Both the position numbers and the translations under genes were made by a program. A stretch of 64,000 nucleotides of DNA, from contig CM097883.1 of NCBI GenBank assembly GCA_044892505.1, positions 257,300,001 to 257,364,000 of the forward strand. Reading direction: 5' to 3'. The notes below the pieces were generated by a model. It ran no database searches, was not told the DNA's origin, and saw nothing but the letters and a program-made list of their open reading frames with translations. This DNA is from Schmidtea nova. Its lineage: Eukaryota. Below, in pieces: positions 1-64,000 of this stretch (positions are counted from its first letter, which is position 1; every line of letters begins with the position of its first letter).

Positions 1-114
1 ATGGCTATAACAACTACAATACTAAATCTACATGACAACACTATTAACAAAACGAACATTTCAGAATTCTTTAAAACATTTATTTAATTTAAAAACAGGC
101 GGCCATTGATTCAG

Positions 115-591
115 CTATTCATCCTCGATCATTTTTCCTCGATACGAAAATACCGAGCGGATCTGCAAATTTGTATGGATTCCTGTGTTATTGGACGAGG
201 CCTGCTGGAAACGGATTCTCTCAGCTTCTCGGAGGGGTCGGATGGCTGTATTGAACTTGAACCCCAATTCCTTGAAGGTAGAGGCTGGAATGAACCCCCA
301 ATAAATGACACATCTCGGGAATCCACCTTTGTCCAACATCATGATGAACCAGGCGGCGTGCCATGATTCGTATTCCTCGTCTGGGATGATTGGCCAACTA
401 GCGCATCCCCGGTACCATACGTGATGCCGTGGATGGTCCCATACTGTAAATGGACAGGCGGTTTCGAGCTCTCGGCGCCATGCCCACATCTTTTGATGGA
501 TTTGCTGTAAAATCTCGAAAGGAGCCGGCTTTAATGGGCTAACTCGGGCTCGTTCTTGTCGTTTTTTGATAGTGTATCTATGCTTAGCCAT
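115..591 (-). CDS. Orphan intronless 158-aa ORF, function unknown
   Basis: ATG..TAG with no internal stop and higher GC than its flanks. TATAAAA lies ~20 nt upstream (612-618, minus) and an AATAAA lies downstream. No recognised domain. Confidence 0.45.
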   Translation of the reverse strand: MAKHRYTIKKRQERARVSPLKPAPFEILQQIHQKMWAWRRELETACPFTVWDHPRHHVWYRGCASWPIIPDEEYESWHAAWFIMMLDKGGFPRCVIYWGFIPASTFKELGFKFNTAIRPLREAERIRFQQASSNNTGIHTNLQIRSVFSYRGKMIEDE

Positions 592-2329
592 GATTCCAAA
601 ACGATGCTGAATTTTATAATAGTTACAATTTACATCAATAATTAATCATAGTAAATGTTATCTCTCATCGTGATTCCTTTATTATTTGCCTTCCCCTTAG
701 ACCTTAGCTGAAATCAAGAAAAAACTGTTGTTTGTTACAGTATGCATTACTCTCGTATCTACTTAGCTTTATCGGTTTATGATCAATTTGCTAGACGAAA
801 AAATGGTGATTTGTCTGCTTGGAGTTTCAAAATATTGGTATTTCAAAACGGAAGCTCTCTCCCGTCATGTATCCCTAGCTTATTCGAAAAACGCTCTTTT
901 GTACCAAACGCGGTCGACATAATTTTCCTAAGGTTTATTAGACGTTTATTAAACAGCTGCGCTATGGTGAGGGTGAAAAATTGTGCCTCCTCCCGGTTAA
1001 CAACTTCTTTCATATCTTTAAGCTTTATCAAAAAATTCTCGTCCCCTCTGTAGCTAAAATGATCAGAAAATAATTTTCCGGATTTGTTGGGTGTCCCATG
1101 TGCAAGTCTCAACCACTACTGATAAAATTATGCTTTACTATTTATTACTTTACCGTGTGTGGAGCCCTCGAGCACCACGCCACGGACGGACACCTTGGGA
1201 ACCTAAAGCTCCCAACGGCGCAAAATTAATATGATCATTATATATTTTAATGTTGAGTCCAATCACAATAACGTTTAATTCATATAACAAATTTCAACAC
1301 ATGAATGCATAAACACATAAATAATTAGATCAATAGATAAATGACAAAGCAAATGACACAATCATGAATAAAATAATACAGAAACCAAAATACCTAATTC
1401 GTCTGGGTTTGCTTCGATCGGTTCGTCTAGAATTCAAAGTCTATTTGATTAGTGAGCTAAATTTTACACTCTCAACTGACGTTGTAAGATTAGGTATTAA
1501 GTCTGTTTTATCCAAAGTCTGATCAGTATTTATACTGATCAGTCTGATCTAGACTGACCAATCGGATTTGGCCGATTTCATGGTGGGTTTTAATTATTGT
1601 TTTTGATTCTAATTAATTTTTATTTTTTAGATTGTATTCTTCCTTGGAGGTCCGGGTTTCAAAAACAATTATTCAATAACAAGTACTTTTATTTGGTTTT
1701 AATTATTATTATTTGTATTTTATTTGTTTTTAGATGTCTCCTGGGCCCGTTAATATCTGTAAATTCATTTATTTTTATTTATAGCTTGTACTTAGTTATT
1801 CTATATTTTTACTATATTATTCCTTTCTTTTAATAAATAAATATTCCCCTTTTTACCTTATTTTTCTCTTTTTTGTTTTAATTAATCTACTTTTATTTCA
1901 TTTTTTTCTCTATTTGGCTGGCCCAACACTTGGCTTGTTTGTGTCTCGTTTGACATTGAGTAAAAATTAAGTCTTCTAGTCTCGAAAGTCCATCTGCAGT
2001 TGAATATCTTTTCATGTTTTGTATTCCAGTTCGAAGTCATATTAAGAGAGATAAGGTAGCCAGGTCTCAAATTTGGGAATGATTAGCGCCTTTGTAGTAT
2101 TCATAAATACCGATGCATTATGATGCTCGCAAACTGTGACCTTTTTGCATAAAAATATTCTCTAAATTACATAATTTATTCGTGTATCGCAAGAAATTCC
2201 TTCTTATTGAAATGTTATTCTAAATGTGCGAAAACTAGTTACTGTTGCTCTCATTCAATAACCTTACATATTAACATTGACGAAACCAAATTGTTACCCG
2301 TTACAGTTTAACGTTGGTACTACCGTATC

Positions 2330-3888
2330 CAGAGGTGGATTTAGGTCAGTTGAGGCCCGGGGCGCAGAAAGAAATATTGGGCCCCCCAATAAAACGCGAG
2401 ACTAGGAAAATAAAAATACGTATTAATCAATAATATTTAAAAATAAAATATGTGTAATATAATTAACAGCATAACAATAATCACAAAGTTTGCTACTGAT
2501 AGTTGAACATATATAGGTTTTTAAAAGTATAATTATAATAAATTTATTAATAGTATCAGAGAAACAATCAAAAATGAGAACGTAAAAATCATAGAATTGT
2601 ATTTATATATAATAAATATTTCATAATTATGAAAATGTTTAAATAATTTTTTTCTTGCTTTTCGTTTTGCAAACTTATTAATTATCTCATCACAATCAAT
2701 AATTTCGAGTAAATCGTTCTCTATATATAAAATAGCCATATTATTAAGACTTTCCTCTGACATTGAATTTCTTAGATAAATTTTTCTGTAAAAATTATCT
2801 TTACAGAAGCCTTTGTAGTAAATGCGATCACCGTGTTTATAGACCGATTTAAATTTAGTTATATCGCCTACATTTTTTGGTTTATTTGCAATTAAAAATT
2901 CAATCATTTTATCACATAAAACGTTAGACCAGACAGCAATATCTTGTAATGAAACTTTGAATGGTATATATTCCGTTTGCGTTTCAACATTTTCTAATGG
3001 ATCTATATTTTTTTCTATTGGTTTTTCACCTGGTTGACTATTGAATGGTTCTTCATTTTTGTTATCATTGCTGCTTTCTATACCTTGATTTTCAACTTCA
3101 ACTAACTCTTTTCTTTGACTAATGAAAGCTCCTTGTTCTTCATTTTCATTGTTGCTCGAATTATGATGGCCTGAATGATCATGACCTGTAATAAATTTGT
3201 CCAATGCTCCTTTCAATTGGTTGCCAGCTTGCTCGCGTCTTTTTTTAATTTGTCTTTTTAGCTCCTGATAGATTTCGCTTCATTTTCCTGCTACCAAAGA
3301 AATGGAAATATAAAATTTAATAGTTTAAATGATTAAAATATTTGAGAAGGGATTTTGTGTTAAATATCAATAAATTAATGATTAATATAAATTAAAAATT
3401 TATTCATAAACTACGAAAAAATTCAATTTGTATTTTATTCATTCTTAAAAAACCAATTGAACCATTATAAAATTTTCAGATGAAAAAAAACTAATTGATA
3501 TTTTTAGAGCTAAAAATATTTAAAATTCAAACATTGAAATTTTTATTACTTTCTCGTATGTGTTTATATTTTGTTTTTATAAAGAGAGCAACATATTTAT
3601 CTTAAGCATTGTTTATCATTTATCATATGCATTTTAAATAAACGAACTATTAAATGCCGTATTTAGTTATAACTTATAACTTCTTGTTTCATTAAAACAT
3701 TTCTCATCAGTTTTACAGATCAGTATTTAAAAAATAATTTTAAAAAAGTAAATTGTATGTAATTGAAATTGCACATATGAAACCCAACTTGTCATTAAAA
3801 AAAGTGTAAAATTAGATATTTGCGGGGCCCCCTAGATGTCGGGGCCTGGGGCGCGCGCCCCCTGCGCCCTTGCGTAAATCCGCCTCTG
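2330..3888 (-). mobile_element. Internally deleted hAT DNA transposon
   Basis: TIRs CAGAGGTGGATTTA (2330) and TAAATCCGCCTCTG (ends 3888); 8-bp TSD ACCGTATC / ATCGTATC (7/8); GC-rich subterminal repeats. Confidence 0.9.
2533..3283 (-). pseudogene. hAT transposase remnant: N-terminus fused to C-terminal dimerisation region, catalytic core deleted
   Basis: ATG at 3283 (MKRNLSGAKK, then frameshift). N-terminal sequence runs directly into YLRNSMSEESLNNMAILYIENDLLEIIDCDEIINKFAKRKARK, a typical hAT C-terminus; junction near 2780. Confidence 0.8.
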
Positions 3889-4399
3889 ATCGTATCGAAT
3901 ACCGAAAGGTTTTTTGAATACCAGTATTTTTTAAGTAGGTAGAAGTGTGGAGCCGGGAACAAAGACAAATGACTCATCGATGACTCATAACAAATAACAT
4001 CAGTCACCCTTATCCCCGGGGGTAGAAAATTTTAAATTTGAATTTACAAAGGTTAAATAAGGTCAAAGTTTCAAACGCGGGTATCATTCGAAAGGTCTTT
4101 GAGAAGTCTTTACAATGGTCATACCTTCGAAAGTTAAAAAAATTAATAAAATTTGAGTAGATAATATAAAATGTACTGAATTCATAGCTCAATTTACTTG
4201 CTGATATATAAAAAAATTAATATTTTGTCAATGATACTCAGAAAATGATCACTAATTTTCAACAAGCTCTTTATTGATACACATAGAAATATTTTTTTTG
4301 AATTTATTTTTGACCATATTACATTATTTATTTTGTACATATAGGAATAAATATTTAATGATACACTTTCATCAATGATATATTTTGCAGAACCTTGCT

Positions 4400-5434
4400 N
4401 NNNNNNNNNNNNNNNNNNNNNNNNNNNNNNNNNNNNNNNNNNNNNNNNNNNNNNNNNNNNNNNNNNNNNNNNNNNNNNNNNNNNNNNNNNNNNNNNNNNN
4501 NNNNNNNNNNNNNNNNNNNNNNNNNNNNNNNNNNNNNNNNNNNNNNNNNNNNNNNNNNNNNNNNNNNNNNNNNNNNGATTATTTGATAATCGAAAATTTT
4601 CTCACTTAATAAAATTATTATTTTTGCAGCAAAGNNNNNNNNNNNNNNNNNNNNNNNNNNNNNNNNNNNNNNNNNNNNNNNNNNNNNNNNNNNNNNNNNN
4701 NNNNNNNNNNNNNNNNNNNNNNNNNNNNNNNNNNNNNNNNNNNNNNNNNNNNNNNNNNNNNNNNNNNNNNNNNNNNNNNNNNNNNNNNNNNNNNNNNNNN
4801 NNNNNNNNNNNNNNNNNNNNNNNNAATGAATCGAATTCATAATATTTATTAATTAACAAATTGCTTGATGGTTCCTTCGACGAAATATGCAATCCATTTG
4901 TTGGTAGGACTGTCATTGAGTTTGACGGTATTCGAGATATGAACGGTTTTGTAAATGTTTCAGAAGCAGCGTTTATAGATTGTGTTTTTTCGTTGGAGTG
5001 AATTAACTTCGCAGTAGAACTAGTTGAAACGGCATTTGAAAAGCCTATTTTGATTCACTGGTGGATATAGTTGATGATGTTTGACCAAATTACAATCATG
5101 TTGAACAAACTATTGTTTCTGGTTTCTTTTCGATCGAGAGAGAAAAAAATGTTGAAGTTGCCATTTTTAGAATATCGAGAAAAAGATATCGATAAAAAGT
5201 GAATATTAGAACAATGCAATTTAACTATCATTCGATAATTATTTAATAAGTTAATTAATTAAAAAAAGAAATTNNNNNNNNNNNNNNNNNNNNNNNNNNN
5301 NNNNNNNNNNNNNNNNNNNNNNNNNNNNNNNNNNNNNNNNNNNNNNNNNNNNNNNNNNNNNNNNNNNNNNNNNNNNNNNNNNNNNNNNNNNNNNNNNNNN
5401 NNNNNNNNNNNNNNNNNNNNNNNNNNNNNNNNNN
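4400..5434. other. Assembly gaps 4400-4576, 4635-4824, 5274-5434 (others at 10188-10598 and 36304-36447)
   Basis: Runs of N. Confidence 1.
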
Positions 5435-5515
5435 TTCACCTTTGATCTTTTTTTATTATTATTATCAATAATTCTCATAATGACTATAGATCAAAATTTT
5501 TTTTTATAAACAATA

Positions 5516-5548
5516 ACACAATATTTCGGCACAGCCTTTATCAAGTGT
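5516..5548 (-). ncRNA. Minimal type I hammerhead ribozyme motif, U3-A8 variant (inverted copy)
   Basis: Reverse complement of ACAC-TTGATAA-A-GGC TGT GCC-GAAA-TAT-T-GTGT. Confidence 0.65.
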
Positions 5549-5561
5549 GTATTTCAAATAC

Positions 5562-5594
5562 ACACTTGATAAAGGCTGTGCCGAAATATTGTGT
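5562..5594 (+). ncRNA. Minimal type I hammerhead ribozyme motif, U3-A8 variant
   Basis: Stem I ACAC/GTGT, core UUGAUAA, stem II GGC/GCC, GAAA, palindromic helix III AATATT, AUU cleavage triplet. Confidence 0.65.
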
Positions 5595-5653
5595 TATTGT
5601 TTATAAAAAAAAATTTTGATCTATAGTCATTATGAGAATTATTGATAATAATA

Positions 5654-5690
<37 letters not shown>

Positions 5691-6397
5691 ATTATTATTT
5701 TTAAAATTTAAAATTTTATTAGTTATTGTGTGTGTCACATATCTTTATTAGTTTGGCTTGCATCTGCATTGCAATGTCTTTTTTTAAATTGGTTGTAGGA
5801 ATTTTTTTTAATTGGGGTAGTACAGTTTTTTTTCAAAGACACACAACATCAAGGTATGATACTTATTTATAAATTATTTTTTGTTTGATATGTATATTTA
5901 AGGGTTTTAAAATTTTGAACCTTGGACCCTTGGACCATCATACTCATTTGTCAATTATCTTTTGTTTGATATACATATTATAAGGTTTTTCAACTTTTGA
6001 ACCTTAGACTCTTCGAGGGTATGACCATCGTACTTACCTTTCAATTACTTGTTAATAAATATGTTAATAAATATGTTAATGCTGTATTTTTTATTATTTT
6101 TATTTTATGTAATGTGTATATTAATATTATGGTCATTTTTATTATTATTATTATGTTCGGCGCTTTTATCATCGCGGGCGGCCGGGTGTATGTTCTTTCC
6201 CCCCCCTTTTTATAGTTAGTTGATTTATGGCAATTATGCCTTTAAAAAATAATAATTTAAATAATTAAAGTAAAATAATAGATGACGCAATTTCTATAGT
6301 AAACGAGTTTACTATAGAAATTGTCAAGACAAATAAATGAAATTGATTATTTAAAAAAGATAAATAAAACGTATAGTGATACTGAAACTAAAAAATT

Positions 6398-6465
6398 ACA
6401 AAGATTACAATGATTACAAAGATTACAAAGATTACAAAGATTACAAAGATTACTAAAATTACAAT
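6398..6465 (+). repeat. 9-bp minisatellite (AAAGATTAC)n, about 6-7 units
   Basis: Direct reading of tandem units. Confidence 0.85.
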
Positions 6466-6913
6466 TCCTTTTGAAGAGATTAGTATTCGGTCAAACAATA
6501 ATTTATACTTTATCAATCTACAGAAAACCAAATTAAAGAATTATTGAATATTGCTTGAAAAGAAACAGCAGATAGAAACAGAAAAAGAGAAGAATTAATT
6601 ATTTTCTACGGAAATCACTTCAATAACATTAATTCACTAACCTCTACGTGAGTAGTATTTCTGTTTTTAAATACTGTTCAATTGTTTGGTATTTGTTAGT
6701 TGTTATTTTTATTTCATTTGAGACTTTTGTAACCCTACATTACATATACAGGCACCCCGACTGTCTCAACATAATTTTGGAGGACTCTCTCGGGCTTTTC
6801 AAGATCTCTCTCACACAACTCTTATTCATTATCTATACAAATATTAATAAAAAAAGCATTTTCCTATATGTCTTCCACACAATACATAGCCATCCTCGAT
6901 ATAAAAACAAACT

Positions 6914-6918
<5 letters not shown>

Positions 6919-6946
<28 letters not shown>
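6919..6946. repeat. (TA)n microsatellite
   Basis: Direct reading. Confidence 0.95.
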
Positions 6947-6950
<4 letters not shown>

Positions 6951-7880
6951 AAGTTCGAAACAATTTAAGGTTTTGGACCCTATGAAGTAGTAGTACCCAC
7001 CGTAGACCTTCGAAAGTATGACCATCCTCTCAATTACCTCTTTTTAATGATACATATTATAAGGTTTGAACAAACTTAAAGGTTCTAGACTCTTTGCAGG
7101 TTCAAGACCCACCAAAAACTTTTGAGGGTTTGACCGTTGTGTAGACCTCTCAAAGAACATTCGAATGATACCTTTGTTTAAAGGTTTGACCTTATTTAAC
7201 TTTTAGGAATTCAAATTTAAAATTTGAATTTGAAATGAGTCATCGATGACGTCAAAAATTCAAATTTGAAATGAGTTATCGATTAATCATCGATGAGCCA
7301 TATCGATTAGGCATGATTTTCTTACCACTGGGGTATGGATGACTCATGTTCTGTGTTATGAGTCAGCGATGAATCATATGCCTTTGTTCACATTTCCACA
7401 CTTTTACCTACTGATATAGGCTATGCATTTTTTGAATTTTTTACACAGTTGTTTATTTAACTTTATTCTTATTTTGTAATATTTTGTGCTCAATAAACAT
7501 GCTTATTGTTAACATTGCTCTTGTTTTGATATTTATCATAATACATATGAATTATGTTTTAACCGGTTTGGTGACAACATCACGAAAAAAACAAAAATCA
7601 CGATTTAAAAAAAACAACAGTGGCGCGAATTTTAAAATAAAGTCGTAATCTCGTATTTCCCAACACTTCAAAACCCCTAAATAGCAATAAACATGAGAAT
7701 GGAAATTTGAAAAATTGTACGGTCACTTAATTATTGACGTATATATCTTCAAAATATTTTATGTATTGTGCCATAATATTAAGATATTAAAGTTTTTATT
7801 GGAATGGACCTAACCTAACCAAAACCAAAAATACCTCACCATTTACAATGGATTGTTAATTTAATTATGGTTAATTAATA

Positions 7881-9963
7881 CAATGAAACCTTGGATTGCG
7901 AGTATTTTGCAAGACGAGCAAATTTTTAAAATAAATTTTAACTTGATAATCGAGCTAAGTCTTGTATATGAGTAACATGTATGCGCATGTCTACCAATCG
8001 TCACGTTCGGTTTCAGTCAGTCAGTGTCTGTGTGCTTTATATATTTACTCAACATACGCACGAAGTATTGTTTATTTTCTTTCTAAACATGGTTAATGAG
8101 TATTCTTTGATAACAGTACTGTAACCATGACTCCCAAAAAGAAAACTGTTGAAAAAAAAGTGATAAGAAGAAAATGATTACGGTGGAAGTCATAAAGGAA
8201 ATCATTGAGAAGCACACATGAGGTATGCAAGTGGTTGACATCGAAAGATTTTATAATAAGTCTGCATCGACTATTTGCGCAATACTAAAGAAGAAAAAAG
8301 AATTAAGAGGGCTAGATGTAGCAAAAGGAGTCACATGACTATCAAAACAACAGCCATGTGTTCTGGAAGATGTAAAAAAAGTTGCTTTTCGTGTGGATAA
8401 ACGAGAAACAACTAGCAGGTGATGCTGTGATGGAAAACTGTATCTGTGAGAAAGCAAAGAATTTGTACGCCGACCTCATAAGTAAACTACCAGATACGTC
8501 CATAAGATACGAAGAAGGCTTCAAAGAGAGCAGGGGCTGGTTTGATAACTTTAAGAAGAGAAGTGGAATCCATAGTATTTGCAACACGGTGAAACTGCGA
8601 GTTTGGACGTTAAGGCAGCTGAGGTGTTCACCAACGGATTTTCGAAACTCTACTACAGCAAGTTTTTAACTGAGATGAAACAGAGCTTTTTTGGAAAAAA
8701 GATGCTAAAGAGGACTTACATTAATATAGAAGAGAATACAATGCCTGGTCACAAGCCCATGGAAGACCGTCTCACCCTCTTGTTTTGTGCTAATGCAAGC
8801 AGGGATTTTAAAATTAAGCCCTTGCTGGTGTATCATTCCGAGAATCCACGAGCCTTCAAAAAATGCAAGGTGCAGAAGATTCATTTAAAAATTATGTGGA
8901 GGTCCAACAGCAAAGCTTGGGTCACTCCTATCTTGTTCGTTGAGTGGACTAATAAGGTCTTCGGTCCTACAGTAAAAAAAATACCTTTTAGAAAATAATT
9001 TGCCACTCAAACGTTTGCTAATTATGGACAATGTCCCTGTTCATCCTCCAGGTCTCGAAAATGGCTTACTGGAGGAATTCGAGCTCATTAAGGTGAAGTT
9101 CCTTCCTCCCAATACCACTCCACTACTTCAGGACATGGATCAGCAAGTCATTTCAAACTTTAAAAGGCTATACACCAAAGCTTTATTTCAGTGATGCTTT
9201 GAGGTAACTGAAGGAACAATTTTTATCCTCCGAGAATTCTGGAAAAATCATTTGCACAGTGTGAACTGTCTCAAGATAATAAATAAAGCTTGGAATGGGG
9301 CGCCAAGAGAAAGCTGAATTCTGCTTGGAGAAAACTGTGAAATAACTGAGATAATTCTAGGAGGTAACTGTGAGGGGTTAGCTCTCGAAGAGGAATGCCA
9401 GTTCTCGATGAAATTGTCTTCTTGGGGAAGAACATGGGACTGGAAGTGAATGAGGTCGACATTCAAGAGTTGGTGGAGAAACATGGCCAGGAGCTGACTT
9501 TCGACAAGATAATAGATCTACATCGCGAGCAACAGCAAAGGTTTATGGAGGAGATCTGGTGTGAGAAATACAAGAAAAGGAGGAGGAATCACTCACTTCA
9601 AATTAAATTAAGAACATGTGGGAAATGTGGGAAACAGTCTAAAGTGTTGTAGAAAGACACTTTCGGGAAATTATAAAGAGAAGGCAGTAGCAAATGTCCC
9701 TTAATAGTTTCGTCGTTAGAGTTGCACAAAAAGTAAAAGATTCCAGTGTTCCAAACGCAAATTAATTGCATGTGTATTATTTTTATGAACCTATATGTAT
9801 TAAACATTTTATATAAACATTTTATTTGAATAAATATTTTGTTGTGGAACAAATAATTGGGGTTTTCATTATTTGCTATGAGTTATTCGCTTTGATATAC
9901 GAGTGCTTCTGATTACAAGTACGTTCCCGGAACGAATAAAGCTCGGTAACCGAGATACTACTG
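7881..9963 (+). mobile_element. pogo/Tigger (Tc1-mariner superfamily) DNA transposon, decayed
   Basis: TA-flanked ends CAATGAAACCTTGGATTGCGAG and CTCGGTAACCGAGATACTACTG (diverged TIRs) enclosing a Tigger-type transposase. Confidence 0.8.
8127..9652 (+). pseudogene. Tigger transposase (CENP-B-type HTH + DDE) with stops and frameshifts
   Basis: Fragments FKESRGWFDNFKKRSGIH, DRLTLLFCANAS, KIKPLLVYHSENPRAFK, NSKAWVT, LLIMDNVPVHP, FLPPNTTPLLQDMDQQVISNFKRLY. Confidence 0.9.
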
Positions 9964-10122
9964 TATAACAGTTTTATAGTCATATATTTTTAATTTAACA
10001 TTAAAAATTTAAATTTATGAAAAATGTAAATAAATTTTCAGACTGTACTTTTAATTTTCGATGTAATATTGTCAAAACAAAATTAGGCATTTAGTCACAA
10101 CTGTCATCCATATTCGGGATTT

Positions 10123-10622
10123 GGTACTTCTATACTTCCCCCCCCTTTGATTTTTGGCATGCCTCAAAATGTTTTGGCATGCGTGTANNNNNNNNNNNNN
10201 NNNNNNNNNNNNNNNNNNNNNNNNNNNNNNNNNNNNNNNNNNNNNNNNNNNNNNNNNNNNNNNNNNNNNNNNNNNNNNNNNNNNNNNNNNNNNNNNNNNN
10301 NNNNNNNNNNNNNNNNNNNNNNNNNNNNNNNNNNNNNNNNNNNNNNNNNNNNNNNNNNNNNNNNNNNNNNNNNNNNNNNNNNNNNNNNNNNNNNNNNNNN
10401 NNNNNNNNNNNNNNNNNNNNNNNNNNNNNNNNNNNNNNNNNNNNNNNNNNNNNNNNNNNNNNNNNNNNNNNNNNNNNNNNNNNNNNNNNNNNNNNNNNNN
10501 NNNNNNNNNNNNNNNNNNNNNNNNNNNNNNNNNNNNNNNNNNNNNNNNNNNNNNNNNNNNNNNNNNNNNNNNNNNNNNNNNNNNNNNNNNNNNNNNNNAA
10601 AGGGGGGAAGTATAGAAGTACC
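10123..10622. mobile_element. MITE with 5'-GG TIRs and 8-bp TSD (Merlin/IS1016-like; hAT not excluded), interior gapped
   Basis: TIR GGTACTTCTATACTTCCCCCC / GGGGGGAAGTATAGAAGTACC; exact TSD CGGGATTT at 10115-10122 and 10623-10630. Confidence 0.8.
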
Positions 10623-11952
10623 CGGGATTTTGTCACCACGCGGTTTCAACCTACCCTAATTATATGTGAGCCAATTGTTACTGATTTACTAGTACAATCT
10701 TCATACCGATCAATAACATTTACTTCCTGAACAGGAATAATTGAAAATATTTCTAAGTAATAAAATAATAATTTCACGTGTAAAATATTTACTGATTATC
10801 TGTAACTAGCATGTATTTTCTTTAAAATTTCTTTCATTTATAATTTACATTAGCTTTAGTAAATTTATTTTTCTTTTTTTCGAGTTATATATGTAAATCA
10901 AAATATTGTTTTTTTCAAATTTAAATCTCATGATAAATTATAGTAAAATATGACATTTTGAAAAGTATTTCCCCGTTTCTAGAGTTATTTTTTTGAAAAA
11001 AATGTTAATTGAACATTTTAAAATGATTCATTAAATATAAATATTTTTTTTCATTAAATTTAAAACTGAATTCGTCGGATATGGCAATATATTCGGGTCA
11101 CTTTTGGACTGAGTGAAAATTTTTTTGGTCTTTGGAATTTAAATTATTGATAATATTTTGCTTCTAGATTCAAACAATGAAATGGTTATATAAAACAAAA
11201 AAGTACCTATTTTGTCTTCGCGGACACAGAAAGCATCATTTATGTATTTTTAAAATTGTATAATTAACAATGCGAATTAAGATATATTTAACCTTCATCA
11301 GTCCCTCAAAATAAGTATTACTAAAATCCCTTCGGTCAAAATAGGCCATATATGGATTTACATCAAAAAGCAGTAAATTTTATATTTTTTGGTAATTTAT
11401 TGTTAATAAATTCAAATAGAAAAGAACAAAATATTACACATAAATTCAATACAAAACATTTTCTTTGGATCAAAGTAGAGACGAGGGATTTATGAAGGTT
11501 AAAAACATATTTAATATTTGAATGGCAATATAATGTTGGAGTTTCACTCACTTTTGAATTAACAATCCAAAATGTCTTTTATAGCTCTTAATATTTATTC
11601 AAGTTAAATTTCAAAAATTTTGATTATTAATAATGATGTGAAACATTAATTTTTAATTTCCATATAAACAAGATGTTTTAATATCAAGAAAGTTTTATTG
11701 ATAATCAATAAAAACTTGACATATTGAAAATATATTTAACAATCGAAAAACACGTTTTCATGATGCATATCAAACAATAGAAAATAAAGATGACGGAAAC
11801 TGGTTTATCAATATTACAATCCAAAAATATAAGTGTGCTTAATTTAATTATTATTTAATTTAATTTCAATTGTTTTAATAGGCAGTTAATGTTATAGAAT
11901 AAATATTCAAAAACTCGTTAATTATTTTTACTACAAACTATCGCGGCCATCG

Positions 11953-12633
11953 ATGGAAATTTTGAAATATCTGGAAAAATTCGATGGAACCGACAATGTT
12001 GCAAGCTGGTTTGCTCAACTATAATCAATTGTAAAAAGGTTGAAGATAGAAACTATAGAAGTTTTTATGGCTATTCTTTTGAAAAGCGATGCATTTGCCG
12101 TCTACGAACATTTATCAGAAAAGGACAAGGCTAGTTTTGAAGCAATCGAGGATGCATTAGAAAAAGCTTTTTCTCCAAGTATGATTTTATCATACGAAAA
12201 AATGAGAAATTGTAGATGGACTGGAGGATCAGTGGATGTATTTTTGGCCGATCTAAGATTTCATGCAAGAGTGAATGAGAACTCTGTTAGGAATGCTTTT
12301 GTCTTAGGACTACCTAAAGACGTGTCGAGATTGTTGCAGGCTACTCCAAAGATTGATACTATGCCAATGGAGGATATTATTCAGATAACACGGGCAATGA
12401 TGAATACGAGAGTTCAAGACATTGAATGTGTCAACGTTGCATATAACAAAGTAAAACCTTGTTCTCATTGCGATAAGATTGACCACGTAGCTGAACCTTG
12501 TTTTAAGATGTTTGGTACAAGGTGTTGGTCTTGTAGCGGCACCGATCACATATCTAGAGTATGTCCAAATAACAATTCAAAAAACGACAACGTGGTAACA
12601 CTAACGCCGGTGTCTACTTCATTGAACCAGTAA
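11953..12633 (+). pseudogene. gag: gag with zinc-knuckle-like motifs (one early stop)
   Basis: MEILKYLEKFDGT...; CSHCDKIDHVAEPC and CWSCSGTDHISRVC. Confidence 0.85.
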
Positions 12634-15425
12634 TGGCGTTGCAAATAATCACAATTAATGTGGATGGGAGAGAGGCAAATGCTTTGATTGATTCCGGATG
12701 CTGAAGATCTGTTGTTTTGGCTTCGTTGGTAAGCAAGCAGTTGAGAAGAACGGAAGAGGTGATGATAGCAAATGGAACCTCTGTGTCTTGTTATTGTGAT
12801 ATATTGGTAAACTTGGTGATTAGAGGTATAGATTTACGAGTAAATTGTCTGGCTCTCGAAAAATTACCTTACGATATTGAGATGATCCTGGGCATGGATA
12901 TTATTGAAAGATTAGAGGGTGTCCTGATTAGTACAGATAGAGTCGTTTTTTCGAAAGAGAAGATATGTGTGCTGAGTGATAAATGTGTCACTAGGGCAAG
13001 TTCTTCTCCGAACGTCATTAATATTATAGACGAAGATTTCGAAGCTAGATTCGACAAGAAATGGGTCGTCAAATGGAAATGGAAGTCTGGACCAGCGATA
13101 TTGTGGAACAAAATTGCTTGTTATAAGATGGCAAAACGATATTCAAGCAACGTTTGATGCAGAGATGAGGCGTTGGATAGAAGAAGGATGGCTTGTAGCG
13201 GCCGAATCAAGCGTCGGTGGTACGATTCCAATAATGGCAGTGGATCAGTCGAACAAGAATAAAGTTCGACCGGTTATGGATTTCCGAGAATTGAATAAGT
13301 TCGTCAAGAGTCACACTAGGCAAAGTGACGTGTGTGGAGAGTGCGAAAGATGTGTAGAGATGTGATTATGCTCGACTTAAAGAATGCTTATTTACAGTTG
13401 CATGTCGATGAAGAATGTTGGAAGTATAAAAAAGGTATGCTATGACGATAAGTTTTACTATTTGACTAGACTGGGATTCGGGTTGAATGTAGCCCCAAAG
13501 ATTATGTCTAGTGTTTTGAAAAAGGTGTTGAGTTTACGAAGTGACATTGCTGAAGCGACAGATAGTTATATAGACGACATAATAGTAGACCAGTCATTAG
13601 TTTGCATCTCAAATGTTATAAATCATTTGCAGAAATATGAGTTAGAAGTGAAAGATCCAGAGAATTTCGATGATGCAAGAGTTTTAGGATTGCAAATAAC
13701 AATGCGTAACATGGATCGGATTTGGACAAGAGGTAATGAGCTTCCTGTCTTGAAGAGTGGGCAGGAAGTGTCGAGACGTCAATTATTTTCAATTTGTGGT
13801 CAATTGCTCGGTCACTATCCAGTAGCAAATTGGTTGCGAGTTGCGTGTGGTTTCATAAAACGTCACAGTAGTGGAGAAAAATTGGATGATAAAATTGGGC
13901 ATATTGCGCAAAAGATGTTAACTGACACTATTGATCGTGTTTCCAAAGACGACCCGGTGCGTGGCGAATGGCATGTGTCAGAACAACTTAACGGTGTAGT
14001 ATGGTGTGACGCAAGTAGTTTGGCCTTGGGTGTTTGTTTGGAAATTGGAGGTCATGTAGTTGAAGATGCTTCCTGGTTGAGGAAGAAGATTGATGTATGT
14101 CATATGAATGTAGCGGAGTTAGATGCCGTTATTAAAGGCTCAAATATAAGCCTAGCTTGGGGCCTAAAAGATATCTTAATAAAAACTGATTCAGCTACTG
14201 TGAAAAGTTGGGTTACCTCTATATTTTCCCTACAAGAAAGAGTACGTACACACGGAATATCAGAAATGTTAATTCAGCGGAGATTACAGATAATCAAGGA
14301 GTTGCAAGATAGATTCAATTTAGCTCTTTCGATAGAGTTAGTCTCTACATAGAGGAATAAAGCGGATATACTAACGAGAGTACCTAAGACGTGGTTGTAC
14401 TTGGTAAAGGCTGTAACATCTGTAGTATTTATAAGAATGGATGACTTAGTAAAGTCTCACAATGCTCATCATTTAGGCGTTGAAAAAACGTTGCATCTTG
14501 CTAAGAGAAAATTCCCAAATATTACTAAGAAAGACGTGTAAGATGTCATTAGCAAATGTGTAGAATGCAGATCTATTGATCCAGCACCGGTTACATGGAA
14601 GCACGGGAAGCTTGATGTCGAGGAAATTTGGAAGAGGATCGCGATTGACGTGACTCGCTATAAGGATAAAAGGTATTTAACAATTATCGATTGTGGACCG
14701 AGTTGGTTTGCAATTTGGAGGGAGATAGCTATCGAGGAAGTTGGAGTCATAATTCGAAATTTTGAGCAGATATTTAAGGAAAGAGGTTCACCACTAGAAA
14801 TACTCGTAGATATCGCTACATCCTTTCTATCTGGAGCGATGGATTCGATGTGCAAGAAGGGGGGGTTAGGCGCATGTTCAGATGTGCATATCGACCTGCT
14901 GGAAATGGGATAATCGAGCGTAACCATAGAACGATTAAGCGTATGGCAGCACGGTCTGGCGGAGAACCATTGGATATGGTTTATTGGTACAATGTGGCGT
15001 TAAGAGACGATGTTGATGACGATTTGTCTCATTCCGACCTAACGTTCAATTACGTATGGAGACACCCAGATGAAGCGGAACATGTCTTGACGGATCCAGC
15101 AGGCGGGTTTACTGTGGGAGAGGCGGTTTTTGTAAAACCTCCTGATGCAAGATATACTTCTCGGTGGAATGAAGGAAGAGTGACAAAAGTAAATTCATCT
15201 ACAAATTTTGAGATTGACGGTATGCCTCGTCATTTTTCCGACATAAGAAAAAAAGAGAATTCCACAGAGGACGAATTACAAATGCAAGACACTACTAAGG
15301 TCGCAGAGTTAGAAGTTGACGATTCAGTGCGTAGAAGTATAAGAGTACGAAATCCGCCACGTTACTTGGATGACTATAAACTGACGAGCAATATTGATGA
15401 CGACATCACGGGGAGATGTATTTAA
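12633..15425 (+). pseudogene. pol: pol (aspartic protease, RT, RNase H, integrase) with stops and frameshifts
   Basis: ALIDSG; RPVMDFRELN; LDLKNAY; TRLGFGLNVAP; YIDD; CDAS...NVAELDAV...TDS; HHCC zinc finger; IAIDVT...IIDCG...NGIIERNHRTIK. Confidence 0.9.
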
Positions 15426-16385
15426 TTTAATTATTATTTAATTTAATTTCAATTGTTTTAATTGGCAGTTAATGTTATAGATTAAATATTCAAAAACTTG
15501 TTAATTATTTTTACTACAATAAGATTCCAAAGAAAAAATAACACCGATTTCGAGAATAGATGAAGATAGATTGGCGAATAATTGTAGTTTAATAAGTGTT
15601 CATGATGTCAGTCTTTAGTGTTTTGGCTTTAAATTTTGATTCGTCTTTTGTAGTTTTTTGAATTTTTTTAAAAAGAAATATTTGACTTTGACCTTTGACC
15701 TTTGTACTTGAAATAAATTTTTAGTATTGTATCATCGAATATATAATCATAAATTTTTTGAGGTCGTCGAAAGAAAATTAAAGAATAGATAAAGATTTTA
15801 TGGTGGTTGCAATAAAATTGATGGTCACTTTATTTTGGTTATGACTAATCGATTATGTAAGTTTTTTTTGTTCGGGAGTCCACACTTATCCCTACTCTCA
15901 TATACCAAAAACTGCTTTTAAAGTAATGGTTCTCACCAATAGAGATTCTCTGGATAAGTTTGGAGATAATCATAAAAGAAGTTCGAATATTAAAATTAAA
16001 ACAAAGAAAATTAATTTATAAAAAGATGGCAAATGTATGTTACTAAATAATGCTTCAATAGGTGCATCTTCGTATAATACAGTATCGATAAATTAAGAGG
16101 AAAGGTTCTGATTTTTGAGGACAAGATCAGTTTCAAAAACATGATTTAATGCTTATAATGTAAAATATGGACACACGAGGTTTGTGGAGAATATCAAAAA
16201 CCTTAAAACTTTATTACTATCCTAATATACTTGATTTTTTCATAAATTTGCAAGTTCTTAAGTATTCAGGTTATATTACTTCAAAACCTAAAAAAGGTAC
16301 GATTTTGGAAACCAACCCCTTCAAATTACTACTACTGTTTTCCAAAATTGTACCTTTGGGTAAATTTCAAGGAGCGTGTATGTAA

Positions 16386-16442
16386 ACAAGAAACTTTTAC
16401 AAATGCATTGACTCAGTCAATGCATTTGTAAAAGTTTCTTGT
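16386..16442. repeat. Perfect palindrome, 28-bp arms, 1-nt spacer
   Basis: ACAAGAAACTTTTACAAATGCATTGACT-C-AGTCAATGCATTTGTAAAAGTTTCTTGT. Confidence 0.95.
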
Positions 16443-17334
16443 CGATTTGACTGTTTCAAATTGTTTAAATAAAATTTTTGGGGTTTAATAAAATAAGTTA
16501 AAATTCGAAAATAAAAAGCACAAAAACTTGATAGAAATTAATAAAAAAAGTATAAAATCTTAAAAGTAATAATTAAACCATGAAAATTAATGAAAATTTA
16601 GAAAATTAAAAAATATAGATTTAACGGATGAAATTGTTATGGGTGTATGCTGAATCGTGAGACGAATCCAAAAATGATAAAATAAAATTAAGGGGGGAGG
16701 GTTCCCCAGAAGAAAAGAATTTAAAATTTAATAAAGTAATTAAAAATTAATAGGCTAATGGAGAAACTGAGTAGCGTGGGAAGCCCGGATGATCAGCGAA
16801 ACATTTCATTATCTCCGAGTAAATTGGTTGTAAAGAATATCCGAAAACTAAATTGATGGAAGGGTAGTTTACAATTTCGTTATTAATAAATTAAATTAGG
16901 AAGTGTCAAATTGAGAGACGCCGCCGGACAGCTTGATCGGATAAGGAAAACCCATTTAACTGGGCTATATAAAAAGAAAGACAAATCCAAAATTTGCCAA
17001 AGTGTTTGAATAGAAAAAGTGAGTAAATAATTTCTAAGACGAAAGTTCGAGAATGTTTAGGAATTACAATCAAATTGATTCTTATTGGCGTATATTTAAA
17101 AGGAAATTTTCCTTTGGGAGACGTATACAGTCTTTATCAAATGTGTATTACTCAACATTTCTCTTTGTTAGTGTATGTTTTATTAATTGAGTTTTATTTT
17201 TAATTTATTTAAAGTTTTAATTATTGGGTGATTAGGCGTTTTCCTAAACGAATTTTTTTCTAAAGATAGAGTTATCATCAGAGGAAGGATGAGTCAAGAA
17301 GATAGTAGTAAACCCTTCGTCTACAAGTCTGACC

Positions 17335-17430
17335 TTTGCGATAAAGACTGTGTCGAAATATTGTGTACTTGTTTAAAGAAATTTTGATCTATAGTCTTAC
17401 CATTATGGGAATTATTGATATTAATATTAT
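17335..17430 (+). repeat. Diverged copy of the hammerhead-bearing short element
   Basis: GATAAAGACTGTGTCGAAATATTGTGT...TTTTGATCTATAGTC. Stem II reads GAC/GTC (compensatory to GGC/GCC); the first core positions and stem I are degenerate. Confidence 0.7.
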
Positions 17431-18377
17431 AAAAGATCAAAAGTGAAACAAAAAGATAATTATGTTAATATTAATTGTGCTTTTATTGTGCTTTTATTTT
17501 GCTTTTATTTTGCTTATTTATGGCTTTAATACTTGTCCCGACACATTTGATGAGAGTGGTTCAAATATTTTGATATTTGATGTCGTTTTGCAGTTAATTA
17601 ATATGATTCTGGGTCTGGTCTAAAAGTCACTTGGCTCGATTCTGAGTGGAATCAGGATTATTGCATGGTACTGACGAGAGTCAAACACGTCAACCATTAA
17701 AAGTCGCTTTGAATATCACTTGTAAAAAACGTTATAACAAATTTAAAATAACTCTTGAAAATAAAAGAAGAAAAAGGAAGTGCTAAAACTTTATATTAAA
17801 TAGGGAAATTATTTAATCTATTGTCTGAAAAACAATGAAAAATAACAAAATTGAAAGATCAACGGTAAACAAAATTGATAATTTTAATGGTAATAAAATA
17901 TATAGCTATTCAGATAAATACATTTTAGTATAATAATTATAAATTTTTATGTGTTTAATTCGAAAAAAATTAAAGTATATAAATAAATAAATAAAAATAA
18001 GGTTAAAAGTATACATTTTGATTGTCAAATAATGTCAAAAGATTAAATTTAAAATTTAAATTAAAACAAAAAAAATTGTTTAATTAATGGCTTATGTATG
18101 TTGAAGATTTGGAAAAAATCTAAAAAACGAAAGTTGTAAATTTTTAAAGAAAAATAAATGTATTTTAATGTTGGCTTATTCAATAGTAGAATAAAAAGAC
18201 AAATTGCTACTGAGTATGTACGTCAATCCACAAAGTTGACTGAATATTTTCGATCAAGCGGCGGGTCACTGTGACTAGTTTTGTTACTTTTTCCTATGTG
18301 ACTAATTGAGGATTAACAGACAATTAGTATTTGGAGTTTTAAATAAATTTTGCAATTCATCTGAAAACCCTATCAAA

Positions 18378-19103
18378 TAAGGTGACCATTTATATTTTTT
18401 TCTAAACGCGTACATTATAAAAATGAACTTTAATTTTTACCAAATAAACAAAAAAAGTTATTTTATTTCAATAAAATACTGATTCAAATCACATTTCAAG
18501 TACATATAAATTATATGTACTTGAAATGTGATTTGAATTCTTCTTTTATTTGTAAGATGAAGGGAAATTCCGTCTTCAATTTTTCATTAAATGTATTTAA
18601 TCGTCTCTTTTTAAATTTCTCTCTCATTTTATCTGCAACAAAAAATATTATTTATTAATGTACTTTTTTATCTTAAATTTTCATAAAAATTTCTCAAAAA
18701 ATAGAATATCGTCATACTTATAAAGCATATGCTAAAGTTATTTCAGCGTATACATTTCTATGCTATGTTGTAAAGCGATTTATTTATAGATTATAGATAA
18801 AAAAAACTTCCGCTGTATAGCCGCTATGAAAATTGGATACACATTCAGTAAAACAATATAGTATTCTATGCTTCAGTATATAAAAATGGGCGAATTGACC
18901 TGTGGGAAAATGCATACTTGTAAGCTGCATGGGTTTGTTTGCCCTTATTCAACAGTTATTCCAAATTTGAGAAAATATTTTTAAAAAATTTAAAATTTGT
19001 TTATTTTTTGAAAACGCGTACATTTCGCGAACAGTTTTCATACGCGTACAGTGGGTTGAAAACGCTTACTGTACGTGGTAAACGCTTACAAATGGTCACC
19101 TTA
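18378..19103. mobile_element. hAT-type MITE
   Basis: TIR TAAGGTGACCATTT / AAATGGTCACCTTA; exact 8-bp TSD CTATCAAA; subterminal ACGCGTAC repeats. Confidence 0.9.
18482..18538. repeat. Perfect palindrome, 28-bp arms, 1-nt spacer (inside the hAT MITE)
   Basis: ATTCAAATCACATTTCAAGTACATATAA-A-TTATATGTACTTGAAATGTGATTTGAAT. Confidence 0.95.
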
Positions 19104-19283
19104 CTATCAAATGTTTGGAATTTACTCACGTAAGCATGAATGTTGGTTTTATGGAGATGGTCAGAAACATTTTCGAGCACGTCTAATTGTATATTGAAAT
19201 TAAATTTAAAAATTTTTCAAAATTAAAATTAAATTAAAAAATATTATAAATGAAAAAAAATCAGCTTTTGAATATTTTATTTA

Positions 19284-20243
19284 TTAAAAAGTTGAAACAA
19301 ATTTTGCTTTCTTTCCGAGATTTTTGATTCCAATCGGTGATTTTTTAAAAATTATTATCAACTTTCTAAACCGCTTAAACAACACTAAATGTGACAATGG
19401 AGTTATAAATGTAACAGTTGCTAATAAATCGTTTAAGTAGTAATAAAAACAAATAACGTCAAAAGCAACAAGATCAAAATTATGTAACACATATCCGATC
19501 ATTTCAATTAATAATGTAAAACTGTAAAAAACGGTTGATATCAAAGTTATGAGTGAATATTTATAAAACACCAAACTTCTTTTCTTTACAATTCTCAAAT
19601 CTTGTGCAATCATAGAATTCTTGGAGTTTTTGTAGAGATCTCTAGCGGAAAATATTCCAAATATTGTTAGAGTGAATATTGGAATGGAATAGAAAGGGAT
19701 GATGTTGAAAAAGAGGCTTACGTTAGTAGACCGCCACCAGCATGAATATGAAACAGTTTCATTAAAATAATTCATTTCGACCCCATAATCAAATATTACA
19801 GAAAATATCTCAATGAAAAAGGAAAAAATCAAAACCATTATTACTAGCATCAAATTAATATTTCTACTAATGCATTTGTACTTCAACGGATAAACAATGC
19901 AAACGAACTGGTCAAACGCCGACAAAATCATCATATAAATATTAATGGTGAGAAATAAATAAAATAATTGCAAATCATACCAAATGTAGCAATGGAACAT
20001 TGCATAAATATAATTGCTGATTTCCGATTCTTTTAAAAAATTCATAAAATATAAAACTAAAACTACCAAGCAGACAAACGTTCTCGTTTTGTTCATAACC
20101 GTCGCATTGTGCGAGGAAATTTTATACTGAAATAGAAATATCAACAGTGATAAATTCAGGATAAAATAAAAACAAATTAGTGCACTTCTGAAACTAAAGA
20201 ATAAAACACTATCAAGACAAAAATCACCGAGGACGAATTTCAT
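19284..20243 (-). CDS. Divergent class A (rhodopsin-like) GPCR, single exon, 319 aa
   Basis: Intact ATG..TAA with about seven hydrophobic segments. TM3 end SAFDQFVCIVYPLKY aligns to the DRY..I..PL motif, TM3 and ECL2 cysteines are present, and there is a helix-8-like KRFRK. Confidence 0.85.
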   Translation of the reverse strand: MKFVLGDFCLDSVLFFSFRSALICFYFILNLSLLIFLFQYKISSHNATVMNKTRTFVCLVVLVLYFMNFLKESEISNYIYAMFHCYIWYDLQLFYLFLTINIYMMILSAFDQFVCIVYPLKYKCISRNINLMLVIMVLIFSFFIEIFSVIFDYGVEMNYFNETVSYSCWWRSTNVSLFFNIIPFYSIPIFTLTIFGIFSARDLYKNSKNSMIAQDLRIVKKRSLVFYKYSLITLISTVFYSFTLLIEMIGYVLHNFDLVAFDVICFYYYLNDLLATVTFITPLSHLVLFKRFRKLIIIFKKSPIGIKNLGKKAKFVSTF

Positions 20244-23234
20244 TCTCCCACTTACATGTGGAGTCGTGCTGTCCGCAACGACAGTTATATCCCAATGGCA
20301 ATTCCCAATTATCTGTAATTGGCTACTTGATTTTCGATAAAAGGAAAATATTCATCATTTAGTAAAGGATTCTCATGTTTTTCTTTTAATTAACAGAAAG
20401 CTTTTTGAATTCACAATGGAAATATAATTTCTGAAATTAATTATGATAAACATCGGTTAGAAAGAAAATTGTCTCGAATTCATTTGATTGCTGAGAACAA
20501 ATGGGAACTCTTTTTCTATCGGTAATTAAAAACATTTTTGCAGTTTCATGAGATGAAACTCATTTTCTACAACAGTTGATAATTATTGCAAAAATGTTCT
20601 CATTATTGCAACTTTTTTTCAGGAAAAAACACATAAAATCGTTTTAAAGAAACTGACATCATACTAACTTTTAAGACGCCAGCACTTTTATTCGTAATGT
20701 TGAGTTATTGGGTTGGTAGTGAAGTTTAAACGTCACCAATCAAATTTCTGACTCCGAATTCAAGCTTTATTAATCAATAGAACAACAATTATAACAGGAA
20801 TATTTATTGATATCACAACTGGTTTCACAATTAGACTGGCACACTCAATCAATAACCTGAGGCAATTATACAGTGCTTATTACAACACTTATGTAAGGAC
20901 TAGCACTCATGTATAACCTCTGTCTAACGATTATCGAACACTGATTTAGATTTAATAATGGGTAACCAACTACTTGTTTTCTTTGCTTTGACTTGAAATT
21001 CGGCTTAAAAACCATTCAATAGATTTCTCAATAATCAATTTCTCAATAAACTTCTCTCAATCAATTTCTTAATAATTTTTTTGTCATAAAACTTCTGTTG
21101 CGAATTCTCGTCATAATAATTCTCCACAAACTTTTGTCTAAAGCTGGTGTCTTTCCCTTTTTACAGTTTGCCATTCTCCTGCCCTTGTGATGATTTGCTT
21201 TTTTCCTCATTCCTGCCTCTGACATTGCCCCTTTTCATTTTTAGCTCCGGTGTTACTTATAGCCATCCGGTACTCGGGATAATTTGCTTTTTCCCTTTTT
21301 ATCACTGGCATTTCCCAAATTTTTCACAGTTTCCGTGTTATCTTAGACAGCTGTCAAGATACCGATTTTGTTTTCATTTTTTGTTTTTTTGTTTTCGAAT
21401 TTTGAAATTCAATTTTGTTTTTTTGAACTTATTAATTATAAGTGACCTTACTCTGTTTTATTATTTTATTTCTTTTATTTTGTTACCCTTTACTCATTTC
21501 TCAAATCTTTGCTTTTCCGTTTTCTTCTACAAGTTCCGGAATGCTAGCTCAATCACCTATCGGTTTTCCCCCAATTTATTCTAGTTATTTATAATATTAT
21601 TTATTATTTAGGTATCCTCAACAGTATACATTATGTGATCTTGCTTTATTAAGTTCTGTTAACAATCTACAGATTTATTTATAAATTAATTTTTTCTCAT
21701 AATTAAAGTAAATTAAAAAGTTAAAAAATAAATCTACAAATCGTTATAAGATTTTTAATATCGTAGAGTATACGAAAAAGTGCGGATGTGTTCAAGGTTA
21801 GTATGATGTCAATTCTTTTAATATATAATATACTTTGTGACATTATTTAGATTTTTGAATAAAAAACTACTTTAAGAGAATATACCAAGACAAATAAAAT
21901 AAAATATCCAAATTGATAGAGGAGGTCTCCATAACGCTATATATATTTTATGTAAATATATACAACTTAGAAAGATACAACGTTTCTCTTTCTTTTGTTT
22001 GTATTCTTAATCATGGGTAACAAATAAAATATTATAAAATAAACAACAAAAAAGCATCGATTTTTTAAAATTATAAATTAAATCGATAATAATTATATAT
22101 TTGTCTAAACTTTCCGGTTAAAATGGTGACCGGTTAAACGGGTTTATACTGCATTTGTTTTTGTATTCATTATTTATCAAAGTCACATAGCCTGTGAAGT
22201 TTCCGCAGTGTGTTTTGATCACTTTATCTATAAACCACAAATAAATAAATAAATTCCCAAAATAGAAATAATATCAGTATTAAATTACTAATTAGAAAAA
22301 TACCATAATATAATAAATTAGAAATAAATATTATTTATTTTGACATTTAATAGTCATACATAAGGTTGAGACTAAAAAACCCAAGAAAATCCTGTTGCCT
22401 ACATTTCGACAGTAGGGTCGAGACAGTAGATGAGTATAAAAACCAAATGTTGTAAAGAAGGATGTGATGTTTAAGAAAGATGAAAAAAGAAAAGTGGAGT
22501 ACAGAAAATGGAGTACAAAAAATGGAGTACGATTGAAATAAATACATTTTATGTAGAGATGCTATGGGATTCAGGAGATTCAATCAGGGTAATGAGTGAG
22601 AAATGTTGGAGATTGATAGGCAGTCCAACATTAATGATAAGCAAAATACGATTGAGTGCAGTATTTTCAAAAGAAGACGAGAAATTTCTCGGAAGCGTTA
22701 AAATCGTTGCAAAATGGAACAACCAATGTCGATAATTGAATGTTATTATTGTCAGAAAAATTCATCCAGATGTTGAGATTTACAGAATCTCAACTTGATT
22801 ATTTTATGTAAATAAATAAATCAACACTGGTTCAACAAATTTTATTTAATCAAAATAAATATAACAATTAATCAAATAAATAATATTACATCCACCAGTT
22901 TAATTATCTTTGTTTTTGTGTTTTATATGTTATAAATGTGATGTGTAGAGCTGAATGAGGCTCAGAGCTCAAACTACTGTATGCTCGATTTTAAATTTAC
23001 AATAGCTGATAACAACTATGAATTTCTTCTTAATCTAAGATTTTATGGGTGATAACTGAGAATTCACTCAGTTTATATAGTGAATTTTGGTTGATCTTCA
23101 TTTTAATTGAAAAGGGTTGTTATTTGTCAATAATGTCTGTTTTTAATCAACAATTTTTCTATTTTTAAAAGTTCAAAACAACAATTACTATATTTAGATT
23201 CTAAATATAGTAATTGTTCACTAGGAATGGATTT

Positions 23235-23975
23235 TATCGATTTATATCTTTGATCTTCTGTATTTAAGCTTCATTGATGATCATTCGGATTTAGGTTATT
23301 TTTACTGATTTATTTAACACATTTTGTAGGGTATCGGTATTAGCTTTAGAATCGGCATTTTGACATTAACAAATATTTGATGCATTGATTTAAAAAAAAT
23401 ACATATTAATACATAATAGTATTAGAGATAACTTATAAGAAAATTTATATGATTCATGATGTATTGAAAAAATATAAAATGAGTTTGGGGCAAAAATACA
23501 CAACAAAAAAAAATATTCAACAAAAGATATATGACAAAATGATTAAAAAAATATTATTTCTAAAAATTATACATACAAAATATAATTTGAAAAAGAATTA
23601 TTTAGGAAAAATTATATCTAAAAATTTTTAGTGGTGAACTGTGTCTTTGGCGCTGTGTCTTCACTTCTCCCTAAATTTAGAATCAACCTGTTCCCAGCAT
23701 CTTTGGGTTGAAAATGTATTAACTTATACTAGGATGACATCTATGCATCATGAATCATATAAATTTTCTTATAAGTTATCTCTAATACTATTATTTATTA
23801 ATATGTATTTTTTTATTTAAATCAATGCATAAAATATTTGTTAATGTCAAAATGCCGATCCTAAAGCTAATACCGATACCCCACAAAATTTGTTAAATAA
23901 ATCAGTACAAATAACTGAAATCCAAATGATCATCAATGAAGCTTATATACAAAATATTAAAGATACAAATCGATA
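23235..23975. repeat. Imperfect inverted repeat (~230-bp arms 23235-23462 and 23748-23975, ~285-bp spacer)
   Basis: For example GGGTATCGGTATTAGCTTTAGAATCGGCATTTTGACATTAACAAATATT vs its reverse complement at ~23835-23882; roughly 90% identity by eye. Confidence 0.9.
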
Positions 23976-24322
23976 TCATGGGCGAAATGCCACATAATTT
24001 AGAGAAGACTGACATGCGTCACATACTTTTCTGTGCTCGAGTGTTAGGGCATTTTCAGTGTATGATTATGGACTTCGCCTTCAGTCATACTGTTGTTTAT
24101 AAGAATGGGAATATTTATAAAATATTCTTAAAAAAATATTTTAAAAAACTATATAATTTTTTAAGATTTTTTAAGATTAATTTATTTAAATTAAAAAAAA
24201 ATAATTTTATAATTTTATATGTTTTGGCTATTTTATTAAATTATAATATACATTTTTTAAAAGATTATGATAATTTTTTTGAAAATTGATTTATTTGATT
24301 TATATTGGAATGGTTGACTAAA

Positions 24323-24363
24323 GCACCTGATGATGAGAAGAAAGTTCTCGAAATATATTGTGC
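24323..24363 (+). ncRNA. Minimal type I hammerhead ribozyme motif, canonical core
   Basis: GCAC-CTGATGA-T-GAGAA GAAAG TTCTC-GAAA-TATAT-T-GTGC: stem I GCAC/GTGC, 5-bp stem II, palindromic helix III AATATATT, AUU triplet. Confidence 0.8.
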
Positions 24364-24995
24364 AAAATATATATTTGGATTGGCGATTTTTTATTTAAAA
24401 TACAATTTAAGAACAATATTTAAAATCGAAATTGAAAATATATTTGATGAAAATATATGTGTTTTAATATTCGAATGCAGACGAAAACACGGAAATTGTA
24501 ATTTTAATTAATCAAAATAAGAGTATTTATAACTTGCTTTTAGAATTTCAGAATTCGATAAAAAAATTAGATTTGATCTAACAAAAATTAGTATTCTCAT
24601 TTGGGAAAATATTTCTAGCATTTTAATTTTTTATTCAAATTTATACAGGAAGAGGCAATACTTTGGAATTAGTTTTATTAAACGTTTTCAGAAAAAATAA
24701 TTTTATCTTCGCGCTTTTGCAATATAACAGTGATATTCTATCCGAAAGAATTAAGGTAAATGGAATCCTGAATAACATATCAAAGGTGGAAATATTGAAT
24801 ATTTTAATAATACACAGAAACTCAATCAATAGATAAATATCAAAAATGTCTATTATAGAATAATACACACATCAATATTAAATAATCACATCATTTATGG
24901 AAATAGATATTAATTATCATAATTATCGTTTGGTTTCACCTTTGACCTATTTATTTATTGATTAATTATTGATTTAAATATTAATTATTGGCATA

Positions 24996-25211
24996 CCGTA
25001 TTTGCCGGTGTATAAGACCCCCTCGTGTTAGTTCGTGTTTTGAACATTGTATCCATTTGCACCACTCTTCTCGCATTGCCAATTTGAAAGGTTTATTAAT
25101 CCAAACCGTTGTTGAAACTTGTTTTTTTTTGCATCCGTTGTATAAGACCCCCTAGATTTTTCATCACTGAATATATGTAAAAAAGGGGGTCTTATACACC
25201 GGCAAATACGG
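24996..25211. mobile_element. Tc1/mariner-pogo-type MITE (216 bp)
   Basis: 27-bp TIR CCGTATTTGCCGGTGTATAAGACCCCC, flanked by TA on both sides. Confidence 0.9.
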
Positions 25212-26160
25212 TATAATATGGCAAGGAAGAAAAAAATATTTTTCAAATTGAGCGCATTGATAATTAGGCATATTTGAAGGCTGGAATTTTATTTGATATT
25301 TAAAATTTCCTTCAAATTGTGGATATCAATGTAAGTAGTTATTATATAAATTCGATTCTATGAGATTTATGCTATTTGAAAATGGCATATTTCTAAAACC
25401 TGTCTAGATATGAATTAGTGAAATTTCTTTATAGACAATGTATATTATAAGAAAACATCTATAAATTTAACAAATAAAAGTGAATTAAAACTAAAAAAGT
25501 AACGAACTTAAGTTACCTGACAACAAAATTATCGGAATACTTTTACATAATAATAAAAATAGAATTATTTCCTATCTGTATACATCATTATCAAATGTAC
25601 CCTGACTACTGGCGACTTGTAAGTCTTTCAGGTAAGGCTTAAGTTTGAAGAAAATTGCAATTTTTAAAATTATCTTAATAAATAATAAATTTCATTTAAC
25701 GTTTTATGAAAATTAAGTAAATCCTCTCAAAAAAAAGATACCCAGATACTAGATAATTACATTACAGGCAATAGGTAATATTAGATACATAGAATGAAAC
25801 TAATGAAAATTAAAGACATTTATTTAACTACCTATGAATATGCATATTTTGCTGATACATTTAAAATAAATTTTTCTGCTATCCTAATTCTAATTCATAT
25901 TCAAAAACTCCTAATGACAATATCAATATGGAACACAAAGAGTACGAAAAATACATTTTTATTTCTAGCGATCGGGTATTTTGAAATATTTAGTTTAAAT
26001 TCATTAAAATTCAAAATTACTTATTATAACAATAAATAATTTTTATATATATTACTTATAATAATTAGTAAATAATCATACCACGTCACAACACCATTCA
26101 CATACCGAGTGAATTATAAATATTAGATTAAATTATGTTTTATTAATTAAATATACCTTG

Positions 26161-26261
26161 ATTAAATATACACACTTGATAAAGGCTGTGCCGAAATATT
26201 GTGTTATTGTTTATAAAAAAAAATTTTGATCTATAGTCATTATGAGAATTATTGATAATAA
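26161..26261 (+). mobile_element. 101-bp hammerhead-bearing retroposed insertion
   Basis: 13-bp direct repeat TAAATATACCTTG at 26148-26160 and 26262-26274; (TAA)n-like tail; body identical to 5560-5652. Confidence 0.75.
26172..26204 (+). ncRNA. Minimal hammerhead ribozyme motif, U3-A8 variant
   Basis: Identical to 5562-5594. Confidence 0.65.
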
Positions 26262-26348
26262 TAAATATACCTTGTTTCAAAATTTAAAATCAAATTGGTA
26301 AAAGTAAATAAATAAATAATTTTAATTAAAAACTATATATTTAATAAG

Positions 26349-29300
26349 TGTGCTTAATTTAATTATTATTATTGTTATTATTATATTTAATTATTGTTTA
26401 ATTTAATTTCAGTTGTTTTAATATTGATTGTATTTGAAATAGATTTTAAAATTTTAGAAGCAGTTGATGTTATATAATAAATATTCCAAAATTTGTTAAT
26501 TATTTTTACTTCAAGCTATCGCGGCCATCGATGGAAATTTTGAAATATCTGGAAAAATTCGATGGAACCGGCAATGTTGCAAGCTGGTTTGCTCAACTCA
26601 AATCAATTGTAAAGATGTTGAAGATAGAAACTATAGAAATTTTTATACCTATTCTTTTGAAAGGTGATACATATGTTGTCTACGAACATTTATCAGAAAA
26701 GGACAAGGCTAGTTTTGAGGCAATCGAGAATGCATTAGAAAAAGCTTTTTCTCCAAGTATGTTTTTATCATACGAAAAAATGAGAAATTGTAGATGGACT
26801 GGAGGATCAGTGGATGTATTTTTGGCCGATCTAAGATTTCATGCAAGAGTGAATGAGAACTCCGTTAGGAACGCTTTTGTCGTAGGACTACCTAAAGACG
26901 TGTCGAGATTGTTGCAGGCTACTCCAAAGATTGATACTATGCCAATGGAGGATATTGTTTAGATAACACGGGCAATAATAAATACGAGAGTTCAAGACAT
27001 TGAATGCATCAACGTTGTATATAACAAAGTAAAACGTTGTACTCATTGCGATAAGATTGAGCACTTAGCTGAACCTTGTTTTAAGAAGTTTGGTACAAGG
27101 TGTTGGTCTTGTAGCGGCACCAATCACATATCTAGAGTATATCCAAATAACAATTCAAAAAACGACAACGTGGTAACACTAACGCCGGTGTCTACTCCAT
27201 TGAACCAGTAATGGCGTTGCAAATAATCACAATTAATGTGGATGGGAGAGAGGCAAATGCTTTGATTGATTCCGGATGCTGAAGATCTGTTGTTTTGGCT
27301 TCGTTGGTAAGCAAACAGTTGAGAAGAACGGACGAGGTGATGATAGCAAATAGAACCTCTGTGTCGTGTTATTGTGATATATTGGTAAACTTGGTGATTA
27401 GAGGTATAGATTTACGAGTAAATTGTCTAGCTCTCGAAAACTTACCTTACAATATTGAGATGATCATGGGCATGGATATTATTGGAAGATTAGGAGGTGT
27501 CCTGATTAGTACAGATGGAGTCGATTTTCGAAAGAGAAGGTATGTGTGCTGAGTGATAAATGTGTCACTGGGGCAAGTTCTTCTCCGAGCGTCATCAATA
27601 TTATAGACGAAGATTTCGAAACTAGATTCGACAAGAAATGGGTTGTCAAATGGAAATGGAAGTCTGGATCAGCGATATTGTGGAACAAGATTGCTTGTTA
27701 TTAGATGGCATACGATTTTCAAGCACCGTTTGATGCAGAGATGAGGCGTTGGATAGAGAAAGGATGGCTTGTACCGGCCGAATCAAGAGTCGGTGGTGGA
27801 TCAGCTGAACAAGAATAAAGTTCGACCTGTTATGGATTTCCGAGAATTGAATAAGTTCGTCAAGAGTCACACTGAGCAAAGTGACGTGTGTGGAGAGTCA
27901 TTGAGACAATGGCGAAAGATGTGTAGAGATGTTATTATGCTCGACTTAAAGAATGCATATTTACAGTTGAATGTCGATGAAGAATGTTGGAAGTATCAAA
28001 AGGTATGCTATGACGATAAGTTTTACTATTTGACTAGACTGGGATTCGGGTTGAATGTAGCCCCAAAGATCATGTCTAGTGTTTTGAAAAAGGTGTTAAG
28101 TCTACGAAGTGACATTGCTGAAGCGACAGATAATTATATAGACGACATAATAGTAGACCAGTCATTAGTTTGCGTCTCGGATGTTATAAATCATTTGCAG
28201 AAATATGGGTTAGAAGTGAAAGATCCAGAGAAGTTCGATGATGCAAGAGTTTTAGGATTGCAAATAACAATGCGTAACATGGATTGGATTTGGACAAGAG
28301 GTAATGAGCTTCCTGTCTTGAAGAGTGGGCAGGAAGTGTCGAGACGTCAATTATTTTCAATTTGTGGTCAATTGCTCGGTCACTATCTAGTAGCAAATTG
28401 GTTGCGAGTTGCGTGCGGTTTCATAAAACGTCACAGTAGTGGAGAAAAATTGGATGATAAAATTGGGCAAATTGCGCAAAAGATGTTAACTGACACTATT
28501 GCTCGTGTTTCCAAAGACGACCCGGTGCGTGGCGAATGGCATGTGTCAGAACAACTTAACGGTGTTGTATGGTGTGACGCAAGTAGTTTGGCCTTGGGTG
28601 TTTGTTTGGAAATTGGAGGTCATGTAGTTGAAGATGCGTCCTGGTTGAGGAAGAAGATTGATGTATGTCATATTAATGTAGCCGAGCTAGATGCCGTTAT
28701 TAAAGGCATAAATGTAAGTCTAGCTTGAGGCCTGAAAGATATCTTAATAAAAACAGATTCAGCCACTGTGAAATGTTGGGTTACTTCTATATTGTCCAAT
28801 CAAGAAAGAGTACGTACACACGGAATATCAGAGATGTTAATTCAGGGGAGATTACAGATTATCAAGGAGTTGCAAACAAGTTTCAATTTAGCTCTTTCGA
28901 TAGAGTTAGTATCTACAGAGAGGAACAAAGCGGATATACTAACGAGAGTACCTAAGACGTGGTTGTACTTGGTAAAAGCTGTAACATCTGTAGTAATTAG
29001 AAGAATGGATGACTTAGTAAAGTCTCACAATGCTCATCATTTAGGCGTTGAAAGAACGTTGCATCTTGCTAAGAGAAAATTCCCAAATATTACTAAGAAA
29101 GACGTGCAAGATCCAGCACCGGTTACATCGAAGCACGGGAAGCTTGATGTCGAGGTAAATTGGAAGAGGATCGCGATTGACGTGACTCACTATAAGGATA
29201 AAAGGTATTTAACAATTATCGATTGTGAACCGAGTTGGTTTGCAATTTGGAGGGAGATAACTAGCGAGGAAGTTGGAGTTATAATTCGAAATTTTGAGCA

Positions 29301-30115
29301 GATTTTTAGGGAAAGAGGTTCACCAGTAGAAATACTCGTAGATAACGATACATCCTTTAGATCTGGAGTGATGAATTCGATGTGCAAGAAGGGGGGGGGG
29401 TTAGGCGCATGTTCAGATGTGCATATCGACCTGCTGTAAATGGGATAATCGAGCGGAACCATAGAACGATTAAGCGTATGGCAGCACGGTCTGGCGGAGA
29501 ACCATTGGATATGGTTTATTGGTACAATGTGGCGTTAAGAGACGATGTTGATGAGGACTTGTCTCATTCCGACCTAACGTTCAATAACGTATGGAGACAC
29601 CCAGATGAATTGGAAGATGTCTTGACGGATCCAGAAGGCGGGTTTACTGTGGAGAGGCGGTTTTTGTAAAACCTCCTGATGCAAGATGTACTTCTCGGTG
29701 GAATGAAGGAAGAGTGACAAAAGTAAATTCATCTACAAATTTTGAGATTGACGGTATGCCTCGTCATTTTTCCGACATAAGTAAAAAAGAGAATTCCACA
29801 GAGGACGAATTCCAAATGCAAGACACTACCGAGGTCGCAGAGTAAGAAGTTGACGATTCAGTGCGTAGAAGTATAAGAGTACGAAATCCGCCACGTTACT
29901 TGGATGACTATGAACTGACGAGCGATATTGATGACGACATCACGGGGAGATGTGCTTAATTTAATTATTATTATTGTTATTATTATATTTAATTATTGTT
30001 TAATTTAATTTCAGTTGTTTTAATATTGATTGTATTTGAAATAGATTTTAAAATTTTAGAAGCAGTTGATGTTATATAATAAATATTCCAAAATTTGTTA
30101 ATTATTTTTACTACA
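26349..30115 (+). mobile_element. Compact LTR retrotransposon copy 2 (same family as copy 1), 3767 bp, defective
   Basis: 165-bp LTRs at 26349-26513 and 29951-30115 (1 mismatch seen); TSD ATAAG; gag from 26531 and pol to ~29959 with many lesions. Confidence 0.95.
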
Positions 30116-31283
30116 ATAAGAATGCAATAAAATAAGCTTGAAATTGACATGTAATTTTGATTAATATCAATTTTTTTTATTTTAGAGTTTTATTTTAAAA
30201 ATATTAAGGTTAAACTTACACATACCCAAAAACTGGATAATCTTTGAACCAATCTACTATTTCATCAATATTATTGACATGTTTAAACATAGTGAACTAA
30301 GTTAATGAGTTCAAAAATTTTGTTGTTATCCGTTGCATAGCAACATTGGTACTGTAACAAATGGGTGGATATCCGCAAAAAGTGAGCTTCGGATAGGTCA
30401 GAACTATAATTGACCGAATATCGTGGTTGGTTCCAATGGCGACCGATAAAGGTACAATGCCAATTTTTATCTGTCCATATTTTATTCAAAACATTCATTG
30501 TAAATGGCTCAATCTATAGCCGAGAAATTAATATGATTAAACAAAATTATCATGAGAAATCATTGATTTAATTTCCTCTGGCTATTCAATTTGAGTTCGC
30601 CTTCCCTCGAAGTGTATTTGTAAAGCAAATATGTTATAATTTTAAAATTCCAATTTATGTCACTGCACAGTTACGGAGTTCAAAAATTTTCAATCATTCA
30701 AAAGAATATCTCGGGCATGTGTAGTTTGCGAGATGAATATAAAGAAGAAATAAGAGTACGTTACCTAATTATATTTTTTATAAACTTTATGTGAGATTTA
30801 TTTCTTCATTATCCTTGAGTTTTCAGAATTTTTACCAGAAATAATTAATTAATTTATAAAATATAAGATATTGGTAATCTTTTCAATTTGCAATAATTGT
30901 ATGATTTTTAAATCAACATTATATCATTATATCATTCCTGTTTGACATAGTAATCATAATGATAACTTCTTTAAAAATTAACAATACACAATAAATACAT
31001 AAAATTGTTGATAACTTTCTCGGCCTAAATTATTTTTTTAATATTCAATCAGGATCCCATTAATACTTTTATGCTCTTTAACATGGTAGTTTTATTCATA
31101 CACAACTTGCTAGAAAAATGGGAATGTATTATATTTGCAATCGAATGATAGAGTAATCCCTTACGTTAAAGATTTAAAAAAGATTTATTTACTAGGTAAA
31201 ACTAAAATAATACGAGACTTATTTATTATGTTAACATTTTGTTGAGAATTTAATAACTTCACGTTCTCGATACGCGGATATAG

Positions 31284-34200
31284 TGTGATAATTAATTATT
31301 ATGTTTGTTTGAATAATGTAAAAAACGTTATTGTTGATTTTATGAATTCTTAATAAAGTCATTCTTGTGCGTTCGACTTCAAGCTATCGCGGATAAATTC
31401 ATGGAATTTAGTAAATATATTAAAAAATTTGATGGAACGGGTGACGTGACGATATGGTTCTCCCAAGTAAGAACGATAGCTCTCATGCAAAAGATTGAAA
31501 ACCTGGAGATGTTTCTGCCGATACTGATGAAAGGAGACGCATATGCGGTGTATCAACATCTCAGCGATGAAGTCAGAGGAAGTTTCATCAAGACCGAAGC
31601 AGCAATGAAGAGAGCCTTCTCTATGTCAATGTTTCTTGCCTTTGAGAAATTGAAGAATTGATCATGGAACAACGAGTCTGTCGATGTTTATCTGGCCGAA
31701 CTAATATCTCTGGCTAAGTTATCTGGGGTCAATGATGCCGTTATCAGATGTTTAATCGTTACTGGACTTCCAGCGTGGCAATGGATGCGGTCGTACAGAT
31801 AGCTCGAGCTATGTTAAGTAATGCAGTTTCTCAAAAAAGTTGTATGCTGGGAGTAAAAGAAAAAAGAATTGCCAATCCTAATGACCAAATGTGTTCGTTT
31901 TGTGGAAAGAAAGGGCACAATGAAGATTAATGTTTCCGAAAAAGCAAACAATGTTGGATATGTGGTGATAAAGCCCAACTCGCGCGATCGTACCTAAAGA
32001 AACAGACGGGAAACGCTATTGGAGTAACACGTGCGCCAGTTTTCACTCCGGGAAAGCAATAATGGCGCTGCAGACTGTCGTTGTAACTGTCAACGGAAGG
32101 ACTTCCAAAGCTTTAATAGATTCAGGTTGTACCCAATCTATTATTTTGTCCTCGTTGGACAGCAGTCCGTATGGGAAGAGTGAGAGTGTGCTGGTGGCTG
32201 ATGGATCATTGGCCAAAAGTTTGGGAACCGTCGAGGTTAACATTTTTATTAGAAAGACAAGTCTGCGAGTGGTCTGTCTGGTGATTGAAAACCTTCCAAG
32301 AGATTTTGGTGTAATTTTGGGAATGGATGTTATAGGAATGCTCGGCGGGCTGAATATATCAAGACAAGGGGTATTGCTTCCTTTGGCCAGCGCCGTGGGG
32401 AGAAATTCCGATTTCTTGAGGGCAGACGAACGTCATACCGAGTCTCTGGAAATTAGAGATGAAGACTTTCAAGCCGATTTCCTTTCCGACAATTGGACAG
32501 TGAGCTGGAAATGGAAAAATCAACCTACTGAACTTGGTAATACATGTGCCAACTATGGAATTAAACCAAAGCTAGGCAATGAATTCAACGCGGAAATCAC
32601 AGAATACATTAGAAACAGTTGGTTAACGCCTTATGAAGGAAACTCTGATGGTATACTACCATTAATGGCAATTAATCAGTCTAACAAAGGAAAAATACGA
32701 CCAGTACTCGACTATCGTGAACTGAATAAATATGTAACGAGCCACACGGGTCAAAGTGAAGCTTGCGACGAATCTTTACGACGTTGGCGAAGATTCGTGG
32801 AGAAAGTCGAGATGCTCGATCTGAGGAAAGCCTATCTACAAATACATGTAAATCCCGATCTGTGAGATTTTCAAAAAGTCAGATTTAAAGGAAAGATATA
32901 TGCTTTGACAAGATTGGGTTTCGGCCTCAATGTAGCACCGAAAATAATGTCTGCCATAGTGCGAAGAGTGTTAGGATTGCGCAAAGACATTAAAGAGGCA
33001 ACCGACAGTTATATTGACGATATCATCGTAAATACGTCAAAAGTACAATTAGACGAAGTTGTGCGTCATCTGGCAAAATACGGGCTAGCAGTTAAAACTC
33101 CGGAAAAATTCGATACTTCTAAAGTTTTGGGATTACAGATCTCTAGATGCAAGGAAGGCAGATATTGAAGGAGAGGAAACGTAATCAATGAGATGGGACC
33201 ATACGAAGCGATGACGAGGAGGGAGCTGTTTTCCTTGTGCGGTCAGCTAGTCGGTCACTACCCGGTTGCTGGCTGGTTGCGGATTGCATGTAGTTATGTT
33301 AAGTGTCAGAGTACCGGTTCAACGTGGGAAGATACAATTTTAGATTATGCTTCCATGATAATAGCTGAAATTATCGAACTCGTTAAGAAAGATGATCCAG
33401 TTCGTGGAGTTTGGCATGTTTCACCGACAAAAGATGGAGTTGTATGGTGTGATGCAAGCAATCTGGCTCTTGTAGTTTGTCTCAAAATCAACGGAGAGAT
33501 CGTGGAGGATGCCGCTTGGCTGAGAAAGACAGACGACACAGCGCATATAAACGTGGCTGAACTCGATGCTGTAATTAAAGGAATTAATCTCGCGATTAAG
33601 TGGGATCTGTCGTCGATAATCGTGAAATCAGATTCTGCAACGGTCCAAAGTTGGCTGGGGTCATTACTGACAGATAGTCATCGAGTAAAAACTTATGGAT
33701 CTTCCGAGATGATAATTCGTAGGCGTCTACAAATTGTTCACGAACTTCAACTGGCATACAACTTAAAGATAGCCGTGGAGTTTGTCCCGACCGAGAAAAA
33801 CAAGGCCGACATTTTAACTAGTGTCAAGAAAGCTTGGCTTACATGGGCTAAACAAATAAGTTGTTCTACTATATCGATATCCGACAGGATAAGGAAGTGC
33901 CTAGAGGCGCATCACTTCGGAGTGGATCGAACTCTGTATTTTGTAAGGAAGTTGCTTCCTAACGTATCTTGTGGAGCTGTACAAGGTGTGATATCCAACT
34001 GTATTAAGTGTCGAACGATAGATCCGGCACCTGTAAGATGGAAACATGGAAATTTGGCGGTGAAGTGTAATTGGACCAGATTGGCGTTAGACGTGACACA
34101 CTACCGGAATAAGCGTTATTTGACGTGTATCGACTGCGGACCGAGTAGATTCGCAATATGGAGATAGATTTGTAACGAGGATGCTGTGACCATTACTAGA

Positions 34201-34954
34201 ATCTGTGAACAAATATTCAGAGAACGCGGACCTCCGTGCCAGCTGCTCATGGATAATGGCAGTTCATTTAGGTCTCGTCAATTAGAGGAATTATGCGCAA
34301 AGTGGGGTGTTGGTTGTATTTTTCGATGCGCTTACCGACCATCGGGAAACTGAATTGTTGAGAGGAACCACAGGACTGTGAAAAGAATGGCGGCCCGGAC
34401 GGAAGGGGACCCACTTGACATGGTTTACTGGTTCAACATGAGCTCCAATGGCGACTTTGAAGCGCCTTCGCGACAACTATTTACAAACGACTGGAAAGAT
34501 ATGCAAGAAGTGGAAATCGGGAATGACGAAATTCTGAGTCGTTATGCTAGAGGAGATAAGGTATTCTGTAAGCCGCCGAATGCAAGATGTACAAGTGTTT
34601 GGACGGAGGGTACCATCACAAACGTTCACTCGTCCACGAATATCGAGGTGGATGGTGTCCCCAGGCAAATAGCTGACATCAGACAGGTTGAGCCGACTGA
34701 CACGACGGGAGAAGAGCGAACTATTGAAAATAATGGTCAACCTTCGACTGAAACGTCAACCGATAGGCAACAAAGAAACCGATACGTACCAGCATACCTA
34801 CAAGATTATATTCTCGGCGACGACGCGCTTGATGATGATGTTGAAATCACAGGGGAATGTGATAATTAATTATTATGTTTGTTTGAATAATGTAAAAAAC
34901 GTTATTGTTGATTTTATGAATTCTTAATAAATTCATCTTGTGCGTTCGACTTCA
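31284..34954 (+). mobile_element. Compact LTR retrotransposon copy 3 (related, distinct family), 3671 bp, defective
   Basis: LTRs at 31284-31381 and 34858-34954 (1 substitution, 1 indel); TSD TATAG; gag 31401-32062 and pol 32062-34869 (LIDSG, YIDD, CDAS, INVAELDAV, WTRLALDVT) with in-frame stops. Confidence 0.95.
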
Positions 34955-37900
34955 TATAGTAAATAAAGATGAGTTTGACATTGGGTTTTTAGATAAATGT
35001 TTTAGTTTGGCTACGCTTCGTATATGATACTTATTATAGGTACTTATTATACGGATTTCCGAATCAATAGAGTTTGTTTTCAATTTAGTGGTTAAATCTA
35101 ACTACTTAGAAGTTGTTGTTCAAATAGGAATAATCATGAGTTGTTTTTATACCAATTTTATTGTCTTTGGGTTTAAAGAACTTTAACTTGCTTAAGTATT
35201 TATTCAAAATCAATCTACTAGTTAAAATTATTTACAAAATCTTTGTACAATATCTTGTCGTTTATAAATATGTTAACGTGATATGTAATGATTTTATATA
35301 AAGATAAACAAAAGAATAATTTTAAACAAAACCTTGCTCTTGACCAAGTCATCCATCTCCGGTATCTTCACGTGGTAAAAAGCGATCAAGGAAGTGTGAG
35401 TTACTCCATCGTACGGACAGAGGGCAGGGGAGCAGTCTCCACTTTCCCCGGCGATCTACTTGGGATTAACTTCTTCATCACTGCAGCACACTCGCGTCGA
35501 TTTCAGCAAATAATGAAGAAATTTTATTTATATATTAAAAAATTTTTAATTTGATTGACTTGTGCTAATTTAAGTAAAATCACAAAATTACATTATAATT
35601 CGAAAGTATCCATTTATTAAATTTAATTATGTTAATTTAATTTAATTAATTAATTTAATTACTTAAATCAATTATTTATATAAATTCTAAATAATTTTAT
35701 TTTAATACAAAAGTTTCACTATTATTCAAACATTTATTAAATTTATTAAAATTTACAATTAGTTGTAAGTAGGAGGCCATGACCTTACTAGGCCAATACC
35801 ACCCAGTGTGTATGTTATGTAATAACTCGGACTTTACATATCCCATATTATTGTGAAATCATTATGTAACGCTCGGGTTTTACATAGTGCACATGACTGT
35901 TATGTAATATTTACCTACCTTTTACATACCATACTAACTACATCACCATAATTATGTAATCGATGTCAGGGTCTTTTGAGGTCGAGGTCATTGGGTAATT
36001 GAGGTCAAAGGTCAATGTCATTTTTTTGTTTTAATTTTTTGGCACAATTTTTCCACCGTTTTGAATTTTGGTTTAAATAAATTAAATATTTAAATTTTTT
36101 GGCGCAATTTACAAAAGTTTTGAAAGTTTTATTAAAATTTTTATTACTATTAATATTTTATAAGAATTATTTTTAATAATTGTTTTTTATTAATATTTTA
36201 AAAGTATTATTTTATTTAATATTATTTTTATTAGTATTTTATAGGTATTATTATTATTTTATTTAATATTATTTTTAATAACTACTTTTTACTACAATTT
36301 TCCNNNNNNNNNNNNNNNNNNNNNNNNNNNNNNNNNNNNNNNNNNNNNNNNNNNNNNNNNNNNNNNNNNNNNNNNNNNNNNNNNNNNNNNNNNNNNNNNN
36401 NNNNNNNNNNNNNNNNNNNNNNNNNNNNNNNNNNNNNNNNNNNNNNNAGAGACAAGATAATGAACATATGCTTAATATTGCCAGTCCTAAAGAGCGGTAA
36501 AGACACGCTGGGCAAGTGATCGCGTCCACAAGGGTCATTGGTGCCTCCACAAAGTGAGGTCAATAGAACCTAGGCTTCAATATTTCGCTATCTATAGTGA
36601 TCATGTCTCGGATAATCAATGGTAGTAGTGTTTCATAGCCATGAATGTGCCGACAAGATATCGTCATAAAGACTTTGACCGAAATTAATTAATGTTAAGT
36701 CAAAAATAAGCAATCATCGCAGAGACCTCCCATTTCGTTGAATTACGGCCGCCCACCACAACGACTGACATGCTTTGATAAATAATGGGTGAAAACGGAA
36801 CCAACCCTAATATATTTTAAATAAAATTTTTATCATCTTTTTCTCATAAAGCATCTTGTTTTATCTAAAATTAATGAATAATTGAAATTACAAATAAATT
36901 ACGATTTCTAGAGGTTTATCCTGGACCGTTGAAATAATTATCTAAAATAAAAGTTTAAATAAATATTAAAAATCAAATTTGTTTTAATTAATTGTTTGCA
37001 TTGAAATGCGTTTATTTAAAAATAATAACAAAATTTACTAAAATATTATTAATTTACTAAATTAAAATTAAATTATCAAAAATAATAACTAAAAATAATT
37101 TTCCTATAAGTCCGAAAATTTAAAATGTTATAAAAAAGTCAATTTAAAATTATAACTAAATTTAATTATTATTAAATTTGCTTGTATTATTAGTTTTCTT
37201 TAAAATTTAAAAAATTTGAAAAATTATACTGAAATCATCTAAAATATCATATAATATATGTCATTTGTTTTGATAAATTGACTAGATTTAAAAATACTTA
37301 CAAAAATTGATTAATTTACTCGAAATTGAATTACTTTTCCTATATAAGTGCATCGATATAATTTTTTTTATTAATTCATTTTGAAAATAATTACTTTAAT
37401 CAGATTTATGTTAGTCTTAATTTAGAAAATTAATTAATTAAAAAAATTAGCAAATATTGTAAAAATAGACTTACATAACCAACATAACTAATTCTGACTT
37501 CCGTTTTCTCTATATATTAAAATATCTAAATAATCTTAATAAAAAGTATACTTATAAATTAAATAATAAACTTACATTTGACCTATTTCGAATTTCATTT
37601 AAATATAATATCTAAATAAAAAGTAAATTAATTATTAAAACTTAAAAAATTTCTTACTTTCTATTTTGAAAATTATAAAATATAAAATAATTAATTTGAA
37701 ATAATAAAACAAAGACTTAATTTATTAATTTAAAATTCTATTTTTAATAAGTCTTTTCTTAAAATTTGCATAAAACTAAATAAAACTTAATTAAGGTAAT
37801 TAAAAACAAACGCCAATTTAATTCTCTTTATCAGGTGCTACTAAATCTTCCATTTAATATATAAATCAAATAAATCGATTTATCAAACGAATTAATATTA

Positions 37901-38250
37901 ATTTTTAAAATAAAATATATATATATATATAATTTTTATTATAAATTTTATATAATAGTTAAAAAATTTCAAAAGATTAAAAAATTTTTAATTTAAATAA
38001 ATTAATCTTAAAAATATAATACTTTTTTACAAAAAAATATATTTTTTTAAGAATATATTATGAATATTTTTATATTTATAAACAACAGAATGATTGAAAA
38101 CAAAATCTAGAATCCTCAATTGAAAATGCTCTAATACCCGAGTACAGTATGTGGCATTTCACCCATGACATTTGAAAAATTAATCATTCTGTTGTTTATA
38201 AATATGAAAAGATTTTTTGGACTTTTTATTGTCCATTAAATGCGAATTAG

Positions 38251-38433
38251 ATACAGTATATCACCTGTGACTCATACATACAGATTATTATACAGATTAT
38301 CTTCATACAGTATATCACCTGTGACTCATACATACAGACCATGTGCAAAACAAATGTAATAATTTTATTGGTCAATTTTCTACCCCTTTCTCGATTCTGA
38401 TTGGTCGCACAAATACATCAACTAGTATAAATA
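38251..38433 (+). promoter_or_regulatory. Pol II promoter-like cassette
   Basis: Perfect 34-bp direct repeat (38251-38284, 38305-38338), each with CACCTG and TGACTCA; two ATTGG; TATAAATA at 38426; ATG at 38465. Confidence 0.5.
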
Positions 38434-38464
38434 AAAAGACAGACTGATTCATAATCATTTTAAC

Positions 38465-38894
38465 ATGCAGTCTGTATTCAAACAATCCAGCCCAATGAAG
38501 AAGATCACCAATGATTTTATTGAAAAATCATAGAAATTAAAACCTTTTCAACAAAAAATAAGATTTTGAGGTTAAACCGATTCAGATGTATCACAACTAG
38601 CAAATGTTTTTCCTGGTCAATGAAATTGAGTACAAGTTCTCCAATCCGGTTCAATTGAGAAAGAGACACTATTCAAACTTACTTGGAAATTTAACTAAAG
38701 AAGATTCAGATTCAATCAATAAACTTTTAAAAAGAATCAACAAGAAATTAAGCTGCAGTGAAAACATAATTATCAATAATCGTCAAACCAGATTTTTCGA
38801 CTCATTTGAAGACACTGAGTTCAAATATAATGAAAGTTGGTATATACGTACTACAATTCAAGGATACAGAGTCGATTCCGATTTGGAGAGTTAA
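38465..38894 (+). pseudogene. Decayed intronless cargo gene, unknown product
   Basis: ATG at 38465 after the TATA box; stops and a frameshift before the 96-aa frame 38604-38894; AATAAA follows. Confidence 0.35.
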
Positions 38895-39087
38895 CAATTC
38901 TAGACTTTCATTGGGATTTTAATTTTAATAAATTTATTTGGTATAATCATTTGTTTTATTATTTATTATCTGTGTAAATTTTCGATACGTGTTAAGTTTA
39001 TTATTATTTTATACCTGTGTGAAGTTTAATATAAGTTACAAATTTTAAATTACATATATTAATTATGTTCTTAAATTATAGTTTAAG

Positions 39088-39092
<5 letters not shown>

Positions 39093-39152
<60 letters not shown>
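39093..39152. repeat. (TA)n microsatellite, about 30 units
   Basis: Direct reading. Confidence 0.95.
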
Positions 39153-39160
<8 letters not shown>

Positions 39161-39652
39161 TTAAAGTATATATTTTGTTTTAAAAAATTTCATTTTAATT
39201 GTTTTTATAATAGAAAATTTGAACTTAGACATTTTGTGGAAAATCTTTAGTTAGTTTTATTTTATTATTCTAATTATTGATTCGCTCTTAGATAATATTC
39301 AAAAGAGGAATGATAATTAAAAATGATATTGAAGTAAATTTTATTTATAATTTTGATTTAAATATTTTGTAAAATTTAATGTGTATTTATATAATATCAA
39401 TATTTAAATAACTTATTTTTAGATTTATATTAGAAAAAATTGCCATATAATACATATTAATTGAATATTTAGAAATTGATTTGTAATTTTCACAAAAGAA
39501 AACATATAATTATAACAGGTTTGATATTTATTATTAATTTTAACTTTTATTTTAAAAACTTTAATGTCAACAAAAACAATAACATAAACTAAAAAGTAAG
39601 GTAATAAATATAACATTATTCACAAGATGAAATATTATTTGTTCGATTCAAA

Positions 39653-40240
39653 TCACAATAACGTAATGTCTATCACTTCTGAGGACTCTTTGCGTATTTG
39701 CCCCAGCAATCGCGCTTCCTGACGACGTCTTCGTCGAGCCCTCACTCCTTTGTTGGGTTTCTGCCGCATCAATTTCACCGGAACAGGAGGCGTCAGGATC
39801 TCTTCTTCGACCCTCACTGGAAACAATTCTTGGGGTGGTAACGATGATTTCGGCAAGATGGCAGTGATAATGCCGCTATCCACCCTCAATTTTTTGATCA
39901 AGAGCTCCTGCTCTCGCATCGTGACACGGCATGCGCGCAATCTCATTGCGTCTTCCGCAGCCTGTTGCAAAAGCATCTGGTTCTGCTTCTTCAGTTTGTC
40001 GACGGTCTCCTTGTCGGACCAGGTTGACTGCATATCCCTGCACCGTGCTCGAAATTTCTCCATCCGGGAGGTCATAATTTGCAAAGCGTCGGAATTCGAT
40101 GTTTCGCCTTTTCCAGCTCGGCGAAGCACTGATCTACCCGGCGATTATGTCGGGCATTTTCCAAAATCAACCGGTGCATCTCCTCAAATTTTTCTTCGAG
40201 ATTCATTTCTGAAATCTAAAATCATACATTCAAAACACAT
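39653..40240 (-). pseudogene. GC-rich cargo gene, predicted coiled coil with basic Arg-rich C-terminus; one frameshift or internal ATG start
   Basis: ATG at 40240 gives MCFECMILDFRNESRRKF...; a shift near 40075 joins MTSRMEKFRARC...VRARRRRRQEARLL. Confidence 0.45.
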
Positions 40241-43200
40241 TTAAGCCATCATTTAGCATCATAATTTAATTATAGATATTCATTTTAAAATCAGTAAGAT
40301 GAAATAATTTTGCCGATAGAAATTTATTGATTATTTTCACAACCATCTATTATACACAGTAATGTCTCGTAACACAGAAGTTTTTGTGCATTCATCTTTA
40401 TTTGTAAGCTTATATTCAAGCATGCCATCGCCAACTCAATTCGAGGATCGAAAAATCCTTGATCATCACACATATTCGGGATATTTGATTTTTTGACGAT
40501 TTTAACCAAAATTTATTATTTTCGAGACTTTTAAATTTATATATTTTTGTCTCAGTAAATTTAACTAAAATTTCTCTTATCCCCTATACCTAATGTCTAT
40601 CTTGCTTTATAAGTTTAATTATATTTTTATTAAAATTTGATAATTTTAACATTTGAATTCTCGCCGAGGCCTTAACGACGGCAACGACGAATTTCTCAAA
40701 GAAATTAGAACGGTTTTAAAAATTTTATTATGCTATTTCCGACTTTCATTTGGATATCTAAATTTTAGATTAATTTTCATATTATAAAAGCCAAGTTCCA
40801 GGTGCCTTTTTCTCGTCCCTATCGGTGGAAAACACATAAAAGAAAATCTATATGGGTGCTTTGCAAAAATTCCAGGATTTTATTTGGAGAGCTATATTAT
40901 GTAATTTTTTATTTCCATATTACAAATATTGATTTTAGGGAATCTAATTTTAGAAGGAGATTTCCCTCGACTTTGGTTTTTTCAAGTTAGTAAGTTAATT
41001 CCGAATTTTATGTTTTCAATTAACATTTTTTCCTTCTAGTGGTTCAGATTTCCAAAGGAGGGTCAAACATCAATTCAATCGCCGCTCCAATCTCTACAAC
41101 ATCAATTTTCCACTGAATGCAATAGTGAAATTCGAATTGAGTAACTTTGGCATTTCGTGATTTAATGAGATAACTCCTACCGTTTTAGGGCTCAAATGGT
41201 TACAATATTTCGCAAAGAAATTCTCTGGATTTTACTCATGGATTTGTTTTGAAAATTCCTTCATGGCACCATGTTAGATTTATTTTTTCTTTCCTCTTCT
41301 ATCAGACCTTTTATATGATTAATCGGTAATTTATTAGAAATTTATTCGATTTAATGTGGATTTTCGATACCGTAAATTTTTATAAGAGATTCCTATGATT
41401 TTGTTAATAAAAATTTTAATTTTGTTTAATGGATTTTTTTTAATTTCGTTTTATAAACAGGATAATTGTTAATAATCTAACTTTTTTGGGATGTGCCAGG
41501 TAACATACTCCAAGCAGAAATTAATCTGAAAATATAGGAGTGGGATAATTTTATTAGTAGAATTAATTAATGGACATAAATATATGTTGCCTGAAATTTT
41601 GGGTTTTTCGAGATGTATTCTGGGGTTTTTGGAATGTCTGGGGTTTCTAATTGTTTGTTGTTAAGTTAGAGATTACAGCTATAGAGTTGAGTAGTGCCAT
41701 GAATGTATATTATTTGGTGTCATGTATTGGTGAGTGGAACGACGTAGTGTCAGGAGATGTTATAACCGTAAATCAATGAGTATACACATTTCCCTAGCGA
41801 AATAGCAAATTTTAAAGTACCAATCTGAGTGCAAATGATGTATTTTGAATTAGATTGTAGTATAGTAGTTTATGATTTAGGATGGTTGATGAGATGAGGT
41901 GTAACAATTTCGAGTTATACATTCCTGAGCTTTTATGGGTTCGACAAAACTATCATTGTGGCCATCGCAAATGGGCGTGTATGCATATACTGTCTTGAGT
42001 TTGAAATGAACGCCATTTTGTTATAATTTTATGTGATTGCGTGTGTTTGTATGTTGAGAATGGTGCTGCTGTAATAGGCGATAAACAATGGATGTGATTG
42101 TATGAATATTTGTGGGGATTGTCTGGATGTATGACGCTAGTGAATACTGTGAGATGAAATCACGTTGTATGTAGGTGAGTGGATGTATTGTTTATTGTAT
42201 TATTTAGCATAGAAGATCCTATTGATTGATATGTGGTAGTGTGGGTGTTGTATTTGGGTGGGTGTTGCATGTGGTATTAGTATGGATGGTGTTATTGAAT
42301 GGTATGGGTGTTATGACTTGCAATTATGGTTGTAGGTGATATTAGGGAGCATTTTATAAAATAATACACAAAACATATAAAATATTTTCAAAATTAAAAT
42401 AATAACAATAATTTTATAATAATTTTTACAAATTTTAAATTTATAATTCTTTTTAAGAGTTAGATAATAATTTCTAATTTTATAATATAAATTTTTGGAT
42501 TCAACTTTTTATATTTTAAGAATATATATATATATATATATATTAATTGTAAAATTTTTTTTTTGAAATCTTGAATTGGGAATTTTCTAAAATGAAAAAT
42601 TTTAATATAACAATACTAATTTTGATTTAAAATCCTGATGCGTTCAATATAATTTGATTCAAAAATTTCTAAGAAAAATTCTATATTTATAATTTTTTCA
42701 TTATAAATTTTTCGTAATATGGTATTTCCAAAAGTAAATTTTATTTTTATGATCAACTACGAAATCTACATAATAAAAAATCTTTATCCAAAAATTTCGT
42801 AATCCAAATAAGAATTCAATCTAAAAAAAATCCTATATACTAAATAAAAATAAAATAAATTATAAATTTTTTGAAAGAATAGTTTTCGACCTCAAGTAAG
42901 GTGAATTTCGGTTTCTTTCGAGCATGAATTTCCCAACCAAAGTGCGCGCGAATTTTTCGAGACACTTCACTTGGGAACTTCAGGCTCCCGAAAACAAGGT
43001 TCACTGGAGAAAAATTGTTTAGATAATTAATGAGGTTTAATTCAAATCGATCAATACTTGTCTCCATAATTCGTTTCGCTTCGTGATCATTTTATCAGCT
43101 TTGAGCATTATTTCGAACGATTCTCTTTTCAATATTAGTTTTTATTCTACTTGTGTTTTCGGATAAGATGACAATTGTTGTGAGAGTGAAGGCGAACGGC

Positions 43201-46200
43201 GAGTAAATTAATCTTGCACAGATAAATTATATAATGGGAAAGATATTGATGGATGAATTGACATTTGCGTTTTTAAGTGCACATTATGTTAAAAAATATA
43301 ATTCAAATAAAAATACACTACTATAAATTACAGATCATTAATATAACACCTTGCCCTTGGCCAAGCCACTGTTCCCCAGTTGGGATGAAGTGATCATGGA
43401 TGTTTGGGCGTATCACCTGAAGTCGGAAATATGGGCTGATCGATTACGAATCGAACCAGCGATCCACTCAGGCTACTTCCACCCGCTCGGCACAAGGCCA
43501 GAAACAGGTTTCAGGGGGTATGGAAAAAAAAGAATTATTATTTTTATCTTCATGCAATAAATATTATTTAAAATAAATTTTGGTTCAATCTGACAATCAA
43601 TGACATTTTGAAATGGTTAAATTCAAATAAAAAAAAATAACATTCATTTAATATTTTGTTTAATAAATAAAACTGATGATAATAATATAAAAATAATAAC
43701 AATAATATAAGATTAACAATAATCAAAATAAAATAATACCGGGTACGGGGTAATTGAAGGAACATGATGTTCAATGACCCCGCACCGAACAAGAAAATGA
43801 TACTTACATTATACAAATTCTTCCGGAAAATTCAAATTCTCAATAAAATTCTCTATGAAAATTCTCTATATAAATTCTGATTCTTGCCATTTTGATGGCG
43901 GTATATATACCATCGATTGTGTGTTACCTTCACTAATGCAGTAAAACAAATTGTTCTAAAACGTTCTTTTTAATTTTTCTAAATTAATTCTAATAATTTT
44001 CCTCCGAATTAAATCAATATTTTTACGTAATAATTTTTATAAACCATAAATAATTTATTTTTAATCCAAAATTATTATTTTTGAATCAAAATTTATTCAA
44101 TTTGATTTAATTTGCTATATTTCGATCAAGATTAGTTCTTTTTATAGTTAATGTGAAATTTTATGATGAAATCACAATTTTCTTCTAAAATTTTGTTAAT
44201 TTTTCTGCACTGAAGTTTTATGACTTAATTCTGTTCTTTATGGGCATTTTCAATGGGTTTTCCGCCTATTCTAACTTTCAAACGTTCTTCTCTTGACGAG
44301 TTTTAATTTTTCTCGAGGTTTTAGTGTAAGGACTTGCAAATTCACAGCAAGCGCGTTCTCTACTGGTTGATGTGCTTGAGTCCACTTCACCTTTTTGACG
44401 TTTTTCACTTAATCGCTTCGATTTCTAATGGGTGTTTGGGTTAAAATTGAATCTTGCGCGCTCTCTACTTATGGGGTTACTGCTTTATTAAAACAATTTG
44501 CAGTTTTTGCCCAACAATAGTAAAGAAAATATTAATAAAAATTTTAAAACTTTTGTAAATTGTGCCAAAAAAATTAAATATTTACTTTATTGAAACGAAA
44601 ATTCAAAACGGCGGAAAAATTGCGCCAAAAAATTAAAATGATAACAAAAAAATTAACTTGACCTTTGGCCTCAATCACTCAATAACTTTGACGTTGATTG
44701 TGTAATCACGATGACCCTAGTCTGTGTGCTGCGCTAAAGACCGGTAAATGTTATGTAATAATCATGCGTGCTATGTGAAACCCCATTGACATGTTATGCT
44801 TACGCAATAATATATGACATGTAAAGTCCGAGCGATTTCACAATATACACGCAGGGGGTATTGGCACAGTAAGCTCATTTCATCCTAATGTTGTAATTTA
44901 TATATTTATTTTAAAATTCTTTAAATTTGTTCTTATAAAAAAAAAGTAATTTATTAATTAAATGTTCCAAATTTTACGCACTTGCTGTTAATCGCTGTAA
45001 TTAATTGTTTTCATGCTAAATTTGTGTTTTTTCGTGTTTCCTTTCCCAATTAGGTTTATATTTAATTTTAGACGTGTTTTAATTTCATGGTTTTTTTTAT
45101 TAATTTTTTTATTAAACAAAACTAAACTGAACTCAGTTTTCTACGAACAATAGTTTAAAAGCAGTTAAATTTATGTAAAATATAAAATTTATTAAAGTAA
45201 AGAATAAATTTTTTTGTAAACTTATAAACTTATTCTAGTAAAATAAAATATTTCGTTTTTAAATTAAATTAAATTAAACAGATAAAGCATTCTAGAAACA
45301 TTTGTTTTACTGCATTAATTAAATTAAATGCTGTGAAAATGGTATAAATAGAGATGCAATTTTCATAAAAAATAACTCTTGAGAAATTTTCGTGAAGAAT
45401 TATGATTCTTTCCAGAATTTTTGACAGTACTTTCAACAAAAGATCAACACCTCTCACCAGCTAAGGAGAAAAATTAGGAGAGACTTCCTAAAATATAGTA
45501 AAGAAAAATGTTGTAAATAAGACACCTTGAAGCTTGAATTTATAAAAATTATTTATTAAAATCACAGGAAATTAAAGCACGACACTTTCTCCTAACACTT
45601 TTTCTTAAGACCTGTCCGTTGGACTTGAACGCCAATCGGTTATAACTTGTATTTTGTGTTTATTTGGAAAATGATGTTACACAACCGATGAAAAACGTAC
45701 GAAGTATTTCTAAATCTTTTTATCTTCTTTATGCTTTCACTGCCTTTTTATTTTTATTCAACTCCCATCCCCCTAAACACAAGCGAGGCTACTATATCCC
45801 CCAAGAGGCAATATCTTCCACTTTGGGAATCACTTGTTTAAACCGCCATTTACTCAAATACGATAGAAGAAATTGGAAATTGCATTTTTGAAACATTTGT
45901 AAATGTAAAATTATGAAAAATAAATCTACAGACTATTTGTCAGTAGTTATAACTGGATAAATATTAAACTATATTTATGCCAATTATTATTATTTGAAAA
46001 ATTTACCTTTTCCGTATTATTCTATTTGAATACTTAATAATTATTTTTAAAGTTAACTTTTCTTTTTTTCAATTAATTGGCGACTCTGAAAGAGTAGTAA
46101 TTAACTGAAATATAATTGTAATAGATGAAATTATTTTCATAAATTTTTTTTAGACAATAGTCTAGTAAATGCTAAGTAAGTGCTTCCGCTTCGTGACTAA

Positions 46201-49200
46201 ATTCATCATGCTATTTGAACTTTGCTTCGCTTTTTTTAACATTTGTTACCTAAAAGACTTATCTTAAGATTTTAATTTTTCGAGTGTTTTTGGCACCCGT
46301 TTGCCTTACTATTCTTACAAAGCGTAAAGCTATACCCCACGAAAGGTTGAACATTTTTAAAACTAAACAATTTATTCAAAAGCAAAATAATTTGAATTGA
46401 AATGCTTCTTCTGAAATGTATAAATTAGTCTAGAATACGATATTTCCATTTTGATTGTGCCATAAAGAATAATCCAAAAATATATTTTGGTAAATATATA
46501 TTTAAAAATAAATATATTTTGTTGCTTGCAAATTATAAATGCAACTTTTCAGACTTTTTAAAATTAAATTACAATTGAATGTCAAAATTATTATCAGTAA
46601 ATTATAATAACTATTTAAGTAAATTTATATTAAAATTAAAAATTATTTTCAAGTTAAAAAAATTATTTATGACCAATGATTACTTTTATGTTAAAATTAC
46701 AAATGCTTTGGTGTTTTTAAATATTGAATCAAATTTTGTATTAATTAATGAACTTTTAATGGAAGAGAAATTAAATTGAATTCATTTTAACAATTGATAT
46801 TATTACTACTGTAGTATTTAACATGCAATATGTTTTTCAAGAACTTTTTTTGATAAAGTTTTCTATAGTTCATTAAAACAAATCTGATATTTGTTATAAT
46901 TATTTAATTGTTCATCACTTGTAAAGTTACTCAAAAATAAAATCTGAAAAAGTAAAGTCATTGCGCTAATGAAATTGTTGAGGTTACACAAAAATGTAAA
47001 AATAAAAATGTAAAATTTAAATTAATATGCAAAACATACATAACTTGAAAATGAAATTGAAACAGAAACTAGTTAAAAAATAATTAAAATTGAAAGTTAA
47101 TATTTTTCGGGAAAAAAGGTATGAATGAGTAGCAAATGAAAAGTTAAACATGAATATAATAATTAAAATTTGATGAGATCCTTAATAATAGGTATTCCAA
47201 CAATAAAACTTAATAAAATATCAATTTAATTATGAAAAAAAATCAACGATAATTCCTTAAAGGAAATTGGATTGCCGATTACAACAGCATAGTTGCAGTA
47301 TACCAAATGAAAGATAATAAGAATATCTTTAACCAAACTTGTTTAATAATTACAGTTCTCGGGAACCACTGTGGGTAAACAATAAAACTATATATAGTCA
47401 GGGTTTAGTCCATAATTAGATAGGGTGTAAAACACCATAAAAGGAGTGACCAAACACTGCAAGCGCAAAAAGAAAAATTGAAATTGAAAAAAATTGGAAT
47501 TTGAGAGAACAAACAGAATTCAAAGTCAAAGAGAGAAAAAAGAAAAGAAAAAGAAAAGAAGGGTAATTGTTCTTTTCTAAAGAATCATCGAGTAGTTCAC
47601 CTTTAGTAAACTCATCCATATTCATTAACTATCATTAACGATTGATTGTGATTTGTGCTATCGACAAAATAAACATTACCATTTATTGGGTTTAATTATG
47701 TAATCAAAAGGGCACGCAGAGTCAGCCAATTAAATCCTACCTTTGACAACTTAAAATAAATCTAACAAAACTCTCAAGAAATCATCTATTTACAAGCTAA
47801 CAATTATTGAGATAAACAATTTGGATATGCAGAAGTCTTAAAGTCAAGCTTGACTTAAAAATGCAACAAAGTGGAAGAAGTTCTTTGAAGTCCTTTCAAT
47901 TAACAAGAAGAATAAATTCATGACAGTGATCAAAATTCATATAATCACTGCGTCTAATTCATGTGAAATGATTGACATTAATATAACTGATCCATATTTA
48001 GTAACAAAACAATCAAAACATGTTTCTGGAAAAGTTTTTTTTAATTTTGAAATGCGCACTGCTTTTTACAATGCGCTCAGAAACTTTGAGAAATTTTTAA
48101 TAAAATCATAAAACAGTTCAGTGAGTCAATTTTGAATACATTAAAAAATTCGCTCCGAAATTGAAGCAAAGTTCTAGCAACCAAATGTATGGTCTATGAA
48201 ATTATGTGAAAAGAATTTCGGCTGATAATATCAGATTAATCGAGAGAGCATTCAAGTTAATGAAGGAATTGTTATAAATGACAATCTAGGTCGGAAATTG
48301 GGATGATTAAAATTAATGATTGATTAATAATATGACACCTTAAATATACCAGATACACAATTTGGAGTCTTATTTGGAGGAAAAACAATTTTTATTGCAA
48401 GTTGTCTTTAAAATGCATTCCGAAATTATCTGAAACATTAATATAAACCACATGTAAATTTGTGATGTAAAAAAATTACTCGTTCTTTTTTTATCAAGAC
48501 TAGATCAACTTTTGTTTAAAGATTTTTTTTCAAAAAACAAATTTATCAATAGCAGGGGTGTCAACTAATTTTTACATAAGATCTACTTTTGTCAATAAAT
48601 ATTGTCCACGATCTACTATTTTACAATTTAGCGTAAGAGAAGCAATTGACATTATTGACACTTATGATCGGTATTATGTATAAAAATAAAAATTTCTAAA
48701 ATAGAAACGAAAAGATTAATGGTGAAAATAAGAGACTAAAATGAGTAATACACGAAATAATAATGGGAGACATGTAAAAGATTTCTTTAGATCAGATTTG
48801 ACCAACCCACGGCTCATGAAAGAGTGTATAAATATTTTTAAAATATACTAAAAATTAAAAGAAATAGTTAAAACAAGATAAATATATAACTGAACATCAT
48901 TTTCAGTGTAAACGAAAATGTTATTTTATTTCCCCTTCATTTAACACTTCCAAAATCAATATCAGTACACCTTAATAAACTCTGGATATATTGATTTTTC
49001 AAATATTAACAGATGATATATGTTCATATAAATTTAAAAAAATTTGTAATGTTGTATAATAAAGAAATGAATTAAATTTTATTTTAAAAGATGTTTTGTG
49101 GATTTTTTGCGGCACATGAAATTTTAGACCTTTAATAATAAAAGATATGTAAGACCAATTACAATATTGCGAACTTTTGATAAACGGTCTTAAAAATAAT

Positions 49201-49597
49201 GAATAGAAAATACAATTAATTAAAAAATTGTATTGATATTGAAATTCGGAAATATGAGTTACAAAATTAGTCAAAACTACGATAAAATGTAAATTGGAAC
49301 AAAGTGAAATTGTTCTACCGCAAATTTGAAATCGAATAGAATTTTTATATAACATGTGTATGATGACATTAAGCTGAAATTATTTTTTAACTAACTGTAA
49401 TTTTTATTAAAAAAATAAAAAAAACATTTTTTGAAAACTTCGATTTTTAGATTATATTTTATTAAAAATTGAGTGTCCGATTGTAGAAAAACAATTATTT
49501 TGATATAAGTCGAATAGACATAACGTATATTCAGCATTAACATCGATGGCATCTTTGACAGCCTAGTCCGTTGATTCTTATTGTCTGTGCTGGAATT

Positions 49598-50077
49598 CTA
49601 TATTGTTTGTACATTACACATATTGTGTTTTGGATTCGATGGTTTTTGGTTGAATTCTTTATTGGTTTCACACTGACTTATATTGCAGCCACTGAAAATT
49701 GAAGACTCATTAGGAATGTTTAAGAACGAGAAATGTTGAGGATTGTTTTGAAATTGGTTGAATAAATGAGAATTTGCTATTCCAATCGGAGTACATAATT
49801 GAGATGAAGACGAAAGAATTGTCGTATTCAATGACTGATAATTGTTATTGACACGATCAGATAGTTTGTAAGTATTCGATTCAGATAGCTTCTTTTCACT
49901 CGGTATTTCTACAGATCTCGGATTCGTCACGACGTTTGGATTTGAAAGTATTTCATTTGACTTCTTTTTTGATTTTAAATTAAAAATAGTTAGTTCTTGT
50001 TGGACTATGTTTGATTTATTTGAAAAAAGTATTTCAGAAAACTTAAATATTAAAACAACGCCATTTAAATCTTCCAT
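49598..50077 (-). CDS. Possible host exon or ORF, low-complexity S/N-rich, unknown
   Basis: 159 codons open from an ATG in very AT-rich DNA; no domain recognised. Confidence 0.3.
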   Translation of the reverse strand: MEDLNGVVLIFKFSEILFSNKSNIVQQELTIFNLKSKKKSNEILSNPNVVTNPRSVEIPSEKKLSESNTYKLSDRVNNNYQSLNTTILSSSSQLCTPIGIANSHLFNQFQNNPQHFSFLNIPNESSIFSGCNISQCETNKEFNQKPSNPKHNMCNVQTI

Positions 50078-51469
50078 TCAATAATTATTTAATAAATTAA
50101 TTAATTAAAAGAGAAATTTATAACCTAAGGCACTACACTGATCATCAGACGATCTTCAATTTTGAAAGAATTTTTGTGGCAAAATATCTCGTCTTAAATT
50201 TGGATCAATGTGGTATATTTTTAAATTATAAAAAGCTTGTTGTAAGCCTGTGAAATGAAAAGAAAAACAATTATAAAATAAAACCTATTAAAACCTATTT
50301 ATTTTTTATTTATCACTATAAAAGTTTCTTCTATTTATTCAAATCACGTGGAAATTACTCCATCAAAAATATTAAAATTAGACAAAATAGGAAATCACTT
50401 TGAAACAATAAGATAAAAGATGAGGTAAAAACATATAAAACAAAAATTAAATAGAATAAAGAATAACCGTGACATTGAAAATGTTATTTGCTTTTATCAT
50501 GAGGTATGTCAATTTCATAAATTTTTATTTTAAATTTGTAATTTACAATTTGATACAACTTGAAAAGAAAATGTTATTTGAAATATTCAACTGCTAGAAC
50601 TTTTTTAATTGAGAAATAAATATTTTTTATTTAAATCGAATCTTTTAAAATATTCTTTAAAACTATATTACAATTATTAATTTTCTTCATATTTGAACAT
50701 TTTTAAATTTTTTTTATATTCATTTTTAATGCAATATGGGAGATATAGTATAAATTTCATCAAAGAAATTTGTTGGGTTTTTGCTGTCAAATTTGTTTTA
50801 GAATTTTATAACATCCTTGTGACACAAACTTAAATGAAAAAAACCCTTGTTTACTGTTATATACATCTAAAATTTGACTTTATTCTTCATTTTATCGACG
50901 ACAGTTAAATAGAACAAGAATTAGTATCCAGATTTAAAAAGTATTTAAAATCCGTAATAAAATAAAATAATAAAGTTATAAAACAACAATAAATTAAAAT
51001 AAAATAATAAAATCATTAAATGACTTGATTGTAAATGTCATATTTAAAAATATTTAAAAAATAAGAATATAAAATATTTATCGAATGCTTTTTTATGAAT
51101 TTTCCCTATTGAATAGTTAACTTTTGCATGCTAAAATATCCTTAAACATATTAAAAAGAATTTTAAAAGAAATTGAAATTGATTAGAGTTGTTTAAATAA
51201 TAATAAGTTCGTGTTGTGTTTAAAAATAAAGTTTTACAATTTATTAATGATGTTCTTGATTTAAAAAATCAGAAAAATAATAATAATAATAATACATCAA
51301 TTAAAGTAAAATAAATGTATTTAAAAATGCATAAAAATAGTTAATGATAGTTAATGGCAAATTCGTTGAATTATTTTAGTAACCATCGTAACAGATTCAA
51401 TTTTATGCTTATTTAACAGATTCATTTTTATTATTTTACTATGATTTTTTTTAATATTATTATTGATTT

Positions 51470-51780
51470 GATATGGGTGTATTGCACATTTATTTCATTT
51501 GGATTACACTTTTATTATTTTATTAATATTATTATATGAAATTTATAAGGTGTATGTTTTTGTTAGTATTGCACTTGTATTCCACTCAGATTGTACTTAT
51601 ATTGCCTTTTTGTTATTTTATTAATATTATTATATAAAATTAATGTGGTATTAATGTCTTTGTTAGTATAACACTTGTATAGCATTTTTGTTACTTTATT
51701 TTAATTTTTTTGTTATTATTTGAAATTGATGTGGTGTGTGTCTTTGTTATTATTACACATATGTTGCACGTAAAACTAAA
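51470..51780 (+). repeat. Degenerate AT-rich minisatellite (GTATTGCAC-containing units); related array at ~55770-56070
   Basis: Recurrent GTATTGCAC(A/T)TG...TTTTGTTATTT...ATTATT...TGTTAGT units at both loci. Confidence 0.7.
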
Positions 51781-52247
51781 TGATACTCAGAGAATGACCA
51801 TATTTTACTTTGGTGATGTTTAGAAAATTGTAATATTTTCCAAGTAATACTCATAAAATGACCATTAATTTACCAATCTTTCAACTAACCCAAATCAAAT
51901 ATTTGGGTTTCGATGATACTAATATAAATTTACTCATCAAATTTTATAGCAGAGCTGTTGTTACTTGAATTTATTTTGTGATTGTATTTTGGTTTAAAAG
52001 CTTATTTATCGAACATATTATTATAGTATTACCACGTGATTTTAAATATAAATTAGTCATGATATTAATAATATTGTGTTTTCCACTTTACATGAAAATG
52101 ATCATGACTAATACCAAAATAACTAGTTAGTCACATAAAAATAACCATCTTTTTTAATGACATACGAAAATTGGTAACCTTTTTAATACTGCATATGAAA
52201 CCTTAAAATCTAAATGTTTTCAAATAAATATACTGCCTGATTTTACC

Positions 52248-55042
52248 CGTATTCCGACAATCCGCCAACACGACAATCCAGCAAGTACGACAATTCGCCA
52301 AACGACAATCCGCCAACACTAAAAAATTGGCCAACGCTGACATTTATAAAAAATATATTTGTAGGTCATCATATTAAAATTAATTCACATGTACTTGTTT
52401 AAAAGTTTTTTTTGTCCTTTGTAGTACCGTAAAATTTGAAAACAGTTAACTAAGCTAGAAAACTCAAGTCCTTTGTTGTGTATAGCTCAATGGTAAAATT
52501 TATCTAATCAATTTTTGAAGAAAAAGATGATTAAAAAACCCAACAGAATTTGTTTTTATTAAAATTATTTATTTTATACTTTAACATTTTTAAACACAAA
52601 TTAATGAAATGAAAAACAAAAAACTGTTTGTAAATATATTGACAAATTGTTAAAATCACGTTGCATGGATTATTACGATATAGTTCATCTAATAACTTAT
52701 TCTGACAAATGCATAAATCCAAAAACTTCCTGAACATAGGCAAGTTTGTCACCTCATTGAGAATAGTTTTGACACAAATGAATGACGTTTTCATTGGTCC
52801 ATATGTACTGAGTGCTTTGCTTTTTCTTGTATTTTCCAACATGTATTTCATGAAGTTTTAATCGCTCAGCTTGTTCCAAACTTGCAGTTTAGTCAAAAAT
52901 TTCCACATTGTTGGATTCTATTGGCCCATCATGACTCTGAAACCATTGTGACAACCCTATAAAGAATTGTTGGTTCGTGGAAGTTGCGACAATGTTCTGT
53001 TATACATATTCCACTTTTCGATTGGAAAGTTTGGTGCAGTTCTTCTATTTCCACTTCTCAGGCGACTAATGTAAAAGTCTTCAAAATAATCTGTAATTTT
53101 TCGGTAGTTTTCATCGATGTCAAAGGTAATTTGCTCAAATGTTTCAACAACATCATCAATTGGTATGAAGGCAAGAGCACACAACGACTTGATTAACTTT
53201 CGAAATGATTTTTTTTCGACGTATTCTGTTGCCAAACCTTTAGCTTGAACATTTCTCCACATCGATTGACACAGATGAAAGAAACAAAAAGACAGTTCGG
53301 TGTCTGGCAGGGCTTCTTCAATGGCATTAGACAGTCCAAGCTCAAAATCCACCATAAAAGATTTTGGTGAAAAATTAAGATTGGGTTGATCAGGCAAACA
53401 GTTTTTCACCAAAGTCATTAGACGATCATATGTACATCCCTTCTTGTTTGGGAGAAGCACATATAGCAGAGGCATGGAGACGCCCATTACAATCCCATGA
53501 ATTGTGAGTAATTGGAAGTAGAGAGAAGGGGCAACATTGAAAGTTCCATCAGCAAACAGGTGTAGAGCAGTAAACATTTGAATTAAAAATGCTTGGGTTG
53601 CAAATCCAACAATTCTCTGTGGATCTTCTTTTCCCGTATCAAATGCAATCCAGTTTGTGTCATCGTTGTTCTTCAGAAACCGTTCTGGAACATCAAAGTC
53701 ACGTGTCTTAGGAGGATTGTTGTTGATAGGGTCACGATGCCGTTGAATATCTCTGGCAATTGAGGAGGATTTTGGCAATTGAGGAGGATTTTGGCACTTG
53801 AGACAGACTTTCTTCGTCAAGAGTCCGCAATTCACTATAAAGCTCTTTCGTAGATTTTTCAGATGTTTGTGCTTTTTGTTTGATTTGACTCCTCAGTTTT
53901 TTAACACTTATAATTGCTGGTTCTGGTTGATGAGAATGATGACCACTTTCTACAAATTCTCCAGATGTAGTTACTCGTAGTCGACCAGTGCACTTTCTTG
54001 TATAATAAAGTTGACATTTGTGATAAAAAATTGATCTGCTCTTGTTAATGTTGTCACAATAAAAAATGTTCGAGTTGCAGATTGGCATCAGTTTTCCCAT
54101 GTCCGAAACCAGGGTATCTAAACCTGCAACTTCATAAAGAGATGCTGGAACATTCAGCTTAAAGTTTGTTTTTACGACATCTGGTTTTGGTGCCAAATTG
54201 GAATTTGGTTGTGTCGGTAAGACTCTGTTCAACATTTCTCCAGTGTCAGTTTCTTCTTTGGTTAAAGTGATCTCCAATATAGAACTGACATCTTCATTCA
54301 TTAACAAAGTTGGTGGTATCCTTTGGAGATCTTGGTCAACTTGTGCTGAATTTAAATGTACATCAACTTGATTGATTTCACTGGACTGGTCCATGTAACC
54401 TTGAGCTCCTTTTCCTTTCTTTTGTCGCTTTTTTGCCGGAGATTGTTTTGGACTAAAGATCATTTTTGGTTTTCTTGTACGCTTAAAGGGAAGCGTATTA
54501 TCCATCTTTTTTAAATGAAAATGTTTTTGAAAAAATTATGGTGTGAAAACAACGTCGGAATAAAACTTTTAAAACTTGGTGTCTGTTCCGGTTCACTGTT
54601 CAATTGTAAATGTAATATTAATTTAAAACTATAACATTGCAGAATTGTTTAATTAAGTTTAAGTAATTTTAATATTAACTCGCAAAATGTTAATTAATTA
54701 TTTGTTGCAATTAAATTGAAAATTAATATTTACCTCTCAGCCAGTTAAATTGTTTAAATATTTAATTAAAATTTTATATTAAACAATTACTAGTTGATTC
54801 TTATCTTTCAGCGGAGAATTTATTATTAAAATTTTAAAAATATAATAAATTTAAAATGTATGTATGTTAAAACAAAAATTTATCGACTTTTTGGCAGATT
54901 GTCGCTTTGGCGGATTGTCGCTTTGGTGGATTGTCGCTTTGTACTATTTGGCGGATTGTCATTTGGCGAATTGTCGTTTGGCGGATTGTCGCCAGCCTAT
55001 TAATGATTTGGCGATTGTCGATTGGCGGATTGTCGTACAACC
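52248..55042 (-). mobile_element. Mutator/MULE DNA transposon
   Basis: Both ends are built of inverted tandem (CGACAATCCGCCAA)n repeats, with MULE transposase inside and 9-bp flanking duplications (swapped with the second copy). Confidence 0.9.
52700..54505 (-). pseudogene. MULE transposase (FLYWCH-like finger + MULE DDE domain)
   Basis: KCQLYYTRKCTGRL...HHSH; LFADGTFNVAP..FQLLTIH; FMVDFELG; FCFFHLCQSMW; RTNNSL*GCHN. Frameshift from a 19-bp tandem duplication (~53754-53791) plus a TAG at 52957. The 3' end is approximate. Confidence 0.9.
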
Positions 55043-56500
55043 ATCTTTTCATTATAATGACTTTTGACATTTACTAACTAATGTTTAAGGTCATCTTGAC
55101 TTCTCTGTAATGCATAATTTATTTTTATATTTTATTATCAAATTATACTTATCAATATAATCGTGTAATTCAAGTAATTCACATCCTACTTTTGATTATT
55201 TTCTGATTAATTCATTTTGTAATTTAAGACTGTAATTTGTATCTTTTGAGTTTAATCTATTCTCATATTCGTGAATTATTCATTTATTAATTAATCTTTA
55301 ATAAATATCAAAATCATAGGTCATATATCAATCAAATTCTTTTAATATGAAATCTTCTGTTGACATCTTAATTTTCTTCTTATATATTTTCTTCTTATTA
55401 TTAATTTCTTTACTATTACCGCCTATGAATAATATTTTTATAATAATTGTTATTATTTTGTACCTGTTATAAGTAGGATGAAATGAGTGAACAATGACTC
55501 ATCGTTTTTTCAAAAAAAGTCCGAAATTAATTAGGTTGAGACATAATGTTGGTCAATGTCATTTAAACAAAGACAATTATAGACTATAATGTTGTGAGGT
55601 CACGGTGACTCATCATCTTTCGAAAATTTCTTTTTTTCAGTGACTCCCCCTAAAAAAGAAAATTTTACAAATTTTTTCTGTGACACCACTTCTATAGATC
55701 GAGAACCAATGTCTCAGAATATAAATTATAATAGGGACGTTGCTTTAGTCGGAAGTGGACCTTGAAGTATTTGTTAGTATTGCACTTGTATTGTATTTTT
55801 GTTATTTATTATTTGATAAATATTATTATTTGAAATTGACGTGGGTGTATTTATTTGTTAGTCATGCACATGTGTTGCACTTGGATTGAATTTTTGTTAT
55901 TTTATTATTATTATTTGAATTTAATGTGGGAATATGTATTTATTAGTCGTCTAGATGTGCTGTACATGTATTGCACTTGGATTACATTTTTAATATTTTA
56001 TAATTATAATTATTTGAAGTAAATGTAAGTGTATGTCTTTGTTAGAATTTCACATGTATTGAACAAGTATGTGTTTATTTGAAAATTTTAAGTTATTTTT
56101 AGAAAAAATATGAAGTTATTTTAAAAAGTTTAGTGAAAGCTATTGTCATTTAAGTATTTTTGTTAAAAGAAATATGATCAAGTAAAAATACTAGATAATA
56201 ATGAGCTTTAAAGACCAAAAACCATAACAAAGTGGGTACTGCTAGCAACGTTCTGTTAGGATGGTTCTACTTTAAAGGTTTAATTAATATATTTTAAGTC
56301 ATTTGACAATATATATTTTCAAAGTAGTATAAAGAGAAGCTATTGGTAAAATCTGTCCTTTCATCATTATCAACCAGTTATTTTGAAATTCAGTTTATTT
56401 CAAAATACTTTTTTATATTACTGTCAATTTTTATTGCTTTCAAACCAAAAAATAATCACGTACAAACAGTCATGTATATAGGCTAGTAAATGGTAAAATC

Positions 56501-57094
56501 GGTTGTACGACAATCCGCCAAACGACAATCCGCCAAATCATTAATAGGCTGGCGACAATCCGCCAAACGACAATTCGCCAAATGACAATCCGCCAAATAG
56601 TACAAAGCGACAATCCACCAAAGCGACAATCCGCCAAAGCGACAATCTGCCAAAAAGTCGATAAATTTTTGTTTTAACATACATACATTTTAAATTTATT
56701 ATATTTTTAAAATTTTAATAATAAATTCTCCGCTGAAAGATAAGAATCAACTAGTAATTGTTTAATATAAAATTTTAATTAAATATTTAAACAATTTAAC
56801 TGGCTGAGAAGTAAATATTAATTTTCAATTTAATTGCTAGCTTAGTTAACTGTTTTCAAATCTTACGGTACTACAAAGTACAAAAAGTAACTTTTAAACA
56901 AGTACATGTGAATTAATTTTAATATGATGACCTACAAATATTTTTTTTATAAATGTCAGCATTGGCCAATTTTTTAGTGTTGGCGGATTGTCGTATTGGC
57001 AGATTGTCTGTTGGCGGATTGTCATTTGGCGGATTGTCGTTTGGCGAATTGTCGTACTTGCTGGATTGTCGTGTTGGCGGATTGTCGGAATACG
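56501..57094 (+). mobile_element. Internally deleted (594 bp) inverted copy of the MULE element
   Basis: 56501-~56830 is the reverse complement of ~54705-55042, and ~56830-57094 is the reverse complement of 52248-~52460; no transposase. Confidence 0.9.
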
Positions 57095-57443
57095 TGAAAA
57101 GATATCTATTCGTCATGAAAAATATAAGAGTTTGAGGTTGACTAGTAGGCACTTAAGAGACCAGTTATCATTGTGGGAAAATGTAAAGATAAGTTATAAA
57201 AATACAATTTAAAAATCAAACATTAATATCACAGGGTAATAATAGGTGTCATAAAATAAATTAAAAAATAGTTATAGGATTAATAAATGCTACTCAAGAT
57301 CAAGAGAAACAATATGTAGTGCCTTAGATTAAATTTTCAATTTTATAAATTTCTTTTATTTTTTAAATTAATTAATTTAATTTAAGTAATTATTAAATGG
57401 AGTAAAATTAATAGATGTTGTTTTAATATTTACATATTTTCTT

Positions 57444-58480
57444 ATGCACGCCGATCACAAACAAAAAATGCAAACTGCTAACAATGATTCGATATACCCC
57501 GTTAACAATTCAACGACACTCAGCCAGTGTTTATTGATTGATAATTCACGACAGTTAACCCAAGACATTCACAGTGACTCGTTTTCATCAAATGACAACA
57601 ATTATCAGTGCTACTCTAGTGGAGATTGTGTAGTCGATATTCAAAGAAGAAGCAATTGCCAGTTCTGTAGATTGCAGAAGTGTTTCGCTGCTGGAATGTG
57701 TAAAGAAGCTGTACAAACTGGAAGATGCTTGTAAACAACTGGATCAATATCAATATACTATCCAGACAAATCTGAAATGTCTAACTCTAAAAATCTACAA
57801 ATCAATACATTGGATCACAATTAATCTCGATTAAAGGATTATTTGTCAGCACCAGAAATTAATCAATACGGACTGTCATGGAGCTTGATCATTTCAACTC
57901 TTGTTATCGTCGGTCAACATTTCCGGTTGCGAAAAACCGGCTTATCAATTAGCGATCAATTTCTATTAATAAAATCTAATTGGCTTTTAGTATTCCTACA
58001 CAATAATTTACTATATAAACAGAGCGAATTCTCAGTTAAATCACCCTAAAATGAAACCCCAGAAGAGTTGCAAATTCAGTAATTGGTTTTGTAACATAAA
58101 TTCTATCATACAAATCTATACGTCCGAGATCAGGAAATTGTATTAATTAACATATATATTTTAATATATATTTCAAAATAAATATATTGCAAAATATTTA
58201 TTTCAATATTTGTATATTACTACAGCATTTATTTTAAAAGACTAAAAAGAGGTTCAGCTGAAATTTGTGTTAGAATTTTAAAAATAGCGAACAAAGTCTT
58301 AAAAGAAAAAATAAAGAAATTGAAAATTATTTATTGTCAATTAAACACATAAAAATTTAATAAACAATTCCTATGGGTTGCAATCAATCTCTAAAGCATA
58401 AATTAATTTACTTTTTGCGATACTCCGGATTTGATTTTCAGTTTAAAAATGCAGCAACAAATTTATTAATTTTTGTTCAT
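57444..58480 (+). pseudogene. Nuclear receptor pseudogene (second zinc finger + LBD remnant), NR2-like T-box
   Basis: YQCYSSGDCVVDIQRRSNCQFCRLQKCFAAGMCKEAVQ. In the same frame: GLSISDQFLLIKSNW (LBD signature L..DQ..LL...W) and LYVRDQEIVLINIYIL (helix 8/9-like), interrupted by multiple TAA stops. Confidence 0.8.
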
Positions 58481-58625
58481 TTATTAGAAAGATTATTTTA
58501 ACTGTAATACAGCTTTTTCTTTCCGTTTAAGGTTAATTATAGTTAACTCGTAAATGAATAAATGGCCTTTTCGGAAAAAATAAATTTTTATTAAAAAATT
58601 CAAAATCAAAAAATTATAAAAAATA

Positions 58626-60399
58626 CACCTATCCCCCGTTTTACACGGAAGATAGGTTCCTGAAAAAACCTATGTTAATCGAAAAATTTAAATTTTATAA
58701 GGAAAACCGTGTTAAACGAAAACAATCACAGAAATACTTTTTTAGTCATTTATTGAGCAACAATCAAATTCAGTAAAACATAAAAATAGCAGTTTAATCG
58801 CATAAAATATTGACAATAATTCATTTAAATTTCAAAAACAAAAATGTAACATAAAAACAATAAGAAATTCACAGGAAAATAATATGAATGTATGTACTAC
58901 ATACTAACATATTGTCTTAATAAGACTTAATTTAACTTAAATCGCTTTCACTATCACTTTCAACAATAAGTCTTCTTTTTCGAATTTGTATAATATCACT
59001 GTCATGGTCATCACTGGATAGTATTTCTTTTTTTGTGGATAATGTAGTACTGCATCTGAATCAGCAGATGCTTGCTCGCCTTTTAATTTTATATTATGCA
59101 AAGAATGCCTTTGCTTAAATCTTTGGAACCAACCATGACTTGCGTTAAAAGGCACCTTATTCGAAGAAGTAGACGGTAACCGATTCTCAATTTTTTCATA
59201 AATTTTTAAAGCCTTACTTGTTATGGCGTTGGTATCAATTGGAATACGTTTTTGATATTGGTCTTCAAGCCAAATCATTAATGCCTTTTCCATAGTTTCT
59301 ATTGCAACATTTCTTACATGTGACGTTGTACTCATGCTCGTACACATTCCAGCTGCTACACTTTTTCTGATCGAGTCTTCATTGTTTCTAATCGTGCGTA
59401 TTGTAGCTTCATTCATTGAGTAAAATCTAGCAACATCTACTACTCTTTCGTTATTGCCTAACCGGTCCAAAATTCCGATTTTTGTTTCTAAGGAAATAAC
59501 TTTTCTTTTCATATCCTTCTTTTTTGTTTTGTCCTTTGCCATGGTAAAACTAAAATTTTAAATAAATCAGAAGAATGTTAAAAGAGATAATTTTTATATA
59601 CCGAATGGTTTTATACTTACTAATTTTAAGCGATTTTTTAAACTTTTTTTAATTAAATTTAATAACATAGCAAAGTTTAAAAATATTTAATTCATTATTT
59701 GTCTAAAATTAAAACTTTTGAAAGAAATCCATATTTATTATTATAAACATTGAAATTTTAAACCAAAAAGTATAAAATTTATTCTATTTATGCCTATACA
59801 TATTTTATTTTCATAAAAAAATAATTATTCCACAACGGATAATTTTAATAGTTTAAATAATAAAATTAAATATCCTTCATACTTTTAATAAAATGTTTCA
59901 ATCAACATAAAATTATTCGACCGTAGCATGTTGATAGCACTGGTTTCCATTCTATTATAAAAGTTAAGCAACATTTGTTAAGGTTAGAGCTAACATGGGT
60001 GACCACTTACAAAAAAAAATTTTTAAAAAATATAAACTGAATAATATTACGATTAATCCAAATGAACATAAAATAAATTTACTGAAGTTTCAAATTAACA
60101 CAAATTAGTTTAATTTTTGCTTTAAATTTATATGGTTTAAGTTTTAATCGAATTGGTTTAAAATTAATACATTTAAAATTTTATAAAAATGATAAAAATA
60201 TTTTAAACTTTGCGAAGTTTTATTTTAGAACCATTTTTGGAACAGTCATATATATACAGCCCTCAAAAGTTTTAAATTTATTCTAAAACTTTTTACCGTG
60301 TACAAGTAATATCAAGAGTTCTCTTTTCGATTTTTTTTTGTAAACCGTGTAAAATCGAAAACGTGTTAATCGAGCACCGTGTAAAGCGGGGGATAGGTG
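58626..60399 (-). mobile_element. pogo/Tigger deletion derivative
   Basis: 23-bp TIR CACCTATCCCCCGTTTTACACGG (1 mismatch), TA on both sides. Confidence 0.9.
58937..59542 (-). CDS. Truncated Tigger transposase: DNA-binding HTH domains only, no DDE
   Basis: KRKVISLETKIGILDRL...ATIRTIRNN; EKALMIWLEDQ; FNASHGWFQRFKQRHSL..IKLKGEQASAD, then unrelated tail. Confidence 0.8.
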   Translation of the reverse strand: MAKDKTKKKDMKRKVISLETKIGILDRLGNNERVVDVARFYSMNEATIRTIRNNEDSIRKSVAAGMCTSMSTTSHVRNVAIETMEKALMIWLEDQYQKRIPIDTNAITSKALKIYEKIENRLPSTSSNKVPFNASHGWFQRFKQRHSLHNIKLKGEQASADSDAVLHYPQKKKYYPVMTMTVILYKFEKEDLLLKVIVKAI

Positions 60400-61082
60400 T
60401 AGTGATAAATTGATAGTTTTAAAAAAAATTTTTATTACACAACTTGGCTAAAATAATCTTTTTGTGACTCGATTAATAATTTTGGATTATAGTTTGTGTG
60501 AGATATTGTTATGTCAAGTATATGACATGATTATAAAAGAATCTAACATAATAGCAGTTTGGCCTCAAAGGTAATTTGATATAACTACTATGCTAAATTA
60601 TTTTATTACATAAGAATATTTTTATGTTGTGTGTGTTGTGATTGCTCATAACATTAATTATTTAGATACTTCACAAGAAGAGTGTATCAGTTGTTAATAT
60701 AAATAAATCGTTGACGACTCAAACGCGTTCTGGTAACAATGTATTTCAAATACTTTTGCTTTTAATTTCTAAGAAGCTTTGGACAAAATTCTCCAAAATT
60801 CAGTTGCGTGCATATGACCATGCTTAATAAAGAAAAGGCCTCGAAAAAATTGGAAGCACAGACTCCATTTCAAACTGTTCGTTAAAACAATTGCCTATTA
60901 AGTTTTTAATTTTAGTCTTTCCATCATAAGTTTATGGCTGGAAAAACAAACAATAACTGAAAATGATACTTCATTTTTTCAAATTATTTGGTTTCATATA
61001 GACTCGATTGACCTCAGAAAAATTTCGGAAAATGTTGTGAAAAGAAAATTGATCATTCTGTGTGTGTATCATATATAGTGGG

Positions 61083-64000
61083 CAGTGGCGGATTTAGATT
61101 TTGGTGCGTGGGGGGCGACGAAAATTTTCAGGGGGCGCCACAAATTATGAAGATTGTACTACTCATTTTCCCGAGTACTGAGTGAATACTAATATTATTA
61201 TAAAGCATTAGATTCAGTAAATTTATTGATGTAACAAACCAACCAGTTTATTTATTAATTAAATTGCTTCCTGCGTGATTTCATTGAAGCAAAACGATTT
61301 ATAGTCGATTCAAAGTCAATGTTCTCAGCCAGTTCGCGTTCTATTGAAATTAATGCTAATCCAGACAGACGTTCGTTTGTCATTGTTGATCGCAAATAAT
61401 TTTTGATAATTTTCAGTCTACTGAAACTTCTTTCAGCAGTAGCAGATGTAACAGGAAGAGTCAAGTATATTTTATAGAGAATTACCAAATTGGGAAGTCC
61501 CGGCGCCATCTGTTTTTCAACCAAGAAAGGCAGCACCTCTTTAAGTTGTAGTTCACAAGATAGTAATGGGCGTATTGATGCATACACGTATTTGAAAGTA
61601 TCATATTCTAGGATTGCTTCTTCAATATTAATATCGTTTTTGTAAATGTTGCATTAATTTTGAAAAGATTCTTTATTTTCTTCTGATATTTGTGATGGAT
61701 CAAGACAGGAGAATAAAGCAACAGTGTTATGAAAATCATTAAAACGTTCATCTAGTTGTGTTACAAGTGTATCCAAGACAGTGAAATACGTTTCACATTT
61801 GAAACGTGTAGTTGGATCATCAACCCTTTCATCTCTGTTAAGTTCACCTGCCATGCGTTTCTTTTTTGCAACTCGCTTTTCTTTAAATTCTGTTTCAACA
61901 TCTGATGAAGAACAATTTTTGATAATAAATGATTTTACAGCAACATTTAGACTTTCAAAAGCTTTATCACTTCTCATATCAGCAAACTTATTTCTGGCAA
62001 CATAAATCAATTGTTTTGCAAACGCAATATCTATGTCCTTTCGTTGCAAATAGTTTGATAACACAAAGATATTATCTAACAGCTTTTGTAGAAATAGCAT
62101 CAGAAAAACAAAAGAATATTTTGTTATCAAAAAATAGATAGTCCCATAGCTTCTGCTCTGACACTTCCTTTGTGTTCTTTTGATTCCCCAAAATTTATAT
62201 CTTCTAGAGTAGATATAATAGCAGAGAATGATCCAACAACTGCATCAACTGCATGCTTTCGGCTTGCCCATCTTGTATCAGAAAGTCGTTTTAGAGTATC
62301 TACTGTCGATTTATATCGAGACTTCTGATGTTCTTCGAGAATATGTAGTCGTGGTAAACTTGATGTAAGGAAAGTATACAACTTTTCTGTTGTTCCAAAA
62401 AACAACTGAACATCACTGTTAAGAGACATTGCTTCAATAGTCACCAAATTCAATGCATGAGAACAACAGTGAACAAAGATGGCATTTGGTGAAAGTGTCT
62501 TTATCTTAGTTTGAAGACCATTTTTAATCCCAGACATCACAGAGGCACCATCATATGCCTGTCCTCTACAAAGTGTAAAGTTAATGTTTCGCTTTTGTAA
62601 CTCCGTTAATATTATATCAGAAAATGCTGCAGCATTACTGTTTTCCAACTTGTAGAAGCCTATAAATCGTTCAACAACTTGCCCTGATTTTAACACTAAT
62701 CTTAAAGAAACTGACATCTGATCAACTCTGGATATATCAATTGTTGAATCAACAATTAGAGAAAAGAATTGTGCAGACCTAACTTCATTATCAATATTTG
62801 CGGATAATTCAGAGGCAAGTGATTGAATTAGGTCATTTTGTACATTATGACATAAATAAAGTTCATTTTTCTTTTCAAACTTTAGATGATTGTCCAAAGT
62901 GGAATCATATTTAGCCAATAAAAATAGCAATTCTCGAAAATTTCCAATATAACTACTACTGTCAGAGCCAGAATGTTCTCTGTGTCCTCTGAATGGCAAA
63001 CCTTGTTTTGCTAAAAACAACGTTGCATCTACCTTGCGTTTCAAAATTTCTCTATTTTTTTCCACTTGATAACGCTCCTGACTGATCAAACCAGATATCA
63101 GTTTTATCATTTGAAATGCGATATTTAGCCAGCAAATATTGGCATATTGCACTTTGATGTTGATTGGAAGCTTCATGTTTAACGATTTTTTCCATGCATT
63201 TTTTCCAGTTATAAACTCCAAAATTTGGATCGGACCATTCCTTGCTATAATTTTCAGTTTTACAATCAGCGAATAACCAGCAAGCTTGGCAATGCATTTT
63301 TTGATTTGTTGGTGAATAGACAAGCCAATTTCTTTCCTCCTTCATACTACCTTTTCCAAAACATTTTGTGTACCAAGAAATTTGAAACTTGCGCCCCAAT
63401 TCATCTGTCGATAATTGAAATGGTTCATTGAGTCCAAGTTGACATGGTCCGATTTCAAACAATTTTCGTATCAGTTTCCCACTATTAGTGGGTCTAAATA
63501 GATACAAAGTAATACTATTTAGTCTAGATACGAAAGATTTTTTCAACGGGCTTTAAAAAGCACGCGGGATCTCAGGAGATTAACAATTATAATTGTTGAA
63601 GCAAGGATTGCAATATCTGTATTACGCTATGGGCAAATCAGGCAAATAGTTTAGTATTTCTTGAAATCAGTGCATTGAATTTGAATACTCATTTGAATAC
63701 TCATATCATATTTATAAGACATTAGTTTCCCATACATTGTACTAATTAAAATTGCATCAGTAGTCGAGAAGATTGATACTTGATATTTACTGTAAAAATT
63801 TTTAATTTTTAATAATTTTTTTATTTAAGGTACCCTTTATCCAAAGTATTGTAATGAATCGAAGAACAATATTAACTCTCACAATACTAAGAGAAAATAT
63901 TATAAATTGGAGCATTGTGGACAAAGATATTACATTTGTTCAACATGTCAATCATGTGAATCGATATCCTATACTGAATTTTATGATTGTCATAGTGAAC
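61083..64000 (-). mobile_element. hAT transposon (ZMYM1-like transposase type); other end not seen in the window
   Basis: Terminus CAGTGGCGGATTTAG at 61083 (nearly the same TIR as 2330-3888) with GC-rich subterminal motifs. Confidence 0.8.
61255..63546 (-). pseudogene. hAT transposase in four frameshifted fragments
   Basis: RNWLVYSPT..HCQACWLF; FLAKQGLPFRGH; FFSLIVDSTID; RGQAYDGASVMSG; FVHCCSHALNL; LKRLSDTRWASR; LTLPVTSATAERSFSRLKIIKNYLRSTM. Confidence 0.95.

Follow-up and report, generated by a model that had tools for sequence, protein, structure and literature searches.

What primes DNA synthesis in an LTR retrotransposon whose 5' LTR is followed by a complement of a tRNA 5' end, and not by the TGG expected for priming by a tRNA 3' CCA end? 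The question was raised by three elements in the window (the whole stretch of DNA that was analysed, 64,000 nucleotides), which a preliminary description had assigned to two LTR families with a common motif after the 5' LTR. Priming by the tRNA 3' end is the route described in PMC7879559 and in part of the text of PMC7472051. Priming by half-molecules of tRNA-Met or tRNA-Ile and self-priming are described in passages of PMC6317226, where Osser, Bryco and Bianca are the Ty1/copia elements given for half-tRNA priming.

The three elements and their LTR-adjacent site

The three LTR elements were 3.67-3.77 kb long (11834-15518, 26349-30115 and 31284-34954, all on the forward strand). Each was bounded by TG...CA LTRs and a 5-bp target duplication and contained a purine tract, and all were interrupted by stops and frameshifts. 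LTR ends were set by alignment of the 5' and 3' LTRs and by the target duplications ATAAG, ATAAG and TATAG in elements 1, 2 and 3, respectively. In element 1, the 102-bp 5' LTR (TG...CA, 11834-11935, ATAAG upstream) was followed by the putative primer-binding site AACTATCGCGGC (11936-11947), a complement of tRNA-Phe nt 1-12 with 1 mismatch. Its internal region (11953-15416) held gag with a CCHC knuckle and pol and was interrupted by stops and frameshifts; pol was ordered protease (PR), RT, a putative thumb matching DUF7047, RNase H and integrase, and the purine tract adjoined the 3' LTR (15417-15518), after which ATAAG was repeated. Element 2 consisted of a 165-bp 5' LTR (26349-26513, ATAAG upstream), the site AGCTATCGCGGC (26514-26525), which complements tRNA-Phe nt 1-12 exactly, a broken gag-pol of the family shared with element 1 (26531-29950), and a 3' LTR with 1 difference from the 5' LTR (29951-30115), then ATAAG. 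Element 3 had a 98-bp 5' LTR (31284-31381, TATAG upstream), the site AGCTATCGCGGA (31382-31393; 11/12 complementary, the mismatch lying opposite tRNA G1), a broken gag-pol of a second family (31401-34857) and a 3' LTR (34858-34954), then TATAG.

In all three elements the site began at the base directly 3' of the terminal CA of the 5' LTR, so that the LTR alignment placed the motif at 11936, 26514 and 31382, as first described; TGG did not occur after the LTR in any of them. The division into two families also held, since elements 1 and 2 shared 91-97% DNA identity and element 3 only 62% (54% at the protein level in the RNase H region). Sequences with at most one mismatch to the 12-mer occurred 4 times in the window versus 0.36 expected, and at least 4 were obtained in 0 of 100 shuffles; the fourth match (14727) fell within the part of element 1 that encodes the integrase. 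No tRNA gene was predicted in the window by ARAGORN. The upstream copies of the target duplications lay at 11829-11833, 26344-26348 and 31279-31283; ATAAG was common to elements 1 and 2 despite their different flanks, and TATAG belonged to element 3. The duplications of other copies were AT-rich but varied, indicating that there is no strict target site. Both LTRs were found in 16 host elements, with clear 5-bp duplications in 10 of the 16.

A site of 11-12 nt adjacent to the LTR resembles that of Tf1 in passages of PMC4600332, according to which Tf1, Tj1 and sushi use a short LTR-abutting site that pairs with an RNA 5' end, a cut being needed for a 3' OH. Self-priming of this type was weighed, together with a chance likeness to a tRNA. 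However, Tf1 pairs with its own transcript, whereas the partner here would be a host tRNA acting in trans and the LTR lacks a complement. The longest complementary stretch was 4 nt in the three window LTRs, which agrees with the earlier report that the complement was absent there. It was also no longer than 4 nt in 16/16 host elements (those with both LTRs out of 23 examined), and in 8 metagenome elements it did not exceed 7 nt. Unlike those of Tf1, Tj1 and sushi, the proteins were not chromovirus-like (no RT_RNaseH match). Further, sites matched two different tRNA 5' ends exactly, which argues against both self-priming and chance. At the level of sequence, self-priming can be regarded as excluded, and the two explanations together appear highly improbable.

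Matching tRNA genes and conservation of the site

Host tRNA-Phe(GAA) genes arranged in tandem started with GCCGCGATAGCT, and the site is the exact complement of their nt 1-12. The sequence GCCGCGATAGCTCAG had 2511 matches across the host genome, and the places listed form a 240-bp tandem array. ARAGORN was applied to array loci L001 and L149 only, and the units of L001 were tRNA-Phe(GAA) with their first base exactly at the GCCGCGATAGCTCAG motif; a host tRNA with the predicted 5' end is thus present. That the site is the complement of some other small RNA is now unlikely. The site pairs with the 5' acceptor strand, U8, A9 and the first D-stem bases of tRNA-Phe, with a computed duplex energy of -23.8 kcal/mol for the element 2 site; tRNA C13 would pair with G, but the terminal base of the LTR is A. 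The array with the 240-bp unit lay at G000:C1:566.9-567.2 Mb (L001-L010 and L149), and one unit was read as having the anticodon AAA. A minor tRNA-Phe variant, GCCACGA (G4A), was represented by 49 genes in the host genome.

The tRNA might instead be packaged or anchored by the site, with DNA synthesis starting from another 3' end, such as the CCA end reached by way of a split site, or from a protein. Split primer sites are known from Ty3, which speaks for this reading. By contrast, the complement of the tRNA-Phe 3' end (first 8 nt) was present in 0/16 elements, the best 12-nt match to that end in the window elements had 4 mismatches, and the site stands exactly where minus-strand synthesis must start. 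We consider packaging or anchoring improbable.

The host, an AT-rich animal and probably a planarian, carries hundreds of element copies, and CAAGCTATCGCGG occurred 720 times genome-wide versus once for the reversed control. Copies chosen regardless of the site gave the same picture. When the best 30 of 150 gag matches were inspected (elements 1 and 2 among them), the site was found 5-6 nt upstream of the start codon in 30/30; 17 were exact, 11 had one mismatch and 2 had two. A bryozoan RT-RNase H query returned 76 scored places in the host genome, and 40 of the first 41 were taken, one apparent duplicate being skipped. The site preceded gag in 39 of these 40 copies, which belonged to five families, and the remaining copy lacked the gag start; 35 of the 39 sites were exact, 3 had one mismatch and 1 had two. 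In 30 of the 720 pattern loci, the 12th base, which lies outside the pattern, was C in 29 and the 13th base varied, showing that conservation ends opposite tRNA G1. Two sites 3615 bp apart in L154 (G000:C1:4057884 and 4061499) marked tandem elements with one common LTR, and L155, L157, L159 and L164 were internally deleted to 1.5-2.9 kb with both LTRs and the site retained. Variation within the host was examined in the first 100 of 171 listed family-1 sites. The site was exact in 72 of them, and four single CpG-decay variants were about equally frequent (4, 5, 2 and 4); these within-host variants look like ordinary CpG decay. Copy-back from the minor variant GCCACGA was considered and found no support, there being no excess of matching sites among the family-1 variants.

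A protein-based scan of metagenome contigs yielded 78 loci from the best 80 of 116 confirmed. Forty-two of the 78 began too close to the RNase H match to cover gag; of the other 36, 3 began within gag, 3 were 5'-truncated in RT, 1 broke off within the site (the 8 nt that were left fitted) and 29 reached the gag start. The site was found at the same position in 29/29 of these relatives, which, with the 39/40 genome copies in five families, bears out the suggestion that the motif is conserved across families. The pattern AGCTA-NNNN-GGC fitted 27 of the 29, L090 carrying a substitution and L138 a one-base deletion; the invariance of AGCTA and GGC is partly built in, because the locating pattern fixed both. 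The rows are not independent, 7 of them forming one tight clade. Of the 18 contigs tested, 5 had a 3' LTR that ended at the same CA and was followed by unrelated flank, confirming the zero spacer in those 5; among the other 13, 3 were collapsed assemblies and 10 had no 3' LTR. No relatives of the lineage were found in viral contigs or prokaryote genomes.

Variation between hosts was almost entirely opposite tRNA nt 4-7. The 28 aligned rows comprised AGCTATTTCGGC (9), AGCTATCTAGGC (7), AGCTATCGCGGC (5), AGCTATCACGGC (2), AGCTACCTCGGC (2) and three singles; L103, L131 and L098 carried the variants AGCTACCTCGGC and AGCTATCCCGGC. The variant AGCTATTTCGGC matches the end of a northern probe for the 5' part of Drosophila tRNA-Phe(GAA) given in a passage of PMC7038984, in line with the likeness to the Drosophila tRNA-Phe 5' end noted at the outset. 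A tRNA-Phe(GAA) starting with GCCTAGATAGCT was found in L276, a record unlinked to the hosts of that variant. In the relative L127, the site complemented nt 1-12 of tRNA-Lys(CTT) (GCCCGGCTAGCT) in the same register, which likely reflects a primer switch from tRNA-Phe to tRNA-Lys(CTT). ARAGORN identified GCCCGGCTAGCT as nt 1-12 of tRNA-Lys(CTT) in the host genome. Genes for this tRNA stood in tandem at G000:C2:333.38-333.50 Mb (L282), in units of about 739, 1567 and 1924 bp. The tRNA assignment of the metagenome sites is inferred, because the tRNA check covers this genome only and the layout GCC-NNNN-TAGCT also begins tRNA-Thr, -Val, -Met, -Lys and others (39 viral-contig matches).

Whether the site follows the host or the ancestry of the element was addressed with a tree of RT, RNase H and integrase (RT-RH-IN; 26 rows, 612 columns, 7 near-duplicates omitted: L101, L105, L115, L119, L132, L139 and L148). 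A single clade of the five host families with one common site was rejected on this alignment (AU p = 0.004); on an earlier RNase H-only tree with 33 rows and 341 columns it was not rejected (p = 0.064). Seven site types required 10 changes on the RT-RH-IN tree. Well-supported sister pairs from different records differed in their site (L085/L110, L090/L133, and L128 versus the TCTAG clade). These results fit a site that has repeatedly been tuned to a host RNA.

Proteins and relationships of the lineage

Gag comprised a capsid-like match and a CCHC knuckle in an overlapping frame, and pol a protease, a weak RVT_1 match, DUF7047, an RVT_3-type RNase H and an integrase. Gag together with the order PR-RT-RH-IN was present, with integrase after RT-RH. 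Named homologues came from Octopus, Hydra, Watersipora, Nymphon, Trichuris, barnacles, crabs and a sea slug, and a sister group (P0309, P0316 and P0318-P0320), whose gag-pol is fused and measures 1340-1420 aa, included proteins of the sponge Sycon ciliatum. No homologue listed matched PF17917 (RT_RNaseH) or PF17919. Canonical gypsy elements in the host genome scored about 140 bits on PF17917, and the lineage profile scored only about 27 bits on canonical gypsy RT of the same genome; loci L213-L242 carried canonical gypsy RNase H matches in open frames that were very long (about 5000 aa at most), as is typical of giant elements. The GPY/F motif was found in 1 of 72 rows. The RT catalytic motif was Y[IVL]DD, with Y in the first position in 69 and F in 4 of 73 rows. 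The lineage that these elements make up is discrete and deeply diverged, has DUF7047 but no RT_RNaseH, and ranges from sponges to flatworm-like hosts.

The predicted RT-RNase H structure (pLDDT 94) aligned end to end with CaMV RT (TM 0.72, 17% identity), indicating that a tether is absent. By position and fold in this model, DUF7047 would be the RT thumb. It was helical at L178:446-502 aa (window region 33169-34167) and marked the whole lineage, for which it could serve as a diagnostic domain. In a fold search, the RTs of MMLV, CaMV, Ty3 and foamy virus were tied (Z 22-23, 12-18% identity). The closest free RNase H structures were archaeal, with Z 17.5 and 15.2 versus 13.3 for HIV; this likeness may only reflect absence of the basic protrusion. 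A phmmer search of PDB sequences matched HIV protease only, and an Atlas search returned generic RT clusters only.

With Metaviridae (Ty3-gypsy; PMC7879559), the elements shared the arrangement LTR-gag-pol-LTR, PR-RT-RH-IN, the CCHC knuckle, TG...CA ends, 5-bp duplications and the purine tract; unlike in that family, the site was not complementary to a tRNA 3' end. For the flatworm Saci-2/lennie elements, passages of PMC4558846 and PMC12471100 report the use of tRNA-Leu 3' ends and of related tRNAs. Troyka, or the Kuafuorterviruses, is likewise a deep-branching LTR lineage of animals that has been neglected; as set out in PMC12440569 and PMC11673190, it has the gypsy order and lacks both a tether and the GPF/Y motif. 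However, the same papers give it CG...CG ends, 3-bp duplications, an xADD motif (IADD/VADD/LADD) and a knuckle of the form CX2CX8-10HX4C, whereas our elements had TG...CA ends, 5-bp duplications, Y[IVL]DD and a standard knuckle. Identity with Troyka or Kuafuorterviridae was ruled out by LTR ends, duplication length and RT motif. In motif, the RT-RNase H may resemble the DIRS type; unlike DIRS, the elements have a DDE integrase and a protease, and no tyrosine recombinase was found in the host genome. The lineage may be one of the MolGy or PolGy clades, which, like Cigr-1 and Saci-2, are invertebrate gypsy clades; the main text of PMC6238403 contains 0 occurrences of PBS, primer binding or tRNA.

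Proposed priming by the first nucleotides of a tRNA

The elements are very probably primed by the first 10-12 nt of a tRNA, judging from the position and pairing of the site. On balance, we favour a front piece of tRNA-Phe(GAA) as the primer, freed by the RNase H of the element itself. The site abuts the LTR end, covers the tRNA from nt 12 to nt 1 and stops there, and between hosts it changes opposite tRNA nt 4-7 and once fits tRNA-Lys(CTT). In the proposed course of events, the site would invade the 5' acceptor strand and the first D-stem bases of the tRNA, gaining about -24 kcal/mol for 12 bp. Minus-strand synthesis must begin at the LTR edge, so that the primer 3' OH would be at tRNA nt 12 or nt 10; in the latter case the first two bases would form an integrase-trimmed spacer. 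Such a two-base spacer is present in Ty3. A cut is required because an intact tRNA has no 3' end at nt 10-12. With chances close to even, RT-RNase H would cleave the edge of the RNA-RNA duplex and so create a 10-12-nt primer that ends in a 3' OH. The D-E-D-D acidic residues of RNase H were kept in 72-73 of 73 rows, and the RNase HI of Sulfolobus cleaves double-stranded RNA. The cut may be likened to that in Tf1 self-priming, reportedly described by Levin in 1996, in which the Tf1 RNase H domain is said to make the cut, but here the tRNA would act in trans. Plus-strand synthesis would then run off the 5' end of the primer, and this run-off would explain both the sharp 12-nt limit and the match to the host tRNA. 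Tf1 requires a complex structure; here, pairing beyond nt 12 was rejected as a conserved feature: some was seen in element 3, and overall, for tRNA nt 13-26 with the LTR end in 35 elements, a fraction of 0.69 of shuffle sets did as well.

The same 10-12-nt piece could also prime if a host nuclease produced it, by a cut in the D-arm or by trimming of a longer 5' fragment down to the part that is paired. The half-tRNA primers of copia and Ty5 are believed to be made in this way. All sequence evidence for pairing with the tRNA 5' end counts equally for a host nuclease, no Tf1-like helper structure was found, and the very large tRNA-Phe family (2511 matches) means that fragments could be plentiful. 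However, the usual 5' tRNA fragments extend into the D-loop or beyond, and the identical zero-spacer register across hosts and two tRNA species would better fit an enzyme of the element that measures the duplex. Production by a host nuclease is unlikely in our estimate, and it is this constant register that leads us to favour the element RNase H as the cutter.

Drosophila copia and yeast Ty5 use half-tRNA primers, and the copia site pairs near the anticodon arm. The present elements resemble these systems in that the primer would be a 5' fragment of a host tRNA rather than its CCA end. They differ in that copia systems use a half-molecule of tRNA-Met or tRNA-Ile, whereas nt 1-12 of tRNA-Phe, and once of tRNA-Lys, would be used here; further, the domain order is that of gypsy and not that of copia. 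The distinction from copia-type priming drawn in the preliminary description is upheld, as neither the copia domain order nor a half tRNA-Met/Ile site was present. From sequence comparison, the elements are best read as a poorly classified group in which priming by a tRNA fragment takes a new form. More tentatively, they may represent an ancient, unnamed animal lineage at superfamily level, from sponges to bilaterians, in which the first 12 nt of an intact tRNA are annealed and the duplex is cut by the element's own RNase H, as a fourth way of priming.

The literature searched, which did not extend to Repbase Reports, subscription journals and most supplements, yielded no description of a site complementary to tRNA nt 1-12; that a brief prior note on such a site exists is rather doubtful. 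Among the matches listed for the literal motif sequences, none concerned retrotransposons by title or abstract, and no tRNA-Phe motif was found in the Schistosoma ncRNA supplement (PMC2770079). If true, priming by tRNA nt 1-12 would add a fourth route for LTR elements and could plausibly connect, in evolution, tRNA priming with Tf1 self-priming, which likewise involves a short RNA 5' end and cleavage by RNase H. Very short 5' tRNA fragments would gain a concrete function, and 5' tRNA fragments, rather than 3' ones, would be predicted to be capable of silencing the elements. Pipelines that scan tRNA 3' ends only, as in a passage of PMC13524379, will score the lineage as having no primer site; the group is large and poorly classified, and the motif after the LTR is an easy marker of it.

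Elsewhere in the window, two open frames on the reverse strand, at 19284-20351 (355 aa) and 2533-3279 (248 aa), had no Pfam match. Three further regions on the reverse strand were transposase-related: a DUF4371 transposase-like frame (62127-63341), a fragment of a Tc5/CENP-B-type transposase (58937-59557) and a MULE transposase with a weak FLYWCH match (52957-54535), which was accompanied on both sides by related sub-terminal repeats (51478-51734 and 55765-56113).

Follow-up and report, generated by a model that had tools for sequence, protein, structure and literature searches.

A pseudo-LTR stub of an autonomous Penelope-like element in Schmidtea nova and what the ends of its genomic copies suggest about priming and hammerhead cleavage

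Introduction

What is the 101-bp insertion at 26161-26261 of the 64,000-nucleotide stretch of Schmidtea nova DNA analysed here (the window), and how did it arise? The original prediction took it for a hammerhead ribozyme plus tail that moves as an independent, tiny non-autonomous retroposon or retrozyme, possibly through circular RNA. The U3-A8 hammerhead variant is known from schistosome Penelope-like elements (PLEs), mostly as single motifs, and the same source (PMC4209133) describes minimal PLE hammerheads as poor cleavers in vitro and offers no in vivo evidence that they cleave. Inverted pseudo-LTRs (pLTRs) with a one-sided tail are likewise known in PLEs (PMC8557442, PMC3846280). The insert itself proves to be nothing unusual: it is a stub of a Penelope pLTR, and its hammerhead variant has been known since 2014. 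The value of the locus lies in the statistics of its family rather than in the insert as an object. That family bears on cutting by minimal PLE hammerheads in vivo, which was not detected in the RNA-seq presented in PMC11167929, and on the origin of the inverted pLTR and its one-sided tail, which PMC8557442 calls undefined.

Results

The insert is a pLTR stub of an autonomous Penelope-like element

Signed coordinates below are relative to window position 26177, which is 0 and the first base of a 27-nt search core; the predicted hammerhead cut lies between +23 and +24, i.e. at 26200/26201. Inspection of the sequence confirmed 101 bp at 26161-26261 bounded by exact 13-bp direct repeats at 26148-26160 and 26262-26274 (both on the + strand), but only 26168-26264 (+; -9 to +87, no tail) matches the parent element described below. 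The 7 nt at 26161-26167 (+) are junction filler, absent from the parent and resembling the adjoining target sequence, and on the 3' side 3 nt are common to element and target, the first 3 nt of the right repeat matching the element as well. What had been read as a TAA-repeat tail is coding sequence: the ATG of the parent ORF lies at +65 (26242), its first codons (MRIIDNN) occupy 26242-26264 (+), and the "tail" is codons 5-7, GAT AAT AAT.

The parent was located by way of same-strand cores spaced 2,767 bp apart and by fetching those loci. It repeats in tandem in units of 2,767 bp and has an intact ORF of 865 aa (locus L092), the ORF being flanked by cores 2,767 bp apart, and arrays of up to 4-5 units were listed. 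In a Pfam scan the ORF matched RVT_1 at E=1.3e-7, and the ORF itself gave no Pfam match to GIY-YIG; a GIY-YIG-type endonuclease is supported by a C-terminal VY-x-CxxC-x-YIGET-R motif and by the domains of close homologues, which carry PF00078 and PF26215 and in some cases also PF01541. Judged by these domains and motifs, the parent is an autonomous Penelope-like element with a reverse transcriptase (RT) plus GIY-YIG-type ORF. The original prediction had rightly anticipated a Penelope-type RT and recent activity. Parent ORFs in the genome are intact and near-identical. A tblastn search with the parent ORF found no coding copy within the window. Rotifer Penelope elements share this build, with a pLTR that overlaps the first codons (PMC3846280). 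Open frames adjoin Penelope copies at two further loci (L091:3-1405 and L096); by eye they resemble a family B DNA polymerase.

Exact 27-nt cores number 41,763 in this 1.25-Gb AT-rich genome (control 0), a count that is a lower bound, matching being exact, and in which the two arms of one pair are counted separately. About three quarters of the cores are pLTR-only stubs like the insert, because the parent's upstream sequence continues for 25 nt beyond just 10,785 of the 41,763 (26%; control 0), and 985 pLTR-ORF junctions occur genome-wide by exact patterns (control 0). Copies are located mostly in (TAA)n or (TA)n, and their 3' ends fall at one of two fixed positions, near +88 or near +124; the extra 36-nt tail of the many copies that have it is the next twelve codons of the parent ORF. 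Being without sequence beyond the tail, the stubs are probably dead on arrival.

A search of the window that allowed up to 3 mismatches located the 27-nt core at 4 places, and the same search of 100 shuffles located it at none. The stub at 26168-26264 is solo, without a partner arm; its 97 nt agree at every position (100%) with each arm of a head-to-head pair near 5.5 kb. This pair had been noted as identical inverted copies at 5454-5656, and the identity stands; the pair, however, reaches at least to 5435, and its minus arm (5435-5555; -12 to at least +108, with an N stretch beyond) is tailed, the untailed plus arm (5556-5655) running from -11 to +88 and then into (TTA)n. A diverged copy predicted at 17335-17430 also exists, but it spans about 17340-17471 (+), carries the tail and is a solo stub in decay that belongs to an older subfamily. 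It starts inside the core, so that positions 3-4 of the core and the 5' helix I strand are missing and the hammerhead is incomplete. The fainter copy proposed at 17541-17570 did not hold up, since it has neither GAAA box nor helix I and matches neither the hammerhead descriptor nor the parent.

The left 13-bp repeat is a probable target-site duplication, and a target duplication at the insert is plausible; PMC3846280 gives target duplications of 8-10 bp for rotifer Penelope elements. Such repeats do not appear to be a hallmark of the family: of 22 other solo copies 2 have a comparable flanking repeat, the figure for mismatched flanks being 4 of 462, and many solo copies sit in microsatellites, where a flanking duplication cannot be called. 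The 64-kb window holds no empty-site paralogue of the insert, and no joint among those listed from four contig sets skips it, which does not imply the absence of such an allele. As a side observation, a few contigs (runs X1 and X3) join the base before the predicted cut (26200) back to the stub start (26168), some with a few letters between; either a copy that has its end at the cut or the insertion of a new copy into an older one could account for them.

The stub carries a predicted minimal type I hammerhead

Fold prediction and the descriptor place a minimal type I hammerhead at 26172-26204 (+). Its predicted parts are helix I (26172-26175 with 26201-26204), the core U3-A9 (26176-26182), an unpaired A (26183), helix II (26184-26192), G12-A14 (26193-26195), the palindromic helix III (26196-26199) and U17 (26200); positions 3 and 8 are paired, helices I and II are present, one base before helix II is unpaired, helix III is palindromic and an NUH triplet stands at the cut. 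The NUH rule permits U or C at position 17, and AUU is a weak cleavage triplet; the older subfamily has C in place of U at this position (1,905 matches, control 1). The descriptor matched only the three young copies in the window, and 100 mononucleotide shuffles gave 3 matches in total. Scanned against Rfam, the window gave no hammerhead but just sub-threshold hairpins, and the insert folded alone is unremarkable (z=-0.39). In a predicted dimer fold helix III would pair in trans.

A metagenome scan yielded 6 related loci, two of which (L286 and L291) have a hammerhead downstream of the ORF; among the other four, two do not include the pLTR region and L289 and L290 gave no descriptor match. L286 has a C3-G8 core in the same build; in its helix I a G-C pair takes the place of A-U, one pair of its helix II is swapped, and its helix III is formed by another palindrome. 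L291 likewise has a C3-G8 core. The descriptor match and this covariation bear out the predicted U3-A8 minimal type I hammerhead with palindromic helix III, and the cut at 26200/26201, as a predicted position, fits the descriptor. Covariation thus exists across elements, where helices I and II of L286 are compensatory, but not within the family: GAC in stem II occurs in 573 copies, with GTC as well in only 8 of the first 100 listed (tallied by eye), so that the GAC/GTC stem II at 17335, offered as compensatory, is no lineage trait and mostly decay, and stem II covariation within the family was rejected. At L291:1500-2100 two hammerhead-like repeats lie about 190 nt apart after the ORF, the first of them degenerate.

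Most copies begin just upstream of the hammerhead

The 5' ends of copies were sampled in the first 3 Mb of contig C1, where 121 arms were scored, 90 of them in 45 head-to-head pairs. Most stubs start 0-13 nt upstream of the core and a minority at the predicted cut: 74 arms start at -13 to +2, 26 run at least 60 nt upstream, 17 start at +25 or later and 4 lie between, and not one of the 121 starts between -14 and -59.

What sets the boundary near -12? A rod-like fold is predicted for the parent's stretch from -30 to +180 (z=-5.1). Within it the hammerhead core would pair with ORF sequence, i.e. the ribozyme would be masked. The rod would be closed by a helix of -21 to -12 with +158 to +167, predicted to be paired in young and old copies alike. 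Thirty copies that include both arms of this helix comprise 24 of young type, 2 of old type, 4 mismatched and 0 of the reverse combination, so the helix draws modest support from a single compensatory change in the copies compared. The downstream half of this change is non-synonymous, at codon 31 of the L092 ORF (Gln in older copies, Leu in young). Both helix arms are found in 758 copies as against 985 ORF junctions, the two counts resting on different exact patterns. ORF-linked pLTRs mostly read through -12 and terminal pLTRs mostly stop there; this fits a helix barrier, because an RT coming from the ORF has already copied the downstream arm.

The boundary might instead be the transcription start of an internal pLTR promoter, the stubs being run-off copies of an mRNA 5' end, a reading that would replace the helix-barrier step and leave the remainder of the explanation given below as it is. 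The stop at -13 is as sharp as a start site would make it, and PLE pLTRs contain promoters with downstream elements, according to PMC2377424. On the other side, the passage of most ORF-linked pLTRs beyond -12 is unexpected under a dominant start there, and the predicted closing helix begins exactly at -12. We regard a transcription start as a serious though somewhat doubtful alternative, and lean slightly towards the modelled closing helix as the cause of the boundary. A trans-spliced leader or an intron at -12 was also considered and rejected, no shared upstream sequence being seen at the junctions.

A smaller class of copies begins at the predicted cut

Ends around the cut were tallied in one run-length lineage. 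In it 897 copies depart from the reference at +24, and a further count gave 493 that agree with it as far as +24 and depart at +16; the samples scored come from the first part of contig C1. Among the first 100 of the 493, 26 point or indel mutants were set aside by eye and the other 74 were scored by script as truncated ends: 22 at +24, 11 at +23, 7 at +22, 5 at +21, 4 at +20, 6 at +19, 6 at +18 and 13 at +17. Exactly on +24, then, fall 22 of the 74 ends in this 8-nt interval (+17 to +24). By eye, the first 100 of the 897 contain 15 mutants and 85 ends at +25 to +32, mostly +25 (23) and +27 (26). After scaling, ends per position come to about 113 over +24 to +31 against about 34 over +17 to +22, figures that rest partly on by-eye tallies.

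Partner arms obey the same limit. Of 28 arms ending at +24 or +23, 24 have a partner that begins at +23 or further downstream (three of the 28 cut-site pairs being counted from both sides), as against 2 of 22 for arms ending at +21 to +17 (Fisher p=6e-8). Five of the 22 ends at +24 have no partner arm, 4 of these directly abutting a microsatellite, and a blunt +24/+24 pair exists. Since ends fall at +24 and partners stop there too, the simplest reading is that insertions of this class were copied from RNA that had already been cut, and the ends at the cut, to judge from where they fall, are likely a record of hammerhead cleavage in vivo.

The excess at +24 could also be due to RT pausing at helix I, to microhomology or to a second start site, with no cleavage involved. 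Many ends do lie at +25 to +29 by eye, the two helix I strands provide a microhomology that could explain 3 of the 33 ends at +24 and +23, the predicted fold masks the core, and RNA-seq of the Anolis element yielded no reads ending at its cut in the data set out in PMC11167929. We nevertheless think this unlikely: the upstream edge of the class coincides with the scissile bond, both arms obey it, solo copies and the blunt pair occur, and the step in end density lies at the same place.

Arms of head-to-head pairs differ in their 3' ends

Exactly one arm is tailed in 42 of 43 terminal pairs (p=5e-12), and in a second sample 56 of 57 listed arms fall in one-tail pairs, some pairs being seen from both sides. 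The tailed arm is sometimes the longer and sometimes the shorter, as in pairs of 448/1,154 and 2,523/661 nt. In 5' class the arms agree: the 45 pairs of the C1 sample divide into 32 boundary/boundary, 5 long/long, 5 cut/cut and 3 with an intermediate arm, with none mixing the three main classes, and in larger listings mixed pairs amount to 3 of 28 at the cut and 7 of 22 beyond it. Arms are identical over the variable stretch in 15 of 37 pairs, compared with 64 of 1,332 (4.8%) cross-pair comparisons, and a lineage variant present in 836 copies is found on both arms of many pairs. The 22 of 37 pairs whose arms differ do so mostly by run slips, and at least one of them looks like two subfamilies; the likeness of arms could also come from gene conversion. 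Junctions differ from copy to copy and often hold filler copied from either arm.

Two 3' ends, one per arm, recall PAc, a Penelope-like element of Anolis, for which PMC11167929 reports priming at two internal sites that bound the tail, together with an ATT cut on both strands. A different route to such pairs is fold-back or self-priming of one strand, for instance on an antisense template, as proposed for rotifer Penelope elements (PMC3846280), and it would also give the two arms shared variants and a shared class. It looks improbable here, where it varies from pair to pair whether the tailed or the untailed arm is the longer, the junction filler is often copied from either arm, and the 3' ends correspond to two priming sites like those of the Anolis element (PMC11167929).

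Origin of the insert

With two primings as the preferred source of the pairs, the following course of events can be proposed. The endonuclease would nick both strands of the target, and from each nick cDNA synthesis would start at one of the two internal sites, with a single RNA, or two RNAs derived from one source, as template. Microhomology and filler would then serve to join the cDNA ends head to head. Where just one of the arms became fixed, the outcome would be a solo stub like the insert. The template would set three classes of 5' end: long read-through, ends at the boundary from -13 to 0, and ends at +24, the hammerhead cut, these last from a minority of templates already cleaved. The long rod fold is predicted to mask the hammerhead.

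We hold with good confidence that the insert is a stub of an autonomous Penelope-like pLTR, likely formed by internal RT priming and a stop just upstream of the hammerhead. The wider proposition, that the stubs are a base-resolved fossil record of two-site priming, of a helix that masks the ribozyme and stops copying at -12, and of an AUU hammerhead cleaving about a tenth of templates in vivo, is one for which we see an even balance of belief and doubt. The insert spans the cut site and was likely copied from uncut RNA; a circle is not required for this, given that in PAc, the one PLE studied in vitro, it is mainly uncut RNA that serves as template (PMC11167929).

Finally, an independent element of about 100-140 nt that is transcribed, cleaves itself, circularises and is re-inserted by the Penelope RT, as first suggested, is very improbable: about three quarters of the cores do lack the parent's upstream sequence, 5' ends do cluster and animal retrozymes have been proposed to derive from pLTRs (bioRxiv 10.64898/2026.07.22.740005), yet the sequence is nothing other than the parent's pLTR with the first codons of its ORF, a 2% lineage variant occurs in stubs as well as in long and in ORF-linked copies, no short head-to-tail arrays were seen among 99 cores and 121 arms from the first 3 Mb of C1, and junctions vary between copies.

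Comparison with known elements

The family has the traits of endonuclease-bearing (EN+) PLEs, namely a single ORF with RT and C-terminal GIY-YIG, tandem pLTRs, and an inverted 5'-truncated copy with a tail of 30-40 bp at one end. It resembles the EN+ elements described in PMC3846280 and PMC8557442 in its single RT-endonuclease ORF, partial tandems and pLTR over the first codons, in the one-ended tail (36 nt here), and in AT-rich or microsatellite targets with occasional short duplications. Unlike those elements as described there, it has a very high copy number with some three quarters of copies consisting of the pLTR alone, and its copies are numerous enough to resolve classes of 5' ends at base level.

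The hammerhead is closest in build to the minimal hammerheads of metazoan PLEs, including the U3-A8 variant of the Cercyon elements of Schistosoma mansoni (PMC4209133). It shares with them U3-A8, the unpaired base before helix II, G10.1-C11.1, a 4-bp helix I, a loopless palindromic helix III and an occurrence mostly as single motifs or opposite-strand pairs. Helix II has 3 bp here rather than the 7-8 bp given there and the copies here are nearly invariant, and the genomic excess of ends at the cut sets the present family apart from what that source reports.

PAc (Poseidon, Anolis carolinensis) is similar in its two internal RT start sites, ATT-type double-strand cuts and use of uncut RNA as the main template, as PMC11167929 describes it. 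There, no difference between strands was seen in vitro, whereas in 42 of 43 pairs of the present family each arm uses a different site; both start sites are AUA-rich here, and the ATG follows the hammerhead instead of lying within it. PLEs of the Hydra clade agree (PMC8557442) in a length below 3 kb, DKT, a CxCx5C linker, (TA)n-type targets and a hammerhead. The clade's diagnosis as stated in that text is absence of CCHH and presence of RWK; the present ORF, by contrast, keeps CQKC between GIY and YIG with histidines after it (CCHH-like) and has no RWK, and membership was rejected. Animal non-LTR retrozymes (bioRxiv 10.64898/2026.07.22.740005) are alike in their type I hammerhead, pLTR ancestry and dispersed monomers, but no short head-to-tail arrays were seen here and the unit holds the start of a live ORF.

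In the open-access literature we found no paper that uses the 5' ends of copies as evidence of PLE hammerhead cleavage, and none on two-site priming per PLE insertion. Given intact, near-identical ORFs, the base-level predictions on cleavage and two-site priming could be put to the published in vitro assay, so that in vivo cleavage and two-site priming become directly testable.

Other features of the window

A 355-codon open frame at 19284-20351 (-) is multi-pass membrane receptor-like by eye and has no Pfam match at E 0.001, and 59913-60031 gives a weak full-length 5S rRNA match of 29.8 of 38 bits, below the gathering score. Near-perfect short palindromes at 16384-16444 and 18481-18539 have sub-threshold matches to Rfam microRNA families and are unrelated to the Penelope stub by BLAST. 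DNA-transposon remnants lie at 8576-8998, 52957-53892, 58937-59557 and 62127-63341, with DDE_1, MULE, HTH_Tnp_Tc5 and DUF4371 matches. Starting 75 bp after the insert region, an LTR-retrotransposon-like element extends over 26349-30116; its 166-bp terminal repeats (26349-26514 and 29951-30116) are 99.4% identical, it contains an ORF with RT plus DUF7047, and broken relatives of it lie at about 11.8-15.5 kb and 31.4-34.9 kb.
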